From the NCBI GenBank assembly GCA_964594755.1, contig CAZQMO010000001.1, positions 68,838 through 132,837 of the forward strand: 64,000 nucleotides of DNA, written 5' to 3'. The notes below the pieces were generated by a model. The model was given only the letters and a program-made list of their open reading frames with translations, searched no databases and was not told the DNA's origin. The stretch comes from an uncultured Candidatus Saccharibacteria bacterium (GTDB lineage Bacteria > Patescibacteriota > Doudnabacteria > UBA920). Positions 1 through 64,000 of the stretch are shown one piece after another. The translations under genes and the position numbers were made by a program. How positions within the stretch are numbered: the stretch's first letter is position 1; each line of letters starts with the position of its first letter.

Positions 1-623
1 GCTTTGGCGCTCCAATATTGCTGCTGTGATTCGTGATAATCTAAATGATCATTTGTGACCATAAGACAAACACCAATGGCTGGACTCTGTTTTAAAAACT
101 CGAGTTGAAAACTGGATAATTCAAATACAACTAAATCGCGACTTGTCACTTTTTGTAATACATCAAAAGCGCTCTGCAAACCAATGTTTCCTGTCAAGTA
201 ATTATTGAAACCAGCCGCTGTTAGGATTTCAGAGATTAACTTAGAAGTGGTTCCTTTCCCCTTTGTTCCTGTAATGCCAATTATTTTGGCTGGGCAATGT
301 TCAAAAAACCAGGCTGTTTGGCTGGTTAATCTAATGTCGTGGCTAGTTATGTTTTGAACAATGTCTTTCGGTAGCAGTACACCAGGGCTTTTGAACCAAA
401 TATGGCAATCCAGTGCTTGCGATAAATAGTCGTCACCACTAACATACCTAGCCTTGGTTTGTGCTAATAAATCTCGTGCCGATTGTTGTAAATCATTCAA
501 ATCAAGTTTATCAAAGACAGTAACTTCTACTTGATTTGTTGCTAAGTACTTTAAAATTGATTGCCCTTCTTTCCCAAAACCAATTATGGCCGTATTAGTA
601 TTTTTTAAGTCAGCGATGTTCAT
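1..623 (-). CDS. murD: UDP-N-acetylmuramoylalanine--D-glutamate ligase MurD, N-terminal part (gene runs off window start)
   Basis: Reverse-strand translation from ATG 623..621 gives MNIADLKNTNTAIIGFGKEGQS... with the Mur-ligase P-loop GITGTKGKGTT. There is no stop before coordinate 1. The ATG overlaps the TGA stop of the upstream gene (ATGA). Confidence 0.85.
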   Translation of the reverse strand, partial: MNIADLKNTNTAIIGFGKEGQSILKYLATNQVEVTVFDKLDLNDLQQSARDLLAQTKARYVSGDDYLSQALDCHIWFKSPGVLLPKDIVQNITSHDIRLTSQTAWFFEHCPAKIIGITGTKGKGTTSKLISEILTAAGFNNYLTGNIGLQSAFDVLQKVTSRDLVVFELSSFQLEFLKQSPAIGVCLMVTNDHLDYHESQQQYWSAK

Positions 624-2183
624 GGCGATAAGAACCTTCCTGCAAGTATTCCAGTTGGCTTGGAATTTTGGACAGCAATCTGTCCTTTTACGAATACTGC
701 GTTAATTCCCAACGGGTACTGGTAAGGGTTGTTAATGGTAGCTTTGGAATTCAAGGCAGTTGGATCAAATAGGACTAAATCTGCGTCGTAACCTGTGGCA
801 ATCACCCCTTTATTTTTTAAATTAAGCACTTGGGCGGGTCGACTTGTCATTTTTGCAATTGCTTCTTCCAGGGAAATTGCTTTTGTGTCTAATACTTGTC
901 GCAAAAACTTTGCTGAACTACCAAAGCACCTTGGATGAACCAGCCTGTCACCATGCTCTAAGTTAAAACCACCGCCATTTGTACCTAGAAATGATAGTGC
1001 ATGGTTGCAAAGTACGTTTACCGTTCCTTCATCGAGACATTTATCAAAGACCAATGTTGAACTTCCGCCATGCTCAACCAGGTTTAAAATTGCTTGTTCG
1101 CTCGTTAAACTCATAGTTTTGGCTATTTCACTCAGCTTACGACCGTTTACCTTCATGCCGGCTCCAGACGAGGCCACAGTAATTTCTCCCAGGTTAGTTG
1201 GATGATTTTGTAGAGCGGAAAGAATACGCATTTTTTGATCATTATCATGCAACCTTTGTAGTAAGTGTGTCCGACCTCCTTCTAGAGACCATTTTGGTAA
1301 ATAAGTATACAAGGGTTGCCAAGTTTCAGTGTAAGGGTAACAATCAAAATAAATCTTTGCTCCCCTGTGCCAAGCAGTTTCGATTGAATCTAGTAATTGC
1401 GTAAGGAGGTGCCAGTAAGCTTTATGGCGAATCTTTAAATGGGAAATTTTAATCTTTGCCCCAGTTTGTTCAGCTAATGAAGCCAACTCTTTCGCGCTTT
1501 CGATTACAAGCTCAGATTCATTGCGTAAGGCAATAGCTAATAATTTATCGTGTTTGGCGCAGAGCTTTGCTAAAGCAACTAATTCTACATCAGTGACATT
1601 TATTTCATGTGAGTATTGTAAGCCTACCGACACTCCAAAGGCACCTTCATTAAAACTCTGTTCCAATAAACTTAGCAGACTTTCTAGCTCGGCTTGAGTT
1701 GGTGGATTAGTGCTATCCCCTAATAATCCTCGACGAATGGTTGAATAACCAACTAAGCTAGCGATGTTGGAACCAAATTGCATACTATCTAATTGAGTGT
1801 GATACTCCCCAAAACTACGCCAATTAACATTGAGTCCTGAGGTGGGTTGCCATTTTTGCACAGAGCGCAGGCTATCTTCTGAAATTAATGGAGCTAGGCT
1901 TGCCCCAGAGTTCCCTACTAATAGAGTTGTAAAACCCTGAACTAATACGCTGTCTAAGTTAGGATTAGAAAATAATTGCCAATAAGAGTCGCTGTGGTTT
2001 TGGGTATCTATAAATCCAGGGGCTAAAACCTGGCCAGCTGCATTAATGGTCTGTTTAGCTCCACTCGAGATGTTTTTTTGAACAGCGACAATCTTTTCAC
2101 CTTCAATAGCCACATCTGCTGTGAAAGTTTTTTCTCCAGTACCATCAGCGATTAAAGAATTTTTAATCAGTAATTGATACATT
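620..2183 (-). CDS. Amidohydrolase-superfamily protein (N-acyl-D-amino-acid deacylase-like); likely start at the internal Met MYQLLIKNSLIADG
   Basis: 550-aa ORF whose conserved N-terminus (LIKNxLIADGTG, APGFIDxxxH, GxTTxxxGN) matches the D-aminoacylase family. Its ATG overlaps the mraY stop (TAATG). The HxH motif reads QNH and the GNCG Cys reads GNSG (see findings). Confidence 0.7.
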
Positions 2184-3222
2184 AGCGGTTCAAAAAGAAA
2201 ATGATGATTGACATGATTCCTGAGATGGCAGATAAGATCCAGAATCGCATGGTAATTTTTGCCTCTGGCCAACCACTGGCTTCTAAGTGGTGATGGATAG
2301 GCGCGGATAAAAAGAATTTTCGTTTAAACACATGTCGCCAAAAGATTTGAATAAAATAACTTAAAGCTTCAATTACAAAAATTAATCCAATTAATGGTAA
2401 TAAGTATACGCTGTTAGTTAGGAACGCTACTATCGCCAGTAAGACTCCTAAACCCATTGATCCCGTATCTCCCATAAAGAACCTGGCCGGATACACATTG
2501 AACCATAGGAAGGCTAGTAAGGCTCCAGAGACGACACCCAGCATTACTGCTAAATCTTCACGGCCCTGCATAAATGCGATTACCATGTAACACAAGAACG
2601 CTAAGAGTAAAACCCCACCAGCTAAACCGTCTAGGCCATCGGTTTGATTGACTGCAAAACTCGTTCCTACTGCAACAAGCAAGAAAAATGGAATGAACCA
2701 CCACCCTAGAGTAATGTCACCATAGAAAGGAATCTGAACAAAATCAAAACCCAATTTAAAATAGAACCACCAGGCTCCGATCATGGCTACGGCTGTATAG
2801 AGTAAAACTTTAAATCGGAATCTAAACCCTCTACCTTTGTGTCCAAGTCGGCGAATATCCAAATAATCGTCCATTAAGCCAACAGTTGCAGCCCCAACTA
2901 AAGCTCCTAATGGGAGTAAAGTTTCTTTTCGCGTTAAGAAATTAAAAATATGAAACTGCTCCAGTCCCAAGAGTCGATCCAGTGACCAAAAAACTACAGC
3001 TAATACTACAGTTGTACCCCAGACAATGACTCCTCCCATAGTTGGAGTACCAGCTTTGGCATGGTGCATATTGGTGTAGAGTGGAGTAGTACCATCATTA
3101 CGGATTTGTTTGCCAAGTCGGTATTTGTAAAGAAACTTTGTAACTAGTGGTGTAATTGCTATGGCAAACAGAAAACTTACCATAGTTAAGCTAAAAATTT
3201 TGATGAGTGATTCAGTTATCAT
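2182..3222 (-). CDS. mraY: Phospho-N-acetylmuramoyl-pentapeptide transferase MraY
   Basis: Polytopic membrane protein with MraY motifs NQTDGLDGLA, MGDTGS and PIHHHLE. Confidence 0.93.
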   Translation of the reverse strand: MITESLIKIFSLTMVSFLFAIAITPLVTKFLYKYRLGKQIRNDGTTPLYTNMHHAKAGTPTMGGVIVWGTTVVLAVVFWSLDRLLGLEQFHIFNFLTRKETLLPLGALVGAATVGLMDDYLDIRRLGHKGRGFRFRFKVLLYTAVAMIGAWWFYFKLGFDFVQIPFYGDITLGWWFIPFFLLVAVGTSFAVNQTDGLDGLAGGVLLLAFLCYMVIAFMQGREDLAVMLGVVSGALLAFLWFNVYPARFFMGDTGSMGLGVLLAIVAFLTNSVYLLPLIGLIFVIEALSYFIQIFWRHVFKRKFFLSAPIHHHLEASGWPEAKITMRFWILSAISGIMSIIIFFLNR

Positions 3223-3276
3223 TGCTATTATTATACCATATTTAAAGCGACCCTGAGAGGTCGCTTTGTGTATGTC

Positions 3277-4185
3277 TTAACGGTTCAGAAACTGCTTTCG
3301 TAACTCTAGGGTGTCACCTTCTCGGTCTGGGCTACCAATAACCACAAGTAGTTTTCTGCCACGTTCTGTGTCTAAAAAGTTAATCATCGCACCTAGTGCT
3401 AAATTGGTATACCCAGTTTTTACTGCTCGCAGATCTGGATATTGATTGGCTAGTCTGTTAGTCGCTGAAATAGCGTATTGATTTCCTAATTCACTGACAA
3501 ATCTATATTCAGTAGCTTTTTCTGAATCAGTAAACATACCTCGTTCGTCTAACTTATGTACTAAAATAGAAAGGTCTCTAGCTGAAGAATAATTCACTAC
3601 GCTATCAAAGCCCATGGGATTACTAAATCGAGAATTCTTCATACCAAGTTCTATCGCCTCTTGGTTCATAAGTTCACCAAATGGTAATTCCACTTTTTTT
3701 GCCACGAACCCTCCTAGCACACTAGCAGCATCGTTAGCCGAGCCAATTAGCACAGCACTAACTAGATCTTTTACCCTGATTTTATCACCGGGTTGTAATC
3801 CTAGAACCGGACTCACATTCACAATGTCCCCTGCTTCAACGGTTACCACTTCCGCTGATTGAGAGTGCTCGAGCGCGGTCCATACCGTCATCAACTTGGT
3901 TAGGCTGGCGACAGGTAAGGAATTATCAATCTGCTTCCCCGCAATGATCTGATTTTGCTCATAGTCCAGAACCAGGTAACTAGCTGCTTTAATTCCAGTA
4001 GTATTCTCATTAGACAGCTCATAACTAACTAAGTTGTCTAATTCTGCTTGCTCTCTATCGGTTGCACCTAAAATTTTAATCTGGTTTGTTGGAGCAAAGG
4101 CAGGATCGCTTAACAAAACACTGCCAATCATAGGCAGGAGCAATCCTGCTATGACTGCACTTGATCGGCTGAAATGTTTGTTCAT
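3277..4185 (-). CDS. dacA: D-alanyl-D-alanine carboxypeptidase (S11, PBP5/6-like), secreted
   Basis: N-terminal signal/TM segment plus the SxxK (SLTKLMT), SxN (SAND) and KTG (KTGYT) motifs. Confidence 0.85.
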   Translation of the reverse strand: MNKHFSRSSAVIAGLLLPMIGSVLLSDPAFAPTNQIKILGATDREQAELDNLVSYELSNENTTGIKAASYLVLDYEQNQIIAGKQIDNSLPVASLTKLMTVWTALEHSQSAEVVTVEAGDIVNVSPVLGLQPGDKIRVKDLVSAVLIGSANDAASVLGGFVAKKVELPFGELMNQEAIELGMKNSRFSNPMGFDSVVNYSSARDLSILVHKLDERGMFTDSEKATEYRFVSELGNQYAISATNRLANQYPDLRAVKTGYTNLALGAMINFLDTERGRKLLVVIGSPDREGDTLELRKQFLNR

Positions 4186-4236
4186 AGATATATTTTAAAG
4201 GTATCCTGGTAATCAAGCAATACAAGCGGTCTGCGT

Positions 4237-4265
4237 TGACACTCTGATATCCCTACGATAGTATT
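4237..4265 (+). promoter_or_regulatory. sigma-70 promoter for trxA (TTGACA -17- TAGTAT)
   Basis: ttgaca at 4237-4242, a 17-nt spacer, then tagtat, about 25 nt upstream of the trxA ATG. Confidence 0.55.
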
Positions 4266-4289
4266 AATAAGTAATTAATAAACAATATA

Positions 4290-4610
4290 ATGAGTGAAGT
4301 AAAGATTACCAAAGATACTTTTGAAGAAAAGGTACTCAAATCAAATATTCCCGTATTGGTCGATTTTTGGGCTGAATGGTGCGGTCCTTGTAAGGTCATT
4401 GGCCCGATTCTTAGTGAATTAGCCACAGAAAATGATGGTAAGATTACAGTTGCTAAAATCAATGTAGATGAGGAGCCAGAATTGACTCAGCAGTACGGTA
4501 TCTTGAGTATACCAACCATGAAATTTTTCAAAAATGGTCAGATTGTAGGTGAAATTGTAGGAGCAGCTCCTAAGTCAGCCATAGAAACTGAAATAGCTAA
4601 ACACATCTAA
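4290..4610 (+). CDS. trxA: Thioredoxin
   Basis: 106 aa with the WCGPC active site and a thioredoxin fold. Confidence 0.93.
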   Translation: MSEVKITKDTFEEKVLKSNIPVLVDFWAEWCGPCKVIGPILSELATENDGKITVAKINVDEEPELTQQYGILSIPTMKFFKNGQIVGEIVGAAPKSAIETEIAKHI

Positions 4611-4616
4611 ATTAAG

Positions 4617-4646
4617 ACACCCTCATGATAGAGGGTGTTTTTTTAG
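4617..4646 (+). terminator. Rho-independent terminator after trxA (also terminates the convergent - strand operon)
   Basis: Hairpin acaccctc-atgatag-gagggtgt followed by TTTTTTT. Confidence 0.8.
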
Positions 4647-6415
4647 ATTTGATAGGTTTGCCCTGGCTCCAAAGAGTCTGTAGATTTAGATTCAGAAGTT
4701 TTCTTTGACGAATGCGATGTCTCGTCAGCAGCTTTCCTTTCTGGGGGGTTTGGGCTGAAGACATTTTCAATAGCACTTGTTAAAGTCTCTGCCAAGGCAG
4801 TGTTTTTCTTTTCTTGAATCTTTTGCGCAGACTGCCAAACTTGATTACTTTTAGCTTGGTTTTTACTTGGCTTAGCTACTGATTTTTGCTTGGTTGGGTT
4901 TTTGTGTGCTGTTTTGTCTTTAGGGTTGGAGTCTACGGTGGTTCGCTTGGCCCGTTCTAACAACTCGGACGAAATTTGTATAGCCGGAATATCTGTTTGT
5001 ACAGACTTAGTTTTGGAACTGTCTTTTACTAGTGGCGTAGACGCTGTAACCTTTTCTGTAGCTTCGGCTGCCTCTGATTGAGACTGTTCATTACTATGTG
5101 ATTCTGCAGTCGCGCCATGAAAATCAGTTCCCATCCAGCGCTGGATTTTATCTTCTACTTGCTCCCGAGGCTTAGCATAGCGTTCCCTTGATACTTTAAT
5201 AACTTTATCAGCGTCTCCGACACGCCAATCCTCATTTACTGGCATAGTCACAGCAGTAAACGGATCACTGGCAATACCATTAATCATCAGTTTTAGAATT
5301 ATATGGTATTTAGGAAGGTTTACGATGTCTGTTGGAGTGAAAATTGGATCGAATTCGGTTTCTAAATATTCCGCATCTGCTGCACCAACTCTAAAGACAA
5401 CCATGGTGCCCACATTACCAAATACAGCATCACGGACCTTTGGATTATTATCTGGGGTTAATTGCCCGATATATTGATGTCCTACAGTTAAATTTAATCG
5501 GTACTTCCGTGCTTCCGAAAGAATGGTTGCGAAACTGTCAGTTACAAAATTTTGGAACTCATCTACATATAGGTAAAAGTCTTTTCGTTCATTTTCTGGA
5601 ATATCTACACGAGAGAGAGCAGCTAATTGTAGTTTGGTGACTATCATAGCACCAAGTAATGCTGAGTTATCTTCTCCTACTTTACCCTTTGATAAATCAA
5701 GCAATAAGATCTTATTGTTATCCATAATGTCACGCAAATCTATAGTTGATTTTGGTTGGCCTACAATATTTCGGATCACAGCTGATGATAAAAATTGCCC
5801 GACTTTGTTTTGAATAGGAGCCACTGCTTCAGTTCGGTATTTTTCGGCGTAATTGGCAAATTCTTCAACCCAGAAAGCTTTTACCATTGGGTCCTTAATA
5901 TTATCAACAATTTTCTTGCGGTATTTTTTATCAACGTACATTCTGACAATACCAAGCATAGTGTTGCCTGGACTATCCAACAGCGCCAGAATCGTGTTGT
6001 TAAGGATATACTCCATACGACTCGACCACATACTAGCCCAAATTTTTGTAAACACACCCATTAATCCAGAAGCAACCAAATGTTTATAACGGCTCTCTAC
6101 AGATTCTAAGATATTAAATGCTATCGGATGATCTAGATCTGATGGATCAAAATATACCACATCATTTACCCGGCTTGGGGGAATAAAATCCAAAATTTTA
6201 CGAGTGGAGTCACCATGAGGGTCAATAAAACAGACACCATTACCATTTCGGATATCTTGAATAACCATGTTTTCCATCATGGTAGTTTTCCCCATACCCG
6301 TCTTACCAATCACATACATATGACGGCGACGGTCATCAGGTTTGATCCCAAAAGGAACTTGTTGGTTCCGAAAATTGGTTTTAGCAAAAAAATTGATTGT
6401 TTCTTTTTCGGTCAT
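4643..6415 (-). CDS. Type IV secretion/conjugation-family P-loop ATPase (VirB4/VirD4-TraG-like) with a long low-complexity K/S/T/Q-rich C-terminal tail
   Basis: Walker A RRRHMYVIGKTGMGKT near the N-terminus and Walker B YLYVDEFQNF. The overall pattern matches the TraD/TraG/VirB4 family. There are no TM segments, and the last ~150 aa are disordered and Lys-rich. The start overlaps the upstream ORF stop (ATGA). Confidence 0.7.
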   Translation of the reverse strand: MTEKETINFFAKTNFRNQQVPFGIKPDDRRRHMYVIGKTGMGKTTMMENMVIQDIRNGNGVCFIDPHGDSTRKILDFIPPSRVNDVVYFDPSDLDHPIAFNILESVESRYKHLVASGLMGVFTKIWASMWSSRMEYILNNTILALLDSPGNTMLGIVRMYVDKKYRKKIVDNIKDPMVKAFWVEEFANYAEKYRTEAVAPIQNKVGQFLSSAVIRNIVGQPKSTIDLRDIMDNNKILLLDLSKGKVGEDNSALLGAMIVTKLQLAALSRVDIPENERKDFYLYVDEFQNFVTDSFATILSEARKYRLNLTVGHQYIGQLTPDNNPKVRDAVFGNVGTMVVFRVGAADAEYLETEFDPIFTPTDIVNLPKYHIILKLMINGIASDPFTAVTMPVNEDWRVGDADKVIKVSRERYAKPREQVEDKIQRWMGTDFHGATAESHSNEQSQSEAAEATEKVTASTPLVKDSSKTKSVQTDIPAIQISSELLERAKRTTVDSNPKDKTAHKNPTKQKSVAKPSKNQAKSNQVWQSAQKIQEKKNTALAETLTSAIENVFSPNPPERKAADETSHSSKKTSESKSTDSLEPGQTYQI

Positions 6416-7596
6416 TCAATAGGGAGATTAGCTGGAGGTGAAATCTTCTTGGAGTCCAATGCTTCAACTGGTTGACTAATGCCGGAAATAGTAATTGGGA
6501 AATGTAATATGGTAGCAATTTCCTCGGTGTTAAGGACATAAGTCTTTTCTCCGATCCAATTACTGCGATTCTTATAACCTTTAAATAAGGCAGCTTTACG
6601 TTTTTTTACCCACCAATCTATGTAGGCTGATTCCAAAGTTTTTGAAATTCGATAGTCTTTTTTTGGCCCGAACGCAGGTTTAAAACCATTACTAGATGGT
6701 GCACTAAAAATCTTAAAAGGACTCAAGATTAATTTTTTGTGATCAGAGTTAAACTTCTCTGCAGTTCCGATATGAAGTAGGCGAATTTTTGCTTTATAAC
6801 CCGGACGTGATAATTTGGTCTTGATAGCAGTTATATCAGCTTTTTCAACTTCGTCTAACTGAATCATATCACGTTCACCTTTGATTTTTTCTACTTCTTC
6901 ATCAGCATCATCATGCCAAGAATCGTCCATTACAGGTTCCAGAATATACTGCAAACCATAAAACTCTTGATCACTTATCTTGGTGAAGGTTTCTAATAAC
7001 GGTGACAGTGGGTCTACAACAATATTGCTTAGTTCAGGTGCGGTTAAGCCTTCAAATTCTCGATAGGTTCGAATTGGGAATGACTGATTTTTAACCAATA
7101 CAAATTCGGCGCCGAATAAATCATAACGGGAATCATCAGGAGAATAATCAAAGTTTTCCAAATAGTCTTGGACTTCTGTGATTTCTAAGCTTGGATAATT
7201 AGCATAAAGTGCAGCCTCAACTAAATCGCGTTGTTTAGTGGGGACTCTGACTAGGTAAGAAATTTTTCCGCCCAAACTAATTATTTCAAATGAGATACGA
7301 AATACTAATTTGCCTTCAAGGTATTTTTCCTGGAAAGTAAAATTATCGAATAATTGGTGTAACTGAATAAAGACCTGTTCTGCCTGATAAAAAGTGGTTG
7401 GATTTTCTTTCGGTGGCTTAAGTTCAAGTAACGTGTAGTCAATACTACCTAAATACTGACCTTGTATCTCTTCTAAGTAAAGTCGATATAGGATCCAAAT
7501 TGCGAGCAAAACAAAAACGATCCACCCACCGTGACTTATTATAAACCAAGCTGCGCTTAAACTTTGTGATATGTCCGGGAATAGACCGTTTTCCAT
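6412..7596 (-). CDS. Membrane-anchored protein (single N-terminal TM helix), translationally coupled to the T4SS-like ATPase; possibly the N-domain partner of a split VirB4-like protein
   Basis: 394 aa with an N-terminal hydrophobic helix (WFIISHGGWIVFVLLAIWILYRL) and an acidic central region. It has a 4-nt overlap with the downstream ATPase. Confidence 0.55.
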   Translation of the reverse strand: MENGLFPDISQSLSAAWFIISHGGWIVFVLLAIWILYRLYLEEIQGQYLGSIDYTLLELKPPKENPTTFYQAEQVFIQLHQLFDNFTFQEKYLEGKLVFRISFEIISLGGKISYLVRVPTKQRDLVEAALYANYPSLEITEVQDYLENFDYSPDDSRYDLFGAEFVLVKNQSFPIRTYREFEGLTAPELSNIVVDPLSPLLETFTKISDQEFYGLQYILEPVMDDSWHDDADEEVEKIKGERDMIQLDEVEKADITAIKTKLSRPGYKAKIRLLHIGTAEKFNSDHKKLILSPFKIFSAPSSNGFKPAFGPKKDYRISKTLESAYIDWWVKKRKAALFKGYKNRSNWIGEKTYVLNTEEIATILHFPITISGISQPVEALDSKKISPPANLPIE

Positions 7597-7630
7597 ATTA
7601 GAGCTAGTGTTTGTTTAATACTTTTTTGAT

Positions 7631-8719
7631 TTACTTTACAATGTCGTAAAGATTTTTTCCGACCTTACGGAACAATTTCTTATTTGATAATCCAACTAAG
7701 ACGGTATTCTTCTTTACCAGGCGCTTATCGAGTACCCGTTTAATGATTTCGTCCCTAGATAATGGCTGACCTTCTTCTTTGATTACTTCAGAGATAATAT
7801 CGGACACCACGCCTGGTTTATAACCCCATTCAGTCAGAGCATAAATACCACGGCCGACGAGTACAAAACGCTTATCTTTGATTAACTTGTTATGAACTGT
7901 TTCTTTATAAGCTTTACGGCTATCAATGTTGTTTTGATTAATCAGGTCAGTAATGACTGAGTAATGCTCTGGTTTGCCATGATGTTTCATCACCAAGTAG
8001 GCTTTATCCCCCACATCCTTAGGTTTGATCTCATTCCAGTGAGATAGACCATATTCTCCAAAGGGATTTTTCCGAATCGTTTCAGCAGTGTGTAAATAAT
8101 TCAATACCACTTTTGGAGTAAGCCGGGTTTCATTTTGCTTATAGAAATCAGATTGCTGGAAAGCTTCCAAAAATTCGTCTGCAGAAATTGGTTTCCCGTG
8201 ATTATCGAGTAGATCTTTGGTCGCTGCAATAAATTCATGCAGGAAATCGCGTTCGAAACCAATCTTGGCCCATGATTGAAGAATGTGCTCATCGGAGCCA
8301 TGCTCTTCTAGTTCAGAAATTAACTTGAGGAGGAATTTGAGAGCTTGGATGTCAGCAGGATCAGTGTAACCTAAGTAATTAGTCAAAGCTTCCTCAGACA
8401 TAATCCCACCATGTTCGGAAATAGTATTAATCAGTAAATCGCGAGCTGAGATAAAGTCTTGCAACTCAACAACGCCACGTTTGAGATTTTTTAAGAGTTC
8501 TTTTTCGATTTGTCGAACACGCTCACGGGTCAAACCTTGCTCTTCACCAACAGCTTTTAAGGTAGATACTTCATGCTCACCTAAGCCATAGCGTTTAGAA
8601 AGAATAACTTTTTCACGTTCTTTCAACGGTTCTAGAATTCGATCAATAATAATATTGAGTTCGAACTGTTGCAACGACTCTTTCTGATGTGAATCAATAA
8701 TTGTGTCCAAAATTCCCAT
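7631..8719 (-). CDS. DNA-binding protein with a sigma-70 region-4-like HTH (N-terminal) and a HARE-HTH-like C-terminal motif
   Basis: LSKRYGL...GLTRERVRQIEKELLKNL is a typical sigma-70 r4 HTH. The C-terminal VLVGRGIYALTEWGY matches the GRGxYxLxEW signature of HARE-HTH/Mrr_N-like domains. It is the first gene of an operon with the two downstream genes. Confidence 0.5.
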   Translation of the reverse strand: MGILDTIIDSHQKESLQQFELNIIIDRILEPLKEREKVILSKRYGLGEHEVSTLKAVGEEQGLTRERVRQIEKELLKNLKRGVVELQDFISARDLLINTISEHGGIMSEEALTNYLGYTDPADIQALKFLLKLISELEEHGSDEHILQSWAKIGFERDFLHEFIAATKDLLDNHGKPISADEFLEAFQQSDFYKQNETRLTPKVVLNYLHTAETIRKNPFGEYGLSHWNEIKPKDVGDKAYLVMKHHGKPEHYSVITDLINQNNIDSRKAYKETVHNKLIKDKRFVLVGRGIYALTEWGYKPGVVSDIISEVIKEEGQPLSRDEIIKRVLDKRLVKKNTVLVGLSNKKLFRKVGKNLYDIVK

Positions 8720-8737
8720 AAACGTATAATTTCCCCA

Positions 8738-8766
8738 ATTATAACATATATCTTTTTATTGGTCAA
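8738..8766 (-). promoter_or_regulatory. Consensus sigma-70 promoter (TTGACC -17- TATAAT) driving the HTH / membrane / ATPase operon
   Basis: On the - strand: ttgacc, spacer aataaaaagatatatgt (17 nt), then tataat, about 12 nt upstream of the ATG at 8719. Confidence 0.65.
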
Positions 8767-8790
8767 CCTATAGTAATCAGTATAATAAAG

Positions 8791-8820
8791 AAAACCCCTC
8801 ATAAGTAAGGGGTTTTCTAG
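8791..8820 (-). terminator. Rho-independent terminator after secF
   Basis: On the - strand: aaacccct-tacttatg-aggggttt followed by a T-rich run. Confidence 0.7.
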
Positions 8821-9708
8821 TTATTTTTTCATTTTACGTAGTTGCCAGTAATTTAATATTGGGCTCGCAACGAAGATTGATGAGTAGGTTCCTGCGATAA
8901 TTCCGATAAACAGTGCTAGAACAAAGTACCTAATAGTCTCTCCTCCGAAGAGTAACAGAGCCAGTAAGACCAACAATACGGTTAAACTGGTGTTCAATGA
9001 TCTAACTAAGGTCTGAGATACACTGTGATTGATCACAAATTCCATAGTCTGTCCGGCATAGATGCGTAGGTTCTCTCGAATACGGTCAAACACGATGATT
9101 GTATCATGCACAGAAAAGCCTAGAACAGTCAGCATGGCCGTAACGAACATGGTATCTATTTCAACTCCGCCAAATTTACCTAAAATCGCAAAGACACCTA
9201 GAACAATAATTAAGTCATGAAGCAAAGCAATTACTGCAGCGATACCGAATTGCCAACTTGAAACTGGTCTTGTTACCCGGCGGAACGCATAGGCAATATA
9301 AAGAATTATTCCTACAGAGATTAACAATAATTGATAGAGAGCTTGTCTTGTGAGCTGTTCTCCAACAACTGGTCCAATCGATTCAAAACGTCGTTCTTCA
9401 AAATTACCTAGATTGGTCCGCAAAGCTTCTAAGTACTTGTCATTTTCAGATTTGTCGGTTACTTCACTGCGGATAATAATGCCGTTGTCATCAGTAGATT
9501 GAACTTGGGCATTGCTCAGACCATTTTGAGATAAAGTGTCGCGAACCTGACTTGGGCTGACTGGTTGTTCAAAGGAGATTTCGGTTACGGTACCACCTTT
9601 AAAATCGATTCCTAATCGCAGACCAAAGATTGCTAGAGATAAGATTCCTAAACCAGTGAGAACTATCGAGAGTACAAAAAAATGTTTGTAATATTTTAAG
9701 AGTTTCAT
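8821..9708 (-). CDS. secF: Protein-export membrane protein SecF
   Basis: 295 aa, six TM segments, N-terminal LGIDFKGGT motif. Confidence 0.92.
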   Translation of the reverse strand: MKLLKYYKHFFVLSIVLTGLGILSLAIFGLRLGIDFKGGTVTEISFEQPVSPSQVRDTLSQNGLSNAQVQSTDDNGIIIRSEVTDKSENDKYLEALRTNLGNFEERRFESIGPVVGEQLTRQALYQLLLISVGIILYIAYAFRRVTRPVSSWQFGIAAVIALLHDLIIVLGVFAILGKFGGVEIDTMFVTAMLTVLGFSVHDTIIVFDRIRENLRIYAGQTMEFVINHSVSQTLVRSLNTSLTVLLVLLALLLFGGETIRYFVLALFIGIIAGTYSSIFVASPILNYWQLRKMKK

Positions 9709-9709
9709 A

Positions 9710-11209
9710 TTAGTTCCTCCCCCCTTCTGTTGACTTTTTGGGCAGTTTCACTCCAAATAACCACGGAATACGGGCGATACGGTCATTCATTAAGACAGCC
9801 AAGAATGTTCGAGTTGCTGTAATTGCACTAAACATTGAAATCAATACACCAATCGACAAAGCTATAGCGAAGCCTTTTACAGAGGAAGTTCCAAAGGTGT
9901 ACAAGATCAACGTGGTAATCAAAGTGGAAACATTTGAATCACGAATAGACAGCCAAGCGCGATCGAACCCATCCTTGATAGCCTTTTGTAAGTCTTTACC
10001 AGCACGGATTTCTTCACGGACTCTTTCAAAGATTAAAATATTGGCATCAACTGCCATACCAATCGAAAGAATAAAACCAGCAATACCTGCTAAGGTTAAG
10101 GTTACTGGGGAAACCGCGTTTAGGAAAATTAGGGCGATGTAGCTTATTAACGCAATTATCCCAAACCAACCACTGACAGTTACGCCGAGAAGGAAGAATA
10201 CACCTACCAGAATCACGGCAGTGATAGAAATTCCGATTTTAAAGATGGCAACTGATACCAAAGTGTAGACGAGTAAAGCAAGAACAGCTAGGAAACCTGG
10301 CCAGCGGTAGTACCAAAGCATAAATAGAGCAACTAAGATCAAGCCAATCAAACCAGCTAATAATGATTTCTGAATTGATTCTTCACCTAAACTAGCCCCA
10401 ACATTTTGTTGTGAAATCAAATTAATAGGGACTGGTAAGGCACCAGAGTTCAGACGAGTTGCTAATAGTTTTGCTTCTTCTGGGGTAAAGCCACCAGTGA
10501 TGTAAGCTTCGCCATTGGTAATGGTGTCATTAACCCGAGGAGCCTGAATGATTTGACCATCCAAAACAATGGCTAAAGGTTTGCCGATATTTTCTTCTGT
10601 GATTTTGGCGAACAGTTCCTTACCCTCATCATTGAAATTTAAACGAACCACAACTTGAGTATTAATCCCCTGCCCTTGCTGAACGTCTGCAGTAGCTCGC
10701 TCGAGCTGCTTTCCTGACAATCCAGTAGGTTCCCAACCAGTCAAAGGATCAATCGTGATTTGACCATCAGGACCAACGATTGGAGTAGGTCGTGCTTCTG
10801 GATCATCTTGAGTTCGAAACTCAAGTAAAGCAGTTTCACCAATTTGCTTGATAGCATCGTTGATATCAGAGATACCAGGTAATTCAACCACAATTTGGTC
10901 GCTACCTTGAATCTGAACAAGAGGTTCAGCTACGCCAAAGCTGTTCACGCGACGTTCAATAGTATCGCGAACACTAGCAAGGGCGTCGCCGCGATCTGAT
11001 TCTGAAATATCTTTATAGTCAGCTTGGTAAACAAGTCGTGCTCCACCTTGTAAATCTAAACCTAACTTGGGTGGAAATTCTTTCTGGTAATCTATGCCAA
11101 TTTTGGTGAGATTGATCTTTTGCCCTTGCGGATGAACTATCCAAGCAGCCGCAGCTCCAATCAAAATCACAAACAAAAAAACCGTAAAACGTTTTATGAA
11201 TGATTTCAT
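9710..11209 (-). CDS. secD: Protein-export membrane protein SecD
   Basis: 499 aa with LGLDLQGGARLVYQ and a large periplasmic domain plus a C-terminal TM bundle. Adjacent to secF. Confidence 0.92.
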   Translation of the reverse strand: MKSFIKRFTVFLFVILIGAAAAWIVHPQGQKINLTKIGIDYQKEFPPKLGLDLQGGARLVYQADYKDISESDRGDALASVRDTIERRVNSFGVAEPLVQIQGSDQIVVELPGISDINDAIKQIGETALLEFRTQDDPEARPTPIVGPDGQITIDPLTGWEPTGLSGKQLERATADVQQGQGINTQVVVRLNFNDEGKELFAKITEENIGKPLAIVLDGQIIQAPRVNDTITNGEAYITGGFTPEEAKLLATRLNSGALPVPINLISQQNVGASLGEESIQKSLLAGLIGLILVALFMLWYYRWPGFLAVLALLVYTLVSVAIFKIGISITAVILVGVFFLLGVTVSGWFGIIALISYIALIFLNAVSPVTLTLAGIAGFILSIGMAVDANILIFERVREEIRAGKDLQKAIKDGFDRAWLSIRDSNVSTLITTLILYTFGTSSVKGFAIALSIGVLISMFSAITATRTFLAVLMNDRIARIPWLFGVKLPKKSTEGGRN

Positions 11210-11241
11210 ACTGTTCTGTTAATAAGGTTGTATCTCAAATA

Positions 11242-11270
11242 ATTATATGGCATCTGGCCAGATTTTGCAA
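11242..11270 (-). promoter_or_regulatory. Consensus sigma-70 promoter for secDF (TTGCAA -17- TATAAT)
   Basis: On the - strand: ttgcaa, a 17-nt spacer, then tataat, about 30 nt upstream of the secD ATG. Confidence 0.6.
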
Positions 11271-11278
11271 AGTATAAT

Positions 11279-13816
11279 CTAGCGAAAATACCGCATAATT
11301 AAAGCTAAGTCACGCTTCTGCCAGGCGAGATTTATCCGAATCTTTTCAGTGGTTTGAGCAATGGCTTGCTTTGCATACGACAGCTTTTTCCCCTTTTGAA
11401 ACTTAAGGAATCCTGCTAGCTCTTGAGTAGTGTTAAAACTTTGAGCTCCGGAGAGCAGGTAGCCTGCCATTTTGGTACCCATAAACTGTTGTTGCAATTT
11501 TGGCCAGTGTTTTAGAATAGTTCGCCAGACTTGCGACTTAATCGCGGGATTTTGTAATGCAGCCGAGATAGCAAAAGGCTGGTCTTGGTTTCGGACTTTA
11601 GTACTAAATAATAATTTTAGCAACTCGGTTTGAGTTCGCTTGGTAGCTCCCGAAATTAATGCAAAGAGAATTTGCTGCTTTTGGATGGCCAGATCGGATT
11701 GGTCATACAAAGCCAACAATTGTTGGTACTGCTGCTTACTACCAAACTTTGCGATAGTCGCGAATACCGCGCTCCGTAGATTGACATCAACGGATTTAAT
11801 ATTTCTGCCAGTTTTAAAATATTTTATGGCCGCCGCAATAGCTAGTTTCTCGCCTCCTAACCCTGCTTCATGAAAAGCCAAACCTCGCAGTAAAGCATTA
11901 TTATTGGGTTCATTCTTTTTAACCTTAAAGCCAATTTGAGGACGGGCGATTAATTGGCTAAACAGTTTGGTTTGAAACTGTTCTAATTTTTGTTGTGCTT
12001 TGGTACCAAACAACATTCGATGCAGCTGGTTTAGTTGTTTGGCAATCTCAGACCAAATTACATAACTAAGCTCATTGTCTGTAAATCGTAAGGTTTCTAA
12101 ATAGACATCAGTTGGTATCAAACCAGATTTGGCTAATAAAAAGGAGTCTCTGATTAACGCCAACCGGTCTTGTGTATTGAGAGTTTTATCCTCAAACTTT
12201 GGTAGCAGTCTTGCGAGCAAACCCATATCATATCGTATGACTGTAAGACTGGTGTCATTATGATCCAGGTTAATAAATTCAAAGGTGTTTGGTAAAGGAA
12301 GCTGAGTTGATTTGGTGCTGAATAAAAATGGCGCACTAATTTCTTTTTCGGAAGTGTGCAAACTTAGTGGAATTGGCCAGGTCAGCTTATTAGCTTTTGG
12401 CAGTTGCTTAAACTCTTGCTGGTCTAGCTGTAACAAGTCGCCTTCAGTCGAAATTGAAACAACTGGAAACCCAGGTTTTTCGGTCCAAGCTTTCATTATC
12501 GCTCTAATTGGTTGGCCGGAAACTTTTTCAAAACTTTCCCATAAATGAATTGAAGAAGTATTTTTGTAGGAATGTTTTTTTAGATACTGAGATAAACCCT
12601 TTTGAAAATGCTCTGCCCCAATATAATTTTCTAGCATCCGCAGAACACTAGCCCCTTTGGCGTAACTAATTGCGTCAAATATTTCGGAGATTTCATCGGG
12701 GTGCTTTACCGGAACTTCTATTGGGTGCGTGGCATGCAAGCTATCTTGTTGCAATGCAAAAGCTTGTTCGTCTAAGGCGAACTTAGTCCAGTAATTCCAT
12801 TCTGGATAGATTGCATCAACTACATGGTAAGCCATGTAAGTTGCAAAGCTTTCATTAAGCCAGAGATGAGTCCACCACTCCATAGTAACCAAATTACCAA
12901 ACCATTGATGAACTAATTCATGAGCAATAACCTCTGCAACCCGCTGCTTCTGGCTAAAAGGCGAGTTGTCTTCATCTACTAACAATAGAGTCTCACGAAA
13001 AGTGATTGCTCCCCAATTCTCCATGGCTCCAGCAGAAAAGTCTGGGATTGCCAATAAATCCAAAATTGGTAACGGGTATTTTATGCCAAAATAGTTTTCT
13101 AAATAATCAAGCGCCTTTTTGGAAAATTCCAATGCAAACTTCCCCTGAGCTTTTTTCCCTGGAGTTGTGTGAACTCGAATTTTGACTTTACTCTTGCTTA
13201 TTCCTTGTAAGTGCTCGAGCTCCCCTACAATCAAGGCTAACAAGTAAGAAGACATATTTGGCGTCGCCTTAAATTTGATAACTTGGTAGCCTGGTAGATG
13301 TGGTGAAATCTTGTCTGGGATAGTGTTGGAAATTGCGGTCAGATGCTTTGGGATAACTACTTCGAGTACAAACTTGGATTTGTGAGAGGGTTCATCAAAG
13401 CAAGGAATCATACGGCGGGCATCAGTAGCTTCAAACTGACTCACAGCCAGATACTTATCTTGGCCTTTGTGATGGTATTGGCTGCGATAAAGGCCTCGCA
13501 GTTGATCATTAATTGTTCCTGTGAATTGTAAAGTTAATTTAGTCTTACCTTTAACAGGTTTAGGGAGTATTAGAGTAATCGTTTCACCTTTAGACTGATA
13601 AGTTAACTTTGGCTCGAATTTTGACCTACCAACAGTGAGTGCTACGTGAGTAACTTTTAAGTCAACTGAGTGCAATACTAATTGTTTAACTGGCTTATCG
13701 ATTTCTAAACTTATGATTTCTGAGCCGACAAAATTAAAATCCGCCAGATTTGTCTGGATTTTAATATGGTATTGGATAGGTTTTATATTTGCCGAAAGTC
13801 GATGTTTGGTTTTCAT
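11279..13816 (-). CDS. pepN: Aminopeptidase N (M1 family zinc metallopeptidase)
   Basis: 845 aa with the GAMEN motif (FSAGAMEN) and the HEXXH-18-E zinc site (HELVHQWFGNLVTMEWWTHLWLNESFA). Confidence 0.92.
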   Translation of the reverse strand: MKTKHRLSANIKPIQYHIKIQTNLADFNFVGSEIISLEIDKPVKQLVLHSVDLKVTHVALTVGRSKFEPKLTYQSKGETITLILPKPVKGKTKLTLQFTGTINDQLRGLYRSQYHHKGQDKYLAVSQFEATDARRMIPCFDEPSHKSKFVLEVVIPKHLTAISNTIPDKISPHLPGYQVIKFKATPNMSSYLLALIVGELEHLQGISKSKVKIRVHTTPGKKAQGKFALEFSKKALDYLENYFGIKYPLPILDLLAIPDFSAGAMENWGAITFRETLLLVDEDNSPFSQKQRVAEVIAHELVHQWFGNLVTMEWWTHLWLNESFATYMAYHVVDAIYPEWNYWTKFALDEQAFALQQDSLHATHPIEVPVKHPDEISEIFDAISYAKGASVLRMLENYIGAEHFQKGLSQYLKKHSYKNTSSIHLWESFEKVSGQPIRAIMKAWTEKPGFPVVSISTEGDLLQLDQQEFKQLPKANKLTWPIPLSLHTSEKEISAPFLFSTKSTQLPLPNTFEFINLDHNDTSLTVIRYDMGLLARLLPKFEDKTLNTQDRLALIRDSFLLAKSGLIPTDVYLETLRFTDNELSYVIWSEIAKQLNQLHRMLFGTKAQQKLEQFQTKLFSQLIARPQIGFKVKKNEPNNNALLRGLAFHEAGLGGEKLAIAAAIKYFKTGRNIKSVDVNLRSAVFATIAKFGSKQQYQQLLALYDQSDLAIQKQQILFALISGATKRTQTELLKLLFSTKVRNQDQPFAISAALQNPAIKSQVWRTILKHWPKLQQQFMGTKMAGYLLSGAQSFNTTQELAGFLKFQKGKKLSYAKQAIAQTTEKIRINLAWQKRDLALIMRYFR

Positions 13817-13824
13817 GGTTAACT

Positions 13825-16554
13825 CTAGTTAGCCAGATTGTTTTGATGCTCTTCACTATTTACAAGCCCGCACTTTTTATACTTCTTACCGCTACCACAG
13901 TAACATGGGTCGTTTCTGCCTAACCCTTGGGCGCGCGGATCAGCTGGTTCAGCTTGGCTAACTTGGCCTTGCTGAGGTTGACTTCCACCAGACAGATTAA
14001 TGGTAGCGTGGTGGTGCTGTGCTCCACCTTCATCAGTATGAGTTTCAACTCCAATTCTTAATACCGCAGACAGCACCTGCTGATCAATTTCAGATAATAA
14101 TCGTTGGAATAAACTGTGGCCTTCTTTTTTATACTCAACCAATGGGTCGCGCTGTCCATAACCACGAAGACGGACGCTATCACGCAAATGATCCATGGTA
14201 TCTAAGTGTTCCATCCAGAGTCGGTCAATACTCTGCAAAATCACCGTACGCAATATACTGTTATATAATTCTTCGCCTATTTCTTGGGCTTTGGCCTTAA
14301 AACTGTCATTGGCTAATTTGTGCAGTTCATCAGCAATCACAAATTCACGATCAGCTGCATTTTGACTCGCTTCTAAAATTACAGTTTTCTTGTTTTGATC
14401 TAATTGAGGAATAAAACTACTTACTTCAGCAAAAATCTGTTCCACCGCTTCATCATGACTTAGGGTACCGAAGTGACTTGTGATAATTTCATCAATTTTT
14501 CGATTGAATAACTCAGTAATTTCTGTCTGAACAGAACCATCTAATTCTCCACCTGATAAATACTTGCGGCGGCGTTTATAAATCTTTTTACGTTGCTGGT
14601 TAAGCACATCATCAAACTCCAACACATTTTTACGAGTGTCAAAGTTCAAACCTTCAATTTTCTTTTGCGCTGATTCAATGCTTCGGGAAACCATCTTGGC
14701 TTCTATAGGCTGATCATCGGGAATCTTAAGAGTTTCCATCATGCTTTGCATACGGGCACCACCAAATAGACGCATTAAATCGTCTTCCATGGAAACATAG
14801 AATTGACTCGACCCAGGATCACCCTGACGGCCGCTACGACCGCGCAATTGGTTATCAATCCGGCGAGATTCATGACGTTCAGTTCCAATGACGGCTAAAC
14901 CACCGGCCTGTTTAACTTTCTGAGCTTCTGCTGGATCAACCGGGTTACCGCCAAGCAAAATGTCAACACCACGACCGGCAATATTAGTAGCTACAGTAAT
15001 CGCTCCGCTACGGCCTGCTTGAGCAATGATTTGCGCTTCCCGTTCGTGATTTTTTGCATTGAGCATTTCGAACTGCAAACCTTCTTTTTTTAAAGCATCA
15101 GCAAGTTGTTCATTTTTAGCAATGCTGACTGTACCAATCAACACTGGCTGACCATTCTTGTGTCGTTCCTTTACATCCCGGGCGATGGCTGTGAATTTAC
15201 CAGCTTCATTCTTGAATACTAAATCAGAATGGTCTAGGCGAACCATTGGTTGATTGGTCGGAATTTGCGTTACTTCGAGCTGATAGATTTTGAAAAATTC
15301 TTCTTCCTCGGTCTTAGCTGTACCAGTCATACCGGACAATCTTGAGTACAGACGGAACAAATTCTGGAAGGTAATGGTCGCTAAGGTTTTACTTTCTTGT
15401 TGAATCTTTACGTTTTCTTTGGCCTCAATTGCCTGGTGAAGTCCCTGACTGTAACGGCGACCAAACATTAAACGGCCAGTAAATTCATCAACAATTACTA
15501 CCTCCCCATCACGGATGACATAATCACGATCTTTTTTGTATAAAGTTTTGGCACGAAGAGCTTGTTCAATATGGTGCAAAGTGGTTACACCGGCGCTAGT
15601 GTCGTAAATATTTGGAATATTCAAAATTCCTTCGATCTTAGTAATACCATCGTCAGTAAGGCTGGCGGCTTTGTGTTTTTCGTCAACAGTATAGTCTTCA
15701 GTCTCTTGCAATCGATCAACTAACTTTGAAAACTGATAATACTTATCAGTTGGTTCTGAATCTGGTTGCGAAATAATTAATGGTGTGCGGGCTTCATCAA
15801 TTAAAATACTGTCGACTTCGTCAACGATTGCGAAAAACAAATCACGCTGACGGAGTTGTTTAACATCCTGGACCATATTATCGCGCAAGTAATCAAAGCC
15901 GTACTCATTATTGGTTCCGTAAGTAATGTCGGCAGCGTAAGCTTCTTGGCGGCTAACTGGTCGCATGTGCTTTACATCAAGCACTAAACCTTGAGTACCA
16001 GATTCTATGGCATCAATTTCTTCTTGTTCTGGTTGGAAGCTTGGGTCAAATTTAAAAGAAGCTTCGTGCTGAATGCTTGCAACAGACAAACCTAAGTATT
16101 CGTACAAGCGACCCATGTCACTAGCTTGCCAACGCGCCAAGTAATCATTAACTGTTACTAAATGAGCGCCGCGGCCGGCTAACGCAAATAACACCAACGG
16201 TAAAGTTGCAGTTAGTGTTTTACCTTCACCGGTTTTCATTTCAGCGATACGGCCTTCAGACAGCACTAAACCACCCATTAACTGCACATCAAAATGGAAT
16301 TGAGAACGAGAACGTTTAGAAGCTTCACGAGTTAAAGCAAATACGCGAGTGCGTATTTCCATTAGTTTCTTAAAGACTTGTTCTTCTTCTGTTAGTTTAG
16401 CTAGTTCGGTTTTAAAGCTTTGGATTTCTGCCTTAATTTGCTCTTCGGTGAGCTCAGCTACTTCTTCAGCCAAAGCATTGATCTTGTCCAATTCGCCTTG
16501 ATATTTGCCTAATCCAGGGCCGCTAGACTTAAAAATTCTGTTGAAAATTGACAT
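13825..16554 (-). CDS. secA: Preprotein translocase ATPase SecA
   Basis: 909 aa with DEAD-like motor motifs and a C-terminal zinc-binding tail CYCGSGKKYKKCG. Confidence 0.96.
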   Translation of the reverse strand: MSIFNRIFKSSGPGLGKYQGELDKINALAEEVAELTEEQIKAEIQSFKTELAKLTEEEQVFKKLMEIRTRVFALTREASKRSRSQFHFDVQLMGGLVLSEGRIAEMKTGEGKTLTATLPLVLFALAGRGAHLVTVNDYLARWQASDMGRLYEYLGLSVASIQHEASFKFDPSFQPEQEEIDAIESGTQGLVLDVKHMRPVSRQEAYAADITYGTNNEYGFDYLRDNMVQDVKQLRQRDLFFAIVDEVDSILIDEARTPLIISQPDSEPTDKYYQFSKLVDRLQETEDYTVDEKHKAASLTDDGITKIEGILNIPNIYDTSAGVTTLHHIEQALRAKTLYKKDRDYVIRDGEVVIVDEFTGRLMFGRRYSQGLHQAIEAKENVKIQQESKTLATITFQNLFRLYSRLSGMTGTAKTEEEEFFKIYQLEVTQIPTNQPMVRLDHSDLVFKNEAGKFTAIARDVKERHKNGQPVLIGTVSIAKNEQLADALKKEGLQFEMLNAKNHEREAQIIAQAGRSGAITVATNIAGRGVDILLGGNPVDPAEAQKVKQAGGLAVIGTERHESRRIDNQLRGRSGRQGDPGSSQFYVSMEDDLMRLFGGARMQSMMETLKIPDDQPIEAKMVSRSIESAQKKIEGLNFDTRKNVLEFDDVLNQQRKKIYKRRRKYLSGGELDGSVQTEITELFNRKIDEIITSHFGTLSHDEAVEQIFAEVSSFIPQLDQNKKTVILEASQNAADREFVIADELHKLANDSFKAKAQEIGEELYNSILRTVILQSIDRLWMEHLDTMDHLRDSVRLRGYGQRDPLVEYKKEGHSLFQRLLSEIDQQVLSAVLRIGVETHTDEGGAQHHHATINLSGGSQPQQGQVSQAEPADPRAQGLGRNDPCYCGSGKKYKKCGLVNSEEHQNNLAN

Positions 16555-16577
16555 ATATTGAGAATAAATACTGTGCT

Positions 16578-16606
16578 ATTATACTAAAAAGCTTGGACTT
16601 AGCCAA
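16578..16606 (-). promoter_or_regulatory. sigma-70 promoter for secA (TTGGCT -17- TATAAT)
   Basis: On the - strand: ttggct, a 17-nt spacer, then tataat, about 23 nt upstream of the secA ATG. It overlaps a + strand TTGAGA-16-TATACT element. Confidence 0.55.
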
Positions 16607-16690
16607 GCCTAAATTAGGAGGAAAAATGATAACTAGAGAAGAAAGTCAGCGCGCGAGTCTCTAATCCAAGCCAAGAATGCCGCTGAATTA

Positions 16691-16930
16691 TTGCAGCGGT
16701 TTGTAGCAATGCGCGTAGATCTGATCAAAAAGTGTTACCCAACCTTGCCGCCAGCAACCAAACAACGACTTATTCCTGAGATTAGCTTTATTCTCAGAGA
16801 GGAAAGAGTATCAAATCAAGTCATAGAATATATGTCCGAAGACGATGACAAACGACTAGAAATCGTCAGACGAGTATTATATTTTGAGAGAGCCGGAGTA
16901 TTCGGATCTATCAAAGCTAGTTCCGCTTAA
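16691..16930 (+). CDS. Hypothetical small protein (79 aa)
   Basis: ORF with no recognisable motif and a weak RBS. An upstream 12-aa micro-ORF (MITREESQRASL, 16627..16665) with a perfect AGGAGG precedes it. Confidence 0.3.
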   Translation: MQRFVAMRVDLIKKCYPTLPPATKQRLIPEISFILREERVSNQVIEYMSEDDDKRLEIVRRVLYFERAGVFGSIKASSA

Positions 16931-17255
16931 ACCCTCTCATTAGGTTTCCCAGCCTTCGACGAAGGCTGATTTTTTTATCTTTGGTTTTTGCTAATTGAGC
17001 TTGGATTTTTGGGACAGCTAAATCTAAAGCCTCGTAGAAATCATTTCCTCGGGCATCAGCATAGATATTATGTGGGCTGACTTGAATGTCAACTCGGAAA
17101 AACTGTCCGCTTTGATGTTTAATGTCTTCAGCGATTTCGACATAAATGACATCTTCTGAACGAATATACTTTTCTATAATATTTAACTTACTTTCAATGT
17201 TACTACGAATCGAATCAGTGAGAGTGGTGTTGGTTGCTTTGATATTTATCTTCAT
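16917..17255 (-). CDS. hpf: Ribosome hibernation promoting factor / RaiA (short form)
   Basis: 112 aa: MKINIKATNTTLTDSIRSNIESKL...VDIQV typical of the S30AE/HPF family. Confidence 0.88.
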   Translation of the reverse strand: MKINIKATNTTLTDSIRSNIESKLNIIEKYIRSEDVIYVEIAEDIKHQSGQFFRVDIQVSPHNIYADARGNDFYEALDLAVPKIQAQLAKTKDKKISLRRRLGNLMRGFKRN

Positions 17256-17287
17256 AAAATTCCTTTCTTTCCCTTATTATAACATTA

Positions 17288-18382
17288 TTATGTGAATTTT
17301 GTGCCGATGATTTCCTGTTTTGGAAAGCCAATAAATTCTGGTTCTGCTTCTAGCTCAATTCCGGTTCTATCTAATACCGCCTGCTTAACTTGATTGAATA
17401 ACTCTAAAACTTCTGCTGCTTTCCCTTGCCCAGAATGATTAATCACAATGGCTGGTTGATTAGGGTTTAAAGACACACCTCCAACCACAAGTTCTCTACC
17501 AACACACTGCTCAATCAGAAATGCTGTCGGGGTCTTATAGCCTTGTCTAACTCGCAATTTTCCAGACATGCCTTGAAGTTTTTGCGCAGCGTCTTTTGAG
17601 AAATGGCTGTGAATATTGGTCTGTAAATCTGCAAATTCCGATTCAGACAAAACTTTCCCCCGAAAGAATGAGCCAGCATTACCAACAGTAGGTTCTGAAG
17701 GAAATGGAAATTTGTTATTTCTAATTTCAATGATTGCAGACCTGATATCTTGAATGGTTGGCTGTAGATTTTGAAAACGATCTTTCAAATCACCATAGCT
17801 TAAATTAGGCTGACCATTCTTCCGCAATTTTAGTCGAGTACTGATGATAATATATTTATTTTTATCAGTAGTGTTAAAAATACTTTTTCTGTAACCAAAA
17901 GCTAGTTGCTCATTGGTTAAAGTCGCGATATTACTAGATTCACGATCAATCACAGTGACTTGTTGCACAACATCGCTCGCCTCCTGACCATAAGCTCCTA
18001 CATTCTGGACTGCGAAAGCACCAACGAATCCAGGGATATGAGCAAGGTTTTCTATTCCCCACCATCCTTCTTCACAAGCTAAACGGACCACATCATCCCA
18101 AACTTCGCCGCTAGCAATATCCAAAATGACCTCGCTGTCGGTTTCAGAGACTAAATCTATACCAACAGTTTCGATTCGCATAGCCACGCCACTAAAACCC
18201 TTATCCGCAACCAAGACATTACTACCACCCCCAAACACAAATAATGGCAATTGCTGTTGTTTAGCGAAATCTATTCCCTGCTGAATCTCTGCCGTGTCTT
18301 GAGCAAATATTAAATATCGGCAAGGACCGCCGATATAGAAAGTTGTATAAGGGGCTAACGGGAAATTCTCCTTAATCTGCAC
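17288..18382 (-). CDS. murB: UDP-N-acetylenolpyruvoylglucosamine reductase MurB
   Basis: N-terminal FAD-binding YTTFYIGGP motif and MurB-like domain order. Overlaps murC. Confidence 0.85.
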   Translation of the reverse strand: MQIKENFPLAPYTTFYIGGPCRYLIFAQDTAEIQQGIDFAKQQQLPLFVFGGGSNVLVADKGFSGVAMRIETVGIDLVSETDSEVILDIASGEVWDDVVRLACEEGWWGIENLAHIPGFVGAFAVQNVGAYGQEASDVVQQVTVIDRESSNIATLTNEQLAFGYRKSIFNTTDKNKYIIISTRLKLRKNGQPNLSYGDLKDRFQNLQPTIQDIRSAIIEIRNNKFPFPSEPTVGNAGSFFRGKVLSESEFADLQTNIHSHFSKDAAQKLQGMSGKLRVRQGYKTPTAFLIEQCVGRELVVGGVSLNPNQPAIVINHSGQGKAAEVLELFNQVKQAVLDRTGIELEAEPEFIGFPKQEIIGTKFT

Positions 18383-19778
18383 GATTAACTAACTCCTTAG
18401 CTAAAGTATTAAAATCACCAACCGCCATAATCACAACCACATCATGGGGCTGCCACTCTGTGGTGAGAATCTGTTTGGCAGTTGTTTTATCTGCGACCAA
18501 TCTTACGTTGGGGTTATTCTTAGCAATCTGATCAACTACTTGTTGACCAGTGATTGAATTATCAGTCTTCTTTTCGCGCGCTGGATAAATTTCTGCTAGC
18601 AGAACCTGATCAGCTTGATTAAAACTCACAGCTAACTCGTCCAGAACAGCTTCAGTACGGCTAAAGGTATGTGGTTCGAATACTGCCCACACTCTGGAAT
18701 CTGGAAACCGCAGCTTTGCAAGCGCAATGGTTTCCTTAATCGCAGTGGGATGATGAGCATAGTCATCAAAAATCTTTACTCCTTTAGCTTCACCAATGTA
18801 TTCAAAGCGACGTTTAATCCCAGAAAATTCATCCAAACCGTTTTGAATATCTGCAGCCGAAAAACCCAGCGTTCGAAGCAATGAAATTGGACCCAAGGCA
18901 TTATAAACGTTAATTCGTCCAAACAAATTGATACGATATCTTTCTACTGGAAAATCTCCAAGCTTTTGAACTAAAAATTCGGTGTAATTTTCCGTGGTCA
19001 CGATATCTTTGACTACAAAGTCAGCAGAATTGTCTAACCCATAACTAATCGAACCTAGACTAGTACCATGAACTAATTTGGCCAACTCAATGTTGTCTGC
19101 ATTATAAACTACCACACCATCATCAGGCATGTTATGAATCATCTCAGCAATTTCATCACGGATCTCGTCAATCGAAGCAAACACATCAGGATGGTCAAAT
19201 TCTAAATTGGTAAGTAGTAAAATATCAGGCTTATACTGGGTAAATTTCGGAGTTGGATCATCGTATAGCGCTTTATATTCATCACCTTCAAACACAACGT
19301 AATGACCTTCACCTAAGTGAAAATTTCGGTTGGTGTTAGTCAGGACAGCACCAGTCATAAAGCTACTGCCATCAATTTCCTGAAGCAGAGTTCCTAAAAT
19401 AGCTGAAGTTGTTGATTTCCCGTGGGTACCAGTAACCACAATTCTCAGTTTCTCTTTAAATAATTCGTACAATAATTCTGAAAAGGAATATAGCTTTTGA
19501 TTACGCTCAACCACTGCGGCAATTTCTGGATTTGAGTCATCTTCACCCGCTGAAGCGATGATAATTGCATTGTCCAAATCAGCCACATGATCAGCGTCAT
19601 AACCCACATTGTAAGGAATATCTAGATCATCCAAGACAGATTTTGCCGGATCATAAAGCGCTTTACTATCACTACCAGAGACCTCAAAACCTAACTGCTT
19701 AGCTAGACCCGCGACAGCTGACATAGCAATCCCGCCAATGCCGATAAAATATATTTTTGAATCTTCAGTTAAGTTCAT
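18372..19778 (-). CDS. murC: UDP-N-acetylmuramate--L-alanine ligase MurC
   Basis: N-terminal YFIGIGGIAMSAVA (MurC signature), Mur-ligase P-loop GTHGKSTT and Mur C-terminal domain. Confidence 0.92.
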   Translation of the reverse strand: MNLTEDSKIYFIGIGGIAMSAVAGLAKQLGFEVSGSDSKALYDPAKSVLDDLDIPYNVGYDADHVADLDNAIIIASAGEDDSNPEIAAVVERNQKLYSFSELLYELFKEKLRIVVTGTHGKSTTSAILGTLLQEIDGSSFMTGAVLTNTNRNFHLGEGHYVVFEGDEYKALYDDPTPKFTQYKPDILLLTNLEFDHPDVFASIDEIRDEIAEMIHNMPDDGVVVYNADNIELAKLVHGTSLGSISYGLDNSADFVVKDIVTTENYTEFLVQKLGDFPVERYRINLFGRINVYNALGPISLLRTLGFSAADIQNGLDEFSGIKRRFEYIGEAKGVKIFDDYAHHPTAIKETIALAKLRFPDSRVWAVFEPHTFSRTEAVLDELAVSFNQADQVLLAEIYPAREKKTDNSITGQQVVDQIAKNNPNVRLVADKTTAKQILTTEWQPHDVVVIMAVGDFNTLAKELVNRAD

Positions 19779-19779
19779 C

Positions 19780-20811
19780 CTAGTTTAATAATTGTTTCAA
19801 TTTTTGATCTTGATTTACAAACTCAATTTCTTTATCTTTGAGCAACTGCCATAAGGCAGGTAGATGCTCTAGAGCAGTTTGCCGTCCGACTTCGTAATAA
19901 TCTCTCATATTATCTACATGTAAAAATCTAACAAACAACGCCCTTTTCCAAAATGGTACAGATAATTCTTTGGTAATCAGATAATCACAATCATAATTTA
20001 CTTTTAGTTTATGAGCTTGTTGTGCCTCGATTGCGATATCTAAAGATTTATTGACCACACTCCATAATCGAGGGTCTTCTAATTTTGGTTCATGGTACTG
20101 ACCAAGATAAAAATAGTTTTGCCAAAACTCTGAGTACTTGACCTTATCCAAAAACCGTTTTCGAAACTCTTCAGCTTGTTGAGGCCAAAGTAAACTTTTA
20201 ATCCGATTAATTGTTTTCCTAAGAAAAATTTGCCAGGGACTGAATACATGACGAGTAGATCGCAAATCGATACCAATAACCAGATCAGTTCCAGCCGCTC
20301 TAGCAACATTCCCTGGGACCACATTGATGATTCCACCATCTACCAGTAGTTTGTTCCCCCAAGCTTGGGGCTCAAATACAACTGGTAAGGCACAGGAAGC
20401 ACAAATGGCCTTAGCTAAATCTCCCACTTGTAACACTACTTCTGATTTACTATTTAAATCTGTTGTCACAAAACCCATGCGCGGCGCAATGTCCTCAAAA
20501 TTATAATTTTTAGTATAGAGTCTGACCAGTTCTTCGAACTTCCGAAGTTGGAATAAGCCTCCATTATTCTGATTACGTTCCAGAAAGCTTAACAGGACTT
20601 CCCGGTTCATCTTAAAAGTAAACTTTTTCAGTTGATCCATGGTGCCGCAACCAAAGCTGGCAGCCACGATAGTTGCTCCAGACATGGCTGCAATATAATC
20701 AATTGGAAAATCATTTTCTTTGAGCACCTCCAAAAAGCCAATATAAAATACTGAACGAGAAGATGCTCCTGATAGAGCTAGGCCGACTTTTGGTTGTTTA
20801 GTCTGAATCAT
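19780..20811 (-). CDS. Patatin-like phospholipase
   Basis: Oxyanion/Gly-rich motif GLALSGASSRSVFYIG, nucleophile motif AMSGAT (GxSxG-like) and catalytic DGG(I) motif. It sits between murC and murG with overlapping stops. Confidence 0.75.
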   Translation of the reverse strand: MIQTKQPKVGLALSGASSRSVFYIGFLEVLKENDFPIDYIAAMSGATIVAASFGCGTMDQLKKFTFKMNREVLLSFLERNQNNGGLFQLRKFEELVRLYTKNYNFEDIAPRMGFVTTDLNSKSEVVLQVGDLAKAICASCALPVVFEPQAWGNKLLVDGGIINVVPGNVARAAGTDLVIGIDLRSTRHVFSPWQIFLRKTINRIKSLLWPQQAEEFRKRFLDKVKYSEFWQNYFYLGQYHEPKLEDPRLWSVVNKSLDIAIEAQQAHKLKVNYDCDYLITKELSVPFWKRALFVRFLHVDNMRDYYEVGRQTALEHLPALWQLLKDKEIEFVNQDQKLKQLLN

Positions 20812-21928
20812 GCTTACTTAAAAATTTACTCTGCAAAGTATAGATTTTTTTTGCCGCGTTTTCTGGAAATATTTTGTGTAAGTTACCTGTGAATTCTCTA
20901 ATAAGTTCTGGATTAAACAGTAGCTCACGAATAGCTGTTAACAGTTTAGTAACGGTTAATTCAGATTGATCTATAACAATTGCGGCATTTTGAGCATAAA
21001 GCATGGCTGCATTGGATTCTTGGTGTGTCTGTGGCATTGGTACTACAATTGCTGGTTTTTTATGGTGGGCTAAATCGGTTAAGGTACCTAATCCAGCTCG
21101 TGATAAGACAATGTCACTAGCTTCGTATGCCGCAGCCATATTGTGAATAAATTGATAGCTCTGATAATTTTCTGCTGATTTTTGCTCAGTTGATCTGGTC
21201 CCAGTGCTGTGTAGAACCTGAACCACCTTAGTTAGCTGATTCAAGTTTTGAATAATAAAATCATTCAAAGCCGACGAACCAGTTCCCCCGCCGACCACTA
21301 ATAATACCGGAAGTTGTTGGTGAAGTCCAAACTCTTTTAAAGCAGCAGATTTACTCATTTTGTCTCTGTCTGTTACTTGGTAACTCGGGTTGCCTGTCCA
21401 AAAAACTTTATTGGAAGTCACAAACTTTTTTCCAAAACCAGAACCTTGTGGAAACTCGCGAAGAGAGTTTTCAAAAGTTACAGTAACTAAATTAGCTAAC
21501 GGTGTACAAAGAGCATTACTTAAAGTAAGTCTTACATCTTGTTGATGGATAAACCTGGGAATGCGTAATACCCAACTTGCTGCAATCACCGGAACTTGCA
21601 CAAATCCCCCGGCTCCTAAGACCGCAATAGGGCGATATTTATTTAACAACCAAAGGGATTGAACAAATCCTACCAAAATCAACAATGGTGATAACACAGT
21701 GCGCACTGACCAATAACGCCGCAGCTTCCCAGAGATGATTGTATGAAATAAATAATGTTCTTTTTGAGCTATTGTCCGAGCCACTGATTTGCGAGCATCA
21801 AGAATTACTGGTCTGACATTATGATGATGCTGCTGCCACTCTTTGGCCACTGCCAAAAGCGGTGTGATTGGTCCAGCGCTCAAACCTCCTACCAAAAACA
21901 GATATTTACTTGAATGTTTTTTGCCCAT
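20798..21928 (-). CDS. murG: UDP-GlcNAc:lipid I N-acetylglucosaminyltransferase MurG (GT28)
   Basis: GT28 fold; N-terminal Gly-rich LFLVGGLSAGPITPLLAVAKE and C-terminal LVVGGGTGSSALN. Lies in the mur cluster. Confidence 0.85.
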   Translation of the reverse strand: MGKKHSSKYLFLVGGLSAGPITPLLAVAKEWQQHHHNVRPVILDARKSVARTIAQKEHYLFHTIISGKLRRYWSVRTVLSPLLILVGFVQSLWLLNKYRPIAVLGAGGFVQVPVIAASWVLRIPRFIHQQDVRLTLSNALCTPLANLVTVTFENSLREFPQGSGFGKKFVTSNKVFWTGNPSYQVTDRDKMSKSAALKEFGLHQQLPVLLVVGGGTGSSALNDFIIQNLNQLTKVVQVLHSTGTRSTEQKSAENYQSYQFIHNMAAAYEASDIVLSRAGLGTLTDLAHHKKPAIVVPMPQTHQESNAAMLYAQNAAIVIDQSELTVTKLLTAIRELLFNPELIREFTGNLHKIFPENAAKKIYTLQSKFLSKHDSD

Positions 21929-21930
21929 AA

Positions 21931-23109
21931 TTATTCAGCTTCAGGCTCACGATCTTGTGCCTGGTAGCTCTCTGCTAAGATCTGATTATAGACTTTTACA
22001 GTCTGCTTGGCAGTAGTTTGCCAATCAAACTCAGCGCTACGCTCTAAACTTTTCTTTTGCATTAATTCGTAAAAGGGTTGGTCGTTAACTAAGAGATGCA
22101 TTTTCTCAGCAATGTCTTCGGGGTTATTCCCATCAAAAAAGATAGCGGCATCATCGTATACTTCATTAAAAACATCAGTATTGGCCGCTAAAACTGGCAG
22201 TCCATACTCCATAGCTTCTAGCCCGGGTAAACCAAATCCTTCAAATAGTGAAGCAGTAGCAAATGCAAACGCATTCTGATACAGACCGGCCTGTTCGCTA
22301 TCAGATACAAAACCCGTTAAAACAATATTATCACGGTGTCTAATATTTAGGATCTGCTCTCTGATCTCTGGATAATGTGAGTCATTCTTGCCAGCAATGA
22401 CTAAATCAAGGTCAAACTTATATTTTGAAATCAAAATGTCAAACCCTTTAGCTAAATTGACCAAATTCTTTTTGCGCTCTAAAGTTCCAACAAACAAGAT
22501 ATAAGGTCGAGACAATAAATATCTTTGTTTAAGTGTCTCAAAATCAGTAACCTCTCCTTGATAACGATTCGGGGCTTCGTATGTAACAACAATTTTTTGG
22601 CTGGGCACCGAAAGGACTGCTTCGATTTCTTTTTTGGCTGCATTAGTAACTGTTAAAACCCTCTGAGCTCTTTTGACCGCTTGATTGATAATTAATTTGT
22701 ACGCTATGAATTTGTAGTAGCGAGATTTTTTGTGACCACTCAAGGCATGATGAACTACATCATGAATAGTTACAACATAAGGGCCGCGGTATAATATTGG
22801 GACATTAAAATTCGGAAAGTGCATCAGATCAAGGTTTTGTTTCTGCAGTAATCTAGGAAACCACCATTGCTCAGCAAACGAGTAATGCCTGAAGTTCGCT
22901 GGTACTAATTCCACACCTAAATTTGTTAAAATTTGAATATCCAGCGGAGAATTATTCTGTTCATGATAAAACACAACCAACTGATATTGATCAGATAACC
23001 CAGCTTTCTTAAGCACTTCGATAATTCCGTTGAGCAACTCAAAACTATACCGGCCAATACCTGCATTCAGGCTTCCCCCCATACGGAAATCAAATCCAAT
23101 TCTTATCAA
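21931..23109 (-). CDS. Glycosyltransferase family 4
   Basis: C-terminal GT4 signature EGFGLPGLEAMEYGLPVL. Confidence 0.85.
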   Translation of the reverse strand: MIRIGFDFRMGGSLNAGIGRYSFELLNGIIEVLKKAGLSDQYQLVVFYHEQNNSPLDIQILTNLGVELVPANFRHYSFAEQWWFPRLLQKQNLDLMHFPNFNVPILYRGPYVVTIHDVVHHALSGHKKSRYYKFIAYKLIINQAVKRAQRVLTVTNAAKKEIEAVLSVPSQKIVVTYEAPNRYQGEVTDFETLKQRYLLSRPYILFVGTLERKKNLVNLAKGFDILISKYKFDLDLVIAGKNDSHYPEIREQILNIRHRDNIVLTGFVSDSEQAGLYQNAFAFATASLFEGFGLPGLEAMEYGLPVLAANTDVFNEVYDDAAIFFDGNNPEDIAEKMHLLVNDQPFYELMQKKSLERSAEFDWQTTAKQTVKVYNQILAESYQAQDREPEAE

Positions 23110-24221
23110 CTGATTACTTGTTTAATAATTTCAGCAGTCTTAGACCATTTAAATCTTTGGGATCGATCCAGGCCACGCTTTATATACTGTTCACGAAGAG
23201 TTTCTTCGTTTAACAGTACTTCTATACCTCTAGTTATTTCCGACACGTTGTATGGATTTACAAGTAGCGCCCCATCGCCCAATACCTCTGGTAAGGAAGT
23301 AACGCTTGCTGCTAAAACTGGTGTACCCACCGCACAAGCTTCTAACGGTGGTAATCCAAAACCTTCATACAGACTCGGCCAGACAAATGCCCGAGCAAGT
23401 TTAATCATCGCTGGTTTGTCTTCCTCCGGCACATAACCTAAATAATGAATTTTTCTGGCTTTAGAACTTTTACTAATCCTATCCAATAGTGCAACGCCAT
23501 TCCAACCAAATTTACCAACCAAAATTAAATCAGCGGAAACTTGAGCTTTTTCAAAAGCTTCTATTAATCTAAACAAGTTTTTTCTAGGCTCGATCGTCCC
23601 GATATATAATAAGAACTCACCAGGTAAATTGTAACGGTTCCTGACTGAACGTTGCTCGGCCACTGTAATCCCGGGGTGGAACCTGCCGTGATCAACCCCA
23701 AGCTGAGCAACCGTAATTTTGTCATTAGCAATGCCTAATTCAGTATGTAAAGCTTGCTTCGTGTAAGCAGACACGGCAATTAATTTATCTGCCCGTTTCA
23801 CTAACTTAGGGATATTAATAAACCTATGCCATAACCGTGATTTCCAGGAATACATTTCTGGCATTAAAATTGGCGAAAGATCATGCACTACTAAAATGAG
23901 CTTTGTAGTACTTCGTAAAGCCACCATATTTGGATTAGGCATAAATAGTGCGCCCTGCTCACCTGTTAAACTTTCGATAGTTGGCCAATTAAACAGTTTA
24001 AAGGATAAATTTAGAAGCCGATTCGGCCAGCGAGTCTGTTTGTAAGTTGCGTTAATAAAATGAAATTGGTCAAATTCCTTGGGTTGAAAAGCATTGTAAT
24101 ACAAAGTATAGCGATTGGTTTTATCGCTAGTTAGTAAAGGCTCTAGCACTTCCGTAGTAAAATACTCTACTCCGGTAATTTGCTTCGAATGTAAACTTCT
24201 AAGGTCAACTGTGATGTGCAT
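23106..24221 (-). CDS. Glycosyltransferase family 4
   Basis: EGFGLPPLEACAVGTPVL GT4 signature. 4-nt overlap with the upstream gene. Confidence 0.85.
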   Translation of the reverse strand: MHITVDLRSLHSKQITGVEYFTTEVLEPLLTSDKTNRYTLYYNAFQPKEFDQFHFINATYKQTRWPNRLLNLSFKLFNWPTIESLTGEQGALFMPNPNMVALRSTTKLILVVHDLSPILMPEMYSWKSRLWHRFINIPKLVKRADKLIAVSAYTKQALHTELGIANDKITVAQLGVDHGRFHPGITVAEQRSVRNRYNLPGEFLLYIGTIEPRKNLFRLIEAFEKAQVSADLILVGKFGWNGVALLDRISKSSKARKIHYLGYVPEEDKPAMIKLARAFVWPSLYEGFGLPPLEACAVGTPVLAASVTSLPEVLGDGALLVNPYNVSEITRGIEVLLNEETLREQYIKRGLDRSQRFKWSKTAEIIKQVIS

Positions 24222-25305
24222 AATATGTTTGCTCTACGAATTGCTGAATTTGCTGTGCGAATACTGTCTGGCTAAATTTATCTGCATGTGCTTTCATAAT
24301 TTCTGCCTGATAAGGATGTTGCTCCACTTTTTGTAACGCCTCTTTGAGAGAAGGTTTATCAAAAACTTCTAACAACTCTCCAGTTTGCCCCGGGATGATA
24401 GTTTCTAAACTCCCGGCCTTTGCTAATCCTAAAGTTGGTGTACCACAACTCGCCGCTTCCAGCGGCATCAATCCAAAGTCTTCAATCTGCGGATAAATAA
24501 ATGCTACCGCACCGCTATACTGATCACGCAACGCTTCATCAGAAACTCTGCCATAAAAATGGATGTTCGGTTTTGAAATTGATTTTAAATAGTTCAAATA
24601 TCGGCCTTCACCGATTACGTGCAGTGGTAAGTTTAACTCATTGAAAATCTCGATAATGGTTTCGTAGTTTTTGTAAGGAGTAATGCGTCCGGCCATGAGA
24701 TAATAACCTTCCTTGGCTGTGGTTGGATGCCAGAATTCGGTATCAATGGACGGATAGATTAATATGGAATCGCGATTGTAATAAGTACGAATACGATTTT
24801 GTACCTCTTTTGAGTTAGCAATAAAATAATCTACCTGTTTAGCCGCGTTCAGATCCCACTTGCGCAGCCACCAAAAATACAGTCGCATCAATGGTCGTAA
24901 GATTGGAGTAACTTCACCTTCGGCATAAACCACATCATTCCATAGAAAACGTGTTGGGGTGTGACAATAGTTGATATGAATACTACCAACTGGCTTTCGC
25001 AAACCTTTAATGTAAGCAGAGCTAGAACTTAATAACACATCAGCTGGTTCGACTGTAAAAAACTTCAATACCACTGGCACCCACACAAACCAAAACTGTA
25101 AATGAGGAAAATAAGTATACAGCGTTTGCAACCAACTTTTTTTAATCGTCACTTCACCCAAATGACTAGCAACTTTAGGGTTACTGGCTAAGGTATAGAT
25201 TGGGCTATCTGGGTAAATTTCATGAATGGCTTTGATTACTCGTTCACCCCCGCCAAATTGAGTGAATGAATCATGGGCTAAGACAACTTTAGGTTTTGAA
25301 TTCAC
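24205..25305 (-). CDS. Glycosyltransferase family 4
   Basis: EDFGLMPLEAASCGTPTL GT4 signature. Overlaps the previous GT. Confidence 0.85.
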   Translation of the reverse strand: MNSKPKVVLAHDSFTQFGGGERVIKAIHEIYPDSPIYTLASNPKVASHLGEVTIKKSWLQTLYTYFPHLQFWFVWVPVVLKFFTVEPADVLLSSSSAYIKGLRKPVGSIHINYCHTPTRFLWNDVVYAEGEVTPILRPLMRLYFWWLRKWDLNAAKQVDYFIANSKEVQNRIRTYYNRDSILIYPSIDTEFWHPTTAKEGYYLMAGRITPYKNYETIIEIFNELNLPLHVIGEGRYLNYLKSISKPNIHFYGRVSDEALRDQYSGAVAFIYPQIEDFGLMPLEAASCGTPTLGLAKAGSLETIIPGQTGELLEVFDKPSLKEALQKVEQHPYQAEIMKAHADKFSQTVFAQQIQQFVEQTYYAHHS

Positions 25306-25394
25306 AAACTGGTTCCTTCCTGTTTTCTTTAGAATTTAGCTTAATTATACACTAAAAATCCCTTCATTCCGAGTAAATCGAATAATCTTTAGGA

Positions 25395-25423
25395 TTGACA
25401 AATCACCCATTCTGTGGCATTAT
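25395..25423 (+). promoter_or_regulatory. Promoter of RNase P RNA gene (TTGACA -17- CATTAT)
   Basis: ttgaca at 25395-25400, a 17-nt spacer, then cattat. The predicted TSS coincides with the 5' end of the RNase P RNA P1 helix. Confidence 0.55.
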
Positions 25424-25427
25424 TTGG

Positions 25428-25760
25428 AAGCTTTAAGCAGGCCGAGCAATCGCCCGCCGCCATGAGCGGCTGGAGGAAAGTCCGGACACTCGAGTTGAAA
25501 GTATCATATGAGCTTTTAACCCTAGTAGCGGGTAACACCCGTCGGGAGTAATCCTAGAGATGCGAACAGTGACGCCTAAGCAGAGATGCAAGGGAATCCT
25601 TCGGGATTAACTTTTGCGGAAACGCAAAAGATGAAACGGCTAAATTCTTACTTGAGTGCAATGCCAAATTTGGTAGGCAGCACGAGCGCCTTGGTAACAA
25701 GTCGCCTAGATAGATGATTGTTTAGAACCAGAATCCGGCTTACGAACCTGCTTGAAGCAA
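25428..25760 (+). ncRNA. rnpB: RNase P RNA, bacterial type A
   Basis: Contains the universal GGAAAGTCCGGAC (P4 5' strand) and AGAATCCGGCTTA (P4 3' strand) motifs. P1 pairs 5' gaagctttaagcagg with 3' cctgcttgaagc. Length is about 333 nt and the region is GC-rich relative to its flanks. Confidence 0.88.
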
Positions 25761-25761
25761 A

Positions 25762-25828
25762 ACAAAAACACACAACCCTGTGTCATTCCCGTAAAGGCGG
25801 GAATCTAGACTTTGTGTGTTTTTGTTTT
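25762..25828 (+). terminator. Terminator hairpin after rnpB
   Basis: caaaaacacacaa ... ttgtgtgtttttg long stem followed by a T-run, enclosing an inner hairpin cattcccg-taaagg-cgggaatc. Confidence 0.6.
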
Positions 25829-25860
25829 CAGAGAAAATTTGAATATGGAGGAAACAAATT

Positions 25861-26127
25861 ATGAATAAAGCCAAAAAGCAATTATTAGCTTATATTGATG
25901 AGGCTATGGGTAGCAAACTTTTCACCGATACCGCACATTATATTTTAATGGACGTTATTGATGGTTGTAACGAGTCGGCTGAACTGAATGATAGACAAAT
26001 CCAATTCGTAACGGAACACACCAATGCGATTGCAAACTCAATAATGTCCCTCAAAGCAAATGAAAAAGCTTACAGGGCAAAAATGGCAAGCATAGCACTC
26101 GCCTCTTATGTCAACTCTTGTGGTTAG
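25861..26127 (+). CDS. Hypothetical protein (88 aa)
   Basis: Strong RBS (GGAGGA, 8 nt before the ATG). No recognisable domain. Confidence 0.5.
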   Translation: MNKAKKQLLAYIDEAMGSKLFTDTAHYILMDVIDGCNESAELNDRQIQFVTEHTNAIANSIMSLKANEKAYRAKMASIALASYVNSCG

Positions 26128-26155
26128 GAAAGTTACTCAGGGAGGATGATAGTGA

Positions 26156-26848
26156 TTACTTCCCCATTCTACGCTCACGGCGCTCGTACTCAGCGAGTGC
26201 TTTTTTTATTTCCATATTTTTGAAATCCGGCCAAAGTTTATCAGTAAAATAGAATTGACTATGGGCTGTGTGCCACATCATAAACCCAGCGCTCCAGTGC
26301 GGTTCACCCCCAGTTCGTATTACTAAATCAACTTCTGGTAAACTCTTGGTCCAAAGCGATGAATGCAAGACTTCTTTTGTTACTTTTTTCCCTGACACAA
26401 CCAACCGGTTAATAGTATCAATCATTTCTCTTTGACCATCATAAACAAACAAAATAGTAAGTACTTTTTGGGTATACTTAGCTGTCTTGCTTTCAATTTC
26501 TTCAACTGCTTTTATGAGCTTCAAATCTCTAATAACTTCTTTCCACTCTCCCACAAGCTGAAAACGTGTATTGTTCTTTATGCAGCGTTCTAAGAATTCA
26601 GGTTTAACAACTTCATTCCGTAAAATATCAATTAAAAACTTTACCTCTAGTTTGGACCGTTTTACAAAATTGTCATATGAGGCAGCCCAAAAAGTGATGT
26701 AATTTACACCAATTTCATTTGCGAAATCAGCAACATCCCAAAAACGCTTGGTTCCTTCAAGGTGACCATGCAAAGGATTGATTTGATTTTGTGTTGCCCA
26801 GCGCCGGTTTCCATCCGGAATAATTGCCAAATGATTTGGTACAGCCAT
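26156..26848 (-). CDS. uppS: Undecaprenyl pyrophosphate synthase (cis-prenyltransferase)
   Basis: N-terminal HLAIIPDGNRRWA and a C-terminal RxG-type motif, diagnostic of UppS. Confidence 0.92.
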   Translation of the reverse strand: MAVPNHLAIIPDGNRRWATQNQINPLHGHLEGTKRFWDVADFANEIGVNYITFWAASYDNFVKRSKLEVKFLIDILRNEVVKPEFLERCIKNNTRFQLVGEWKEVIRDLKLIKAVEEIESKTAKYTQKVLTILFVYDGQREMIDTINRLVVSGKKVTKEVLHSSLWTKSLPEVDLVIRTGGEPHWSAGFMMWHTAHSQFYFTDKLWPDFKNMEIKKALAEYERRERRMGK

Positions 26849-27339
26849 TATCCTGTGAACTCCTCATCACCTGATGGTCCATAAATACTTGGGACTTTGC
26901 CACCTGCCGGACGGATATACGCAGACAATTGACCACGATGATGAATAAGATCAATCATCATATTAAATACTGCATCACCTGCTATAGTATCGCGATGAAA
27001 AAACTTTACCGGTGCTTTTAATTGCTCGTCAGTGGTAGCTTTCAAAGTAGCTAGAAATTGCTCATTGACTTTTTTACTTAGTTCAACTGCCTCGGCAACG
27101 GTTTGAGGATCAATCCCTTCATAAAAATGACCGACAGTATCCACTAATACTGATTCGCCCCGTAGAAAAGCTTCAGTCATGGGAATCTCCCCAATGATTG
27201 AGCGGATCAATTCTTTAGCGCTTTTAGAACGTTCATGAGGACGATAGTTAAAACCTTCCTCAGGAATAGCAGCGATTACCTTAGTAAACACTGGTAATTC
27301 CCACTCCAAATGAGTTTCAAATTCTTGTTTTGTTAACAT
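26848..27339 (-). CDS. DinB/YfiT-like metal-dependent four-helix-bundle protein (DinB_2 family)
   Basis: 163 aa with the conserved His triad pattern (H...H...HHRGQ) of DinB_2 / bacillithiol-transferase-like proteins. Confidence 0.6.
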   Translation of the reverse strand: MLTKQEFETHLEWELPVFTKVIAAIPEEGFNYRPHERSKSAKELIRSIIGEIPMTEAFLRGESVLVDTVGHFYEGIDPQTVAEAVELSKKVNEQFLATLKATTDEQLKAPVKFFHRDTIAGDAVFNMMIDLIHHRGQLSAYIRPAGGKVPSIYGPSGDEEFTG

Positions 27340-27349
27340 AAATATTAAT

Positions 27350-27874
27350 TTACCAGAAAATCATATAGGCTGCCATAGCCCCCATCAGCAAATCTTCGGT
27401 TAGACTTACTTTTGTTAAAGGAAGTTTGATATAAGTGCCCAGACAAGCACATTTGATTTTACTACCGCGCAACAATTCCTTTCCTACCCCAATTGAACCA
27501 ATAATCATCAAAGGTAAAGTGATATAGTCTGCCCAACTTTGACCTATCAGATAGGCTAATCCTAACCCAAATTCAATAAAGGGATAAACCTTGGCGTACA
27601 ACACTGAACGTTTAGCAATCATATCATAACCAATGTAAGACATGACAAACCCTGGTAAGTCTAAGAATTTAAATCCTGCGAACACTACAAAGAATGTTCC
27701 CATGAAGAAACGCACCCAATCACGGAAGGTTTCACCAAATGAGTTGTGCAGAAACAGAGAGATAATTACTATTCCAGCTATTACTCCAGCAAATTTTAAA
27801 TACTCTATCGGAGCACCTTCACCTTCATGATGACTATGATCCATCATGTCATGATTCTGATGTTCGTGATTCAT
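27350..27874 (-). CDS. DoxX/MauE-like four-TM membrane protein with a His-rich N-terminus
   Basis: N-terminal MNHEHQNHDMMDHSHHEGEG, then four hydrophobic helices and a CAC motif in the last helix. Confidence 0.5.
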   Translation of the reverse strand: MNHEHQNHDMMDHSHHEGEGAPIEYLKFAGVIAGIVIISLFLHNSFGETFRDWVRFFMGTFFVVFAGFKFLDLPGFVMSYIGYDMIAKRSVLYAKVYPFIEFGLGLAYLIGQSWADYITLPLMIIGSIGVGKELLRGSKIKCACLGTYIKLPLTKVSLTEDLLMGAMAAYMIFW

Positions 27875-28407
27875 TATTGCCTTTCTGCAACAGTTGTATC
27901 AGCAAATTGTTCGATGATTTTCCAATTTGACTGCTGATTTAATTCGTTAAAAAACTGTTCGCTAGTTTTGCTGCTTAAATGATTATTACCTAATATAAGT
28001 ATACCCGACCGTGTCAAGAGCCTTTTGTAATGAGGTAAAAACTCGTAATGAATTTGGTAGCCATCAAAAAAAATTAAATCGTATTTGGTAGTTAGTGTTG
28101 GTAAAAACTCTTCCGCAATCACATTGTGAACAATAATCTTCTTAGCAAGATTGTTTGCTTTAATAAAATCTGTAGCTAGATTGGCGTGTTCACTATCTTT
28201 TTCAATAGTATCAATCATGGCAGCTGGTGAAGCAGTAGCCATGACCACTGAAGTAAAACCAATCCCAGTCCCGATTTCTAAAATGCGCTTTGGTTGAGAT
28301 TCCTTTACTAAATCAAATAAACGATTGTAGTCTTCGTATGGGTAAGCACTACAATCGTGTTCATTTCTATGAGTAACCGCTTCACTAAATAAATGGTTCA
28401 AATCCAT
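27874..28407 (-). CDS. SAM-dependent O-methyltransferase (class I, family 3-like)
   Basis: SAM motif I ILEIGTGIGFTS and an acidic motif II DLIFFDG. Confidence 0.7.
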   Translation of the reverse strand: MDLNHLFSEAVTHRNEHDCSAYPYEDYNRLFDLVKESQPKRILEIGTGIGFTSVVMATASPAAMIDTIEKDSEHANLATDFIKANNLAKKIIVHNVIAEEFLPTLTTKYDLIFFDGYQIHYEFLPHYKRLLTRSGILILGNNHLSSKTSEQFFNELNQQSNWKIIEQFADTTVAERQ

Positions 28408-28421
28408 AAAGCAAATGAGGA

Positions 28422-28808
28422 CTATTTGGTCACACTAACTGGTTTAGACGAGCGCGATGGTCTACGGTTAGATTGTCTGCGCAGTACAAAATTGCCATCC
28501 TTGGTTAACTCTAAGATTTTTTGTAAACGCTTAATCCTATCTTTCATGTAAGTCATCACAGGGTTAGCTTTGGCGCCAACTTGTAGTTCTTGTAGTTCCT
28601 GATTGAATTCTTCGATTTCATTTTCATAAGGATCAAAAGCATTCTTCCCACTCACCACAGATAGCACTGAAGAAACTATTTGATCTTCTAGAGAATTTAA
28701 CTTCTGATTGATGGCAGAAAATTCGGACGAAATAAAATAATCTGGCTTAGTTTCCAGGTGATATTCCCTTAATTCAGCTAAAACTGTCTCTTTATAACGT
28801 CCACTCAT
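28422..28808 (-). CDS. Hypothetical coiled-coil protein (128 aa); first gene of the uppS operon
   Basis: ORF with no motif, Arg/Ser-rich C-terminus. Confidence 0.45.
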   Translation of the reverse strand: MSGRYKETVLAELREYHLETKPDYFISSEFSAINQKLNSLEDQIVSSVLSVVSGKNAFDPYENEIEEFNQELQELQVGAKANPVMTYMKDRIKRLQKILELTKDGNFVLRRQSNRRPSRSSKPVSVTK

Positions 28809-29010
28809 GGATTAAGTATACCTGAATTTTTGATTCTGTGTGTTAAAATTTCTGAGGTATTTATTCTCTATACTTTTTATTAAATACGGCCGATTGACTT
28901 ATTCAGTTATAGGTGCAATACTTAAGTATTGACCCAACATCCAACAAGGTCACTTACTGCTTAATGTCTGCTTGCCGCTTGGATTAAGGTGATCAGCGGA
29001 AGGAAATATT

Positions 29011-29112
29011 ATGTCGGATCACAATACCCCACAGGCGCCCAATACTGATAGCGCCCCAAAGACTGATGAAACAGTTAAGACTCCCGAGTCAAAGCCCGAG
29101 GAAGCCAAATAA
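29011..29112 (+). CDS. Small acidic protein (33 aa, MSDHNTPQAPNTDSAPKTDETVKTPESKPEEAK)
   Basis: RBS GGAAGGAAAT precedes the ATG and a perfect intrinsic terminator follows it immediately. Not in the ORF track because it is under 60 aa. Confidence 0.4.
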   Translation: MSDHNTPQAPNTDSAPKTDETVKTPESKPEEAK

Positions 29113-29118
29113 AGTTTT

Positions 29119-29144
29119 AAACCCCGCTATTGCGGGGTTTTTAC
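29119..29144. terminator. Bidirectional rho-independent terminator (aaaccccgc-tatt-gcggggttttt)
   Basis: Perfect 8-bp GC stem with T-runs on both strands. It lies between the convergent small ORF and ORF 29148..29654. Confidence 0.8.
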
Positions 29145-29147
29145 TTG

Positions 29148-29654
29148 CTAAAGTTTTCTACTATCGTAAGCCCAATGTAAAATCGCTTGGCGTTGTCGTG
29201 GTCTGCATTGGTAATCGCGAGGATGACAAGATTTTTTTAATTGTGCAATGTGACGACGAATCGCTTTCCAGCGTTTAATTTGTCGTTGATCTTCTTGTGG
29301 CATACGGCGCCCCATGTAATAACGGCAGTACCACTGAAACCAACCTCGTGGGTCTTCCGGATGAATCCAACCTTTCTTTTTCCATACTAACAATGGCTGG
29401 CTAGCGTTAACTTTAAAGTAGTTCAGAGTGGCATCATGAAATTCTGGGTTGAGTTTGGCTTTTGCAAACCAATCTTTTGGAAATTCTTTTTTACAATCTG
29501 TCATATACTTACCACCAAACACGCCTAGCGCCAGCATTTGTTTTGGCGTAAGCTCAGGTTTGAATTCCGGATCAAACTTTTTACCAACTGGTGCGACTAG
29601 TTCATAGCTATAACCAGTTTGCATTTTATCGTTCACATGAATGACTCTTTTCAT
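29148..29654 (-). CDS. Conserved hypothetical protein (168 aa) with GWIHPEDPRGWFQWYCRYYMGRR motif
   Basis: ORF directly downstream of tRNA-Trp, in the slot usually occupied by secE/nusG. Basic C-terminus; family not recognised. Confidence 0.5.
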   Translation of the reverse strand: MKRVIHVNDKMQTGYSYELVAPVGKKFDPEFKPELTPKQMLALGVFGGKYMTDCKKEFPKDWFAKAKLNPEFHDATLNYFKVNASQPLLVWKKKGWIHPEDPRGWFQWYCRYYMGRRMPQEDQRQIKRWKAIRRHIAQLKKSCHPRDYQCRPRQRQAILHWAYDSRKL

Positions 29655-29667
29655 AATATTATCTTAA

Positions 29668-29690
29668 CAAAAAACCGCCTGTTCGGCGAT
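29668..29690 (-). terminator. Terminator after tRNA-Trp (- strand)
   Basis: On the - strand: cgcc-gaacag-gcgg followed by TTTTTTG. Confidence 0.55.
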
Positions 29691-29696
29691 TTTTTA

Positions 29697-29770
29697 TGGC
29701 ACGGGCTGTAGGAATCGAACCTACGCAAGCGGTTTTGGAGACCGCTGTACTACCATTATACGAAGCCCGC
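29697..29770 (-). tRNA. tRNA-Trp (anticodon CCA)
   Basis: Reverse complement GCGGGCTTCGTATAATGGTAGTACAGCGGTCTCCAAAACCGCTTGCGTAGGTTCGATTCCTACAGCCCGTGCCA forms a cloverleaf with anticodon loop CTCCAAA and an encoded CCA. Confidence 0.9.
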
Positions 29771-29833
29771 AAAGCTTACTGCTCCATATTATATCAAACC
29801 CCGCTAATCCGCCGACTGGCAGAGCGGGGTTGA

Positions 29834-29989
29834 TTACTTAGTTTCTTTGTGTGCAGTTTGTTTGCGGCAGTGCTTACAATACTTTTTAATTTCAAGACGA
29901 GCTTGGGTATTCTTCTTGTTCTTTGTAGTATTGTAATTAATATTGCGGCACTCTGTGCATTCAAGCTGTATACGGTGATCTTGTGACAT
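29834..29989 (-). CDS. rpmG: 50S ribosomal protein L33
   Basis: 51 aa [51 protein letters not shown] with the L33 C4 zinc-ribbon signature. Missed by the ORF track because it is under 60 aa. Confidence 0.9.
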
Positions 29990-30136
29990 AATAATTTTTT
30001 ACTAATGGGGCACCCCGCAACACTTGGGCTCGAGCAGAGCGAGAGTTAAGTGTTGTGGGGAAAGGGACAACATCCTGCAAGCTGCAGTGACTTCGACAGC
30101 GTCGGAGGCACGTAAGCCGGAGGGATGATTGGCCCG

Positions 30137-30213
30137 TGGAGCCGGCTGTCGGATTCGAACCGACGACCTACGGTTTACAAAACCGTTGCTCTAACCAGCT
30201 GAGCTAAGCCGGC
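30137..30213 (-). tRNA. tRNA-Thr (anticodon TGT)
   Basis: Reverse complement GCCGGCTTAGCTCAGCTGGTTAGAGCAACGGTTTTGTAAACCGTAGGTCGTCGGTTCGAATCCGACAGCCGGCTCCA with anticodon loop TTTGTAA. Confidence 0.9.
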
Positions 30214-30466
30214 CGAAATTACAGCCAAATATAACTTTCAAAGTTTAACACAAACCCTTGCAAAAGTCCAGTCTCCAGTTTATACTACTAATGCATACAG
30301 CATTTACACAATCCCAACGAGGATATAAGGGGAATCCGATTTTACCACCCTATAAAAACAGGGTGAGTCGGCCCATTATTATAAAAGAAAGCACGAAATA
30401 TGGCTTTTTTTATTTGCTTATTGACCACCACTTTGATACCTTAATTTAGCTAAAGTAGGAGGAAAT

Positions 30467-30964
30467 ATGACAGAACACCGCGAAGACACTGTAGGATCAT
30501 CTATTAAAAAATATCTAGGGCTGGCTACCATTCGACGATCCACTGACAAAGAACGCAACGATACCAAGCTCCACAATGAGAAAGCTGAACCCAACGTTCC
30601 GCGTATCTCCGTTCCGCTAATCGGAATAGAATATTTCTGCCGTTGGTGCCAAAAGATGACCTTGGCAACACTATACGACCCGTGGTCATACAACGCTCAT
30701 GCAAATTGCACCCATTGCTATGCACGAGCAGATTTCATGCCGAACGGCATAAACTACGGCCTAAGTCTTGCGCAATTATGTATCCTCGCCGAAGCTGCCA
30801 GAAAAAGGCATTCAAACTGGCTGAGGATAAAAGCGGCCATGCTGAGTTACGCCCTCTTTGGCATACCAGCAGATCTAATTCCGGCAGATCGTGAAGGCAT
30901 GACTCTCGGCGAAGTTGAAACAAGATATTTCTTCGCTCTTTCACATTTCATCATGTCAGAATAA
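30467..30964 (+). CDS. Hypothetical zinc-ribbon protein (165 aa; CRWC...CTHC), orphan gene inside the tRNA cluster
   Basis: Perfect RBS AGGAGG 6 nt before the ATG. Two CxxC pairs and a local GC about 47-48%, above the flanking sequence. An intrinsic terminator follows. Confidence 0.6.
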   Translation: MTEHREDTVGSSIKKYLGLATIRRSTDKERNDTKLHNEKAEPNVPRISVPLIGIEYFCRWCQKMTLATLYDPWSYNAHANCTHCYARADFMPNGINYGLSLAQLCILAEAARKRHSNWLRIKAAMLSYALFGIPADLIPADREGMTLGEVETRYFFALSHFIMSE

Positions 30965-30969
30965 CGACA

Positions 30970-31000
30970 TCAGCACTCCAACGGGAGTGCTTTTTTCTCA
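30970..31000 (+). terminator. Rho-independent terminator (agcactcc-aacg-ggagtgct TTTTTT)
   Basis: 8-bp stem plus a T-run directly after the 30964 stop. A second perfect 13-bp palindrome (aaaatgacatctc-gtct-gagatgtcatttt) follows at 31014-31044. Confidence 0.75.
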
Positions 31001-31045
31001 TCCGCTTCAAACATAAAATGACATCTCGTCTGAGATGTCATTTTA

Positions 31046-31131
31046 TGGTGGGCCGAGCAGGATTCGAACCTGCGAAGGCGAAAGCCAGCAGATTTACAGT
31101 CTGCCCTCGTTGACCGCTTGAGTATCGACCC
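31046..31131 (-). tRNA. tRNA-Tyr (anticodon GTA), long variable arm
   Basis: Reverse complement GGGTCGATACTCAAGCGGTCAACGAGGGCAGACTGTAAATCTGCTGGCTTTCGCCTTCGCAGGTTCGAATCCTGCTCGGCCCACCA. Confidence 0.88.
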
Positions 31132-31132
31132 G

Positions 31133-31208
31133 TGGAGCCGTTGTGCGGGATTGAACCGCAGACCTTCTCCTTACCATGGAGATGCTCTACCAACTGAGCT
31201 ACAACGGC
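31133..31208 (-). tRNA. tRNA-Thr (anticodon GGT)
   Basis: Reverse complement GCCGTTGTAGCTCAGTTGGTAGAGCATCTCCATGGTAAGGAGAAGGTCTGCGGTTCAATCCCGCACAACGGCTCCA. It is 1 nt from tRNA-Tyr. Confidence 0.88.
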
Positions 31209-31247
31209 ACGTCCAAGTCTGGATGTGGTACTGAATACCCAGATAGT

Positions 31248-32006
31248 TTAACTGTTTTGATGAATATTTTCAAGAGGCACAGTGGTCTTGGCTTTGTTCT
31301 CCAGTTCAAAGCGAAGGTCTTGATACTTACGATTACCTGGCTCCAAATGAAGAGCCTTGTCCAATGATTCAACTGCTGCGGCGTACTTCTTTAAGCCTTG
31401 TTGTGCTAACGCTAAATTATAAAATCGACTTGGACTAGTTGGGTCTAACTTTACAGCTTTAGTGTATGCTTCCTCTGCACGTTTATGTTCTTGCAAATAC
31501 AATGAAGCTAAGCCGAGACGAACCCAAAAGATAGCTTCAGTTGGTGCATGATTAACCAAGTAATCATAAACACTCACCGCGTCATGCATCTTCTTTTGCT
31601 CCAAATAATACTGACCTAGCATATCGTAATAAGAATTATCTTTGGGATTACGCTTAATTAGGTCAATGTAATACTTTTCATTCTTAACTAATGCCGGTTG
31701 AGTATCAACATTATCCCCTGCTTGAAAGATCCTCTGGAATTGATAACTGATTTTTGGAGATTGCTTTAACCCTTTGGCTTCCAAAACAAAATGCCAAAGT
31801 TTATGTTTGAGTAATTTAAAGAAACCCAAACTCTTAGAATAGGCACGGGCCGGTAACCCTTTGGCCAATAAAGCCTCACTAGCTGGTACGCCACTAGAAG
31901 CTTCTTTGCGTGCTGTATGTTGTTTTTGATCGCGAGTAGCCTGGGGTAAATGTCGCAACACCATCAGGATGACCCCGAGGGCTGAGAGCACAAATGTAAT
32001 GTTCAT
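31248..32006 (-). CDS. TPR-repeat protein with N-terminal membrane anchor
   Basis: N-terminal hydrophobic helix, then several 34-aa TPR-like repeats (AEEAYTKAVKLDP..., YNLALAQQGLKKYAAAVESLDKAL). The track ORF begins with GTG at 32024; ATG at 32006 is the likelier start. Confidence 0.6.
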   Translation of the reverse strand: MNITFVLSALGVILMVLRHLPQATRDQKQHTARKEASSGVPASEALLAKGLPARAYSKSLGFFKLLKHKLWHFVLEAKGLKQSPKISYQFQRIFQAGDNVDTQPALVKNEKYYIDLIKRNPKDNSYYDMLGQYYLEQKKMHDAVSVYDYLVNHAPTEAIFWVRLGLASLYLQEHKRAEEAYTKAVKLDPTSPSRFYNLALAQQGLKKYAAAVESLDKALHLEPGNRKYQDLRFELENKAKTTVPLENIHQNS

Positions 32007-32069
32007 TATAGTGTTATACGGCACTGATATTTGTTTAAGTGGTTACTCGTGCGTATATTATAGCATTTT

Positions 32070-32100
32070 TCATAAAACAAAAAATCGCAAATTTTGCGAT
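32070..32100 (-). terminator. Terminator after tsf (- strand)
   Basis: On the - strand: aatcgcaaa-ttt-tgcgatt followed by TTTTTGTTTT. Confidence 0.6.
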
Positions 32101-32124
32101 TTCTTGTTGATAAATGTAGAAATT

Positions 32125-32706
32125 TTAGTTGCCGAGCATAAAGCGGGCAAAACGGCGAACTTGAATGTTCTCACCCATCTTCCCAGTTGCTTCACCGAGC
32201 AATTCCCCGATAGTCTGGTCAGGATTCTTTACATAAGGCTGGTTAAGCAAACAAACTTCTTCCAAATATTTATTTACTTTACCTTCAAGCAACTTTTCTA
32301 GAACATCTTCTGGCTTGTCACCGGCTTGTTCTTTGTAAATTTCCTTTTCTTTTTCGATTACTTCAGCAGGAACTTCTTCGCTTGAAATATATAATGGATT
32401 GCTTGCAGCGATATGCAAAGCAATTTCTTTAACTAGATTTTTGAAGTCATCAGTGCGGGCAACGAAGTCAGTTTCGCAGTTCACTTCTACCAAGACACCG
32501 ATTCGGCCTCCTGCGTGAATATAACTTTCTACTAAACCTTCGTTAGCAACCCGGTCAGCTTTTATAGCTTGCTTAGCCAATCCTTTTTTGCGAAGAACTT
32601 CGATAGCAGCATCTTTGTCGCCACCTGATTCTTCGAGAGCTTCTTTGACATCCATAATCCCAGCTCCGGTTTGTTCACGTAATTCTTTGATTAAATCGTT
32701 AGACAT
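32125..32706 (-). CDS. tsf: Elongation factor Ts (short form)
   Basis: N-terminal UBA-like LIKELREQTGAGIMDVKEALEE plus the EF-Ts core. Sits downstream of rpsB as in the conserved rpsB-tsf operon. Confidence 0.92.
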   Translation of the reverse strand: MSNDLIKELREQTGAGIMDVKEALEESGGDKDAAIEVLRKKGLAKQAIKADRVANEGLVESYIHAGGRIGVLVEVNCETDFVARTDDFKNLVKEIALHIAASNPLYISSEEVPAEVIEKEKEIYKEQAGDKPEDVLEKLLEGKVNKYLEEVCLLNQPYVKNPDQTIGELLGEATGKMGENIQVRRFARFMLGN

Positions 32707-32723
32707 AAAATTTTTGGTGTTAA

Positions 32724-33449
32724 TTATTCAGCAGAAGTAGCACTTTCTTGGGCTACTGGAGCAGCAGACTTATTAGCCTTGATTGCTTCGGCAATAGTCT
32801 TAGTAATCAATTCCACAGCGGCTGTAGCATCATCGTTAGCTGGAATTGGATATTTTACTAACCCGGGGTCAGTATTGGTATCAACAATCGCGATAACAGG
32901 AACTTTCATCTTACGTGCTTCGGTTAAAGCAATATCATCATGATGAATGTCAGCGATGAACACAGCTGCTGGAGTCTTCTTCATGTTCTTGATACCTTCG
33001 AACAACTTAGTCAGTTTTTCGATTTCGCGTTCGATCAGCAAGCGTTCTTTCTTAGTGTACTTTAATTCAAAGTCAGGAGAATCTTTGCGTTGCTGTAATT
33101 TTTCTAACTTGCGTACAGTCTTTTGAATAGTACGGAAGTTGGTGAAGGTACCACCGAGCCAACGCAGATTAACGTAAGGCATGCCGCAGTTTTCTGCTTG
33201 CTGCTTAACGATATCGCGAGCTTGGCGCTTGGTACCAACAAACAAAATGTTGTTACCTTGCTTAGCTAGATCAGCTGCAAAATCAGCTGCCTTAGCCAAA
33301 CCAGTGCGAGTTTTTTCCAAATCAATGATGTGGATGTTATTACGCACAGTAAAAATATACGGTTTCATCTTAGGATTCCACCGAGAGGTTTTGTGTCCAA
33401 AATGGGCACCGGATTTTAACAAATCCAAAAGACTAATTTCAGTCTTCAT
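32724..33449 (-). CDS. rpsB: 30S ribosomal protein S2
   Basis: LLKSGAHFGHKTSRWNPKM signature, 241 aa. Confidence 0.95.
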   Translation of the reverse strand: MKTEISLLDLLKSGAHFGHKTSRWNPKMKPYIFTVRNNIHIIDLEKTRTGLAKAADFAADLAKQGNNILFVGTKRQARDIVKQQAENCGMPYVNLRWLGGTFTNFRTIQKTVRKLEKLQQRKDSPDFELKYTKKERLLIEREIEKLTKLFEGIKNMKKTPAAVFIADIHHDDIALTEARKMKVPVIAIVDTNTDPGLVKYPIPANDDATAAVELITKTIAEAIKANKSAAPVAQESATSAE

Positions 33450-33742
33450 AAAATTTCTTACAGCTTTCTCGCTTGAGCCAAGTTCGAGGAAAAATCTGCG
33501 GATATTACGAATCGTACTGATGGTACGATGAGTAATAACGCAAAGATTTTGACAAAGAAATTGGCCAAGCCTTCGGCGAAGTTTGGTTGAAAGTCTGAAT
33601 TTACTTCAGACTAAAACCATACGAGCGAGAAAGCTGTAACCCTTTAGCTTCTATTTCGGTCATCAGCTTAAGCCAGTTGGCCAAAAGTGACAGGATTTAT
33701 CCGAAATATGTTTGATTAATTACCGCAATATTGTAGCAAGCC

Positions 33743-33771
33743 TTGACGAAATTGGCAAGTTCCCCTATAAT
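33743..33771 (+). promoter_or_regulatory. Consensus sigma-70 promoter for rpmE (TTGACG -17- TATAAT)
   Basis: ttgacg at 33743-48, a 17-nt spacer, tataat at 33766-71. Confidence 0.65.
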
Positions 33772-33840
33772 CACGAGGTATTTGCACTGCATTTTATTTA
33801 AATTTTCGCCAAAATTTAAACTTAATTTAATCTCAATTTT

Positions 33841-34101
33841 ATGAAAGACGGAATTCACCCAACTTACCACAACGATGTAAAAGTGACTTGTTCATGCGGG
33901 AATTCATTTGTAACTGGTTCTGTAATGGAATCAATTCAAACTGAAATCTGCAGCAACTGTCACCCATTTTACACTGGTAAGCAAAAGATTTTAGACACAA
34001 CCGGTAACGTTGACCGCTTTAAGAAGCGTCGCGAAGCTGCGGCAACTGCTGTTAAGAAAGAAAAGAAGCCTCGCAAGACCCGCGGAGCTAAGTCTGAGTA
34101 A
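33841..34101 (+). CDS. rpmE: 50S ribosomal protein L31 (zinc-ribbon type)
   Basis: [23 protein letters not shown]...[13 protein letters not shown] is the L31 signature with CxxC/CxxC. Confidence 0.93.
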
Positions 34102-34105
34102 TAAC

Positions 34106-34140
34106 AAACCACCCTTCAACAAGTCTGAGGGTGGTTTTTG
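34106..34140 (+). terminator. Rho-independent terminator after rpmE
   Basis: aaccaccct-caacaagtctg-agggtggtt followed by TTTTG. Confidence 0.75.
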
Positions 34141-34146
34141 ATATAT

Positions 34147-34275
34147 TCACCTTTTTTCCAGAATTCCCGCCAACCAACTAAGCACATGCACAAGGACTCC
34201 AATTAGAAAGGGGAAAAAGACCAGAAATAGCAGTAAGCTTATTCCGATGTAATGCTCGGTAACCCGATCTTCCAT
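34147..34275 (-). CDS. Small hydrophobic membrane peptide (42 aa, MEDRVTEHYIGISLLLFLVFFPFLIGVLVHVLSWLAGILEKR)
   Basis: Perfect SD AGGAGG 9 nt before the ATG and a single predicted TM helix. Under 60 aa, so absent from the ORF track. Confidence 0.4.
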   Translation of the reverse strand: MEDRVTEHYIGISLLLFLVFFPFLIGVLVHVLSWLAGILEKR

Positions 34276-34342
34276 TTCAGTGACCCTCCTTTAGTTTACT
34301 CACAGACTAACCAATTCTTGAGCAATTAGCAATACAACTTGT

Positions 34343-34385
34343 GCCAAAAAATTGACTGCTGGAAAATTCAGCAGTCTTATGATAA
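34343..34385 (-). terminator. Terminator after ORF 34390..34656 (- strand)
   Basis: On the - strand: gactgctg-aattttc-cagcagtc followed by AATTTTTT. Confidence 0.55.
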
Positions 34386-34389
34386 TAGA

Positions 34390-34656
34390 TCACTTCTTTA
34401 AATGTTCAGACCTTAGTTTTTCGGCTTGATCAGGTAGTGGTATGAGAGGATTGTTTACGAAAGTAAGTTTCCAATAAGCAACTGCCCGCCTTACTATCTG
34501 AGCGTGTGGCATACCTGTTTCTAGAGCCAATAACTTTACCACAAACTTGGTATCATCATCTATAAACTCTCCTGTACTTTTCTTGGGCAAAATTGATCTG
34601 ATGCTGGTAGAAAGATCACTAGCAATCTTTTGCTTTCTTTGTTTACGTCTAATCAT
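34390..34656 (-). CDS. Hypothetical small basic protein (88 aa)
   Basis: ORF with a basic N-terminus (MIRRKQRKQK) and a possible HTH-like core. It has its own terminator. Confidence 0.4.
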   Translation of the reverse strand: MIRRKQRKQKIASDLSTSIRSILPKKSTGEFIDDDTKFVVKLLALETGMPHAQIVRRAVAYWKLTFVNNPLIPLPDQAEKLRSEHLKK

Positions 34657-34751
34657 TTCATTGTCCTCCTCAAAATTAACACTATATTAACACCTAAACA
34701 TCAGATACACAACTTGCCAAAAACCAATAGAAACAATACAATTAGACAGTT

Positions 34752-35822
34752 ATGAACCCTGGATTTCAGAAAATCTTAGACGAATACAATCAGCTCACGG
34801 AGCAGCTCAGCTCCGGCGAGAATGTTGATATTGCCAAAATTGGTAAGCGTCAATCTCAATTACTGCCAACTGTAGAAAAAATCCAAGCCTTAGATAAATT
34901 AGAAAAGGATATTGAGGGCAACAAACAACTTCTTGGCAGTGATGATGAACAAATCCGCGGAATGGCAGCCGAAGAAATCGAAATGCAGGAAGCTCAAATT
35001 GTGGAATTAATAGAAAACATTGAAACTGATCTAATCCCTACTGATCCCAACGACGATAAAAATATTATTATTGAAATGCGCGCCGGGGCTGGTGGTGATG
35101 AATCAACTTTGTTTGCCGCCGAAATGTTCCGCTCCTATTCTAAATACGCGGAAACTCAAGGTTGGACTGTTCACATTGATTCTAACTCCAAAAGCGATGC
35201 CGGTGGGTTTAAAGAAATAATTTTTGAAGTTAATGCTAAACCAAGCGCGCAGGTTGCACCTTACGCCAAGTTCAAATATGAATCAGGTGTGCACCGAGTG
35301 CAGCGCGTTCCCGAAACCGAAAAGCAAGGCCGAGTTCACACCTCTACTATTACAGTCGCTGTGATGCCGCAGTTAGAAGAAAAAGATTTTGAAATTGATC
35401 CGAAAGATTTAAAGATTGAAGCCACTACTTCGCAAGGCGCGGGAGGGCAAAGCGTAAATACTACATATAGTGCCATTCGGGTAGTTCACATACCAACTGG
35501 TATTATGGCCACCTGTCAGGACGAACGCTCCCAATCCCAGAACAAAGAAAAGGCTTTAGCGGTAATTCGGGCCCGCGTTTCCGCTCATTACCAAGAAATC
35601 GAAGAAAAGAAAATCACGGATAGCAGGCGTAGCCAAATTGGCACTGGAGATCGCAGTGAAAAAATCCGCACCTATAACTTCCCTCAGGACAGGGTCACGG
35701 ATCATCGGATTAATCAAAACTTTAATCAAATCAATCTCATCATGGAAGGCCAAATTGAACCAATCATTTCTGCCTTAGAGAAAGCTGATCTTATACTTCG
35801 TAAAGAAGCAGCTACAAAATAA
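34752..35822 (+). CDS. prfA: Peptide chain release factor 1
   Basis: GGQ motif (AGGQSVNTT) and the RF1-type tripeptide region RVPETEKQGR, which reads PET rather than the usual PAT/PVT. Confidence 0.92.
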   Translation: MNPGFQKILDEYNQLTEQLSSGENVDIAKIGKRQSQLLPTVEKIQALDKLEKDIEGNKQLLGSDDEQIRGMAAEEIEMQEAQIVELIENIETDLIPTDPNDDKNIIIEMRAGAGGDESTLFAAEMFRSYSKYAETQGWTVHIDSNSKSDAGGFKEIIFEVNAKPSAQVAPYAKFKYESGVHRVQRVPETEKQGRVHTSTITVAVMPQLEEKDFEIDPKDLKIEATTSQGAGGQSVNTTYSAIRVVHIPTGIMATCQDERSQSQNKEKALAVIRARVSAHYQEIEEKKITDSRRSQIGTGDRSEKIRTYNFPQDRVTDHRINQNFNQINLIMEGQIEPIISALEKADLILRKEAATK

Positions 35823-36616
35823 TGACTATTCAGGAAGTTTTACGAAAATATCATCACCCTGAGACCGAATTACTCCTTGGCAATATCCTCAAACAGTCCA
35901 AGGAGTTTTTATATTTGCATCCAAACAAAAACCTCACCTCTAACCAACTCAAGAAATTCCAAACCTGGTATAAAAAACGGCAGCAAGACTATCCACTCGC
36001 CTATCTTCGCGGTTATAAAGAATTCTTTGGTCTCAACTTTAAAGTTAACAAGCACACCTTAATTCCCCGACCTGAAAGTGAATGGTTGATTCAAAAAGCC
36101 ATTTCTTTATTCAAAAATAAGTCTGTGAAGATTATTGAGATTGGCACAGGTTCAGGTTGTTTAGCTATTAGTCTTGCTAAGTATTTACCCAAAGCAAACA
36201 TCACTGCTGTTGATATTTCTCCCCAAGCCTTAATTATCGCAAAGCAAAACGCTGTGAATCACAAAGTCAAAATCAAGTACAAAAAACAAAGTCTGCTCAC
36301 TGGCGATAATTCCAAGTATGATTTAATAGTTGCCAATCTACCTTACGTCCCTAAATCAGACTATAAAAAGTTTTTTAATAATCTTCGGCACGAACCAAAA
36401 CTGGCATTAGTTGATTCCAACCAAGACATGGATTTATACCTCAGATTAATCGATCAATTTTCAAATAAGCTCACCAATAAAGGTGTGGTCTTGCTTGAAA
36501 TGGATCCCAGTTATACTAATCAGCTATCCAAAATCATCACGCTCACCTATCCTAATAAAACTATTCAAACGGTAAAAGATATCCACGGCCTCGACCGATT
36601 TCTCTACTTGCATTGA
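35822..36616 (+). CDS. prmC: Release factor glutamine N5-methyltransferase PrmC/HemK
   Basis: SAM motif IIEIGTGSGCLAI and catalytic N(L)PY motif VANLPYVP. Its start overlaps the prfA stop. Confidence 0.88.
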   Translation: MTIQEVLRKYHHPETELLLGNILKQSKEFLYLHPNKNLTSNQLKKFQTWYKKRQQDYPLAYLRGYKEFFGLNFKVNKHTLIPRPESEWLIQKAISLFKNKSVKIIEIGTGSGCLAISLAKYLPKANITAVDISPQALIIAKQNAVNHKVKIKYKKQSLLTGDNSKYDLIVANLPYVPKSDYKKFFNNLRHEPKLALVDSNQDMDLYLRLIDQFSNKLTNKGVVLLEMDPSYTNQLSKIITLTYPNKTIQTVKDIHGLDRFLYLH

Positions 36617-36674
36617 CTTAATTGGCTCTATTAGCTAAAATCCGGTCAGCGACATTTCGCAAAGGAGAGACAGA

Positions 36675-36866
36675 ATGAAAATTGTGTTGAAGTTACTTAT
36701 GGCTTTGGCAACCATCGCTGGTGTTCTGGCATTACTGATCGGTAAAGATTATGGCTATTCGCGTTGGTGGGCCGCAGGCCTACTCGCCCCTGTCGTGCTG
36801 TATACCCTCTATTCGGTATTCAGGAACAGCACAAAGCCACAAGAACGCTACCACATCACTGAGTAA
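36675..36866 (+). CDS. Small membrane protein (63 aa)
   Basis: RBS AAAGGAGAG, two hydrophobic helices, and a terminator downstream. Confidence 0.5.
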   Translation: MKIVLKLLMALATIAGVLALLIGKDYGYSRWWAAGLLAPVVLYTLYSVFRNSTKPQERYHITE

Positions 36867-36885
36867 TCGGAAACTCATGTATAAA

Positions 36886-36919
36886 AAAGCCGCTTGGATT
36901 CCCAGGCGGCTTTTTATAT
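36886..36919. terminator. Bidirectional terminator (aagccgc-ttggattcccagg-gcggctt)
   Basis: Stem followed by T-rich runs on both strands, between the convergent small ORF and rplY. Confidence 0.6.
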
Positions 36920-37600
36920 TTATTCAGATTTATCTTCAGATTTTTCTTCACCCTCAGTGGCTTGTTCCTCACCAGCTTCTGGTCCGACTGCAGCAGCTAC
37001 TGCAGCAGCTTCATCGACTTGTTCGGCAAGCTCTGCTTCCATATCACGAGGTTCTTGAACTTTAGCAACAGCTTCCTCGGCTTCAGCTTTGATTTCAACT
37101 TTATCATCACGAGGAATATCCGCAACAGTTAATACGTCGTCAAAGCTTGTTAATTTGGAAATATCTACTTCAAAATGTTGTGGTAAGTCTGCTGGTAAAC
37201 ATTCAACTTCAACTTCTGAAAGAATCTTTACTAATGTACCACCCAAAGCTTTTACAGCATGAGATTCACCGATAAATTCGATAGGTACAGTGGCGGTTAA
37301 CTTTTCTGTCATAGAAACTTCAAAAAAATCAACATGGATTGGCTGACTGTTTAAATAGTGGTATTGCACGTCTTGAATAAGAACGTTCTTCTTGCCACCA
37401 TCAGCCATATCGAGCTCAATGATTGTACTTTCACCTGCTTTACGAAGAACCTTTTCAAATTCAATCGCATTTACGCTCAAGTGTGAGTTACCAGCATTGT
37501 GTCCGTAAAGCTCGGCTGGAATCAAACCTGCTTTACGCAAATTCTTACCATCACGGCCTACTAGCTCCCGGGATTCAGTTTTCAAATTAATTTTTTCCAT
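36920..37600 (-). CDS. rplY: 50S ribosomal protein L25 / general stress protein Ctc, with acidic C-terminal tail
   Basis: N-terminal L25 beta-barrel (LKTESRELVGRDGKNLRKAGLIPAELYG), a Ctc-type C-domain and a glutamate-rich tail. Confidence 0.88.
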   Translation of the reverse strand: MEKINLKTESRELVGRDGKNLRKAGLIPAELYGHNAGNSHLSVNAIEFEKVLRKAGESTIIELDMADGGKKNVLIQDVQYHYLNSQPIHVDFFEVSMTEKLTATVPIEFIGESHAVKALGGTLVKILSEVEVECLPADLPQHFEVDISKLTSFDDVLTVADIPRDDKVEIKAEAEEAVAKVQEPRDMEAELAEQVDEAAAVAAAVGPEAGEEQATEGEEKSEDKSE

Positions 37601-37739
37601 AAAAATAATTTATATTTAGACCCCCGCTTTTACAGGGACGACCATTTGCACTCAAAAGGCCAATTTATACTCAAAAATTATACAAGAAACTCCGAATTTT
37701 GGCAAGAGCCTTTACAAAAGAAATCTCTCAAACAAAAAA

Positions 37740-37768
37740 GGCCGGCAATGCCGGCCAAATGCTTTGAT
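37740..37768 (-). terminator. Terminator after zinc-ribbon ORF (- strand)
   Basis: On the - strand: ggccggc-att-gccggcc followed by TTTTTTG. Confidence 0.7.
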
Positions 37769-38137
37769 TTACTTAGTTTTAATGGCTTTTACGAAGTCGC
37801 CATCGAACTTCTGAATAGTCTCATGGATTTTAATACAATCTTCCAACCCCAATGCTGGGAGCTGGCTAAAGCGACTACTATCTTTTTTAGTAAGATCAGT
37901 CTTGGCAATGACCGTGAAGATATCTGGGCCACTGATATCGATATTAAACATCACTGAACTTTTGCAACTGTCACAGTCGGAATGAATCAAAAGATGGGCT
38001 TCGGCTAGTTCATCTTCCTGTTGGCTATCAAGTACTCTGATGTTAGAAATCTGATACTTTGTACTGCAGACTGGGCACTGAAGCATAAAACCTAGCCAGT
38101 TGAGCACCTTTTTGATATCGTATTTTTTCATATTCAC
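37769..38137 (-). CDS. Hypothetical zinc-ribbon protein (122 aa; CPVC...CDSC)
   Basis: ORF immediately downstream of ftsW, with two Cys pairs, a weak SD and its own terminator. Confidence 0.5.
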   Translation of the reverse strand: MNMKKYDIKKVLNWLGFMLQCPVCSTKYQISNIRVLDSQQEDELAEAHLLIHSDCDSCKSSVMFNIDISGPDIFTVIAKTDLTKKDSSRFSQLPALGLEDCIKIHETIQKFDGDFVKAIKTK

Positions 38138-38181
38138 CTTTCACAATTACTTTAGCACAATTTTACCTGGTCAGAAAGACT

Positions 38182-39282
38182 TTAAAACCTTAATACCCGG
38201 GACTGTTTTGCAACATTTTGCACAACCCCTAAAGCAATCGCTGTAACTAACATTGAACTACCACCAGCAGTAAAAAACGGTAAGGGAATTCCAGTAACAG
38301 GTAACAGTCCGATATTCATCCCAACATTAACCGTGAACTGAGAAACAAATAAAAACAAGATCCCCCCAACCATATACATCGCTAAATCATCTCGGGCGCG
38401 TTTCATAATGACCACTAACCTAGTTAGCAAAATAATGAACAAAGCAAGGATGGACGTTGAACCAACTAAACCAATTTCTTCACTCGCAGCAGCAAATACA
38501 AAGTCGGTATGCTTCTCTGGTAAAAACCGTAAACCGCTTTGTACGCCCTGACCCAAGCCACGGCCAAACCATTGACCACTACCTACCGCAATCATGGCTT
38601 GGCGAACATTATATCCTTGGCCTTGAGGGTCACTATCTGGATTCAAAAACACCTCAACACGATTTTTTTGATAGTCACGTAACACAAACTGCCAACCCAG
38701 GCCAGCTAAAAGCATGGCTGTCACTAACAAAACAATAATATAGATTTTCCGAATGGGGCTGATTAGAATCTGGCCAAACCACACTGCTAACACAATCACA
38801 CTAGAACCTAGGTCGGGTTCAAAAAAAATCAATACTGCCGGTAAAGCAGCATAAGCGAAAGTTATAGCAATATTTCGCCAAGAATTAATTTGCCCTCGGT
38901 TCATATATAACCAACGAGCCAGGCCGATCATCACTATCACCTTAGCCAACTCGGCTGGCTGAAGCTGGAAAAATCCGAAATCAATCCACCTGGCACTACC
39001 CCTAATTGGGTCACCAAATATGAGCAGATAAATCAGAGCTAAAATTAACACCGGATAAATCATGCGGTTATATTTAGCTAATCGCTGGTAATTGTAGTTA
39101 GCCAAAAGAATAAACACTAAAATAGCACCTAGAGCGTAAACTACCTGTCTCCAGAACTGCGATAAATCACCTTCACCTAAAGAAATGGCGTACTGTACCG
39201 CCAAGCCGCCTGAAAGTAATAAGCCGCTGACTATAAGCAGCGGCAAATCAAAAAATTTTAACCTGTTTAAAAAAGTTGACAT
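38182..39282 (-). CDS. ftsW: SEDS-family peptidoglycan glycosyltransferase FtsW/RodA
   Basis: Ten TM segments, the conserved SEDS periplasmic loop and a C-terminal GGSSMLxxxxALG motif. Confidence 0.9.
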   Translation of the reverse strand: MSTFLNRLKFFDLPLLIVSGLLLSGGLAVQYAISLGEGDLSQFWRQVVYALGAILVFILLANYNYQRLAKYNRMIYPVLILALIYLLIFGDPIRGSARWIDFGFFQLQPAELAKVIVMIGLARWLYMNRGQINSWRNIAITFAYAALPAVLIFFEPDLGSSVIVLAVWFGQILISPIRKIYIIVLLVTAMLLAGLGWQFVLRDYQKNRVEVFLNPDSDPQGQGYNVRQAMIAVGSGQWFGRGLGQGVQSGLRFLPEKHTDFVFAAASEEIGLVGSTSILALFIILLTRLVVIMKRARDDLAMYMVGGILFLFVSQFTVNVGMNIGLLPVTGIPLPFFTAGGSSMLVTAIALGVVQNVAKQSRVLRF

Positions 39283-39289
39283 GAGAAAA

Positions 39290-40132
39290 CTAATTTGCGC
39301 TTACGGTCAGATTAGCAGGGTCTAAAGTATTCGTATAGGCTTCTAAGCCGATGCGTTGAACCATTGCTCTGTCCACCCCAGGCCACTGTATAACATAGGC
39401 ACGGCGCTCATAAGGCTTGAGAGTAAATTCCTCACGTGAAGTAATAGCCAATACCTCATTATTGGCTCCGTACAATACTAATACCAAAGTAACTTGTCGT
39501 AAATCAAAAGGACTACTATTAATCACTGCTCCCTCGGTAACAGTAGCAGCAGGTGAATCTTGCTGGTAAGTATATGGTTCGGTCATACGCAACTCTACTT
39601 CGGGGAGTGATAGACGCTTCTGCCAGACTGGTTCAGAAAACTTTAACTCTGCTGAAGTAATTGGGTCAATCGACTCCACACGTGGGACAACTAACCAGCG
39701 TTGCTGATCTGGTAAGAGAAAAGTTGTACCAGAAGCAGTTTGCACAGGTTGATTCTTACTATTCATAAATGTGATAGTATATCGCAATTGTTCAACTGCC
39801 AAATCTAAGTTAGGATTTTTAATTATTGCATAAGCCGAAGTTGTTCCAATAGCATTTTGCACTAAGTTCACCTTACTTTGCGAAATAGGGTCAGGATTGC
39901 TAAAGGCCGGTTGTGCTACTATCGCCTGCTGAGCATACTGACGAACCAATACTAACTCTAAACCGTAACGAATCAAAATTGAACCAGGTGCGAGTAAAAT
40001 TAAGAGCATAACTAATAACGCCCGTTGCCAAAGGTACAGGCCTAAAAACCAAGTCTTGAACTTGAAAATGCTTTCCTGGGCCCCTAAAGCAGCTCCACTA
40101 GTTTGAATTTGTAAATTTTCTTTCAGAGACAT
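39290..40132 (-). CDS. Membrane-anchored hypothetical protein (possible FtsQ/DivIB-like divisome partner; speculative)
   Basis: Short cytoplasmic N-terminus, one TM helix and a roughly 220-aa extracytoplasmic domain. It lies directly upstream of ftsW in the same operon. Confidence 0.4.
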   Translation of the reverse strand: MSLKENLQIQTSGAALGAQESIFKFKTWFLGLYLWQRALLVMLLILLAPGSILIRYGLELVLVRQYAQQAIVAQPAFSNPDPISQSKVNLVQNAIGTTSAYAIIKNPNLDLAVEQLRYTITFMNSKNQPVQTASGTTFLLPDQQRWLVVPRVESIDPITSAELKFSEPVWQKRLSLPEVELRMTEPYTYQQDSPAATVTEGAVINSSPFDLRQVTLVLVLYGANNEVLAITSREEFTLKPYERRAYVIQWPGVDRAMVQRIGLEAYTNTLDPANLTVSAN

Positions 40133-40185
40133 ACTCAGTATGGTAACTTTATTATAGCAAAAACTTCACGAAATTAACCCCAACA

Positions 40186-43100
40186 ATGGCTTTTACCCAC
40201 CTTCATTGTCATTCCCATTATTCCTTACTCGACGGTCTGTCTAAAGTCCCAGATTTAGTGACATTAGCGAAACAATACGGCATGGACTCTTTAGCTATTA
40301 CTGACCACGGCGTAATGTATGGGGCCATAGATTTTTACAACACCTGCGTTAAAAACGAGGTTAAACCAATAATCGGGCTCGAAGCTTACATCGCACCCCG
40401 AGGACTGCATCGCAAAGAAGGTAAGCAAGACGCTGATTACCACCACCTCACCTTGTTGGCTAAGAACTATGAGGGCTATTTGAACTTGATGAAATTAACC
40501 ACGATTGCTCACACCGAAGGTTTTTACTATAAACCGCGTCTTGATTTGCAAACCATTACTCAATTCCACGAAGGGCTAATTGCTTTATCAGGCTGTCCGC
40601 GTGGCCAGGTACCACGAGCCATTAAAACTTCCATGACTGCTGCAGAGCGAGTACTCGAAGAGCATCTGCAAATTTTTGGAGTAGATAATTTCTTTTTGGA
40701 ACTGCAGCGCAATAGTCTAGATGGCGAAGAATTACAACCAAATGAACAACTCGTTGAGCTGGGTAAAAAAATGGGTGTACGTCCTGTTGCCACTCAAGAC
40801 TGTCACTACTTAAGACCTGAAGATAGTGAAGCCCAAGATGTAATGGTTTGTGTTGGTACTGGTCGCACGGTCGATGAGCCCAACCGTTTAGATATGCGCA
40901 GTCATGACCTGTCATTATCTAAACCGGAAGACATGGTAAATAAATTCTTAGATTTACCAGAGGCTATTGAAAGTACTCAGATTATTGCTCGTGCTGTTAA
41001 TCTAGATATTCCTACTAATCAACGTTATTTCGCACACGTTAAACTGCCAGAGCGAGTTACTCCAGAGCAAGAACTGACAAGAATAGTAAACATCCGAGCA
41101 AGCGAAGTTTATGGACAAGATGGGATTACTAATACAATCCGTGAACGAATTGATTACGAACTAGATATCATCTGTCAAAAAGGTTTTGCTGTGTACTTCT
41201 TAATGGTGGCTGATATTGTGGCAGGGGCTCACGAGCTGGGCGTACTTACTAATACTCGAGGAAGTGCAGCTGGTTCAATAGTTGGTTACTTACTCAAGAT
41301 CAGTGCGATTGACCCGCTTGAATACCAGCTACCGTTCGAACGTTTTTTAACTGTGTTTCGCCCAACCCCTCCAGATATTGATTTAGATATTGCTGATGAC
41401 CGTCGCGATGAAGTAATCAGTTGGATTGCTGATCAATATGGTCATGACAAAGTGGCACAAATCATAACCTTTGGGACGATGAAAGCTCGTGCTGTTGTCA
41501 GAGATGTAGGTAGAGCTTTAGGTGTACCTTATGGTAAATGCGATCGGATTGCCAAAATGATTCCCTTGGGAAAACAAGGATTCACCATGACTCTAGACAA
41601 AGCCATGGATCAGAACATCGAATTAAAAACTATTTACGATACTGACGATGAAACTAAACGCATTATTGATATTGCCAAAAAGTTGGAAGGTTGTGTTCGT
41701 CATGCTTCCATCCATGCTGCTGCGCTAGCCATTACCCCAACCCCGCTAACTGATTACACTCCGCTTCAACTTGAACCTGATGGAAACAGGTTGATTACCC
41801 AATACGACATGTACGCACTTGATGTCGGTGCAGATGGAAATGCTATAGGTGTAATTAAGATGGACTTGCTAGGAATTCGCAATCTTAGCATTTTGGAAGC
41901 AGCCATTAAATTGGTAAAAATTCGTCACGACATTCAAATTGACGTCAGTAGCCTACCACTTGATGATCAGAAAACATTTAAACTAGTCGCGGAAGGCCAT
42001 ACCTTTGGAGTTTTTCAATTGGGGAGTAGCGGGATGACCCGTTATCTCAAAGAACTAAAGCCTACTTCAATTTTTGATATTTCTGCCATGATTGCGTTGT
42101 ACCGCCCGGGTCCAATGGGAATTATCCCTCAGTATATTGCTCGCAAACACAATCCATCTTTGATTAGTTACTTCGACGAACGAATGAAGGATTATCTAGA
42201 ACGCTCATTGGGACTATTGGTTTATCAAGATGATGTCTTATTAACTGCAATCAATCTGGCTGGTTATACTTGGGAAGAAGCCGATAAACTCCGCAAAGCT
42301 ATGGGAAAAAAGATCCCCGCAGAAATGGCCAAGCAAAAAGTTAAATTTATTGATGGTTGTATAAAGGGTGGGATGAGTAATGAAAAGGCTGCGGAGCTGT
42401 TCACGTTAATCGAACCATTCGCAGCTTATGGTTTCAACAAAGCGCATGCAGCTTCCTATAGTCAAGTCAGCTATCAAACTGCTTACATGAAAGCTAACTA
42501 TACAGTTGAGTTTATGGCTGCCTTAATGAGCGCAGAAAGTGGTGATGAAATAAAGATTCATGAAGCCTTTGAGGAATGTAAAAACCTGGGCATTACAGTG
42601 CTACCACCAGATGTTACAGAGAGCTACGGTGGATTCACGGTCATCGACGATACTACCATCAGATTTGGCCTGAGAGCAATTAAGAATTTAGGTTCAGATG
42701 TTATCCGAAAAATAATTGACTGTCATAAAGCAGGAATTACATTTGCATCCCTGGAGGACTTTTTAACAAAAAGTTACACTAAAAGCTTTAATAAAAAATC
42801 TTGGGAAGCTTTAGTGAAATCCGGTGCGTTAGATAAATTCGGTGAACGAGGACAATTACTTGCCAGTACCGAAAATGTTTTAGACTTTCTTCGCGAGCAT
42901 TTCAAAAATGACCAATCCGGTCAAACTTCCCTGTTCGGAACAACTATGCAGATTGGTCGACTGCAGCTCAAAGAAACCGCGCCGTTAACTCAAGATGACT
43001 TGCTCAAGTTCGAAAAAGAACATATTGGATTATTTGTTTCCGGGCACCCTTTAGATAAATTTCACATTGTTACCCAAAATTATTTAGCAATTCGGGATCT

Positions 43101-43638
43101 CACCGAAGATATGGATGGCAGGCAAATCACGATTGCGGGCATTATTACAAAAGCTAAGCGCACTATCACCAAAAAGAACGATCCGATGGCCTTCGCCACA
43201 ATTGAAGATAAGACTGGTTCAGTCGAAATCTTAATATTCCCAACAGTAATGCCGCAAGCTATCCCCTATCTTGACAGTGATATGGTTATCAAAGTAACTG
43301 GAAGGATTTCCTCGAAAGATGGTGAACCAAAAATCATTGTTAATGACATTAAAGACCTCCCCAATGATGAGCTGTATCAGATGGCAGTAGATGAATTAGA
43401 AAAACAAAAAGAATTAACCATTCACCTCCCAGACATCAAGAACCAAACCACTCTTCACCAAATCAAAAAGCTGCTTGAAGCAAATCCTGGGAGTGCCCCT
43501 GTATTCTTACAAGTTGGTAGCGGTCAAGAGACTAACACCATTAAGACCAAAACCAGTGTACGCATCAGTCGCGACCTGATTCAAAAACTACGGGCAATAC
43601 CAGAAGTAAGTATGATCTATGACCGGATGGACTTTTAG
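40186..43638 (+). CDS. dnaE: DNA polymerase III alpha subunit DnaE
   Basis: 1150 aa with an N-terminal PHP domain (HLHCHSHYSLLDG), a palm with catalytic Asp motifs and a C-terminal OB fold. Confidence 0.96.
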   Translation: MAFTHLHCHSHYSLLDGLSKVPDLVTLAKQYGMDSLAITDHGVMYGAIDFYNTCVKNEVKPIIGLEAYIAPRGLHRKEGKQDADYHHLTLLAKNYEGYLNLMKLTTIAHTEGFYYKPRLDLQTITQFHEGLIALSGCPRGQVPRAIKTSMTAAERVLEEHLQIFGVDNFFLELQRNSLDGEELQPNEQLVELGKKMGVRPVATQDCHYLRPEDSEAQDVMVCVGTGRTVDEPNRLDMRSHDLSLSKPEDMVNKFLDLPEAIESTQIIARAVNLDIPTNQRYFAHVKLPERVTPEQELTRIVNIRASEVYGQDGITNTIRERIDYELDIICQKGFAVYFLMVADIVAGAHELGVLTNTRGSAAGSIVGYLLKISAIDPLEYQLPFERFLTVFRPTPPDIDLDIADDRRDEVISWIADQYGHDKVAQIITFGTMKARAVVRDVGRALGVPYGKCDRIAKMIPLGKQGFTMTLDKAMDQNIELKTIYDTDDETKRIIDIAKKLEGCVRHASIHAAALAITPTPLTDYTPLQLEPDGNRLITQYDMYALDVGADGNAIGVIKMDLLGIRNLSILEAAIKLVKIRHDIQIDVSSLPLDDQKTFKLVAEGHTFGVFQLGSSGMTRYLKELKPTSIFDISAMIALYRPGPMGIIPQYIARKHNPSLISYFDERMKDYLERSLGLLVYQDDVLLTAINLAGYTWEEADKLRKAMGKKIPAEMAKQKVKFIDGCIKGGMSNEKAAELFTLIEPFAAYGFNKAHAASYSQVSYQTAYMKANYTVEFMAALMSAESGDEIKIHEAFEECKNLGITVLPPDVTESYGGFTVIDDTTIRFGLRAIKNLGSDVIRKIIDCHKAGITFASLEDFLTKSYTKSFNKKSWEALVKSGALDKFGERGQLLASTENVLDFLREHFKNDQSGQTSLFGTTMQIGRLQLKETAPLTQDDLLKFEKEHIGLFVSGHPLDKFHIVTQNYLAIRDLTEDMDGRQITIAGIITKAKRTITKKNDPMAFATIEDKTGSVEILIFPTVMPQAIPYLDSDMVIKVTGRISSKDGEPKIIVNDIKDLPNDELYQMAVDELEKQKELTIHLPDIKNQTTLHQIKKLLEANPGSAPVFLQVGSGQETNTIKTKTSVRISRDLIQKLRAIPEVSMIYDRMDF

Positions 43639-43750
43639 ACTTGACATATCAATGCATAAATCATAAAATAATCACGCTTACTTAACTCTGCTCACCCTGC
43701 GCGGATTTAGGTAGTCAAAGGATGCTCCTCAAAGAGTGTCATCTCCAGTA

Positions 43751-43781
43751 GCGAGCAGTTTCCGAACTGCTCGCCTTTTTT
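43751..43781 (+). terminator. Rho-independent terminator after dnaE
   Basis: gcgagcag-tttccgaa-ctgctcgc followed by TTTTTT. Confidence 0.8.
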
Positions 43782-43798
43782 AACTGTTTATAACTTGA

Positions 43799-43827
43799 TT
43801 GACACATAACAAACAGAATTTTATAAT
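43799..43827 (+). promoter_or_regulatory. Perfect consensus sigma-70 promoter (TTGACA -17- TATAAT) in dnaE-thrS spacer
   Basis: ttgaca at 43799-804, spacer cataacaaacagaattt (17 nt), tataat at 43822-27. Confidence 0.7.
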
Positions 43828-43833
43828 AAAAAT

Positions 43834-43996
43834 GTATTAATAATCCGATCAACACCTACAGTTTGAACCAATCTTTCAGATAAATCCTAAGGAGGGTTTA
43901 CCTAGGCCCAACTGCCGATCCTGCACCGAACATTTATCTGAATGGTACTGTCCGTCTTCTACCTCCACTTGCCCTATTTATTAGGGCTTTTTTTTT
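43834..43996 (+). ncRNA. Candidate small RNA / leader unit 1 (about 160 nt, promoter-to-terminator)
   Basis: Bounded by the consensus promoter above and the terminator gcccta-tttatt-agggc plus T9 at 43971-43996. It contains no convincing ORF. It carries aaggaggg and cctcc segments and a TGGTAC segment faintly reminiscent of a T-box core. Confidence 0.35.
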
Positions 43997-44015
43997 ATGT
44001 TTTTTTCTGTATAAT

Positions 44016-44170
44016 ATAAATAGTTCTGTTAGCGCTGACCCGACTACCAACCGGCGAGCTAACTCAAGTTGAATACCTAAAAGGCTGCCAAAACTGTGGC
44101 AGTGAACTGGGACGGAATCGTCTTAAATTTAAGACCCCAGAAGTTAGTTTTTAAAAATTACTAACTTCTG
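44016..44170 (+). ncRNA. Candidate small RNA / leader unit 2 (about 150 nt)
   Basis: It begins after a TG-TATAAT -10 element (44008-44015). It ends at the strong terminator cccagaagttagt-ttttaaaaat-actaacttctggg plus TTTTT (44125-44170). It contains a ctgccaaaactgtggcag hairpin and an ACC-containing loop. Confidence 0.3.
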
Positions 44171-44320
44171 GGTTTTTCTTTACTCGCGAATTATTCCATA
44201 ACCCGCTACCGCTGATAGTAATCCAAACAATGAGAGTGATAACTACGGCAGGTTCTAATTTCAGGCTCCTCCCAATAACATCGCGCAGTCTATATAAGAA
44301 CCAAAGCATCTCAATTTTAC

Positions 44321-44368
44321 TCACACAACCATCGCTAAACCTGCAAAAATTACTTTCAATTTATTCAT
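44321..44368 (-). CDS. Micro-ORF (15 aa, MNKLKVIFAGLAMVV) with perfect SD, divergent from thrS
   Basis: AAGGAGG 4 nt upstream of the ATG on the - strand. Hydrophobic peptide of unknown significance. Confidence 0.2.
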   Translation of the reverse strand: MNKLKVIFAGLAMVV

Positions 44369-44399
44369 ACAACCTCCTTTTAATATTAATCCGTTAACT

Positions 44400-46130
44400 A
44401 TGCACCATTTAGAAAACCAACGTCACTCTCTTGCTCACTTGCTCGCTGCCAGTGTCTTAGAAATGTTTCCTGACGCGAAATTAGGAATCGGTCCAGTAAT
44501 CGAGAACGGTTTTTACTACGACTTCTTACTTCCTCGCCCTCTCACCCCTGAAGATCTCCCAAAACTAGAAGCTCGCATGAAAGAATTATCTAAGCAACAC
44601 TTAGCATTTGAACGCCAAGATATTTCTGCTGTTGATGCTAAAAAATTCTTTGAAGATCGAAAGCAAGACTTTAAACTAGAGTTGATTGAGGAGTTGGAAA
44701 AGACAGGAGAACCATTAAGTCTTTACAAGACAGGTGAATTTATCGATCTTTGCCGCGGAGGTCATGTAGAGAATACATCTGAAATCAACCCAGATGGATT
44801 TAAGCTTCATAAAATCTCAGGGGCTTACTGGCGCGGTGATCAAACCAACGCACAATTACAACGAATCTACGGCTTAGCTTTTGAAGACCAAAAGCAATTG
44901 GATGATTATTTAACTTTACAAGAAGAGTTGGAAAAACGTGATCATCGCACGCTCGGACCACAACTTGGTTATTTCTTATTTCATGAATACGCCCCAGGCA
45001 TTCCCTTTTATCAACCAGCAGGAACGATTGTCCGTAATCAGCTCGAAAAGTTCGTTCGGGAAGTTTCTTATGGTAAAGGTTACAGCGAAATCCGATTACC
45101 TCAATTATTTGATTCGGAACTATTTAAAACTTCTGGGCACTGGGATCACTACAAAGACGATCTGTTTACACTGGAATCAGAAGGTCGCACCTTTGGATTA
45201 AAACCAATGAACTGCCCGGGCCATATGCTGTTATACAAACAAAGTCTTTATTCCTATAAAGACTTGCCGCTTCGCTTCGCAGAAATGACCACGCTCTACC
45301 GCAACGAGCTATCTGGTACGCTTTCTGGATTAACCCGCGTGCGCGCCTTTGCTCAAGATGATACTCATATTTTTGTTACCCCAGAACAAATCACCAATGA
45401 AGTTGCTGACTTGCTCGCTAGAGTGACAAGCATTTACGGAATCTTTGATATGAAAATTGATCAAGTCACGATTGGAACCAAGCCAACAGAGTCGCTTGGT
45501 ACAAAACAGGAATGGGAGCACGCTGAAGCAGCCTTAGCAGCAGCTTTAGATAAGGCAGGCTGGGAATATACCCGCGAAGAAGGTGATGGCGCGTTTTACG
45601 GTCCCAAAATTGATATGCGCATCAAAGATGTGTTTGGCCGAGACTGGCAATTAGCAACTATTCAGTTAGACTTCCAAATGCCACAACGCTTTAAGCTCGA
45701 GTATGTGGCCAGCGACGGTTCCCGACAAACTCCAATCGTAATTCATCGCGCTATCTTAGGTAGCTTTGAACGGTTCATGGCTATCTTAATCGAACAATAT
45801 GGTGGCGCACTACCAGTGTGGCTGTCCCCAGTTCAAGCTGTAGTTTTGCCTATCTCAGATAAACATAGTGAGTACGCAAAGCAAGTCGCTGATGAATTAA
45901 TAAAAGCAATTCCTGATTTGCGTATCGAAATTGATGACCGCAGTGAATCGGTTGGTAAACGGATTCGTGAAGTGGCAACTAAAAAAGTTCCTTACACGTT
46001 AGTTGTTGGAGATAAAGAAGCTGCTGACCAGACTATTGCGGTTAGAGGTCGAGGTGATCAGGATCTTGGCACCATCACCATCGGTGAATTTGCCCAAACC
46101 TTGATTGATAAAATTAATACTCGTAAGTAA
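44400..46130 (+). CDS. thrS: Threonyl-tRNA synthetase (lacks N-terminal TGS domain; starts at editing domain)
   Basis: Begins with the RHSLAHLLAASV editing-domain zinc motif. Class II motifs 1-3 and a C-terminal anticodon-binding domain are present. 576 aa. No SD; the upstream sequence is CCTCC. Confidence 0.92.
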   Translation: MHHLENQRHSLAHLLAASVLEMFPDAKLGIGPVIENGFYYDFLLPRPLTPEDLPKLEARMKELSKQHLAFERQDISAVDAKKFFEDRKQDFKLELIEELEKTGEPLSLYKTGEFIDLCRGGHVENTSEINPDGFKLHKISGAYWRGDQTNAQLQRIYGLAFEDQKQLDDYLTLQEELEKRDHRTLGPQLGYFLFHEYAPGIPFYQPAGTIVRNQLEKFVREVSYGKGYSEIRLPQLFDSELFKTSGHWDHYKDDLFTLESEGRTFGLKPMNCPGHMLLYKQSLYSYKDLPLRFAEMTTLYRNELSGTLSGLTRVRAFAQDDTHIFVTPEQITNEVADLLARVTSIYGIFDMKIDQVTIGTKPTESLGTKQEWEHAEAALAAALDKAGWEYTREEGDGAFYGPKIDMRIKDVFGRDWQLATIQLDFQMPQRFKLEYVASDGSRQTPIVIHRAILGSFERFMAILIEQYGGALPVWLSPVQAVVLPISDKHSEYAKQVADELIKAIPDLRIEIDDRSESVGKRIREVATKKVPYTLVVGDKEAADQTIAVRGRGDQDLGTITIGEFAQTLIDKINTRK

Positions 46131-46165
46131 TTGTATTTAGATTAAATCATATACATGGAGGTAAT

Positions 46166-46441
46166 ATGACAGCTAAGTTAATCGATTGGACTAAGCTCCA
46201 CGGTGAAATAATTGACTTTAATCTCTGGCTAGAGCAAAAAAATGATCGTTGCTTGGACAATCATGAAGCGAAGCTAATCCTTGAGCAAAATGAGTTAGAC
46301 CCAACACTGTTAGAAAAAATGAAACCGGGTCAATTAATTATTCTCAATCACTCCAAACAAGTTCGTGCAATCTGCAAAGACACAATCTCTGATTTCCGAT
46401 ACATCAGCAAGTTAGCGGAAACAAAAAAGCCCAGTGCATAA
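46166..46441 (+). CDS. Hypothetical protein (91 aa)
   Basis: RBS GGAGGTAAT precedes the ATG; a terminator follows. Confidence 0.5.
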   Translation: MTAKLIDWTKLHGEIIDFNLWLEQKNDRCLDNHEAKLILEQNELDPTLLEKMKPGQLIILNHSKQVRAICKDTISDFRYISKLAETKKPSA

Positions 46442-46458
46442 CTGGGCTTAATTTTTTG
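46425..46458. terminator. Bidirectional terminator (agcccagt-gcataa-ctgggct)
   Basis: Stem with T-runs on both sides. Confidence 0.65.
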
Positions 46459-46463
46459 GAAAA

Positions 46464-46937
46464 TTACATAGCTGGGGTTGAAGGCGGTGTTGGTGCAGCA
46501 GGTGCACTCTGTTGTGGAGCCGCTTCCTTGAAAGCTAAGAACCACAGAAGGACCAAGTTAACAGGTCCGATGAGCAATATGATTCCCCACCAACCTGGAC
46601 GGTTGCGTACTTCAGCAATTTTCCACCAAATGTAACCTACAAGTACGATAACGAGTAAGTTTACTAAAGGGATGAAAGCAGCTAAGAATCCAAGTGCCCA
46701 CCATAAGGGCAATCTGGCAATTCTTAGCATTAACAGTAGGTTTAAAACTGGAATCCAAGCCCACCATTGATTAGGTGTCTCAGTCTTCTTCGCAATCACT
46801 GATAAACAATAAGCTGTATAAACATACACAGCAATACCCAAAATTACTACAAAGAGCAAAGGTGCGCCAGATAAACCTTGCTCATACGGAGTTAAGTTTT
46901 GGTATGCACCATAAGGTTGCACTTCACCATATTCCAT
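46464..46937 (-). CDS. Membrane protein (DUF4870/DUF5684-like; Trp-rich helices, Pro/Ala-rich C-terminus)
   Basis: Three or four TM helices with YIWWKI..RPGWWG motifs. Confidence 0.5.
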   Translation of the reverse strand: MEYGEVQPYGAYQNLTPYEQGLSGAPLLFVVILGIAVYVYTAYCLSVIAKKTETPNQWWAWIPVLNLLLMLRIARLPLWWALGFLAAFIPLVNLLVIVLVGYIWWKIAEVRNRPGWWGIILLIGPVNLVLLWFLAFKEAAPQQSAPAAPTPPSTPAM

Positions 46938-46975
46938 ATAGTTACGAATTAATTACTTTCGTTAATTATATCAAA

Positions 46976-47740
46976 TTAAGTCAAGATACAAGAACCTTTT
47001 GCAGTCACTGCAATCGTATGCTCAAAGTGAGCTGCCAGTCCACCATCAGAAGTGCGAATCGTCCAACCATCAGCATCAAAAATAACTTTTGGCTTATTTT
47101 CACAAACCATTGGTTCTATCGCTAACACCATCCCCTCAACTAACTCTATTCCCGTTCCAGCTTTCCCGTAACAAGGTACTGCTGGGTCTTCATGAACCGC
47201 ATAACCTACTCCATGACCAACTAAATCTCGTACCACACTAAAGCCAGCCTTCTCAACAATACTCTGCATGGCGTAACCTAAGTCACCAATACGGTTGCCT
47301 GGTTTAGCAAGATTAATAGCTTCCTGTAAAGCAGTTTTAGTAACTTTCATAATCTGCTCGGCTTGCTGAGAGACTTTGCCAACCCCAACAGTTACAGCCG
47401 TATCCGTGTAGAAACCTTTGTAAACCATCCCAATATCTAAACCAACTATATCCCCTTCGTGTAATATATCGTCCGGCATCGGCACTCCATGTACAACCGC
47501 ATCATTTATTGAAGTACATAGACCCGCAGGAAAGGGATTGTTTTTGTCACCATAACCAATAAAGCTCGGCTTCCCGCCAGCTTTAACAATCTCTGCCTCA
47601 GCATAAGCATTCAAATCCTGTGTAGAAACCCCAGGCTTTACTAGCGCGGCGGTCCTTTGCAAAATTTGACCTAAAATTTTGCCACCTTCGGCAATCAGTT
47701 CAATTTCTTCTGGTTTTTTGGTGTACTTTTTCATAATCAT
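46976..47740 (-). CDS. map: Methionine aminopeptidase type I
   Basis: Pita-bread fold metal ligands (D..D..H..E..E pattern) and N-terminal MKKYTKKPEEIELIAEGGKILG. The track ORF extends to 47815, but the internal Met is the likelier start because it otherwise overlaps the upstream kinase. Confidence 0.85.
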   Translation of the reverse strand: MIMKKYTKKPEEIELIAEGGKILGQILQRTAALVKPGVSTQDLNAYAEAEIVKAGGKPSFIGYGDKNNPFPAGLCTSINDAVVHGVPMPDDILHEGDIVGLDIGMVYKGFYTDTAVTVGVGKVSQQAEQIMKVTKTALQEAINLAKPGNRIGDLGYAMQSIVEKAGFSVVRDLVGHGVGYAVHEDPAVPCYGKAGTGIELVEGMVLAIEPMVCENKPKVIFDADGWTIRTSDGGLAAHFEHTIAVTAKGSCILT

Positions 47741-48347
47741 TAATATATCGGGTGATCGCCGCTTGGATACGATTCCGCACCTGGCTTCTGGTACCAGTTC
47801 CGCTAATGTTAACAAATTCGTAGTGTTTTGCGAAGTAGTCTACGACTTTACTAATTTGCTCCCGGTAATAGCGGGCGCGGTTTCTTAAACCGCTCAAAGT
47901 GTCATCACTGCGCTTTGTAAACGAAGTGTTCTGATAACCTTTACGTTGTTTTACACGGGTGATCGATTCTGATTGAGGAATAGATAGATAAATCACTAAA
48001 GGTTTGGAACGTTTAGTCTTTTCCAATAAATTTTTGACAATCTTAGCTTCGCCTATCATCTTAGGATGACCGTCAAACAATATTCCTTTATCTGGTTTAG
48101 TCTGTTTGATGGTTTGTTCTAAAATGCCGCGAACAATTTTGGTCGGAGTTAAAATTCCTTTGTCCGCAGTTTTCTTTTGAGCTGAATCAATCTGAGCATT
48201 TTTCTGACGAAGCAAAGTCAGTTCCAAACCCATATCAAAATCTCGCAACTTATATTTTTTTGCAAAGTAAGCTGACTGAGTGGCTTTACCAGCCCCCACA
48301 TCTCCAAGAATAATTAAGTTGAGAGGTTTTCCGTCAGCTAATTTCAT
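47700..48347 (-). CDS. Nucleoside monophosphate kinase, adenylate-kinase family (second, divergent paralog)
   Basis: P-loop LIILGDVGAGKATQS and an NMP-kinase fold, 215 aa. Confidence 0.65.
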   Translation of the reverse strand: MKLADGKPLNLIILGDVGAGKATQSAYFAKKYKLRDFDMGLELTLLRQKNAQIDSAQKKTADKGILTPTKIVRGILEQTIKQTKPDKGILFDGHPKMIGEAKIVKNLLEKTKRSKPLVIYLSIPQSESITRVKQRKGYQNTSFTKRSDDTLSGLRNRARYYREQISKVVDYFAKHYEFVNISGTGTRSQVRNRIQAAITRYINDYEKVHQKTRRN

Positions 48348-48929
48348 CTAGACTTTTAAGGCGCTATTAATTCGCTGTGTAATATCTTCGATTGAACCGA
48401 CGCCATCAACTGTGAATAAGTCACCAATGCCTTGTAAAAATTTAATCACTGGCTTGGTTTCGGTGTCGTACAAATCTAACCGATAAGCAATCTTCTCCGG
48501 AGTGTCATCAGTACGGAATTCATGATGAGCTCGTTCTAACAAGCGCTTGATCGATTCATCTTTCGGCACATCAATGACAATGGTGGCAAATTGATTGAAA
48601 CCGTTTTGAGTTAAGTAATGAATTAAATACGCGCCCTGACCAACTCGGCGAGGCACCCCATCAAACAAAATCCGCTTATGCTTAATCACTTCTGGTAATT
48701 CTGAATTGAGTACCCGATACAATTCGTCATCCTCTAATAAATGACCTGCATCAATCAAAGATTTTACTTTGCGTCCAAACGGGGTATCTTTTTTGGCTTC
48801 TTCACGCAAAATCTCACCCATTTCCCAATAAAAGTAGCCTAGTTTTTCTGCTAAGACCTTTCCTTGAGTACCCTTTCCTGAACCTTGCGGGCCAACCATA
48901 AAGATGGCGTCATATTTTGGCATTTCCAT
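48348..48929 (-). CDS. adk: Adenylate kinase (short, lid without zinc)
   Basis: P-loop GPQGSGKGTQ plus NMP-binding and LID segments, 193 aa. Confidence 0.88.
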   Translation of the reverse strand: MEMPKYDAIFMVGPQGSGKGTQGKVLAEKLGYFYWEMGEILREEAKKDTPFGRKVKSLIDAGHLLEDDELYRVLNSELPEVIKHKRILFDGVPRRVGQGAYLIHYLTQNGFNQFATIVIDVPKDESIKRLLERAHHEFRTDDTPEKIAYRLDLYDTETKPVIKFLQGIGDLFTVDGVGSIEDITQRINSALKV

Positions 48930-48935
48930 GAGTTA

Positions 48936-48964
48936 ATTCTACCGATTTACAAACGTTTGAGCAA
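48936..48964 (-). promoter_or_regulatory. sigma-70 promoter for adk (TTGCTC -17- TAGAAT); leaderless start
   Basis: On the - strand: ttgctc, a 17-nt spacer, then tagaat, ending 6 nt before the adk ATG. Confidence 0.55.
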
Positions 48965-49036
48965 ACTTTATGGTATAATTAACAAAACTAAGCACCCCGA
49001 AAGAAAAATTTCCAAAGTAAAAACAAAAACTGACTA

Positions 49037-50767
49037 GTGAACAATATCTTTTTTGAATTAACCTTAGTACTCATTGCAGCTGCAGCGATTTCTTATGTGC
49101 TGCACTTTTTAAAGCAGCCAAGCATCATCGCCTATATAATTACCGGTCTGTTGATTGGTCCATTTGCGTTGTACCGATTACATCACGGAGAAATTTTAGA
49201 AGGTTTGGCTGAAATCGGCATCACCTTGTTGTTATTTATGGTGGGTCTGGATTTAGATATTTCACAGCTAAAACGGATCGGAAAAGCAGCGGTAGTGGCT
49301 GGTCTTGGACAGGTCTTGTTCACAGCAGGAATTGGTTATGTGTTAGCCAGCTTGCTTGGCATGGATCCGATACCAGCCTTGTATGTCGCAATTGCCTTAA
49401 CCTTCTCTTCCACCATCATTGTTGTAAAGCTGTTAACTGAAAAAAAGGATATGCAAAGTCTGTACGGGAAACTAGCTGTGGGAATATTCCTGATTCAAGA
49501 CATTGCTGCAATTTTTATTTTAATTTTATTAGCTGGAATCACGGGAAATAGTAGTGTCGGTGAATTAACCAGCGGTGGAATCCTTAACAGTGTGATTTTA
49601 ACCATTGCTAAAGCGTTCATGATCGGTGTTGTGGTTATAGCGTTAAGCCGTACTGTCTTCCCTAGGTTAATCAATTCCTTAATGAAGTCTGATGAAATGT
49701 TGTTGCTGTTCTCTTTGGGTTGGGCGTTAGGACTGGCAGCCTTCTTCACTTCACCTTGGATTGGTTTTAATGCTGCCATCGGTGGGTTTGTGGCAGGTTT
49801 GGCTTTGGCCAACACCGGTGCTCACTACCAAATTAGCGGACGCATCAAACCGATCCGTGATTTCTTCATTGTCATTTTCTTTATTGTCTTGGGCTCACAA
49901 TTAGTAGTTGGTAATCTCACTGCGGCGCTATGGCCTTCAATTATCATGGCCTTGTTTGTTTTGATTGGTAACCCAATCATAGTTACGATCATTCTGAGTT
50001 TTATGGGTTATAAAATCCGCACTTCATTTATAACTGGAGTGACTGTCGCCCAAATCTCGGAATTCAGCTTAATCTTAATGGCAATAGGTTTAGCAGCTGG
50101 ACATGTGGGTGAAACCGAAGTGACTGTTGTAACTTTAGTTGGAATCACTACAATAGCTATTTCTTCTTACGGAATCCTTTACTCTAACAAACTCTATAGC
50201 TTACTCATGAAAGTCACCATGGGTTGGTTAGATAAACTAGGACGACGCGCCGGCCGAGATCAAGAGCATTTAGGAGATACAGTATTTAGCAAACATATTG
50301 TGATTGTGGGTGCTCATCGATTAGGGAGCCATTTAGTTCAAAGATTACAAAAACAAAAGGACACGCAATTCATTATTATTGATTTTAACCCCGATGTAGT
50401 GAGTCATTATCGCGGTCTAGGCCTAGCTGCGGTCTGTGGCGACATTAGTGATCCTTATATCCAAGAAGTTGCCGGACTACCAACCGCCAAATTAATTATT
50501 TCGACTATCCCAGATTTTCGTGACACCAAAGCTTTGGTAGAAGCCATTGTTTCGCTAAAACGCAAACCAAAATTGATTGTGGCTGCTAACGACGAATCCG
50601 AGGCCTTAGAACTTTATGAACAAGGCGCGGACTATGTCTTACTCCCCCACTTTGTTGGTGGTGTTCATTTATCAGATATCATCCATTCTCACTCAGACAG
50701 CGCAAGTCTACGCAAATTAAAATCTAAACACTTAGAAACTATTAACAGATCACTCAAAGTCGCTTAG
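49037..50767 (+). CDS. CPA2-family monovalent cation:proton antiporter with C-terminal TrkA-N (KTN) domain (KefB-like); GTG start
   Basis: Twelve or more TM helices, then an IVIVGAHRLGSHLVQRL Rossmann motif. An in-frame TAG lies immediately upstream, so the start is GTG. A TGGTATAAT extended -10 is at 48971-48979. Confidence 0.85.
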   Translation: MNNIFFELTLVLIAAAAISYVLHFLKQPSIIAYIITGLLIGPFALYRLHHGEILEGLAEIGITLLLFMVGLDLDISQLKRIGKAAVVAGLGQVLFTAGIGYVLASLLGMDPIPALYVAIALTFSSTIIVVKLLTEKKDMQSLYGKLAVGIFLIQDIAAIFILILLAGITGNSSVGELTSGGILNSVILTIAKAFMIGVVVIALSRTVFPRLINSLMKSDEMLLLFSLGWALGLAAFFTSPWIGFNAAIGGFVAGLALANTGAHYQISGRIKPIRDFFIVIFFIVLGSQLVVGNLTAALWPSIIMALFVLIGNPIIVTIILSFMGYKIRTSFITGVTVAQISEFSLILMAIGLAAGHVGETEVTVVTLVGITTIAISSYGILYSNKLYSLLMKVTMGWLDKLGRRAGRDQEHLGDTVFSKHIVIVGAHRLGSHLVQRLQKQKDTQFIIIDFNPDVVSHYRGLGLAAVCGDISDPYIQEVAGLPTAKLIISTIPDFRDTKALVEAIVSLKRKPKLIVAANDESEALELYEQGADYVLLPHFVGGVHLSDIIHSHSDSASLRKLKSKHLETINRSLKVA

Positions 50768-50794
50768 CGCGGCTTTTTTTGTTACAATGGCACT

Positions 50795-52129
50795 ATGTTG
50801 AAAATCTACGATAGTCTGCAAAAACAGATCAGATTGCTCCCATATAAACCTGGTCAAACTGTAAATATGTACTCGTGTGGTCCGACCGTTTATGAGTTTG
50901 CCCATCTCGGTAATCTGCGCAGTTTTATTATGGCTGATATTTTACGTCGTACCCTAGAAGCCAATAAACTTAAAGTGAACTGGGTGATGAACCTGACAGA
51001 TATCGATGATAAAACCATCAAAGGCGCAATCAGCGAATTTGGCATTGACGCTGGACTGTCTCAACTCAAAACTTACACTCAAAGATACACCGAGAAATTC
51101 TTTGAGGATTTACGCACTGTCGGTATCAACACTGATTCAATCACTTTTATTAATGTCACCGATGTCATTGATGATGTTCAAGAATTGATTTTAGATTTGT
51201 TGGAAAAAGATTTTGCTTACAAAGCTGATGATGGTAGTGTCTATTTTAATATTGAAAAGTACCAAGCAGAGTTTGGTGATTACGGTGATTTAGTTGGGAA
51301 CAAATTCTTAGAAGGTAAAAAAGTCGGTGCTCGCATCAAGAGTGACGAGTACGATAAAGATAACCTCAGTGACTTTGCTCTCTGGAAAGCTTGGGATGAA
51401 CATGATGGACAGATTTTTTGGGAGCATCCAATTTTAGGCAAAGGCCGTCCTGGTTGGCACATTGAATGTAGCGCCATTAATTGCTTAGCCTTTAAGGGTC
51501 AACCTACAGATATCCATACCGGCGGTGTAGATCTTATTTTCCCACACCACACTAATGAGATAGCGCAAAGCCAGCCAATCTATCAACCGTTCGTAAACAA
51601 TTGGGTTCACTTTGAACATTTACTAGTAGATGGAAAGAAAATGTCTAAGAGTCTCAAGAATGACTACCGGCTCAGTGATTTAATAGCAAAAGGTTTTTCC
51701 GGCTATGACTTACGTTATTTCTTTTTACAAAGTAATTTTCGGCAACAGACCAACTTTACTTGGGACGCATTAGAAGCCGCACAGTCCGGTCGCAACAAAC
51801 TCCGAAGCTCTTTCACAAATTCTGATGACAAACTTGAAGCCAAACTCCTTAAGTCAATCAATGACAATCTAAATACTGCTGAAACCTTAGCCATGGCGCA
51901 TACACACAAAGAACATTTAGGGGCGTTTAATGAATTACTTGGGCTAGGTCTAGAACAGCAGGCTCAAGAAATCGAAATCCCAGATAATGTCCAAAAACTT
52001 TTGCATGAACGTCAACAAGCTCGCGATAACAAAGATTTTGCGAAATCTGATTTGCTCCGCGATCAAATCTCCAAACTTGGCTTTTCTGTGCTAGATACAG
52101 CGGAAGGTCAAAAAGTTACCCACAAATAG
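50795..52129 (+). CDS. cysS: Cysteinyl-tRNA synthetase
   Basis: Class I HIGH-like motif CGPTVYEFAHLGN and KMSKS (KMSKSLKN). The N-terminus is MLKIYDSL... Leaderless: -10 tacaat at 50783-88. Confidence 0.92.
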   Translation: MLKIYDSLQKQIRLLPYKPGQTVNMYSCGPTVYEFAHLGNLRSFIMADILRRTLEANKLKVNWVMNLTDIDDKTIKGAISEFGIDAGLSQLKTYTQRYTEKFFEDLRTVGINTDSITFINVTDVIDDVQELILDLLEKDFAYKADDGSVYFNIEKYQAEFGDYGDLVGNKFLEGKKVGARIKSDEYDKDNLSDFALWKAWDEHDGQIFWEHPILGKGRPGWHIECSAINCLAFKGQPTDIHTGGVDLIFPHHTNEIAQSQPIYQPFVNNWVHFEHLLVDGKKMSKSLKNDYRLSDLIAKGFSGYDLRYFFLQSNFRQQTNFTWDALEAAQSGRNKLRSSFTNSDDKLEAKLLKSINDNLNTAETLAMAHTHKEHLGAFNELLGLGLEQQAQEIEIPDNVQKLLHERQQARDNKDFAKSDLLRDQISKLGFSVLDTAEGQKVTHK

Positions 52130-52159
52130 ACATTAAAGGCTATAAATTGCCTGTCATTA

Positions 52160-52197
52160 AAACCGCTGGTTTACCTATTAAAACCCAGCGGTTTTAA
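52160..52197 (+). terminator. Terminator after cysS (aaaccgctgg ... ccagcggttt)
   Basis: 10-bp stem followed by a T-run. A second hairpin plus T5 is at 52235-52260. Confidence 0.7.
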
Positions 52198-52332
52198 TGT
52201 CTTTTCTTGCCTCCGCTTCGCTTTGGGCACGATCAGACCCAAATTAGGGTCTGTTTTTAGCAAGAATAAGCCACAAATTACGTCACAATGATAACTCCTC
52301 GTCAATAGAGGAGTTATTTCTTTTCTGCTACA

Positions 52333-53757
52333 ATGGGTAAACAGACTGTAGTTAAATACCAAATGGCTAATTCAATTGACCGGCTTCCGCCGCAAAATCT
52401 TGAAGCAGAGACTGCCCTCCTAGGCTGTTTAATGCTTGATAAAGACGCAGTAATTAAAGTCGCTGATAAAATCATTAGCGATGACTATTATGATCTTCGT
52501 CACCGCTTAATCTATGAAGCTATTTTGCAATTGTTCGAAAAGAACACTTCCATTGATATACTCACGGTTTCCAATTTACTGGAAGAAAAAAAAGACATTG
52601 AGCGCATCGGTGGGGCGAGTTACTTGGCGAGTTTAGTAAATTCTGTCCCCTCTGCGGCTAACGCTGCCTACTATGCTAGTATTGTTCGCAAAAAAGGAAC
52701 TTTGCGTCGTTTAATTTCCTCAGCATCTGAAATTACTAACTTAGCTTTTGCCGAGGAAGGTGAAATCGAAGATATTTTAGATAATGCCGAGCAAAAACTG
52801 TTCAATATTTCCCAGCAACACTTACAGCAAAATTTTATTCCTATTAGCAGCGTGTTAAGCGAAAGCTTTGATCGCATTGACGAGCTCCATCGTTCTAGCG
52901 GTAAACTCCGAGGACTCCCAACTGGATTTATTGATTTAGATAAGAAACTAGGCGGCTTACAAAAATCTGATCTTGTGATTTTAGCCGCCCGCCCATCTAT
53001 GGGAAAAACCTCTCTGGCGCTGGATATAATGCGTTATGTTGCAGTACACACCAAAACCCCTGTAGGAATCTTTTCTCTGGAAATGAGCAAAGACCAATTA
53101 GTTGATCGTTTACTTGCCGCAGAAAGTAATGTTGATTTCTGGAAAATCCGTACAGGTCAGTTGAACGATGACGATTTTGCCGCACTGGGTGATGCTATGG
53201 GTGCTTTAAGTGAAGCGCCAATTTATATTGATGACACCGCTGGTGGTAACATTATGGAAATTCGCACCAAAGCGCGCCGTCTGCAAATGGAACACAAGCT
53301 CGGCTTAGTGATCGTTGACTACTTGCAGTTAATGGCAGGTCGCAACACTGATAACCGAGTCCAAGAAGTTTCCGAAATTTCCCGTTCCCTTAAAATTTTA
53401 GCTCGTGAACTTAATGTGCCAGTATTAGCACTATCGCAGTTATCTCGTGGTGTAGAGAATCGTCCCGATAAGGTCCCGCAATTGGCTGACTTGCGTGAAT
53501 CTGGTTCTATTGAACAAGATGCCGACGTAGTAATGTTTATTTACCGTGAAGATATGTATAAAGGAAAAGAATCCAGTCGACCAAACATCGCAGAAATTCA
53601 TATTAAAAAACATCGTAACGGTCCAACTGGGCAAGTCGACCTGTTCTTTGACGCTGAACGCACGTCCTTCCGTAACCTTGATAAAAGCTTTGATACTAGC
53701 CCAGAGACTGTGATGCAAACATTGCAGGGCTTTGATGAAAACGAACCATCCAACTAG
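52333..53757 (+). CDS. dnaB: Replicative DNA helicase DnaB
   Basis: N-terminal domain (LPPQNLEAETALLGCLML), Walker A GARPSMGKTSLAL and RecA-like motifs H1a-H4. Confidence 0.95.
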   Translation: MGKQTVVKYQMANSIDRLPPQNLEAETALLGCLMLDKDAVIKVADKIISDDYYDLRHRLIYEAILQLFEKNTSIDILTVSNLLEEKKDIERIGGASYLASLVNSVPSAANAAYYASIVRKKGTLRRLISSASEITNLAFAEEGEIEDILDNAEQKLFNISQQHLQQNFIPISSVLSESFDRIDELHRSSGKLRGLPTGFIDLDKKLGGLQKSDLVILAARPSMGKTSLALDIMRYVAVHTKTPVGIFSLEMSKDQLVDRLLAAESNVDFWKIRTGQLNDDDFAALGDAMGALSEAPIYIDDTAGGNIMEIRTKARRLQMEHKLGLVIVDYLQLMAGRNTDNRVQEVSEISRSLKILARELNVPVLALSQLSRGVENRPDKVPQLADLRESGSIEQDADVVMFIYREDMYKGKESSRPNIAEIHIKKHRNGPTGQVDLFFDAERTSFRNLDKSFDTSPETVMQTLQGFDENEPSN

Positions 53758-53897
53758 ACAATATAATTAATATAAATTCTAGATTTTGAGACAAGTTCGA
53801 GGAATCAACGAGCAACGAGTGAGCCGTAATGAAAGTTACGGTGAGTGAGTAGCGGAGCTGATGACAAAGAAATTGTCCAAAATATAGAATTTAAAAC

Positions 53898-54497
53898 ATG
53901 TTAAAACTCCCCTCTTCTCTTCAGAGATTAATAAACGAATTTTCCAAACTGCCAGGCATTGGGCCAAAAAGCGCTCAACGCCTAGCTTTTTATTTACTAA
54001 AAAAAGATAATGTCGAAATTATGCTTTTGTCTGACAGCGTTCGTGAAGTTCGTCACGACATCACTTTTTGTAAACAATGTCATAACATGGCGGAAACTGA
54101 TCCTTGCAGCGTATGTGCCGATAAATCACGCAATCAAAAATTGATTTGTGTAGTTGAAGAACCATTAGATGCTATAGCGCTCGATAAAACCGGGGTCTTT
54201 AATGGTTTATTTCATGTCTTAGGTGGCGTCTTGAATCCCATGGAGGGAATCACCGCCGACCAGCTCAACATCGGCTCGCTCATTGACCGAATCAATCAAC
54301 TTGGCGCCGAGGAAATAATTATTGCCACCAACCCCACCTTGGAAGGCGAAACCACGGCTATGCATATTGCCAAACTACTCAAAGACACACCGGTTAAAAT
54401 TTCTCGCATCGCGCGTGGCTTACCAATGGGTGGTGACCTTGAATACGCCGACGAAGTTACTCTTTCCCGAGCTTTGGAAGGCCGCCGCGAAATTTGA
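53898..54497 (+). CDS. recR: Recombination protein RecR
   Basis: HhH (LPGIGPKSAQRLAF), C4 zinc finger CKQC...CSVC and a Toprim domain. Leaderless: -10 tagaat at 53885-90. Confidence 0.93.
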   Translation: MLKLPSSLQRLINEFSKLPGIGPKSAQRLAFYLLKKDNVEIMLLSDSVREVRHDITFCKQCHNMAETDPCSVCADKSRNQKLICVVEEPLDAIALDKTGVFNGLFHVLGGVLNPMEGITADQLNIGSLIDRINQLGAEEIIIATNPTLEGETTAMHIAKLLKDTPVKISRIARGLPMGGDLEYADEVTLSRALEGRREI

Positions 54498-54527
54498 AAA
54501 AACCCTCGATTAATTCGAGGGCTTTTT
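54498..54527. terminator. Bidirectional terminator (aaaccctcg-attaatt-cgagggctttttt)
   Basis: Stem with T-runs, between the convergent recR and htrA-like genes. Confidence 0.75.
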
Positions 54528-55586
54528 TTATAATTGTTCAGCTGTGATTAAAATTGAAACTGTATTACTACCGCGCTGAACATTCAGGCTAATCACTTGA
54601 GAAGGTTTAATTTTTCGAAACCATTGGTCAAGATTCAAACTTTCATCAACTTTAACACCGTCTACTTCGAGAATAATATCATTGGCTCTCAAGCCACCAC
54701 GACTAGCGGGACTACCAACCGCGACTTCGCTCACCCTAGCACCAGGATTGGACTGTAATGCCTTAGCTTCTAATTCATTCAAAATCTGATAACTAAACCC
54801 TAAGCTTGGACGAATAATGGTTTTTTGGTTGCCAAAGAGATTATTGACGAGCTCCTGGGTTTCTTCTGCAGGAATAACTTTTGAACCATCCCAAATCCCA
54901 ATTAAACGTCCGGAGAGATTCAACACAGCACTCCCAGCTGGAACTGGTTCAAATAAATTGAGGGAAAGATTTCGTGAAACTAAATCACTATTTGCAATCT
55001 GGCCAGACACGTCTGTGCTTAATTGCTTAATATAACCTGTATAAAATCTTGCTTGGCCAGATGACAAGGAGTTTTGAATCATGACCACTTGCTGACCCAC
55101 TCGTAAATCTCGAGGTTCAACTGAGGAATAAACAATTAAATCTCGAGCTGAAGTTTGTAACACAACTAAATCAGATGCTGGATCAGAGTAAGCAGCTTCA
55201 ACTGGATATACATCACCCTTAGACGTCACTACTGCATAGACTTTACCAGCAGCAGCTAAGGCACTTTTTGCAGTGACAAAGTAGCCGTCACTGGTCCAAT
55301 TAACAGCGCTCCCTGAGAGCACCATATTATTGCCGTCATAATAAGCTAGTGCGGCGGTACGAGTTTTTGCATTCTCTGCTGTTTCAACTAAATCGTTATT
55401 TGTGTTAACGCGAACAGTCTCACGGTTAGTTACAACAATCGGAGCTTGGGTATTAAATAGACCCCACTTCCTGGCCCAGGAAGTTGTTGCTAATCGAGCT
55501 GAAACATAGTTGCCAATCAATAAATCAACAACCAACACCACTACGATAATAACTAGGACTAGTAAGGCAATTTGCTTTTTATTCAT
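54528..55586 (-). CDS. Membrane-anchored HtrA/DegP-like trypsin-fold protein with C-terminal PDZ domain; catalytic His apparently absent
   Basis: N-terminal TM anchor, then a trypsin-like domain alignable to DegP (GYFVT..., DLVVLQ, AVLNLSGRLIGI) and a PDZ domain (GARVSEVAVGSPASRGGLRANDIILEVDG). The DegP TNNHVV His position reads TAKSAL. Confidence 0.65.
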   Translation of the reverse strand: MNKKQIALLVLVIIVVVLVVDLLIGNYVSARLATTSWARKWGLFNTQAPIVVTNRETVRVNTNNDLVETAENAKTRTAALAYYDGNNMVLSGSAVNWTSDGYFVTAKSALAAAGKVYAVVTSKGDVYPVEAAYSDPASDLVVLQTSARDLIVYSSVEPRDLRVGQQVVMIQNSLSSGQARFYTGYIKQLSTDVSGQIANSDLVSRNLSLNLFEPVPAGSAVLNLSGRLIGIWDGSKVIPAEETQELVNNLFGNQKTIIRPSLGFSYQILNELEAKALQSNPGARVSEVAVGSPASRGGLRANDIILEVDGVKVDESLNLDQWFRKIKPSQVISLNVQRGSNTVSILITAEQL

Positions 55587-55593
55587 AAATTGA

Positions 55594-56340
55594 TTAGTTC
55601 TGGATCGTCCAAGGGGACGAAATTAAAATAATTACTGACAAGATAATAACTAACAACAAGTTAAATTGAATTTGTCTGCGAGTAAGACTCTGATATAAGT
55701 AATGATAATATATTGCCCACAATAAATACAGGATGACAAAACTTAAAATCGCTAACACTGAAAAGTGTAATGGTAAAAATTGTAAAATCCAAAAAATTTG
55801 AGCAGCAAATAACCCTAGTACTAATGATGCAAACCATTTCACAGTAGACTCATGAGGCACAGCATCAACCGAAGTTCGCACTAATACACATACCCCTAAG
55901 AAGACTAAACCAAGATAAACTAAGCCAGACAACGGGAAATAAAAATGGAACCCATACAACCCTAACATCAAACTAGCCAAAGAAACTAAGAATAAATTCC
56001 AACCTAACTGCTGTCCTTTATTGGCTACTAAGGTTTCAAAAATAAAAATCAACGGGATGCTAAAAAGGATAAAGGTTGTTCTGACAAATCCCAACGGAAT
56101 GATAAACAATAAACCAAACCAGATTAAAATAAACAGCGGTACACGTATCAACAGCCACAAGTTATACTGAGCCTGACTGAGCAAATAACGCCAATTGTAC
56201 AAGCTTAGAGCAACCAAATAGAGCAGCACCGCTGGTACTAAATAACGAAAAACTAAATCACCTCTAGTTAAAAAATAAATGAGTGCCGAAAAACCTATTG
56301 CGAAAATTATACTAAAGATTTTATGTCTATTGGGATTCAT
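55594..56340 (-). CDS. Polytopic membrane protein, hypothetical
   Basis: Seven or eight hydrophobic helices. The internal Met (MNPNRHKIF) is the likelier start because it overlaps the lgt stop by about 14 nt. Confidence 0.5.
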   Translation of the reverse strand: MNPNRHKIFSIIFAIGFSALIYFLTRGDLVFRYLVPAVLLYLVALSLYNWRYLLSQAQYNLWLLIRVPLFILIWFGLLFIIPLGFVRTTFILFSIPLIFIFETLVANKGQQLGWNLFLVSLASLMLGLYGFHFYFPLSGLVYLGLVFLGVCVLVRTSVDAVPHESTVKWFASLVLGLFAAQIFWILQFLPLHFSVLAILSFVILYLLWAIYYHYLYQSLTRRQIQFNLLLVIILSVIILISSPWTIQN

Positions 56341-57259
56341 GGTTGTAAATTTTCTTATACACGATGATACAAATGCCAAGAATAAAGAGCAGCCCAGCAA
56401 TGATTAAGTTCTGCTTGATTCCAAAGATGATATTGCTGTCCAAACGTAAAGATTCTGTAAAAACTCTCAATAACCCGTATAATATGAGCCACCACACAAA
56501 GATCTGTCCAGAAAACTGAGGGATTTTTAGTCTTTGAGCAAGGCTTGGCCAGTTTACCAAAACCAGTAAAATCAGTAAACTCCCTAGGGCTTCATACAGA
56601 AACAGCGGATGAAAATAGCTAAATTCCCGCCAGGCCAGCAACCGGAACTCCATTGGCACAAACATTTTCCAAGGAAGCAGAGTTGGCGTGCCGTAAGCTT
56701 CATAATTAACTAGATTACCGAAACGGCCAATGATTTGCCCTAACACCAGACTAGGCACAAGCCAATCTAAAAGTTTAAAAAATGGCTGCGATTTGTTCTG
56801 ACTTAACCAATATACCCATAGACCAATTAACCCACCAATCACAGCCCCAATTATTCCTAGCCCGCCCTGCCACACAAACAGAATTTCAATTGGATGGGCT
56901 ACATAGTAAGCCAGTTCGGTAATTACATGATAAAGTCGAGCTCCTAAAAAACCGCCAACCAATAAATATATCGAGACGCTGTCGAGCTGAGTTTTAGTAA
57001 AGCCAAATTTACTAGCGCGTTGGGCCGCCAAATAATATGCTGACAATACAGCTAGAGCTAAAATCAAACCATACCAACGAAAAGACCAACCAAACAACTC
57101 AAGTGATTGTGCAAAAATTATCTGGCCTGGAAAGACCCAAAACAATAAGACCACTAACCAAGCGACACTAAGCCCTGTGATCAAAAGTATTTTTTGTTTG
57201 GACATTGAAGTAGGCCAGTTAGGCTGACTAGAATAAAACAGTTTGTGTGTAAACTCCAA
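56327..57259 (-). CDS. lgt: Prolipoprotein diacylglyceryl transferase Lgt
   Basis: Lgt signature GRFGNLVNYEAYG plus polytopic topology. The start may instead be the internal Met at about 57205. Confidence 0.85.
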   Translation of the reverse strand: MEFTHKLFYSSQPNWPTSMSKQKILLITGLSVAWLVVLLFWVFPGQIIFAQSLELFGWSFRWYGLILALAVLSAYYLAAQRASKFGFTKTQLDSVSIYLLVGGFLGARLYHVITELAYYVAHPIEILFVWQGGLGIIGAVIGGLIGLWVYWLSQNKSQPFFKLLDWLVPSLVLGQIIGRFGNLVNYEAYGTPTLLPWKMFVPMEFRLLAWREFSYFHPLFLYEALGSLLILLVLVNWPSLAQRLKIPQFSGQIFVWWLILYGLLRVFTESLRLDSNIIFGIKQNLIIAGLLFILGICIIVYKKIYNHESQ

Positions 57260-57806
57260 CGCGGCTCTGTGGTTCCTGGCACCTGATAGGAATTTCTTTG
57301 ATTGAAAAGTAATCGCGATAAAGAATCTTTTGATTCTTTAAAGCATGCTCATAAACACCCTTAGTAACTTTTACATCATCCAAGCAATATCGTTTGAGCA
57401 AATCCATTTTGCCGTTTTTGTAATACAGCAAAGCCTCTAAACCATTTCCAGATTTGCCTGTGCCTAAAGTTGCCTGAGCAACTGCTTCTAAGCGAATTTT
57501 ATGGCCGACTACTTTTTCAATTTCCTCCAGAATGTCGTAGGCGGGAATTTGCTGGAGTGAGAAGTTTAGATACGGCTGCAGTACTTCAAAATCAAATTGC
57601 TTGATATTAAATCCAATAATTTGATCAGCTGATTGCAGCAGCGGTGCTAAACGCGGCAATTCATGCTCTTCATAAATTTCATAAATATCACGGGAATAGT
57701 CATAAATCCCGCAAACTGAAACTTTGAGCAAATGATTTTTGCCCCGACCACCGACATCATCAAAAGATTTTTGAGTTTCCAAATCTAAAACTATCTTTTT
57801 GAGCAT
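57228..57806 (-). CDS. RNase H-like fold 3'-5' exonuclease-family protein (DEDD/YprB-like)
   Basis: Motifs IVLDLETQ (Exo I), IGFNIKQFD (Exo II) and YCLDDVKVT (Exo III). Confidence 0.55.
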   Translation of the reverse strand: MLKKIVLDLETQKSFDDVGGRGKNHLLKVSVCGIYDYSRDIYEIYEEHELPRLAPLLQSADQIIGFNIKQFDFEVLQPYLNFSLQQIPAYDILEEIEKVVGHKIRLEAVAQATLGTGKSGNGLEALLYYKNGKMDLLKRYCLDDVKVTKGVYEHALKNQKILYRDYFSIKEIPIRCQEPQSRVGVYTQTVLF

Positions 57807-57925
57807 TTTTTGATTTTGGTTTCTTTTTACTGAACTTTCTTTGCTTTAAGTATATCAGACTTTGAAGCTGATAACCAAAATATCGCTTAATTATGGTAGG
57901 TTTTTTCTGGTTTAATTTTTATGGG

Positions 57926-57954
57926 TTGACAAACGTGACAATAAATGGTAATAT
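57926..57954 (+). promoter_or_regulatory. Consensus sigma-70 promoter (TTGACA -17- TAATAT) at the start of GC-rich non-coding island
   Basis: ttgaca at 57926-31, spacer aacgtgacaataaatgg (17 nt), taatat at 57949-54. Confidence 0.65.
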
Positions 57955-57960
57955 ATTTTT

Positions 57961-58547
57961 ACGAATTCGTTATGGATAGCTGGTGGCTTTGCCGCCTGAT
58001 ATAGATCCTGTCTGATTCAAAGACGGGCCGCAAAGCCCATCCTAACGATAATACGCCAAGACTTGTTGGTCGATGGCGTCGCGGAGTTCGCGGAGCAACA
58101 AGCAGTGCCCCCCGATTCGCGATTCGTAAATACCCTTTTCAGAAATGACTAGGGTGAAAATGGGCGACTAATAATCGTTCATATAGGAGGGTGGGTCCCT
58201 AGGGCTCACCCATCTAAAGACACTTCACAGGAGGACTTTTGGAATGAAACACCGTATTCATGGTCCGCCGGCAACGACACAGAGACAGGGAATGTAAAAA
58301 AAAGATCGTCGACCGGCTCGACCGAAGCCTAATCGGCTTCGGCGCCAAAATAGTGCGACAATCACGTCGCACAAAGGAGAGATCATCATGTACCCATCAC
58401 CCAACTAGCCGCCCCGGCGGCGAAATAATGATCAAAAAACTGATCGGCGGGGCGAGCAATCGCCCCTTAGCAATCATACTTGTTTCCTCCAAGTAGCGAC
58501 CCGGAGTCGCACCCGAGAGCAGTCTAAAAAACTGCTCTCTTTTCTTT
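57961..58547 (+). ncRNA. Candidate large structured ncRNA A (about 590 nt, GC-rich, many GNRA-capped hairpins); identity unknown
   Basis: Runs from the promoter above to the terminator gagagcag-tctaaaaaa-ctgctctc plus TTTTCTTTT (58515-58547). Local GC is far above genome background. All six frames are broken, with only Arg-rich ORFs typical of GC-rich non-coding sequence. Confidence 0.4.
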
Positions 58548-58575
58548 TGACATAAATCTGCAATATTGCTAATAT
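58547..58575 (+). promoter_or_regulatory. Second consensus promoter (TTGACA -17- TAATAT) inside island
   Basis: ttgaca at 58547-52, spacer taaatctgcaatattgc (17 nt), taatat at 58570-75. It overlaps the T-run of the preceding terminator. Confidence 0.6.
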
Positions 58576-58581
58576 GGCAAG

Positions 58582-58796
58582 TAATATTAGAACTTTGAGG
58601 GGGATTAAAATCAAGCGGCCGCAAAAACAACGGCGCACATCGTTATTTGCCGCTAACGTTAGTGCCCTGGTGACACCGCTTGAAGAGGTGCAGGACGGGA
58701 TCATAACCCAATCCCTGTATCTCGATAGGTAGCCACCGATGTGTCTGCCGCCCGAAGCCGCAACTCTTCTCCATCAGGGGTTGCGGCTTTTTTCTT
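58582..58796 (+). ncRNA. Candidate structured ncRNA B (about 215 nt); weak resemblance to SRP-RNA helix-8 motif, unverified
   Basis: Runs from the promoter above to the terminator aagccgcaac-(16 nt)-gttgcggctt plus TTTTCTTTT (58755-58796). It contains ccctggtgacaccgcttgaagaggtgcaggacggg, loosely similar to the SRP RNA CAGG-GNRA-AGCAGC core. Confidence 0.35.
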
Positions 58797-58826
58797 TTGC
58801 CAAAACCTGCTTAATTTTGGTATAAT
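58797..58826 (+). promoter_or_regulatory. Promoter of aspS (TTGCCA -18- TGGTATAAT, extended -10); leaderless
   Basis: The -10 ends 10 nt before the ATG at 58837, so the TSS sits about 3 nt before the start codon. Confidence 0.6.
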
Positions 58827-58836
58827 TTATCAGATT

Positions 58837-60609
58837 ATGGAACGAATACTAACCTCAGAAACTCTCAACTTAGTCGGACACGAAGTCACTCTCGCCGGCT
58901 GGGTCAACAACAGCCGTGACCACGGCGGTTTAATTTTTATTGACCTTCGCGACCACACTGGAATAGTGCAATTAACTATTCATCCTGAACAAAAAGAAGC
59001 TTTTGAAATCGCAGGTTCAGTTAGAGATGAATTCGTTATCAAAGCAGCTGGTAAAGTTGCTGAGCGAAGCAAAGATTTAGTTAATCCAAACCTGCCGACT
59101 GGGCAAATCGAAATTGTAGTTAGCGATTTAGAAATCCTAAACAAGTCCGAAGTGCTCCCCTTCCCTGTGTCTTTCGGCACCGAAGAAGTCAACGAAGAAC
59201 TCCGCTTAAAATATCGTTTCTTAGATTTGCGCCGACCTAAAATGCAATCACGATTGCGTCGCCGAGACCAATTCAATACCAAGATTCGCGAATACATGCA
59301 CGGCCGTGACTTCACCGAGGTCACAACTCCGATTCTTACTTCATCTAGCCCAGAAGGTGCTCGCGATTATTTAGTGCCCTCTCGCCTCCATCCAGGAAAG
59401 TTTTATGCTCTACCACAAGCCCCTCAACAATTTAAACAATTGTTAATGGTCGGTGGCTTACCAAAGTATTTCCAGATTGCACCTTGTTTCCGTGATGAAG
59501 ACCCGCGCGCTGACCGCCATCCTGGCGAGTTTTATCAACTCGACTTGGAAATGGCTTTTGTTGATAGCGGAACACAAGTATTAGAAGAAATTGAACCTCT
59601 AATTACTTCTTTAGTAGAAGACTTTGCAGGCAAGAAGGTTTTGCAATCACCTGCCCCACGCATTCCCTACAACGAAGCCATGGACAAATATGGCAGTGAC
59701 AAACCAGATTTACGATTTGGTATGGAGATGGTGGATTTAACTGACGACTTTAAGAATACTGAATTTAGCGTGTTCGCTACAGCCATCAAAGACGGCGGCG
59801 TGATCAAAGCTATTAACGCTAACAAGGCTGCTAGCTTTTCTCGTAGTCAAATTGATCAACTCACTGAACAAGCTAAACGCGATGGTGCTGGTGGCTTAGC
59901 CTACATATTGTTTACCGAAGAAGGACCAAAGTCTCCTATCTTAAAGTTCATGTCCGAAGCAGAGATCTCTGCTATCAAAACTAAGACCAATGCCCAAACT
60001 GGTGATGCCGTATTCTTTGGTGCAGACGACAAAGCTGTGGTTAATAAAGTTCTGGGTGGCCTGCGTTCAACACTTGGAGATTTACTAAATCTCAAAGATC
60101 CAAATGTAGTTGCTTTGGCTTGGATTGTAGATTTCCCATTGTACGAATACAACGAATCAGAAAAGAAAATTGATTTTTCTCACAACCCATTCTCCATGCC
60201 GGTTGGTGGCTTAAAAGCGTTTGATAATGCTGAACCTTTAGATATTAAAGCTGATCAATACGATATGGTGGCTAATGGTTACGAAATTTGCAGCGGCGCC
60301 GTGCGCAACTACAATCCAGAAGTTATGTACAAAGCTTTTGATATTGTTGGCATTGGGAAAGACGAAGTTAATCAAAAGTTTGGCGCCATGATTAATGCAT
60401 TCAAGTTTGGCGCACCTCCTCACGGTGGCTGTGCTTTTGGCTTAGATCGTTTATTTATGATTCTAGAAAATGAACCAAACATCCGCGAAGTAATTGCTTT
60501 CCCAAAGAATGGTTCGGCGATTGATACCTTAATGGATGCTCCAAGCGATGTTGATGAAAAACAACTCAAAGATTTACATATCAAACTAGACATCCAAACC
60601 AAAAAGTAA
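58837..60609 (+). CDS. aspS: Aspartyl-tRNA synthetase (bacterial type)
   Basis: N-terminal OB domain (MERILTSETLNLVGHEVTLAGWV), class II motifs 1-3, GAD insertion and C-terminal GLDR motif. The track ORF's upstream extension (58741) is unsupported. Confidence 0.93.
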   Translation: MERILTSETLNLVGHEVTLAGWVNNSRDHGGLIFIDLRDHTGIVQLTIHPEQKEAFEIAGSVRDEFVIKAAGKVAERSKDLVNPNLPTGQIEIVVSDLEILNKSEVLPFPVSFGTEEVNEELRLKYRFLDLRRPKMQSRLRRRDQFNTKIREYMHGRDFTEVTTPILTSSSPEGARDYLVPSRLHPGKFYALPQAPQQFKQLLMVGGLPKYFQIAPCFRDEDPRADRHPGEFYQLDLEMAFVDSGTQVLEEIEPLITSLVEDFAGKKVLQSPAPRIPYNEAMDKYGSDKPDLRFGMEMVDLTDDFKNTEFSVFATAIKDGGVIKAINANKAASFSRSQIDQLTEQAKRDGAGGLAYILFTEEGPKSPILKFMSEAEISAIKTKTNAQTGDAVFFGADDKAVVNKVLGGLRSTLGDLLNLKDPNVVALAWIVDFPLYEYNESEKKIDFSHNPFSMPVGGLKAFDNAEPLDIKADQYDMVANGYEICSGAVRNYNPEVMYKAFDIVGIGKDEVNQKFGAMINAFKFGAPPHGGCAFGLDRLFMILENEPNIREVIAFPKNGSAIDTLMDAPSDVDEKQLKDLHIKLDIQTKK

Positions 60610-60611
60610 TT

Positions 60612-61364
60612 TTGGCTCACGTAAAACTCCAACAATTTGAAGGACCGCTTGATTTATTACTCAGCTTAATTGAAGAGCAAAAATTGAGCATCACTGACAT
60701 CGCACTCGCCGAAGTTACCGAGCAGTTTTTAAATTATGTAAAACAGTTAGAGCAAATTGAACCAACGGCTTTAGCTGATTATTTAAATATCGCTGCCAAA
60801 CTGTTGGTGATTAAATCAAAAGCCATCTTGCCAAGCTTAGAAGTTGCTGAAGATGATGAAGCTGAACCAGAAGAAGATCTGACCAGTAAACTAATTCTTT
60901 ATAAAAAATTCAAAGAAGTGGCTCGGTATTTGCGTCAGGTTGACTCACAAAACCAGCAAGGATTTATTAGAACTGCCGTGTTCTCTCAAAAAGTAAACTT
61001 CTTCCCAGACCCACATGTCACAGCCCAGACCTTGCATGATTCCATTCTCAAAGTCCTCCAGCAACTCAAAGAATTAGATAATCTACCCAAAGCTCGCGTC
61101 AAAGAAGCAGTCTCCATTCAAGAAAAGATTTCTCATTTACAAGATAGTTTAGCTAGTCGGATTGAAACTAGCCTCAGCGAACTCCTCGCAGAAGCTAAAA
61201 ATAAAGATGAAGTGATTGTGACTTTTTTAGCCCTATTAGAGCTAATCAAACAACGTATCTTTAGCGTTGAACAAGAATTACTGTTCACAGATGTTAAAAT
61301 AAAAAAGTACCAGCCAAGCACTGCTAATGAATCAGTTTCTCAAGAAGAACAAACCCAAAACTAA
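60612..61364 (+). CDS. scpA: Segregation and condensation protein A
   Basis: ScpA N-terminal motif FEGPLDLLLSLIEEQKLSITDIALAEVTEQF. Confidence 0.88.
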   Translation: MAHVKLQQFEGPLDLLLSLIEEQKLSITDIALAEVTEQFLNYVKQLEQIEPTALADYLNIAAKLLVIKSKAILPSLEVAEDDEAEPEEDLTSKLILYKKFKEVARYLRQVDSQNQQGFIRTAVFSQKVNFFPDPHVTAQTLHDSILKVLQQLKELDNLPKARVKEAVSIQEKISHLQDSLASRIETSLSELLAEAKNKDEVIVTFLALLELIKQRIFSVEQELLFTDVKIKKYQPSTANESVSQEEQTQN

Positions 61365-61912
61365 TGAACCAACTTACTTCCAAAATCCATAGTCTTTTAT
61401 TTGTCACTAGCAAGCCAATGAGTGTTAAACAATTGGCGAAATTTGTTGATGCTCCAGAAACTGATATTCAATCTGCTCTCCAGGAACTAAAAGCTTACAC
61501 CGCAAATAGCGGCGTAATCTTACTCGAAGCTAATGGTAGTTTCCAGTTAGCCACTGCCAGCAGCAACACTGATATCGTAACTAATTTTCTAAATAGCGAC
61601 CTCCGCGAGCAACTTACGGATGCGACTGCTGAGGTTCTCGCCATTATCGCTTACCGCCAACCGATCTCTAAATCAGAAATAGAATCCATTCGCGGCGTGA
61701 ACTCGCAATATTCCATCCGTGCTTTATTGATGCGCGGGCTAATCGAGAAAGTTTCCAACCCGGATGATAGCCGCAGCAACTATTATCAAATCACCACGGA
61801 ATTCTTACAACAACTCGGTATTTCATCTATCAATGATTTACCTAACTTTGAGGAATTGACCCAAAACATAAAACTACCTGAGACTCCTGCTGCTAGCGAA
61901 TCTCAGCAATAA
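61364..61912 (+). CDS. scpB: Segregation and condensation protein B
   Basis: Two winged-helix ScpB motifs (LLFVTSKPMSVKQL; AIIAYRQPISKSEIESIRGVNS). Overlaps the scpA stop. Confidence 0.88.
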   Translation: MNQLTSKIHSLLFVTSKPMSVKQLAKFVDAPETDIQSALQELKAYTANSGVILLEANGSFQLATASSNTDIVTNFLNSDLREQLTDATAEVLAIIAYRQPISKSEIESIRGVNSQYSIRALLMRGLIEKVSNPDDSRSNYYQITTEFLQQLGISSINDLPNFEELTQNIKLPETPAASESQQ

Positions 61913-61914
61913 AA

Positions 61915-61941
61915 AAAGACTCGGAGGATGAGTCTTTAAGT
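61915..61941. terminator. Bidirectional terminator hairpin (aagactc-ggaggat-gagtctt) after scpB
   Basis: Stem flanked by A7 upstream and T-rich sequence on the - strand. Confidence 0.55.
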
Positions 61942-61943
61942 CG

Positions 61944-62036
61944 TTCGAGCAGGAGTCGAACCTGCGAGCACAGTCTGTCGTGCACCACCCTACCTTAAAC
62001 TGCAAGGCAAAGCTTCCAAACCAATTGGCCGAACCA
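61944..62036 (-). other. Aberrant tRNA-like element (canonical T-arm GCAGG-TTCGACT-CCTGC plus 3' acceptor strand, but no standard cloverleaf)
   Basis: The - strand reads ...GGTGCACGACAGACTGTGCTCGCAGGTTCGACTCCTGCTCGAACGA. It has a T-loop identical to the selC-type GGTTCGACTCC. A 6/7 acceptor pairing exists with GGTTCGG about 95 nt upstream. The body is too long or irregular for Leu/Ser/Tyr and has no UCA anticodon, so it is not a tRNA-Sec. Confidence 0.3.
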
Positions 62037-62179
62037 GCATCATTCCTCCGAGTTTTTTTTTGCTATACTTCAACGGTCGCAGTTTTTGTATCCCTTGTCA
62101 ACCTACTGATATAAAAATAAAACCAAAAATAATTTTTTGGTTTTATTAGTCAGTAAAGAAATTTAAAGAAAAACAGGGA

Positions 62180-62302
62180 TTAGCGAGGAAGCTGCTCGTA
62201 GGATTCTTGCGGTGAAGAAGGGATCTCACCTTTGATTTTTGTGTTATCGCAGGCTCCTGCAACTAAACCCAAGGACAGGAGAGCAATCAAAAAATATTTC
62301 AT
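62180..62302 (-). CDS. Small putative lipoprotein (40 aa, MKYFLIALLSLGLVAGACDNTKIK...), leaderless
   Basis: Signal peptide ending in the lipobox-like LVAGA-C. An extended -10 TGGTATAAT lies 6 nt upstream of the ATG (62306-62314) with -35 TTGGAA at a 17-nt spacing. Confidence 0.45.
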   Translation of the reverse strand: MKYFLIALLSLGLVAGACDNTKIKGEIPSSPQESYEQLPR

Positions 62303-62351
62303 GAATTTATTATACCATCTGGTGTGATTTTTTCCAAAAACCTTCCCAATC

Positions 62352-62380
62352 TTGCCAATCCCCCAAAAATCCGGTAATAT
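62352..62380 (+). promoter_or_regulatory. sigma-70 promoter for cation antiporter gene (TTGCCA -17- TAATAT)
   Basis: ttgcca at 62352-57, a 17-nt spacer, taatat at 62375-80. Confidence 0.6.
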
Positions 62381-62423
62381 ACCTAAGTTGTCAAAATTAA
62401 ATCGGAGGGAAAAAGCAAACTTT

Positions 62424-63851
62424 ATGCTAAAAAACTTTGTGATTCATGGTGTGCAGACCATGCGCTCAAGAATCAAATTCGCAGCCTTTATGGCTGTTAT
62501 TGTTTTGGTCAGTTCACCTTTTGTTGAGGCAGCAGGCGCTGCCGCAGGAGGAGATCACTCAAGTTTCGTAACCACGTTCCTGTGGATGGGCGTGATTTTG
62601 CTGGCTGCCAAAGTAGCTAGCTTGATTGAACGATTCGGCCAATCCGCCGTGCTTGGTGAACTGTTAATGGGTCTGATTCTTGGAAATCTTTATCTAATAG
62701 GGATAACGATTTTTGAACCTATTAAAAGCGATACGTTCATTCCGTTCTTGGCTGAGCTAGGTGTAGTAATTCTGCTATTCCAAGTCGGCCTGGAATCCAA
62801 TATCAAGAAAATGGCCCAAAAAGGCGTTAGAGCGCTGTTAGTGGCTATTATCGGTGTAGTTGCGCCGTTTGTTCTTGGTACTTGGGTAGTTGGGCCCTGG
62901 CTCTTGCCTGGACTTGATTTCAACGCCTACCTATTCCTCGGCGCCGCACTTACCGCAACTTCGGTTGGTATTACCGCCCGTGTATTCCGTGACTTAGGGC
63001 AAAGCCAAAGCGATGAAGCTGGAATCATTGTTGGTGCTGCAGTTATCGACGATGTGATGGGTCTGATCGTGTTGGCTGTGGTTTCTGCGATGGTCACTGA
63101 AGGTAGTGTTAGTGTGGCCACCGTGGCAATAATCATTGCGAAAGCCATCGGGTTCTTAGTCGGAGCGATAGTTATCGGACAACTTACAGCCAATCAAATC
63201 GGTAAGTTCTTCTCCAAGATTCACACCGGCGTGGGCATGAAGTTTACATTAGCAATCGTTTTCGCTTTAGTATTCGCAGCTGTAGCTGGTTTGATTGGTC
63301 TCGCACCAATCGTGGGCGCCTTCGCCGCCGGTCTGATTCTAGACCCGGTTCACTTCTCGTACTTCAAGAAGCCAAAATCTGTTGAAGACTTGGAAATTCA
63401 CATTTCCGACTCAACTGACGAGGTAACTAAATCTAAACTAAAAGAGATTGCCGAAGAACATAACGAGAAGCATGTCGAAGACCTCATCGAGCCAGTGGCT
63501 ACTATGATGGTACCAATCTTCTTTGTATTCACAGGTATGAGCGTAAAGCTTGATACCCTGTTTGATCCTAAAATTCTTTTGGTAGCATTAGGTATCACAG
63601 CGGTCGCGTTTGTAGGAAAGTATGTTGCTGGTCTTGTAGCTGGTAATGTCAACAAGCATATCGTTGGCTTCGGCATGGTGCCGCGCGGTGAAGTTGGCTT
63701 GATCTTTGCTACGATCGGTAAAGGCCTTGGTGTGCTTAATGACGAAGTGTTCTCGGTAATCGTAGTGATGGTAATTCTAACCACCCTCATTACCCCGATT
63801 ATCCTAACCACTTTAATCAAACGGCAGACCTTACGGCAAGCTGCGGCTTAA
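62424..63851 (+). CDS. Cation:proton antiporter (CPA1/CPA2 superfamily, Na+/H+ exchanger-like)
   Basis: Eleven to thirteen TM helices with conserved acidic residues in the mid-membrane helices (VIDDVMGLIVLAV). The likely start is ATG 62424, downstream of the promoter; the track ORF starts earlier. Confidence 0.8.
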   Translation: MLKNFVIHGVQTMRSRIKFAAFMAVIVLVSSPFVEAAGAAAGGDHSSFVTTFLWMGVILLAAKVASLIERFGQSAVLGELLMGLILGNLYLIGITIFEPIKSDTFIPFLAELGVVILLFQVGLESNIKKMAQKGVRALLVAIIGVVAPFVLGTWVVGPWLLPGLDFNAYLFLGAALTATSVGITARVFRDLGQSQSDEAGIIVGAAVIDDVMGLIVLAVVSAMVTEGSVSVATVAIIIAKAIGFLVGAIVIGQLTANQIGKFFSKIHTGVGMKFTLAIVFALVFAAVAGLIGLAPIVGAFAAGLILDPVHFSYFKKPKSVEDLEIHISDSTDEVTKSKLKEIAEEHNEKHVEDLIEPVATMMVPIFFVFTGMSVKLDTLFDPKILLVALGITAVAFVGKYVAGLVAGNVNKHIVGFGMVPRGEVGLIFATIGKGLGVLNDEVFSVIVVMVILTTLITPIILTTLIKRQTLRQAAA

Positions 63852-63852
63852 T

Positions 63853-63885
63853 TCAGAACCACCTTCGGGTGGTTCTTTTTTTACT
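63853..63885 (+). terminator. Rho-independent terminator (gaaccaccc-ttcg-gggtggttc TTTTTTT)
   Basis: Perfect 9-bp stem plus a T-run after the antiporter gene. Confidence 0.8.
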
Positions 63886-63972
63886 CTTTTCAAACCAGCT
63901 GTTTTTTGGTAAAATTTTCCTGTCATCATCAATCCACCTGTCATCCTGAACTTAATTCAGGATCTTTTATAA

Positions 63973-64000
63973 GGCGCCATCGTCTAGTGGTTAGGACACA
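63973..64000 (+). tRNA. tRNA (probably tRNA-Glu), 5' part only; truncated by window end
   Basis: GGCGCCATCGTCTAGTGGTTAGGACACA matches the acceptor and D-arm of Glu-type tRNAs (TCGTCTAG.GG...AGGACAC). Confidence 0.5.

Follow-up and report, generated by a model that had tools for sequence, protein, structure and literature searches.

A conjugation-type motor ATPase, probably divided between two genes, in a core chromosomal module of Patescibacteria

What might a conjugation-type ATPase be doing between secDF and trxA on a bacterial chromosome? The window, by which we mean the whole 64-kb stretch of DNA analysed, belongs to the core chromosome of a Doudnabacteria-like Patescibacterium, and in it these two loci flank a unit of three co-directional genes on the minus strand, P1, P2 and P3, with secA 5 kb upstream (Table 1). 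The sequence-only reading that drew attention to the unit described three tightly packed genes under a promoter of their own, and the ORFs, the ATGA overlap, the motifs and the terminators all bear this description out; the spacing between P1 and P2 is 34 nt. The promoter, read from 8766 to 8738, is the top-scoring site between positions 3500 and 10500, and the ATG of P1 follows it after a 5' UTR of no more than 18 nt. Because the interval shows no overall excess of promoter-like sites (12 found versus 17.9 +/- 3.8 in shuffles), its credibility comes from its conservation: 31 of 42 related loci have a site scoring at least 10/12, mostly of the form TTGACA-17-TG-TATAxT, ahead of their P1 orthologue. 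The terminator-like hairpin after secF would set secDF apart from the P1 unit in this genome.

Table 1. Features of the three-gene unit and its borders (positions in the 64-kb window)
Feature	Position	Strand	Description
secD	9710..11209	-	upstream neighbour, beyond secF
secF	8821..9708	-	upstream neighbour of the P1 unit
Terminator-like hairpin after secF	8789..8818	-	13-pair stem, 5 GC pairs, T-rich tail
Sigma-70-type promoter	8738..8766	-	TTGACC-17-TATAAT, extended -10 TG; score 11/12
P1	7631..8719	-	362 aa, cytoplasmic; sigma-70 region 4, HARE-HTH and further winged-helix-like regions
P1 sigma-70 region 4 HTH	8480..8635	-	residues 29-80; PF04545, Sigma70_r4, E 2e-9
P1 HARE-HTH domain	7826..8005	-	residues 239-298; PF05066, E 3e-12
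P2	6412..7596	-	394 aa, DUF8128 (PF26449); N-terminal TM anchor and predicted cytoplasmic VirB4-N-terminal-domain-like fold
P2 single TM segment	7465..7563	-	residues 12-44 (hydropathy), helix 7-51 in model; holds GGW motif
ATGA overlap, P2 stop/P3 start	6412..6415	-	...CCT ATT GAATGACC...
P3	4643..6415	-	590 aa, TrwB/VirD4-type P-loop ATPase without TM anchor
P3 Walker A, GKTGMGKT	6284..6307	-	residues 37-44; invariant in 33 orthologues; aligns with TrwB P-loop
P3 Walker B region, VDEFQNF	5546..5566	-	residues 284-290; aligned to TrwB ...FIDELAS...
P3 low-complexity tail	4646..5125	-	residues 431-590, probably disordered; ends in LEPGQTYQI
Bidirectional terminator-like hairpin	4614..4641	both	between trxA (+) and P3 (-), common to both

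The placement of P3 in the VirB4/VirD4-TraG clade of ATPases, proposed earlier from its motifs, can be narrowed to VirD4/TrwB-like by sequence. Both Walker motifs are intact, the stretch RRRHMYVIGKTGMGKT begins at residue 29, an RK...Q motif is present, and the Pfam families TrwB_AAD_bind (E 5e-12), DUF87 and TraG-D_C all match above their cut-offs. TrwB and DotL are the top PDB sequence matches; in hhalign comparisons P3 aligns with TrwB over 257 columns (91% probability), whereas against TrwK/VirB4 the P-loop alone aligns, and TrwB detects 82 of 82 P3-like ORFs while TrwK detects 0 of 82. Between classes the core keeps 66-86% identity, and hundreds of its columns are invariant. The same profiles bear on the possibility that the module is a substitute for, or a paralogue of, FtsK/SpoIIIE in chromosome segregation at division, for which the common FtsK-HerA superfamily, the membrane anchor and the very high conservation might be cited. 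However, no FtsK_SpoIIIE, alpha or gamma domain matches P3 even at E <= 1, and Southlakia epibionticum has a canonical FtsK (SEML1_0096) that is essential while its P2-P3-type gene is not (TM7x likewise has ftsK); we consider this explanation largely refuted and very improbable.

The C-terminal tail of P3 had been described as a lysine-rich, disordered segment of roughly 150 aa. Its length of about 160 aa and its lysine content (12.5%, compared with 7% in the core) agree with that description, but it is a polyampholyte with a net charge of only +2. The structure model of P3, with a pLDDT of 43, is unusable and gives no confident structure to the tail. Across orthologues the tail is variable, and its end peptide follows the consensus h-x-P-G-[EQ]-x-x-x-[FLI], P584 and G585 being nearly invariant and W527 invariant.

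P2 has the one N-terminal TM helix that was expected of it, in a single hydrophobic segment with conserved G23, G24 and W25; hydropathy gives no such segment in P1 or P3. A basic cluster after the TM segment in fused homologues implies a probable N-out/C-in topology. With the AF2 model of P2 (pLDDT 83.8) as query, all 12 Foldseek matches at E <= 1e-3 are TrwK chains, and the modelled fold resembles the VirB4 N-terminal domain.

We hold the identity and architecture of the P2/P3 pair with high confidence. The two proteins are halves of one membrane-anchored conjugation-type motor ATPase, split by gene fission at a domain boundary, with the ATGA overlap as the fission point of an ancestral single gene. 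Some 30 proteins of 793-881 aa carry DUF8128 and T4CP in a single chain, a P2 part being followed co-linearly by a P3 part with about 4 residues at the junction; in one of them, P0393, the junction (...PQNLPINEGRLFGLTDYRGQ...) maps exactly to the P2/P3 ATGA site. Such fused versions occur in Gracilibacteria, Peregrinibacteria, Dojkabacteria and on Bacillaceae plasmids, and probably also in Saccharimonadia. With the matching fold of P2 and the existence of single-chain forms, the earlier suggestion of a VirB4-like protein whose membrane N-domain and ATPase C-domain have become separated proves largely right. The pair could, as had also been considered, be a pseudogene, a fused gene broken by a frameshift, given that fused forms exist elsewhere and that the two ORFs of the window lie in different frames with a 4-nt overlap. 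Yet in 76 of 79 loci, drawn from many classes, P3 comes immediately after P2, the genes overlapping at some junctions and standing up to about 240 nt apart at others. Both halves have a start codon of their own, are full-length and show strong conservation, and the point of division coincides exactly with the domain boundary. We reject the pseudogene explanation and leave it next to no probability.

P1 joins a sigma-70 region 4 with a HARE-HTH domain, and here too the first description was accurate. Its region 4 matches that of RpoS/RpoD in the PDB (E 7e-12), GRGIYALTEW begins at residue 289 inside the HARE-HTH domain, and sigma region 2 is absent. From these domains P1 is predicted to be a DNA/RNAP-binding protein.

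The P2-P3 family, split or fused, is found in nearly all Patescibacteria (CPR) and is a vertically inherited core chromosomal gene; the P2 family occurs in at least 583 species genomes and comprises 3,193 clusters at 50% identity. T4CP homologues are reported in 2,918 of 3,035 Patescibacteria genomes, only 148 of 5,713 of them near virB4 (PMC12102498). The notion of an unusual module inserted into a housekeeping region is not supported; the unit is a Patescibacteria-wide core module of normal composition, with uniform GC content. This bears on whether the unit is a mobile-element remnant or an anti-phage defence module, for instance a MADS-like one. In PADLOC, P3 matches mad8 (E 3e-14) and HerA models and P1 matches MzaA across its sigma region 4, and relatives exist on conjugative-type plasmids. 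However, P2 has no PADLOC match, no relatives were found in viral contigs, genes for an integrase, relaxase, methyltransferase, nuclease or T4SS are all missing from the window, and the uniform composition, the same chromosomal context across classes and the extreme sequence conservation all speak against such an origin. The defence role once suggested finds no support, and we disfavour this explanation as highly doubtful.

Comparison of gene neighbourhoods across related genomes showed that secDF, P1, P2 and P3 are co-conserved. Of 66 testable loci, from many classes, 58 have secF directly upstream of the module and 46 have P1 adjoining the module; P1 also adjoins fused genes. The 'housekeeping neighbourhood' of the first description is not incidental: secD-secF-(P1)-P2-P3 is itself a conserved block. 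About one third of loci lack P1, and in these P2 is often found overlapping secF or fewer than 125 nt away from it, with no strong promoter in front. This arrangement could reflect a T4SS-independent machine in which the anchored ATPase sits at SecDF/SecYEG and powers protein export, membrane extraction or quality control, for example the dislocation of pilins or adhesins; such dislocation has been proposed for VirB4, whose N-terminal domain the predicted P2 fold resembles, and the GGW motif in the TM helix is conserved. Next to fused genes, secDF is within about 2.4 kb in convergent orientation at two loci (L086 and L092), and in Gracilibacteria/Peregrinibacteria contexts secG is three genes away; the position of secA in the window points the same way. 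On the other hand, the synteny may be no more than a historical relic, in the window P1, its promoter and the terminator intervene between secF and P2, the S. epibionticum and Dojkabacteria loci have no sec neighbour, and we know of no precedent for a T4CP-type ATPase working with Sec. We regard a Sec-associated role as unlikely.

Genetic evidence comes from S. epibionticum, in which both SEML1_0293 and SEML1_0294 carry the flags 'core' and 'Patescibacteria enriched' (PMC10633639 Table S1). SEML1_0294 has the same architecture as P1 and is essential in Tn-seq; the adjacent ATPase gene SEML1_0293, whose orthology and fused state we infer from its length, its Pfam offsets and the neighbour gene, is non-essential, with reads falling about 4-fold. 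Because the P1-architecture gene is essential and the ATPase is not, P1 would have a role beyond serving the motor.

The same asymmetry weighs on another explanation, that of a relaxase-independent DNA motor with P1 as its DNA-recognition subunit, acting in ComFA-like uptake behind ComEC or as a nucleoid-to-membrane tether. The T4CP family does include DNA-dependent ATPases, as is established for TrwB. The frequent proximity of P1, with its sigma region 4 and winged helices, to both split and fused genes would fit, as would the basic tails of many P3 orthologues, the 4-Cys motif in 21 of 52 of them, and the presence of ruvX directly upstream in Gracilibacteria contexts. S. epibionticum is naturally competent (PMC10633639) and has no annotated ComFA, and since the Tn-seq was run with benzonase, dependence on extracellular DNA falls outside the scope of that assay. 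On the other side, ComEC mutant read counts stay flat while those of SEML1_0293 fall, so that the two phenotypes differ, the P3 tail in the window is nearly neutral, and the proposed recognition subunit P1 is absent from about one third of loci. A DNA motor of this kind seems to us quite improbable.

Closest to the P2-P3 family outside Patescibacteria are fused proteins encoded on Bacillaceae plasmids, where they occupy the slot of the coupling protein in conjugation loci of the Tcp type. A Niallia plasmid protein aligns with the P2 profile at 98.6% probability (E 1e-15) and with the P3 profile at 99.7% (E 1.5e-26); its neighbours are Replic_Relax, TcpC, TcpE, an AAA_10 VirB4, a VirB6-like protein and a hydrolase, and B. 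subtilis plasmids share this layout. Tn-seq also marks the T4SS and the T4SS pilins of S. epibionticum as essential. It is established that VirD4 is dispensable for pilus biogenesis, and an essential T4SS together with a non-essential SEML1_0293 is consistent with a classical coupling-protein role. In our favoured reading, to which we give close to an even chance, P2-P3 is a motor of the coupling type that has been domesticated and docks on a translocon in the membrane, for which the chromosomal T4SS is the likeliest candidate; the narrower proposal, in which the domesticated protein is coupling ATPase to the relaxase-less T4SS that Patescibacteria encode elsewhere on the chromosome, we advance tentatively.

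Several observations count against this T4SS reading. As had been noted for the surroundings of the module, T4SS genes adjoin it neither in the window nor at any of about 90 loci, and its conserved partners are secDF and P1. The conservation of the P3 core is far above what would be expected of a conjugation-derived accessory protein, and a relaxase is not known in most Patescibacteria (PMC12102498). The essentiality of the P1-architecture gene but not of the ATPase counts in the same direction.

If P2-P3 nevertheless serves a T4SS, the following mechanism, itself possible rather than probable, can be envisaged. P3 would assemble into a hexameric ring on the cytoplasmic side of the membrane, as VirD4/TrwB and VirB4 suggest by analogy, and P2 would hold the ring there; ATP hydrolysis would hand the substrate over to the membrane channel, and the tail peptide of P3 might recruit a partner or the substrate. 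Transfer of the substrate (DNA-protein or effector) would depend on such a motor, whereas pilus biogenesis and viability would not, with P1 as a co-inherited DNA-binding partner or perhaps merely an essential transcription factor in the same operon. In terms of known systems, P2 would take the part played by the two-TM anchor of classical coupling proteins or, in VirB4, by VirB3 together with the VirB4 N-terminal domain.

The three minus-strand genes P1, P2 and P3 lie exactly where the sequence-only reading had placed them, P2 and P3 with the sizes it gave, and all the motifs it quoted were found. P1, a protein with Sigma70_r4 and HARE-HTH domains, is separated by 34 nt from P2, a TM-anchored DUF8128 protein, and the stop codon of P2 overlaps the start codon of P3, a TrwB/VirD4-type ATPase, by the ATGA that had been noted. 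The promoter proposed for the unit is also present. The region around the module shows no general excess of promoter-like sites (12 observed, 17.9 expected), and we consider this particular site credible because it is kept elsewhere: 31 of 42 related loci have a site scoring at least 10/12, mostly TTGACA-17-TG-TATAxT, 5' of their P1 orthologue, and only 4 of the 21 loci that lack P1 have a comparable one.

Coordinates of the P1-P2-P3 unit and of other features in the window
Feature	Position	Strand	Remarks
P1	7631-8719	minus	362 aa
P2	6412-7596	minus	394 aa
P3	4643-6415	minus	590 aa
Promoter TTGACC-17-TATAAT	8766-8738	minus	score 11/12, extended -10 TG
Terminator-like hairpins	8818-8789 and 4614-4641		flanking the P1-P2-P3 unit
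secA and M1 aminopeptidase N gene	11279-16554	minus	directly upstream of secD
Amidohydrolase ORF, listed TTG start	620-2272	minus	start overlaps the mraY 3' end by 91 nt
mraY	2182-3222	minus	
Patatin-like phospholipase gene	19780-20811	minus	
RNase P RNA	25434-25758	plus	bacterial class A, 120 bits
Four-tRNA cluster	29697-31208	minus	Trp, Thr, Tyr, Thr
Na+/H+ exchanger-family gene	49037-50767	plus	
Na+/H+ exchanger-family gene	62352-63851	plus	

The entire window is core chromosome. It carries genes of the cell envelope (mraY, a D-Ala-D-Ala carboxypeptidase gene, murB, a Mur ligase gene, murG, ftsW/rodA), secretion (secA, secD, secF), replication (dnaE, dnaB) and translation (RF-1, several tRNA synthetases, RNase P RNA), as well as trxA and pepN; homologues go under the names Candidatus Doudnabacteria or Patescibacteria group, and the GC content of the module (0.37-0.39) is similar to that of the remainder of the window (~0.40). 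A search of the 64-kb window and of the flanks of ~90 related loci turned up no relaxase, integrase, FtsK or T4SS gene. The possibility that the genes form a defence module was dropped since PADLOC returned single-domain matches only (mad8, HerA, MzaA region 4), with no further components of MADS or other PADLOC systems in the neighbourhood, and both a defence module and a mobile island are effectively excluded.

Several other features of the window may be recorded here. The gene order leading to the module is secA-pepN-secD-secF-P1-P2-P3. The patatin-like phospholipase gene sits within a murB/Mur-ligase/murG/glycosyltransferase cluster, which is unusual for an organism presumably unable to make its own lipids. 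The RNase P RNA gene lies just beyond three GT4 glycosyltransferase genes, one of the two Na+/H+ exchanger-family genes is fused to a TrkA_N domain, and the true start of the amidohydrolase ORF is probably further downstream than the listed TTG.

P2 and P3 together make up one coupling-protein-type ATPase, anchored in the membrane and encoded by two genes. A P3 orthologue lies directly 3' of P2 in 76 of 79 P2-bearing loci, with junctions that range from short overlaps to ~240 nt and are mostly gaps of 1-12 nt. One apparent natural P2-P3 fusion, at the related locus L036, was rejected as a run of 100 N, a scaffold gap, lies inside its ORF. With a chimeric query composed of P2 and the first 110 residues of P3, however, ~30 true single-chain proteins of 793-881 aa were recovered, which combine DUF8128 with TrwB_AAD_bind/DUF87/TraG-D_C and bear the NCBI names Gracilibacteria, Peregrinibacteria and Dojkabacteria. 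In P0393, such a fused protein from a complete 862-kb Dojkabacteria genome, residues 43-352 aligned with P2 56-393 (E 9e-32) and residues 357-777 with P3 9-432 (50% identity, E 2e-153). Because these halves are colinear with P2 and P3, with only ~4 residues between the NLPI motif and the start of the P3-like part, the ATGA junction in the window is, as judged from the alignments, a gene fission exactly at the domain boundary. The sequence-only reading had allowed for a simple frameshifted pseudogene; this is effectively excluded by the fact that the split is kept and both halves are conserved. The fused proteins possess a strongly basic cluster directly after the TM helix, which would place both the DUF8128 part and the ATPase part in the cytoplasm. 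Many of them (P0370, P0372, P0381 and P0384, for example, at ~221-261) also contain a hydrophobic insertion within DUF8128, e.g. KIWPKIVFFPVYFIFWLQGL, that is absent from the P2 of the window and may either cross the membrane as a second TM helix or dip into it as a loop.

P2 has a single hydrophobic segment (residues 12-44) and matched nothing in the Pfam, NCBIfam and PADLOC model libraries that we scanned. P2 (P0001) and nearly all of its homologues carry PF26449, DUF8128, the assignment of P2 coming from precomputed Pfam annotation in the protein database; our literature search found no paper naming this domain. The family comprises 3,193 clusters at 50% identity, with members in at least 583 species-representative genomes, nearly all of which bear a Patescibacteria label, and an IMG/VR scan returned no P2 relatives. 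The module is thus a core, vertically inherited component of Patescibacteria. In the AlphaFold2 model of P2 (pLDDT 83.8, pTM 0.80), alpha/beta domains follow a long N-terminal helix, and the C-terminus, which carries the conserved EELATLYHFP...PPxNLP motifs, is disordered; all 12 Foldseek matches of this model at E <= 1e-3 were TrwK chains (7o42, 7o43, 8rtb, 8rtd). As P2 has no P-loop and no P-loop ATPase besides TrwK was among these matches, we infer that the match is to the VirB4-specific N-terminal domain; the N-terminal half of the split ATPase has, in its predicted structure, a VirB4-N-terminal-domain-like fold. On the evidence of this model, the kinship is at the fold level only. The P2 family profiles A2 and A4 gave hhalign probabilities of <1% against TrwK, TrsE, TrsD and the Niallia VirB4 (NC_028464 served as the R388 sequence), none of 51 family members matched any T4SS model in Pfam, and the P2 profile had no match among PDB sequences.

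P3 matched TrwB_AAD_bind (E 5e-12), DUF87 and TraG-D_C in Pfam, each above cut-off (45.9 bits for PF10412, cut-off 20.5), as well as TraD- and VirD4-like models of NCBIfam, and its nearest solved structures by phmmer against the PDB are TrwB and DotL. In the alignment to the TrwB construct that lacks the TM part, residue 26 of P3 fell on residue 49, equivalent to ~118 in full-length TrwB, and a profile of 33 P3 orthologues aligned with TrwB 118-392 over 257 columns (hhalign, 91% probability), whereas its alignment with VirB4 proteins was restricted to the P-loop. TrwB detected all 82 P3-like ORFs in the studied loci and TrwK/VirB4 none of the 82; the match of P3 to AAA_10 was below cut-off (E 0.024). 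P3 therefore has the TrwB-homologous nucleotide-binding domain of a T4CP with Walker A, Walker B and RK...Q, and its core shows 66-86% identity in the alignment of 33 orthologues, where hundreds of columns, those of Walker A/B and RK...Q among them, do not vary. A helical region is predicted at residues 102-232, with a weak alignment to TrwB 190-318; the AF2 model of P3, built from the 33-sequence alignment, was unusable (pLDDT 42.9). A hydropathy scan detected no hydrophobic segment in P3, hence no two-TM anchor of the T4CP kind, and by analogy with T4CPs we suspect that the single TM helix of P2 provides the membrane anchor in trans. No gene recurs downstream of P3 in all loci (mnmA in 20 loci, dac in 16, trxA in 10).

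The C-terminal tail of P3 (431-590) had been described as lysine-rich; it is enriched in K, but it is nearly neutral, with a net charge of +2. The tail varies between orthologues, apart from the conserved peptide h-x-P-G-[EQ]-x-x-x-[FLI] at its end. In TraD-TraM and in the DotL adaptors the C-terminal tail recruits partners, and by analogy the P3 tail probably serves partner recruitment as well. A 4-Cys motif occurs in the tail of 21 of 52 P3 orthologues (e.g. CDNCGK...PIYCRDC at L036); the tails of orthologues with this motif at loci L024-L080 are more basic than that of the window P3, which contains no cysteine.

Membership of P3 in the FtsK/SpoIIIE group, which the sequence-only reading had named among the outcomes that would overturn it, has the shared superfamily in its favour, these proteins also being membrane-associated hexameric pumping ATPases. 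P3 lacks their domains, however, with no FtsK_SpoIIIE, alpha or gamma Pfam match at E <= 1, and the idea of an FtsK replacement was dropped when a separate canonical ftsK was found in the Saccharibacteria TM7x and S. epibionticum, being essential in the latter (SEML1_0096; PMC10633639). We regard a role as FtsK substitute as effectively excluded.

Gene order points to two recurrent partners. secF (with secD) lies upstream of the module in 58 of 66 testable loci, and a P1 orthologue lies between secF and P2 in 46 of the 66; in loci without P1, P2 is often <125 nt from secF or overlaps it. Among the fused forms, the Sigma70_r4 + HARE-HTH gene of locus L086 ends 2 nt before the fused gene, with a convergent secDF 2 kb away, and locus L092, on one Patescibacteria contig, has tandem fused paralogues (656-3154 and 3158-5803; 832 and 881 aa) with a convergent DUF1290-secF-secD 2.4 kb downstream of the pair. 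The order in Gracilibacteria/Peregrinibacteria is ileS, a holin-like gene, secG, an SBP gene, rplI, ruvX and then the fusion; two fused-gene loci stand alone. The recurrent closeness of secDF and secG, in several arrangements, argues for P2-P3 being a Sec-associated machine, a reading that we nonetheless think unlikely. As for P1, its HARE-HTH domain is clear (PF05066, 47.2 bits, cut-off 25.9). P1 is not a sigma factor, because region 2 is absent and only region 4 matches in Pfam; NCBIfam sigma models scored far below their cut-offs and aligned only to residues 3-90. P1 also has no acidic tail like that of the RNAP delta subunit RpoE and no similarity to Replic_Relax proteins, and a literature search for HARE-HTH together with sigma region 4 found no paper.

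The sole plasmid match of P2 lies within an 867-aa 'DUF87 domain-containing protein' of the Niallia sp. XMNu-256 plasmid NZ_CP137637.1, with which the P2 profile aligned over residues 55-313 (98.6% probability, E 1e-15) and the P3 profile over residues 338-751 (99.7% probability, E 1.5e-26). This gene heads a Tcp-type Gram-positive conjugation locus (L087, 59899-72487) encoding Replic_Relax, TcpC, TcpE, a separate AAA_10 VirB4 (E 2e-118), a VirB6/TrbL-like protein and a cell-wall hydrolase, and the ATPase is therefore in the coupling-protein position. A DUF8128-like ATPase in this position is carried by 18 Bacillaceae plasmids; the locus of B. subtilis NZ_OX419581.1 (L088, 913-aa ATPase) has the same layout, and Replic_Relax, TcpC, TcpE and an AAA_10 or large VirB4-type ATPase are present in both loci inspected, with TcpD in L088. 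The nearest outside relatives of the module thus occupy the coupling-protein position of monoderm conjugation loci, and the linkage to relaxase and mating-pair-formation genes typical of T4CPs is seen only in these plasmid relatives. MOB-suite types all 18 plasmids as 'non-mobilizable'; by their gene content they may be unrecognised conjugative plasmids. We found no experimental characterisation of their ATPases in the literature.

Published data bear on the module from two sides. Quinonero-Coronel et al. (2025; PMC12102498) counted 5,713 VirD4-like T4CP homologues, spread over 2,918 of the 3,035 Patescibacteria genomes and with just 148 of the homologues near virB4, and found VirB4 in 2,417 genomes and relaxases to be rare; they suggested that the T4CP was possibly exapted and described neither a partner protein nor synteny. 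In the Tn-seq study of Southlakia epibionticum (Wang et al., 2023; PMC10633639), SEML1_0294 (349 aa; Sigma70_r4 27-72, HARE-HTH 225-283, three winged-helix domains; Tables S1, S2) was scored essential, and P1 would therefore have a role beyond serving the motor. Directly downstream, SEML1_0293 (NZ_CP124550.1, 278936-281701; 921 aa, TrwB_AAD_bind 402-719) was non-essential in that screen, its normalized reads being 5817, 2940 and 1372 at T0, T1 and T2, a ~4-fold fall; because of its length and the start of its TrwB domain at 402, it is apparently a fused P2+P3 form. Both genes were flagged 'core family' and 'Patescibacteria enriched' and are absent from the main-text discussion. Benzonase was present throughout the passages, ComEC and a ComFC-like protein are annotated, and ComFA and SecD are not (PMC10633639). 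The T4SS cluster, including its pilins, is essential and has no recognisable coupling protein within it (PMC10633639). The same genome encodes a second essential FtsK-fold ATPase, SEML1_0142 (1,019 aa, 'TraM recognition domain'; PMC10633639 Table S1), whose P-loop also begins near residue 380 and which a small essential hypothetical gene precedes (SEML1_0141/SEML1_0142 entry); it could be the functional T4SS coupling ATPase, or another machine.

We rank the functional readings with a T4SS coupling ATPase first, a Sec-associated machine second and a relaxase-independent DNA motor last. That P2-P3 is the coupling ATPase of the chromosomal Patescibacteria T4SS is a serious possibility, which we would stop short of calling probable. 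The coupling-protein ancestry of P2-P3 and the lack of a T4CP in the T4SS clusters speak for it, and a non-essential T4CP beside an essential pilus-forming T4SS fits classical T4SS genetics. The prevalences of 96% for T4CP and 80% for VirB4 would be compatible with both being near-universal, as such a difference is expected from ~two versus ~one copy per genome in MAGs that are ~80% complete. On the other hand, the module was nowhere found beside T4SS genes, and it is more highly conserved than would be usual for such a role. Mechanistically, P3 might act as a hexamer at the membrane, tethered by P2; its tail peptide would draw in a partner, and ATP hydrolysis would then hand the substrate to a channel. 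A relaxase-independent DNA motor working with P1 appears to us quite improbable. More broadly, one may imagine DUF8128 plus the T4CP motor as an ancient third VirB4/VirD4 branch domesticated as a universal chromosomal machine. In such a scenario the coupling ATPase would have retained a VirB4-type N-terminal docking domain, bridging VirB4 and VirD4; Patescibacteria would have taken the motor from a monoderm conjugation system; the essential sigma-4/HARE-HTH protein and the Sec neighbourhood would cooperate with it; and DNA or proteins would be moved between episymbiont and host with no relaxase needed. Taken as a whole, we doubt that this scenario will hold.

P2-P3 is not categorically new: the abundance of orphan T4CP homologues in Patescibacteria was already known, although earlier literature only counted them and suggested exaptation (PMC12102498), and DUF8128 is a Pfam entry. 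We found no published description of the relationship of DUF8128 to the VirB4 N-terminal-domain fold, of the P2-P3 fission and fusion, of the synteny with P1 and secDF, or of the link to the Bacillaceae coupling-position ATPases. Patescibacteria represent a large share of bacterial diversity, yet hardly any machines that are both lineage-wide and lineage-enriched have been described for them; one such module is now defined as two genes for one protein, with a VirB4 fold link, a monoderm coupling-protein origin and its partners. S. epibionticum offers a genetically tractable setting, being transformable, with a viable ATPase mutant and an essential gene of P1 architecture. How VirD4 arose from VirB4 is a further question on which this coupling ATPase, with its VirB4-like N-terminal domain, bears.

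Lastly, the module needs to be compared with known systems. The Bacillaceae plasmid ATPases resemble P2+P3 in having a DUF8128-like N-terminal domain followed by the TrwB/DUF87/TraG-D_C ATPase, and a long low-complexity tail as in P3, although theirs is acidic. They differ in being single-chain and plasmid-borne with no N-terminal TM segment; in every case a Replic_Relax gene and a Tcp-type T4SS that includes a separate AAA_10 VirB4 come after them, and no P1-like gene or secDF is nearby. Classical T4CPs (TrwB of R388, VirD4, TraD, DotL) share with P3 the homologous nucleotide-binding domain, Walker A/B and RK...Q; P3 also has a predicted helical insertion, weakly aligned, where their all-alpha domain sits. 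Unlike them, the P3 chain has no two-TM anchor, the ~330-residue cytoplasmic domain of P2 on a separate anchoring protein has no counterpart, and P2-P3 is a chromosomal core gene pair without relaxase or Mpf genes alongside.

VirB4 (TrwK of R388; also VirB3-VirB4 fusions and TrsD-type N-terminal-domain proteins) has a layout like that of P2-P3, namely a membrane element, a ~350-residue N-terminal domain and a P-loop C-terminal domain, and in TrsD/TrsE the N-terminal domain is a separate gene, as with P2/P3 (PMC12102498). In sequence, P2 does not detectably resemble TrsD or any of the VirB4 N-terminal domains compared, P3 is VirD4-like and shares only the P-loop with VirB4, and VirB3, VirB6 and VirB8 do not stand beside P2-P3. 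The S. epibionticum pair SEML1_0294-SEML1_0293 differs from the window in its apparently fused ATPase and in its neighbours (GNAT, Cas9, topA and dprA, with no secDF nearby), but its gene order and domain architectures match those of P1-P2-P3.

What the first reader, a model, noticed from the sequence alone, without database searches (positions are those of the whole stretch)
30214..31045. Higher-GC orphan zinc-ribbon gene with its own RBS and terminator inserted inside a tRNA cluster
The cluster tRNA-Thr(TGT) ... tRNA-Tyr-tRNA-Thr(GGT) on the - strand is interrupted by about 830 bp carrying a single + strand gene (165 aa, CRWC/CTHC zinc ribbon). It has a perfect AGGAGG SD, elevated GC (about 47-48% against a roughly 40% background, which generates overlapping spurious ORFs on all frames) and a private terminator followed by a second perfect 13-bp palindrome. 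tRNA genes are classic integration hot spots. The compositional anomaly and opposite orientation suggest a horizontally acquired cargo gene or a remnant of a small mobile element. No integrase or repeats were found.
Basis: seen in the sequence. Interest (0 to 1): 0.5.

Follow-up and report, generated by a model that had tools for sequence, protein, structure and literature searches.

The report
Old orphan gene and sRNA between tRNAs
The 830-bp gap in this tRNA cluster is not a fresh foreign insert: it holds a clade-specific zinc-ribbon protein gene of unknown function and a previously undescribed small pseudoknotted RNA gene, and both have sat in this gene-turnover spot since the common ancestor of a group of Patescibacteria.

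Summary
A 165-aa CxxC/CxxC ORF on the + strand (30467-30964) interrupts a - strand tRNA cluster. It has an AGGAGG SD, its own terminator, a second palindrome, and the highest GC of 54 ORFs in the window.

The interpretation as recently acquired cargo is mostly wrong.
- **Real gene:** dN/dS is 0.10-0.21.
- **Rare family:** it has 9 clusters among 1.84 billion representatives. There is no Pfam, NCBIfam, PHROG, PADLOC or PDB match and no fold match to a confident AF2 model.
- **Syntenic orthologues:** proteins only 29-35% identical sit in the same tRNA slot in relatives whose EF-Ts is 74-80% identical. The gene's GC tracks host GC with a small positive offset.
- **History:** it is therefore an old, fast-evolving resident with several losses.
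- **The slot itself turns over:** it is empty in some relatives and holds LAGLIDADG or other cargo in others.

The upstream 250 bp is not a plain leader. It holds overlapping divergent promoters and a roughly 115-nt sRNA with an H-type pseudoknot. Covariation supports the pseudoknot in 16 sequences (0 of 500 shuffles reach the observed score), and no Rfam family matches.

The second palindrome is the tRNA-Tyr terminator. The functions of both the protein and the sRNA remain unknown.

The parts
30137..30213 (-). tRNA-Thr(TGT), the left border of the slot. It heads the tRNA-Thr / 147-nt element / rpmG / tRNA-Trp unit.
   Evidence: ARAGORN; Rfam tRNA at 74.7 bits.
30233..30286 (.). Overlapping divergent promoters. 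The + strand has TTGCAA (30258-30263), 17 nt, TATACT (30281-30286), driving the sRNA. The - strand has TGGACT (30273-30268), 17 nt, TAAACT (30248-30243), inferred to drive tRNA-Thr(TGT). The palindrome AACTTTCAAAGTT (30233-30245) overlaps the - strand -10 box and start site.
   Evidence: The + strand site comes. The block 30214-30274 is conserved in all relatives, including those with an empty slot. A clear equivalent pair exists in L102: + TTGACA-17-TATGAT at 11 of 12 matches, and - TGGACA-17-TACAAT at 10 of 12. The window's - strand site scores 8 of 12 and was read by eye, so it is an inference.
30293..30411 (+). Candidate small RNA gene of about 115 nt. It runs from the predicted start site, through a conserved GAGGA (30319-30323) and the pseudoknot core, to an intrinsic terminator.
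   Evidence: The MFE is -29.6 kcal/mol, z -4.1. The promoter, core and terminator are conserved in 16 non-identical loci. The unit also occurs without the ORF in L011, L012, L014-L018, L024 and L097. The ends are predicted, not mapped.
30326..30375 (+). H-type pseudoknot core of the sRNA. P1 pairs AGGG (30328-30331) with CCCU (30348-30351). P2 pairs CCGAU (30336-30340) with GUCGG (30367-30371). The invariant GAAU (30332-30335), ACC (30344-30346) and GGGU (30361-30364) lie between them.
   Evidence: The covariance model scores 66 bits here and this is the only hit in the window. In 16 sequences 94.8% of cells are paired, 34 cells show changes on both sides, and 0 of 500 shuffles reach the covariation score. 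Slid controls give at most 46% paired. P1 was not part of the search model, yet it holds in the six sequences the model found. No Rfam family matches.
30384..30411 (+). Weak, A-U-rich intrinsic terminator of the sRNA.
   Evidence: Fold result. Every homologue has a stem of different sequence plus a T-run at the same position (for example 4938-4958 in L102).
30421..30462 (+). ORF translation signals: the AGGAGG SD (30457-30462) and a weak candidate promoter (TTGACC at 30421-30426 with a poor -10 box).
   Evidence: Sequence. The scan found no promoter here in the window. L001 has TTGACT-17-TACAGT with an upstream TG at the same place. In L102 only about 35 nt separate the terminator from the ATG. 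Whether the ORF uses its own promoter or terminator read-through is therefore not settled.
30467..30964 (+). Gene for a 165-aa C4 zinc-ribbon protein from an uncharacterised, clade-restricted family.
   Evidence: dN/dS is 0.10-0.21. The family alignment A7 has invariant C58, C61, D71, S74, C81, C84, P139 and E151. The AF2 model has pLDDT 85.7. No family or fold match was found.
30972..30997 (+). Intrinsic terminator of the ORF.
   Evidence: The stem is conserved and its loop varies in L001, L003 and L007.
31012..31047 (-). Terminator hairpin of the tRNA-Thr(GGT)-tRNA-Tyr transcription unit.
   Evidence: It starts at the last base of tRNA-Tyr. On the - strand it folds at -19.1 kcal/mol (z -6.95) and is followed by a U-rich tail. 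In L001, L012, L024 and L092 a hairpin of different sequence sits in the same position directly 3' of tRNA-Tyr.
31046..31208 (-). tRNA-Tyr(GTA) and tRNA-Thr(GGT), the right border of the slot.

Best explanation
The 832-bp spacer is an old, clade-specific part of this Patescibacteria genome rather than a recent insertion. It holds two tandem + strand units, placed antiparallel to the tRNA genes.

**(i) The sRNA.** A roughly 115-nt small RNA is transcribed from a promoter that overlaps, back to back, the promoter of tRNA-Thr(TGT). Its conserved core folds into an H-type pseudoknot, and it ends at an intrinsic terminator.

**(ii) The protein gene.** A 165-aa gene follows, encoding a basic N-terminal segment, a C4 zinc ribbon and three C-terminal helices.

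**History.** Both units were already in this slot in the common ancestor of a family-level clade. The protein gene then evolved fast under purifying selection and was lost or replaced several times, because the slot is prone to rearrangement. Its raised GC is a property of the gene family and not a donor signature.

**Shown:**
- coding status and selection;
- synteny of distant orthologues;
- variability of the slot;
- the RNA pseudoknot;
- the absence of known homologues.

**Inferred:**
- The protein is a zinc-dependent nucleic-acid-binding factor whose role is tied to tRNA or sRNA expression or handling. Seven of the eight family contexts that could be read lie between tRNA genes.
- It is made either from its own weak promoter or by read-through of the leaky sRNA terminator.

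I put about 0.8 on 'ancient resident gene plus independent sRNA' and about 0.3 on the nucleic-acid-binding, tRNA-linked role. The confidence given for this explanation (0.7) refers to the structural and evolutionary statement.
For: **It is a gene.**
- dN/dS is 0.10-0.21 in six pairwise comparisons, and third codon positions carry most substitutions.

**The family is real but rare.**
- It has 9 clusters with E<1e-3 among 1.84 billion representatives, with invariant C58, C61, D71, S74, C81, C84, P139 and E151.
- AF2 confidence rose from pLDDT 47 with 4 sequences to 85.7 with 11.

**Synteny.**
- L102 reads Thr(TGT) | sRNA | ORF | Tyr, Thr(GGT), TPR, EF-Ts, S2.
- L101 reads Thr(TGT) | ORF | sRNA | ... 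| Tyr, Thr(GGT), TPR, EF-Ts, S2.
- L095 reads Thr(TGT) | sRNA | ORF.
- L100 reads Thr(TGT) | 124-aa ORF | ORF.
- L092 reads Thr(TGT) | sRNA | Tyr | ORF | Thr(GGT).
- L104 reads tRNA-Met | ORF | tRNA-Met.

**Co-divergence with the host.**
- ORF identity is 73-80% where EF-Ts identity is 88-91%.
- ORF identity is 29-35% where EF-Ts identity is 73-80%.
- The ORF is present in both main branches of the EF-Ts+S2 tree.
- Outgroup clusters are compact.

**Composition.** ORF GC exceeds locus GC by up to about 6 points in nine of ten lineages checked, whatever the host GC. The exception is L095, a 915-bp contig, with 0.397 against 0.409.

**Charge.** pI is 8.2-9.4 in 10 of 11 members.

**sRNA.**
Against: - The distribution is patchy. 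The gene is absent from L011 and L012, which are about as close as L001, and from L014-L018, L021, L023 and apparently L024. Vertical descent therefore needs at least 3-4 losses.
- ORF dS (0.43-1.44) is not higher than that of flanking genes, and is often lower; the flanks range from 0.8 to saturation.
- The ORF tree and the sRNA core types disagree. The L003 and L007 ORFs are closest to each other, yet L003 carries the L001-type sRNA and L007 the window-type. Some lateral exchange by recombination within the clade is therefore likely.
- One member (L089) is not next to a tRNA within the 317 bp available upstream.
- Host trees rest on two proteins from MAGs, and most contexts of distant homologues are short contigs.
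Confidence: 0.7

Rival explanations
1. One reading: a horizontally acquired cargo gene, or the remnant of a small mobile element, recently integrated at a tRNA hot spot from a higher-GC donor.
For: - ORF GC is the highest of 54 ORFs, and its codon fit is second worst of 48.
- It lies on the opposite strand to its neighbours.
- The slot holds different cargo in relatives, including a LAGLIDADG endonuclease, and partial tRNA-Thr(TGT) duplications occur in L011 and L012.
Against: - Orthologues sit at the same position in hosts down to 74% EF-Ts identity, and they diverge in step with the host.
- The GC offset is present in nearly every lineage and follows host GC.
- No homologue was found outside the clade, in viral contigs or in JGI metagenome contigs.
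- There is no integrase and no att-like repeats in the window.
- The dinucleotide signature is ordinary.
Confidence: 0.05
2. A selfish, free-standing homing-type gene. It would persist by targeting conserved tRNA-cluster DNA and spreading between related genomes by recombination through the conserved tRNA flanks. The analogue is T4 segB, which lies inside the phage tRNA gene cluster.
For: - The family sits between tRNA genes in three different slots: Thr|Tyr, Tyr|Thr and Met|Met.
- Presence among close relatives is patchy.
- A true LAGLIDADG gene occupies exactly the same position in L011.
- Protein evolution is fast, while dS is equal to or lower than that of the flanks.
- The ORF and sRNA types are mosaic.
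- SegB is a precedent (PMC2330249).
Against: - No nuclease motif or fold was found. There is no GIY-YIG, HNH, LAGLIDADG or PD-(D/E)XK match, and H78 and H83 are not conserved.
- The protein is 165 aa, half of it helical.
- The coarse phylogeny is congruent with the host's.
- Purifying selection acts over the whole length across deep divergence.
Confidence: 0.13
3. The sRNA and the protein form one functional RNA-protein module. The promoter, structured RNA, terminator and ORF follow the layout of type III toxin-antitoxin loci (ToxIN). Alternatively the RNA could be a cis-acting leader or riboswitch for the ORF.
For: - The order promoter, pseudoknot RNA, intrinsic terminator, ORF is found in the window, L001, L003, L007, L095 and L102.
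- The terminator in the window is weak, and in L102 only about 35 nt separate it from the ATG, so read-through is plausible.
- The RNA and the ORF share the same slot across the clade.
Against: - The RNA occurs without the ORF in L011, L012, L014-L018, L024 and L097.
- The ORF occurs without a nearby RNA in L100 and L104.
- The RNA is downstream of the ORF in L101, and tRNA-Tyr separates the two in L092.
- The RNA is single-copy rather than a tandem array.
- There is no PADLOC or ToxN-like match.
- L001 has a separate promoter for the ORF.
- The pseudoknot strands do not overlap the terminator stem, so there is no evident expression platform.
Confidence: 0.1
4. It is not a gene: a chance ORF in a GC-richer spacer or structured RNA region.
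For: - Several overlapping ORFs exist in other frames.
- GC is rather flat across codon positions: 0.51, 0.43 and 0.46.
- L007 and L008 carry an in-frame TAA at codon 103.
Against: - dN/dS is 0.10-0.21, with third-position excess.
- The frame, length and SD are conserved in relatives.
- Distant homologues have invariant Cys residues and motifs.
- The AF2 model is confident.
Confidence: 0.01

Closest known systems
Free-standing homing endonuclease genes inside tRNA gene clusters (phage T4 segB, GIY-YIG; PMC2330249)
   Same: A small gene with its own expression signals sits between tRNA genes. It is present in some relatives and absent in others, and a LAGLIDADG gene takes its exact place in L011.
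   Different: No nuclease family signature or fold was found. The host is cellular (Patescibacteria). Orthologues co-diverge with the host over long distances. No cleavage was tested.
tRNA-gene-associated genomic islets and integration hot spots
   Same: The site next to tRNA genes has variable content. Partial tRNA-Thr(TGT) duplications occur in L011 and L012, and the ORF is compositionally offset.
   Different: There is no integrase, no att repeats in this window and no foreign homologues. The gene is ancestral to the clade.
Type III toxin-antitoxin loci (ToxIN)
   Same: The linear order is promoter, pseudoknot-forming RNA, intrinsic terminator, then a protein gene of about 170 aa.
   Different: The RNA is a single copy and not a repeat array. 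The RNA and the ORF occur independently in many genomes. The protein shows no ToxN or AbiQ similarity.
Small H-type pseudoknot RNAs and riboswitch aptamers (preQ1-I, SAM-II, guanidine-III classes)
   Same: The core is about 45 nt, with two covarying helices in the H-type arrangement, invariant loop nucleotides and an A-rich L3 in some members, followed by a terminator.
   Different: Rfam gave no match even at E<=10. The downstream gene is not consistent. The aptamer and terminator share no strand. The RNA looks like a stand-alone sRNA.
Generic C4 zinc-ribbon proteins (for example NrdR N-domain, DksA/TraR, Trm112, TFIIB ribbon)
   Same: It has a CxxC-x19-CxxC motif, predicted as two beta-hairpin knuckles.
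   Different: None of these families was matched by sequence or by fold. The best Foldseek hits to NrdR and Trm112 had E of 1.3-5.4 and TM of 0.12-0.16. The C-terminal three-helix part has no match.

Membership tests
tRNA-targeted integrative element / genomic islet | A site-specific recombinase (integrase) gene lies in or next to the insert. | tested here: not met
   The 832-bp gap holds only the 165-aa ORF, which has no Pfam hit. The neighbours are rpmG, tRNAs and a TPR protein.
tRNA-targeted integrative element / genomic islet | Direct repeats (att sites, typically a duplicated tRNA 3' segment) flank the insert. | tested here: not met
   The repeat finder on 29600-31300 returned only tRNA-to-tRNA similarity and short chance matches. 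Partial tRNA-Thr(TGT) duplicates do exist in L011 and L012, but not in the window.
tRNA-targeted integrative element / genomic islet | The insert is present or absent among close relatives, and its phylogeny is foreign to the host's. | tested here: inconclusive
   Presence is variable: the gene is absent in L011, L012, L014-L018, L021 and L023. However, orthologues are syntenic and co-diverge with the host.
Free-standing homing endonuclease | A recognisable nuclease domain (GIY-YIG, HNH, LAGLIDADG, His-Cys box, PD-(D/E)XK, EDxHD). | tested here: not met
   No match in Pfam, PHROGs or NCBIfam, in the PDB profile search, or in the fold searches.
Free-standing homing endonuclease | It cleaves the allele that lacks the gene and is copied into it. 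| not testable with these tools
   This needs in vitro cleavage of L012- or L021-type spacer DNA.
Type III toxin-antitoxin (ToxIN-like) | A tandem array of antitoxin RNA repeats lies upstream of the toxin gene. | tested here: not met
   The covariance model finds one copy per locus.
Type III toxin-antitoxin (ToxIN-like) | A terminator lies between the RNA and the protein gene. | tested here: met
   A hairpin plus T-run follows the RNA in all loci.
Type III toxin-antitoxin (ToxIN-like) | The protein is a ToxN/AbiQ-type endoribonuclease that always co-occurs with its RNA. | tested here: not met
   There is no PADLOC hit and no fold hit. The ORF occurs without the RNA in L100 and L104, and the RNA occurs without the ORF in at least 8 loci.
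Riboswitch / cis-regulatory leader | A conserved structured element lies upstream of a consistent set of genes, with an expression platform that overlaps the aptamer. | tested here: not met
   The structure is conserved. The downstream partner, however, varies between this ORF, a LAGLIDADG gene, tRNA-Tyr and nothing at all. The terminator stem is separate from P1 and P2.
Any Rfam 15 family | A score at or above the family's gathering threshold. | tested here: not met
   Only tRNAs and RNase P reach threshold in the window. At E<=10 on 29650-31300 there are only chance-level hits, such as LhrC at 23 bits against a threshold of 110.
C4 zinc-ribbon fold | Two CxxC knuckles are conserved, each on a beta-hairpin. 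| tested here: met
   C58, C61, C81 and C84 are invariant in 11 sequences. AF2 predicts strands at 52-58, 63-67, 78-80 and 87-89, with block-mean pLDDT of 90-95 over residues 51-90. Metal binding itself was not tested.
DksA/TraR C4 zinc-finger regulators | A match to PF01258, and a coiled coil preceding the zinc finger. | tested here: not met

The most novel reading that the evidence does not exclude
The pseudoknotted sRNA and the zinc-ribbon protein could be two parts of a previously unknown, clade-specific system embedded in tRNA operons of Patescibacteria. One version would be an RNA-protein pair that senses or controls tRNA expression or maturation. The sRNA promoter is physically interlocked with the tRNA-Thr(TGT)/rpmG promoter, and its core carries a T-loop-like GAAU and an ACC element. 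The evidence does not exclude this: the two units share one slot across the clade and are adjacent in six lineages. Nothing directly supports an interaction, however, and each also occurs without the other.
Probability: 0.1. Interest if true: 0.7.

Novelty: new variant of a known kind. Interest (0 to 1): 0.42.

Why it matters
- **Caution for annotators.** Raised GC, opposite orientation and tRNA neighbours looked like a foreign islet here.
- **Two candidates for study.** Both come from organisms with tiny genomes and very few known regulators, and neither is in current libraries:
  - a protein family with a confident predicted fold that matched nothing among solved (PDB) or predicted viral (BFVD) structures; AFDB could not be searched;
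  - a small RNA whose pseudoknot is supported by compensatory changes in sequences that were not used to define it.
- **A tractable natural experiment.** One tRNA spacer shows gene gain, loss, inversion and intron or homing-endonuclease invasion across a set of related uncultured bacteria.

Tried and rejected
**Structure prediction and fold search**
- AF2 with only 4 sequences gave pLDDT 47 and was not used.
- The afdb50 library was unavailable.

**Sequence and profile searches**
- Pfam, PHROGs, NCBIfam, PADLOC and the PDB profile search returned only chance-level zinc-finger hits.
- Searching viral contigs and metagenome contigs for the protein found no relative. One attempt failed because the alignment had no conserved stretch.

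**RNA ideas**
- I considered that the whole GC-rich spacer might be a large ncRNA of the GOLLD or ROOL type, which often sit near tRNAs. I rejected this because Rfam gave no hit and the substitution pattern is clearly coding.
- I considered preQ1-I, SRP RNA and tRNA-minihelix readings of the sRNA. I rejected them for lack of Rfam support and of conserved diagnostic nucleotides.
- The nested hairpin CACCCU/AGGGUG, which the MFE fold prefers, is not kept in register in other lineages. The pseudoknot P1 is.
- An outer helix P0, pairing the 5' strand with the 3' flank, was tested against mismatched-partner controls and is not clearly above chance: mean 4.44 against 3.88.
- A short conserved peptide in the sRNA region was rejected because the frames differ between lineages and most lack a start codon.

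**Other ideas about the protein and promoter**
- An HNH-like reading of CxxC...H...CxHC was rejected because H78 and H83 are not conserved.
- The palindrome AACTTTCAAAGTT as the operator of this protein is unlikely, because it is conserved in loci that lack the ORF.
Full report
**1. What is at the coordinates**

The window comes from a Patescibacteria (CPR) MAG. The closest public records are titled 'uncultured Candidatus Saccharibacteria', 'Ca. Doudnabacteria' or 'Patescibacteria group bacterium'.

On the - strand lie, in order, S2, EF-Ts, a TPR protein (31248-32024), tRNA-Thr(GGT) (31133-31208) and tRNA-Tyr (31046-31131). An 832-bp gap follows. After it come tRNA-Thr(TGT) (30137-30213), a 147-nt GC-rich element, rpmG (29834-29989) and tRNA-Trp.

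The gap carries one long + strand ORF (30467-30964, 165 aa) with CRWC and CTHC. It has AGGAGG 4 nt before the ATG, a hairpin plus T-run terminator (30972-30991) and a perfect inverted repeat (31012-31047).

ORF GC is 0.466 against 0.407 for the window. That is the highest of 54 long ORFs, and GC3 (0.458) is the second highest. The ORF is in the top 3.5% of equal-sized windows for GC, and its codon fit is second worst of 48 genes. Its dinucleotide signature is ordinary.

**2. It is a real gene from a rare family**

A search of 5.8 billion proteins found only three relatives, at 77%, 70% and 69% identity. Pairwise dN/dS is 0.10-0.21, with a clear third-position excess, so the ORF is translated and under purifying selection.

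A profile search of 1.84 billion cluster representatives found nine clusters in all. The 11-sequence alignment keeps C58, C61, D71, S74, C81, C84, P139 and E151 invariant. It shows the motifs GI..xCxxC, DPWSY, CxHC and IPxDRxGKT...LE.

With this alignment AlphaFold2 gives pLDDT 85.7 and pTM 0.75. The model has an N-terminal helix-strand-helix, a four-stranded zinc ribbon (residues 52-89) and three C-terminal helices.

Nothing resembles it:
- Pfam, PHROGs, NCBIfam, PADLOC and a PDB sequence profile search gave no match.

Ten of the 11 members are basic, with pI 8.2-9.4.

**3. Comparative genomics of the slot**

Using EF-Ts as an anchor I fetched the same region from 80 genomes. I then located tRNAs and neighbouring genes in them.

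The spacer between tRNA-Tyr and tRNA-Thr(TGT) varies as follows:

| Loci | Spacer content |
|---|---|
| Outgroups L067, L059 | 10-86 bp |
| L021 | 55 bp |
| L023 | 124 bp |
| L012 | 356 bp, holding only a small RNA unit |
| L011 | a 263-aa LAGLIDADG_3 protein (49 bits) exactly where the ORF sits here, with tRNA-Tyr inverted |
| L015 | a 164-aa protein that looks secreted by eye |
| L014, L016, L018 | other cargo: a MutS-domain V protein and a recurrent protein of about 200 aa |
| L004, L007 | extra genes next to the ORF |

The ORF itself, however, is old. Homologues at only 29-35% identity occupy the same slot in L102 and L101, with the same flanking TPR, EF-Ts, S2, L31 and RF1 genes. L095 and L100 place it next to tRNA-Thr(TGT). 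L092 places it between tRNA-Tyr and tRNA-Thr(GGT). L104 places it between two tRNA-Met genes. Only L089 shows no tRNA in the 317 bp available upstream.

ORF identity falls in step with host divergence, and the ORF occurs in both main branches of an EF-Ts+S2 tree. ORF GC follows the host with a small positive offset: 0.351 against 0.330 in L102, and 0.440 against 0.404 in L101. The simplest history is ancestral presence with at least 3-4 losses.

Two results leave room for some lateral exchange within the clade. ORF dS is not higher than that of the flanks. The ORF and sRNA types are also mosaic between L003, L007 and L001.

**4. The 'leader' is a promoter block plus a separate small RNA gene**

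The first roughly 60 bp of the gap (30214-30274) are conserved in every relative, including those with an empty slot. In L102 the equivalent block scores as two overlapping divergent promoters: + TTGACA-17-TATGAT and - TGGACA-17-TACAAT. The window has + TTGCAA-17-TATACT and, read by eye, - TGGACT-17-TAAACT. This part belongs to the tRNA-Thr(TGT)/rpmG unit and to the RNA described next. It is not part of an insert.

Downstream lies a conserved core (30326-30375) followed in all loci by a hairpin plus T-run, whose stem sequence differs between lineages.

The core forms an H-type pseudoknot. P1 pairs AGGG with CCCU, and P2 pairs CCGAU with GUCGG. GAAU, ACC and GGGU are invariant.

- On 10 sequences, 96.7% of cells are paired, and 7 of the 9 pairs of P1 and P2 show changes on both sides. 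No shuffle out of 500 reaches the observed covariation score.
- A covariance model built without P1 found six further, more divergent copies in L014-L016, L018, L101 and L102. All lie in the same slot, and P1 holds in all six.
- On 16 sequences, 94.8% of cells are paired, with 34 double-change cells and 0 of 500 shuffles reaching the score. Slid controls give at most 46% paired.

Rfam has no match.

The RNA occurs without the ORF in L011, L012, L014-L018, L024 and L097. It lies downstream of the ORF in L101, and tRNA-Tyr separates the two in L092. I therefore read it as an independent sRNA gene rather than a leader. L001 has a separate promoter for the ORF after the sRNA terminator. In the window and in L102 no good promoter is seen and the terminator is weak or close to the ATG, so read-through is possible.

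**5. The second palindrome**

It begins at the last base of tRNA-Tyr. On the - strand it folds at -19.1 kcal/mol and is followed by a U-rich tail. Hairpins of unrelated sequence occupy the same place directly 3' of tRNA-Tyr in L001, L012, L024 and L092. It is the terminator of the tRNA-Thr(GGT)-tRNA-Tyr unit, facing the ORF's own terminator.

**6. How it most likely works**

*Shown:*
- The spacer holds two conserved + strand units set antiparallel inside a split tRNA cluster.
- The protein gene is under selection.
- The family is restricted to one lineage and recurs between tRNA genes.

*Inferred:*
- The protein is a zinc-dependent nucleic-acid-binding factor connected with tRNA or sRNA expression or handling. 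I put about 0.3 on this.

*Rivals:*
- A selfish homing-type gene (0.13). The precedent is T4 segB inside the phage tRNA cluster (PMC2330249), and LAGLIDADG takes the ORF's place in L011, but no nuclease signature was found.
- An RNA-protein module laid out like type III toxin-antitoxin loci (0.10). The RNA and the ORF occur independently, the RNA is not a repeat array, and there is no ToxN similarity.
- Recent horizontal cargo (0.05).
- A spurious ORF (0.01).

**7. Novelty and verdict**

The phenomenon, variable small genes in tRNA clusters, is known. The protein family and the sRNA motif are not in the libraries searched. Function is unknown for both.

I rate the finding as a new variant of a known kind, with moderate interest (0.42).

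Noticed in passing
window 29990-30136: A 147-nt GC-rich element lies between the rpmG start codon and tRNA-Thr(TGT). It folds strongly on the + strand (-65.1 kcal/mol, z -6.5) and less so on the - strand (-48.2, z -3.9). The L011-type loci match it at 87% identity. L003 and L021 lack it and have only 15-21 bp there. There is no Rfam hit and it is single-copy in the window.
   Followed up: partly
L007 1760-2038 (also L016 about 8290-8510): tRNA-Tyr is inverted relative to the window and split by a group I intron of about 196 nt (Rfam RF00028, 33 bits, E 1e-6, below the gathering score). It lies next to a 131-136-aa ORF with a LAGLIDADG-like 'YAGEGAK' motif that has no Pfam hit. This is consistent with published tRNA group I introns in Patescibacteria (PMC13011429).
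   Followed up: partly
L011 8152-8943 (identical in L096, L098, L099): A 263-aa LAGLIDADG_3 homing-endonuclease-like gene sits directly downstream of the sRNA terminator, exactly where the zinc-ribbon ORF sits in the window. tRNA-Tyr is inverted there. L011 and L012 each carry a partial second copy of tRNA-Thr(TGT).
   Followed up: partly
L014 5142-5744, L016 7603-8196, L018 9271-9870: A protein of about 200 aa (motifs HNHQAW..GGY.DH and FLHDIEKPW) recurs as cargo in the same tRNA slot. Only the L014 copy was scanned, and it has no Pfam match. L014 also carries a 639-aa protein with a MutS domain V hit just below the Pfam cutoff (29.4 bits against 30.2).
   Followed up: no
L007 781-1278 and L008: The orthologue carries an in-frame TAA at codon 103 in contigs from two different samples. 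The downstream 62 codons stay in frame with low dN/dS. This is either a recent pseudogene or a truncated product consisting of the zinc ribbon alone.
   Followed up: partly
L003 and L009 (both from assembly CAZBOT): Both contigs end inside the tRNA cluster. L009's EF-Ts is 99% identical to the window's, whereas L003's orphan protein is only 70% identical and its 168-aa neighbour 90%. This suggests a mixed-strain bin or recombination at the cluster.
   Followed up: no
window 30233-30245: The perfect palindrome AACTTTCAAAGTT overlaps the inferred -10 box and start site of the tRNA-Thr(TGT) promoter. It is conserved in most relatives, including loci that lack the ORF. It may be an operator for an unknown regulator.
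   Followed up: partly
window 30332-30339 and 30368-30375: The sRNA core shares GAATCCGA with the T-arm of the adjacent tRNA-Thr(TGT), and TCGGCCCA with the 3' acceptor end of the adjacent tRNA-Tyr. These identities are not kept in other lineages, so they are probably chance.
   Followed up: partly
L014, L015, L016, L018, just 5' of the sRNA core: In this subgroup the conserved GGAGG upstream of the pseudoknot is paired with a CCUCC 4-6 nt downstream, forming a hairpin between an SD-like and an anti-SD-like sequence. Other lineages keep GAGGA without the partner. The meaning is unknown.
   Followed up: no
window 25434-25758: A bacterial class A RNase P RNA lies on the + strand (120 bits). It is ordinary and is noted only for the annotation.
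   Followed up: no

Follow-up and report, generated by a model that had tools for sequence, protein, structure and literature searches.

The dnaE-thrS spacer

The DNA analysed here, a stretch of 64 kb that we call the window, comes from a genome of the Patescibacteria (CPR), and the closest named relatives of its threonyl-tRNA synthetase (ThrRS) are annotated as Candidatus Doudnabacteria. On the + strand dnaE (40186-43638) ends with a TAG stop at 43638 and thrS (44400-46130) begins with an ATG at 44400, leaving a gap of 761 nt between them. This ThrRS is short (576 aa) and lacks the N-terminal TGS domain (Pfam tRNA_SAD, tRNA-synt_2b and HGTP_anticodon), and its gene is the putative target of the leader described below.

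An earlier note on this DNA described two promoter/terminator units in the spacer, and every sequence feature it listed is there with agreeing coordinates. The terminator it assigned to dnaE lies at 43751-43774 and is followed by a T-run. Next comes a perfect sigma-70 consensus promoter, TTGACA-17-TATAAT, at 43799-43827 (+, 12/12 matches), one of only 7 TTGACA-N16-18-TAnnnT sites in 64 kb. It opens unit 1, which contains a TGGTAC segment at 43943-43948 and closes with a strong terminator (GCCCTA/TAGGGC plus T9, 43971-43996). The TG-TATAAT -10 element that opens unit 2 is TGTATAAT at 44008-44015 (+). Unit 2 has an ACC-containing loop at 44044-44050 and ends in a very strong terminator with a 13-bp stem at 44136-44172 and then T5. 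From there it is 222 nt to the thrS ATG, with no SD.

The count of units is nevertheless incomplete. There are three and not two, because one promoter had been missed (TTGACA-17-TAAAAT, 43641-43669, +, 11/12 matches), 3' of the dnaE stop and 5' of the dnaE terminator. This defines unit 0 (43641-43780, +) directly after dnaE, and its terminator (10-bp stem plus T-run, 43751-43780, +) would end dnaE as well as any unit-0 transcript of about 105 nt. Both kinds of signal are in modest excess in the spacer: 4 promoter-like sites are observed where shuffles lead us to expect 2.3 +/- 1.5, and 3 terminator-like sites where 0.7 +/- 0.9 are expected. Our reason for believing that unit 2 did not arise by chance is not these counts but the fact that it is conserved and covaries in relatives. 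Sequence comparison indicates that it (44008-44177) is the only conserved functional element among the units of the spacer.

A covarying RNA with two exclusive folds

The extended -10 promoter of unit 2 is supported by alignment with relatives, which carry a TATAAT-type -10 a similarly short distance 5' of the first helix, in most cases preceded by TG. The leader that follows is about 117 nt long plus its terminator. RNAalifold recovers a basal helix (P1) and, beyond an internal loop, a second helix (P1a) that is closed by 7 nt; these are followed by a hairpin of variable sequence and by the terminator. When the terminator is omitted, it recovers an A1/bulge/A2 structure that uses the terminator's CCCAG.

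The 5' part, all of it on the + strand, is a truncated Stem I (44028-44063) supported by RNAalifold, by covariation and by its agreement with the K-turn layout of the Rfam T-box. P1 pairs 44028-33 with 44058-63 (covariation in 5/6 pairs). It leads into a K-turn-like loop, GCU-GA-C at 44034-39 opposite C-GA at 44055-57, and then into P1a, which pairs 44040-43 with 44051-54 (3/4 pairs). The apical 7-nt loop CUACCAA (44044-50) caps this 4-bp helix, so that the whole of Stem I is 6 bp, a K-turn, 4 bp and a 7-nt loop, with nothing above the specifier. The pattern P1 / 3 nt / GA / N ... N / GA / P1 holds in most loci, with deviations on the 3' side of the K-turn in L082 (CA) and L089 (UA). Within the loop lies the specifier ACC (44046-44048), a threonine codon and the complement of the tRNA-Thr(GGU) anticodon; the next base is A. 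The gene for this tRNA lies in the window at 31133-31208. ACC-A is invariant in 14/14 loci, and the base 5' of ACC varies between U, A and C.

An unpaired, A-rich linker, about 15-20 nt long in the window, joins P1 to the next element; in L059, L089 and L093 there is one extra hairpin. At 44079-44106 (+) we find AAAAG, Stem III and GAA, with AAAAG corresponding to the RRRxG motif. Stem III itself (44084-44103) is variable in sequence, and 7/7 of its pairs covary. The antiterminator (44107-44140, +) is supported both by RNAalifold with the terminator omitted and by the minimum free energy (MFE) fold of the nascent RNA. It consists of A1, in which CUGGG (44107-11) pairs with CCCAG (44136-40), an 8-nt bulge, ACGGAAUC (44112-19), and A2 (44120-35). 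Across the 14 loci 4/5 pairs of A1 and 6/6 of A2 covary. The intrinsic terminator (44136-44177, +; 13-bp stem, 11-nt loop, U5) reuses the 3' strand of A1 as its 5' arm. The two helices are mutually exclusive since CCCAG is common to both, and the alternative terminator/antiterminator pairing that the earlier note proposed to look for is predicted for unit 2.

Compensatory changes occur in 25/28 base pairs, and 95.5% of cells are paired, in a 14-sequence alignment that was fitted to the model and therefore favours the structure; alignments based on MAFFT gave the same helices. The signal was equalled in 0/500 shuffles, and it collapses when the pair partners are shifted.

Folding energies are -20.2 kcal/mol for the terminator hairpin and -9.9 for the antiterminator. 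In the nascent RNA up to 44140 the MFE structure is the antiterminator form (-30.9 kcal/mol), and the full-length RNA prefers the terminator. Because the terminator is so much more stable, termination would be the default and a ligand would be needed to stabilise A1.

The bulge deserves separate attention. In the window and 11 relatives (12 loci) it is an 8-nt ACGGAANC and not the UGGNACC of known T-boxes, and only its GGA would be able to pair, with U73-C74-C75 of the tRNA. Both tRNA-Thr genes of the window end in U73-CCA, which fits the A of this GGA. The earlier note was correct about the ACC loop and about the missing clean T-box core. An alternative register that would use UGGG(AC) as the T-box bulge was rejected, as its GAAC A1 strand has no conserved downstream partner. 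In two more distant members, L094 (whose ThrRS is 62% identical) and L059, the same scaffold carries the canonical bulge UGGAACC. It is these two loci that tie the family of unit 2 to the T-boxes.

Distribution and linkage to thrS

The RNA is found upstream of thrS and on the same strand in 14/14 independent Patescibacteria loci, so the comparison of thrS upstream regions bears out conservation for unit 2. For nine of these loci the starting point was a ThrRS homolog (62-93% identity); dnaE and thrS are arranged there as in the window, and unit 2 is recognisable in all nine. A DNA-pattern scan of metagenomes with the conserved core, blind to thrS, returned 3 loci only, and all three again lie upstream of thrS. 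We also built a covariance model from seven unit-2 sequences (CM R1). In the 64 kb of the window it matches once only. Against 80 thrS loci from across the bacteria it gives one credible match, again upstream of thrS, in L059 of the Moraniibacteria (E = 0.003); in three weaker matches in the same set (E 0.5-2.2) the fold is absent. In a ThrRS scan of a genome collection, peptides conserved in ThrRS everywhere swamped the output, and relatives at 45-52% identity only were reached; it yielded L059 and the Firmicutes positive controls used below. Members with another specificity were found neither in the 3-locus metagenome scan nor in the ThrRS-led loci, where all precede thrS and carry ACC. Within the window cysS has no leader. 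A unit upstream of aspS was rejected as a T-box-like leader, having no R1 match and no corresponding GAC loop.

Position and orientation relative to thrS are constant in 14/14 loci, down to 52-62% ThrRS identity, and the linkage persists through replacement, loss and gain of the intervening sequence. Terminator and thrS ATG are about 20-40 nt apart in L087 and L089 and about 65-155 nt apart in L082, L091 and L094. The distance is 200-310 nt where a minus-strand ORF of 65-79 aa intervenes, and this ORF starts 25-60 nt from the thrS ATG. In L093 the RNA precedes a 238-aa ORF and then thrS. In the window there is no + strand promoter-like site between the unit-2 terminator and thrS. Given this spacing, the nearby divergent ORF and the lack of an intervening + strand promoter, expression of thrS would be best explained by read-through from the leader promoter.

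The minus-strand ORF also accounts for another element of the earlier note, a 15-aa micro-ORF with an AAGGAGG SD. The micro-ORF is present (-, SD 44373-77, ATG 44368, the frame MNKLKVIFAGLAMVV running down to 44321 and ending at TGA), but it is not a free-standing gene. It is the 5' end of a frameshifted 65-79-aa ORF, a decayed small membrane-protein gene (44151-44384, -) that was traced by three-frame translation and alignment with relatives. An intact small membrane ORF of 65-79 aa occupies the same place in L081, L085, L086, L088, L090 and L092. In the window 57 C-terminal codons continue in another frame (44324-44151, -), with a 3' end that overlaps the leader terminator, and their alignment with the C-terminal half of the intact ORFs is weak. 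Because these out-of-frame codons align, we read the micro-ORF as part of a copy with a frameshift, be it a pseudogene or an error of assembly. The relatives' ORFs also end inside the leader terminator, and the N/K/T-P residues that they have in common at the C-terminus correspond to the reverse complement of the CUGGGG arm. Recoding of TGA does not rescue the micro-ORF: 2/4 of the in-frame stops are TAG, TAG is also the stop of dnaE, and code 11 reads both dnaE and thrS without interruption. A minus-strand ORF between terminator and thrS, as in six relatives and as a decayed copy in the window, is unusual for a leader.

It could be argued that unit 2 acts in trans, as a small RNA in its own right that happens to lie beside thrS, with a terminator that is simply its constitutive 3' end. 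A promoter of its own and a very stable terminator frame the RNA, the small ORF on the opposite strand stands between it and thrS in six relatives and in decayed form here, and synteny among related genomes could keep the two together. We consider this unlikely. Its position and orientation are constant in 14/14 loci despite the turnover of the sequence in between, and in L087 and L089 unit 2 directly adjoins thrS. The terminator has a competitor in a conserved alternative helix, and the RNA carries motifs that are specific to T-boxes. Independent sRNAs were among the options of the earlier note, and that option survives for unit 1; unit 2 is best read as a T-box-like leader.

A proposed mechanism

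Unit 2 is in all likelihood the 5' leader of thrS and a miniaturised, divergent homolog of the T-boxes, judged from its sequence and modelled fold, and it most likely acts by transcription attenuation. It probably senses uncharged threonine tRNA. Of the options in the earlier note, that of a divergent T-box leader is right for unit 2. The comparison shows that the RNA is conserved, with a covarying structure, an invariant ACC, mutually exclusive helices and a constant linkage to thrS. Beyond that we infer tRNA binding, sensing of charging and read-through, as follows. Transcription would start a few bases 3' of TGTATAAT. The K-turn hairpin would form in the nascent RNA, and its CUACCAA loop would offer ACC to the anticodon of tRNA-Thr(GGU). 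Downstream of this hairpin AAAAG-Stem III-GAA and A1/bulge/A2 would serve together as the discriminator. If an uncharged tRNA is bound, its U73-C74-C75-A76 3' end would pair with the GGA of the bulge and stabilise A1. The terminator would then be blocked, and RNA polymerase would continue for about 220 nt, antisense to the decayed ORF, into thrS. Otherwise the 13-bp terminator would capture CCCAG and a transcript of about 155 nt would be released.

The ligand might instead be something other than tRNA. In E. coli the thrS operator allows ThrRS to regulate its own synthesis through mimicry of the tRNA-Thr anticodon arm, and E. coli ThrRS recognises G35 and U36. Unit 2 resembles this operator in that the same gene would be regulated, from upstream, and in its hairpin shaped like an anticodon arm, with a 7-nt loop in a pyrimidine-U...A-A frame. 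Its bulge lacks the canonical UGGN as well, so pairing with a tRNA 3' end is not assured, and a binding site for ThrRS (which the earlier note had listed) or a sensor of some small molecule would account for these features. We find this very unlikely. The invariant triplet in the loop is the codon ACC and not the threonine anticodon NGU. The E. coli operator lies at the ribosome-binding site, whereas the loop of unit 2 is 350 nt from the thrS ATG, clear of the ribosome-binding site and coupled to a terminator. The homologs with UGGAACC (L094 and L059) also point to a scaffold that reads the 3' end of a tRNA.

Units 0 and 1

We treat units 0 and 1 as separate, lineage-specific, fast-evolving candidate small RNAs that are unrelated to the T-box. 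The fold of unit 0 over 43676-43782 has z = -4.3, and TTGACA boxes stand at the position equivalent to its promoter in L086, L087 and L088. Unit 1 (43799-43996 as a whole) would give a small RNA of about 160 nt (43835-43996, +). It contains a CU-rich tract that is left unpaired and includes CCUCC (43960-43968), immediately 5' of the terminator (43971-43987 plus U9). BLAST among the nine relatives finds only T-runs and bits of promoter in units 0 and 1, and their folds have no common structure, so we reject them as conserved RNAs. A large RNA upstream in L086 and L087 was considered as a tmRNA, and ARAGORN finds none.

At gathering thresholds Rfam 15 has no match in the spacer. At E<=10 the window, the spacer and the relatives together give mmgR, traJ_5 and STnc150 only, all driven by terminators or CU tracts. 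The mmgR/suhB-type hit to unit 1 (RF00519) scores 26.3 bits against a gathering threshold of 41 and covers only the CU-rich tract and terminator.

Unit 1 also fails as a second T-box, since CM R1 does not match it and the TGGTAC pointed out in the earlier note has already been lost in the relative whose ThrRS is 93% identical. The main idea of that note, that units 1 and 2 form a tandem riboregulatory array controlling thrS, drew on their both being promoter/terminator units on the thrS strand and on the tandem T-boxes known in Firmicutes, but it is hardly credible when unit 1 has no R1 or T-box similarity, unit 2 has a separate promoter after the unit-1 terminator, R1 occurs as a single copy in 64 kb, and unit 1 is absent from L082/L084 and L092-L094, shows only a loose GGAGG...CCUCC-terminator pattern elsewhere (L085, L087, L090) and is about 65-70% identical (by eye) even in the relative with 93% ThrRS identity. 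The comparisons leave units 0 and 1 as candidates with no conserved part in thrS control.

Significance

T-boxes are regarded as mainly Gram-positive. A T-box-like RNA in the reduced genomes of the Patescibacteria/CPR would extend the range of the mechanism, and it suggests that these bacteria, which are believed to obtain amino acids from hosts, keep track of how much threonine is available to them. It would also mean that Rfam-based annotation misses such members in the CPR. A full-text search of one literature collection found no link between T-boxes and Patescibacteria/CPR, which is not proof of novelty. A natural transcriptional T-box without elbow platform and Stem II would contradict the working rule that a long Stem I is needed. 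Such a minimal tRNA-sensing core should be useful for structural work and for the engineering of tRNA-responsive switches, and the ACGGAANC bulge would be a natural test of the A76-pairing/steric-sensor model of charging sensing.

Comparison with known T-boxes

We compared unit 2 with the feature list in a review of T-boxes (PMC7583486) and with the consensus that Rfam gives for a thrS T-box of Firmicutes. Its overall plan is that of the canonical T-box (RF00230; thrS and tyrS leaders of Bacillus and Clostridia). Both lie 5' of an aminoacyl-tRNA synthetase gene and have a K-turn at the base of Stem I; the Rfam consensus, CgaUGAa...ugGAGc, has the same layout. The specifier is in both a C-ending codon followed by a purine, and the order of codon, A, 3' strand of the helix and K-turn GA is as in the Firmicutes T-box of L072, 'GAAA-ACC-A-CCUCU-GA-GC'. 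Both have purine-rich flanks on a variable Stem III, for which the review defines the motif 5'-RRRxG - Stem III - AA-3' (PMC7583486), and both have an A1/bulge/A2 antiterminator that competes with an intrinsic terminator. As in canonical T-boxes, the bulge base opposite tRNA position 73 matches the host tRNA, here an A that suits U73.

The differences are equally plain. Unit 2 has about 117 nt plus a terminator against about 220 nt in the Rfam consensus model. Its Stem I ends at the specifier; S-turn, AG bulge and distal loop (the elbow platform) are all missing, as are Stem II and the IIA/B pseudoknot. In the window clade the bulge is ACGGAANC and not UGGNACC, the U being replaced by AC, and A2 closes with G-C and not with the G-U 'steric sensor'. 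The U of UGGN, which pairs with A76, has been described as invariant and adjacent to A1 (PMC7583486). RF00230 does not match the window at the gathering threshold or at E<=10, nor the relatives at the gathering threshold, whereas the Firmicutes thrS T-boxes in L004, L038 and L072, our positive controls, score 104-107 bits. Judged by sequence and model, then, unit 2 should work like a T-box and be homologous to T-boxes, yet it departs from the strict definition in UGGN, in the long Stem I and Stem II and in its Rfam score.

Two shorter kinds of T-box come closer, each in a different respect. Fast capture of the tRNA by a transcriptional T-box generally depends on a long Stem I, on the elbow platform and on Stem II, whereas a short Stem I goes with translational T-boxes that retain Stem II (PMC7583486). 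The latter are typified by the Actinobacterial ileS T-boxes with an 'ultrashort' Stem I (Sherwood et al. 2015; structures from M. tuberculosis and N. farcinica, summarised in PMC7583486), and the TBDB translational set was built from Actinobacteria only. The ileS T-boxes share with unit 2 a specifier in the apical loop, a short Stem I above the K-turn and the lack of an elbow platform. Unlike unit 2, they still have UGGN, together with a Stem II (S-turn) and a IIA/B pseudoknot that tRNA binding requires, and they control translation by SD sequestration; unit 2 has only the A-rich linker of about 15-20 nt in place of these domains and ends in an intrinsic terminator. The glyQS T-boxes, which are naturally without Stem II, share with unit 2 a short single-stranded linker between Stem I and Stem III and a transcriptional mechanism. 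They have the full long Stem I with elbow platform and strong GGC/GCC pairing, where unit 2 has a minimal Stem I and ACC.

The combination of a short Stem I, a transcriptional mechanism and no Stem II is not among the archetypes described in the review (PMC7583486). We tentatively suggest that the window clade could represent an undescribed class of T-box, the smallest natural tRNA-sensing scaffold, in which the U-A76 pair and the G-U steric sensor are dispensed with. If that were so, the loss of both would mean that the 3' end of the tRNA, and with it charging, is read differently than in all characterised T-boxes. The leader may only count tRNA-Thr, with no sense of charging. One possibility for a readout of the 3' end is that three pairs (GGA:UCC) are formed and A76 is stacked on the extra A and C of the bulge.

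Leader variants and gene neighbourhoods at thrS

The relatives' thrS loci carry the same T-box-like leader with variations. The leaders of L089 and L093 have an extra hairpin whose loop carries a UUCUAGAG motif. The L091 leader shares this motif, placed in the loop of Stem III; it is absent from the window's leader. We suggest that it may be a tertiary-contact module. L091 also has a hairpin, GACCCUCC...GGAGGGU, 3' of the T-box terminator (4430-4480, minus strand of the locus). This hairpin would sequester the thrS Shine-Dalgarno (SD) sequence, perhaps adding a second level of control, at translation. In L093 a 238-aa ORF with no Pfam match (1780-2496) lies downstream of the leader and thrS follows 4 nt after it; the leader there probably controls a two-gene operon made up of this ORF and thrS.

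In L086 (3400-3610) and L087 (3441-3812), 190-330 nt separate the dnaE-proximal TTGACA promoter from the T-box promoter. This intervening sequence is apparently highly structured, with pseudoknot-like CACCCUUGG.../...CCAAGG stretches, and neither Rfam nor tmRNA searches matched it.

Six of the relatives' loci hold a family of small proteins of 65-79 aa, encoded divergently from thrS: L081 (255-452), L085 (3751-3966), L086 (3767-3976), L088 (1323-1535), L090 (10798-11013) and L092 (2200-2439). They probably have two transmembrane segments, and no Pfam match is on record for any of the six. The stop regions of these ORFs overlap the T-box terminator, which lies on the other strand, and the C-terminal N/K/T-P residues of the proteins are therefore dictated by the CUGGGG arm. 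If thrS transcripts were read through, they would be antisense to the small ORFs.

ThrRS and known or candidate RNAs of the window

The thrS gene of the window (44400-46130) encodes a short form of ThrRS, 576 aa long, which begins with the editing (tRNA_SAD) domain and lacks an N-terminal TGS domain. No recognisable SD was found ahead of its ATG. Both tRNA-Thr genes, in a cluster of Trp-CCA, Thr-UGU, Tyr-GUA and Thr-GGU (29697-31208), encode the CCA end. RNase P RNA is a compact class-A form of 325 nt (25434-25758, 120 bits).

Two stretches near aspS each begin with a TTGACA-17-TAATAT promoter. In the second, at 58547-58795, the promoter is followed by a unit of about 210 nt, whose strong terminator lies a short way upstream of aspS; the unit was matched neither by Rfam nor by R1, the covariance model built from seven leader sequences. 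We consider it a candidate aspS leader; the true aspS start is likely the downstream ATG, that of the internal 'MERILTSE'. In the first (57926-58547) the promoter precedes about 580 nt of GC-rich, ORF-poor sequence with an intrinsic terminator at its end. ARAGORN found no tmRNA in it, and its sole match is a sub-threshold one to cyano_tmRNA (58292-58465, 18.6 bits, E=0.009). Possible identities are a divergent tmRNA and some other large ncRNA.
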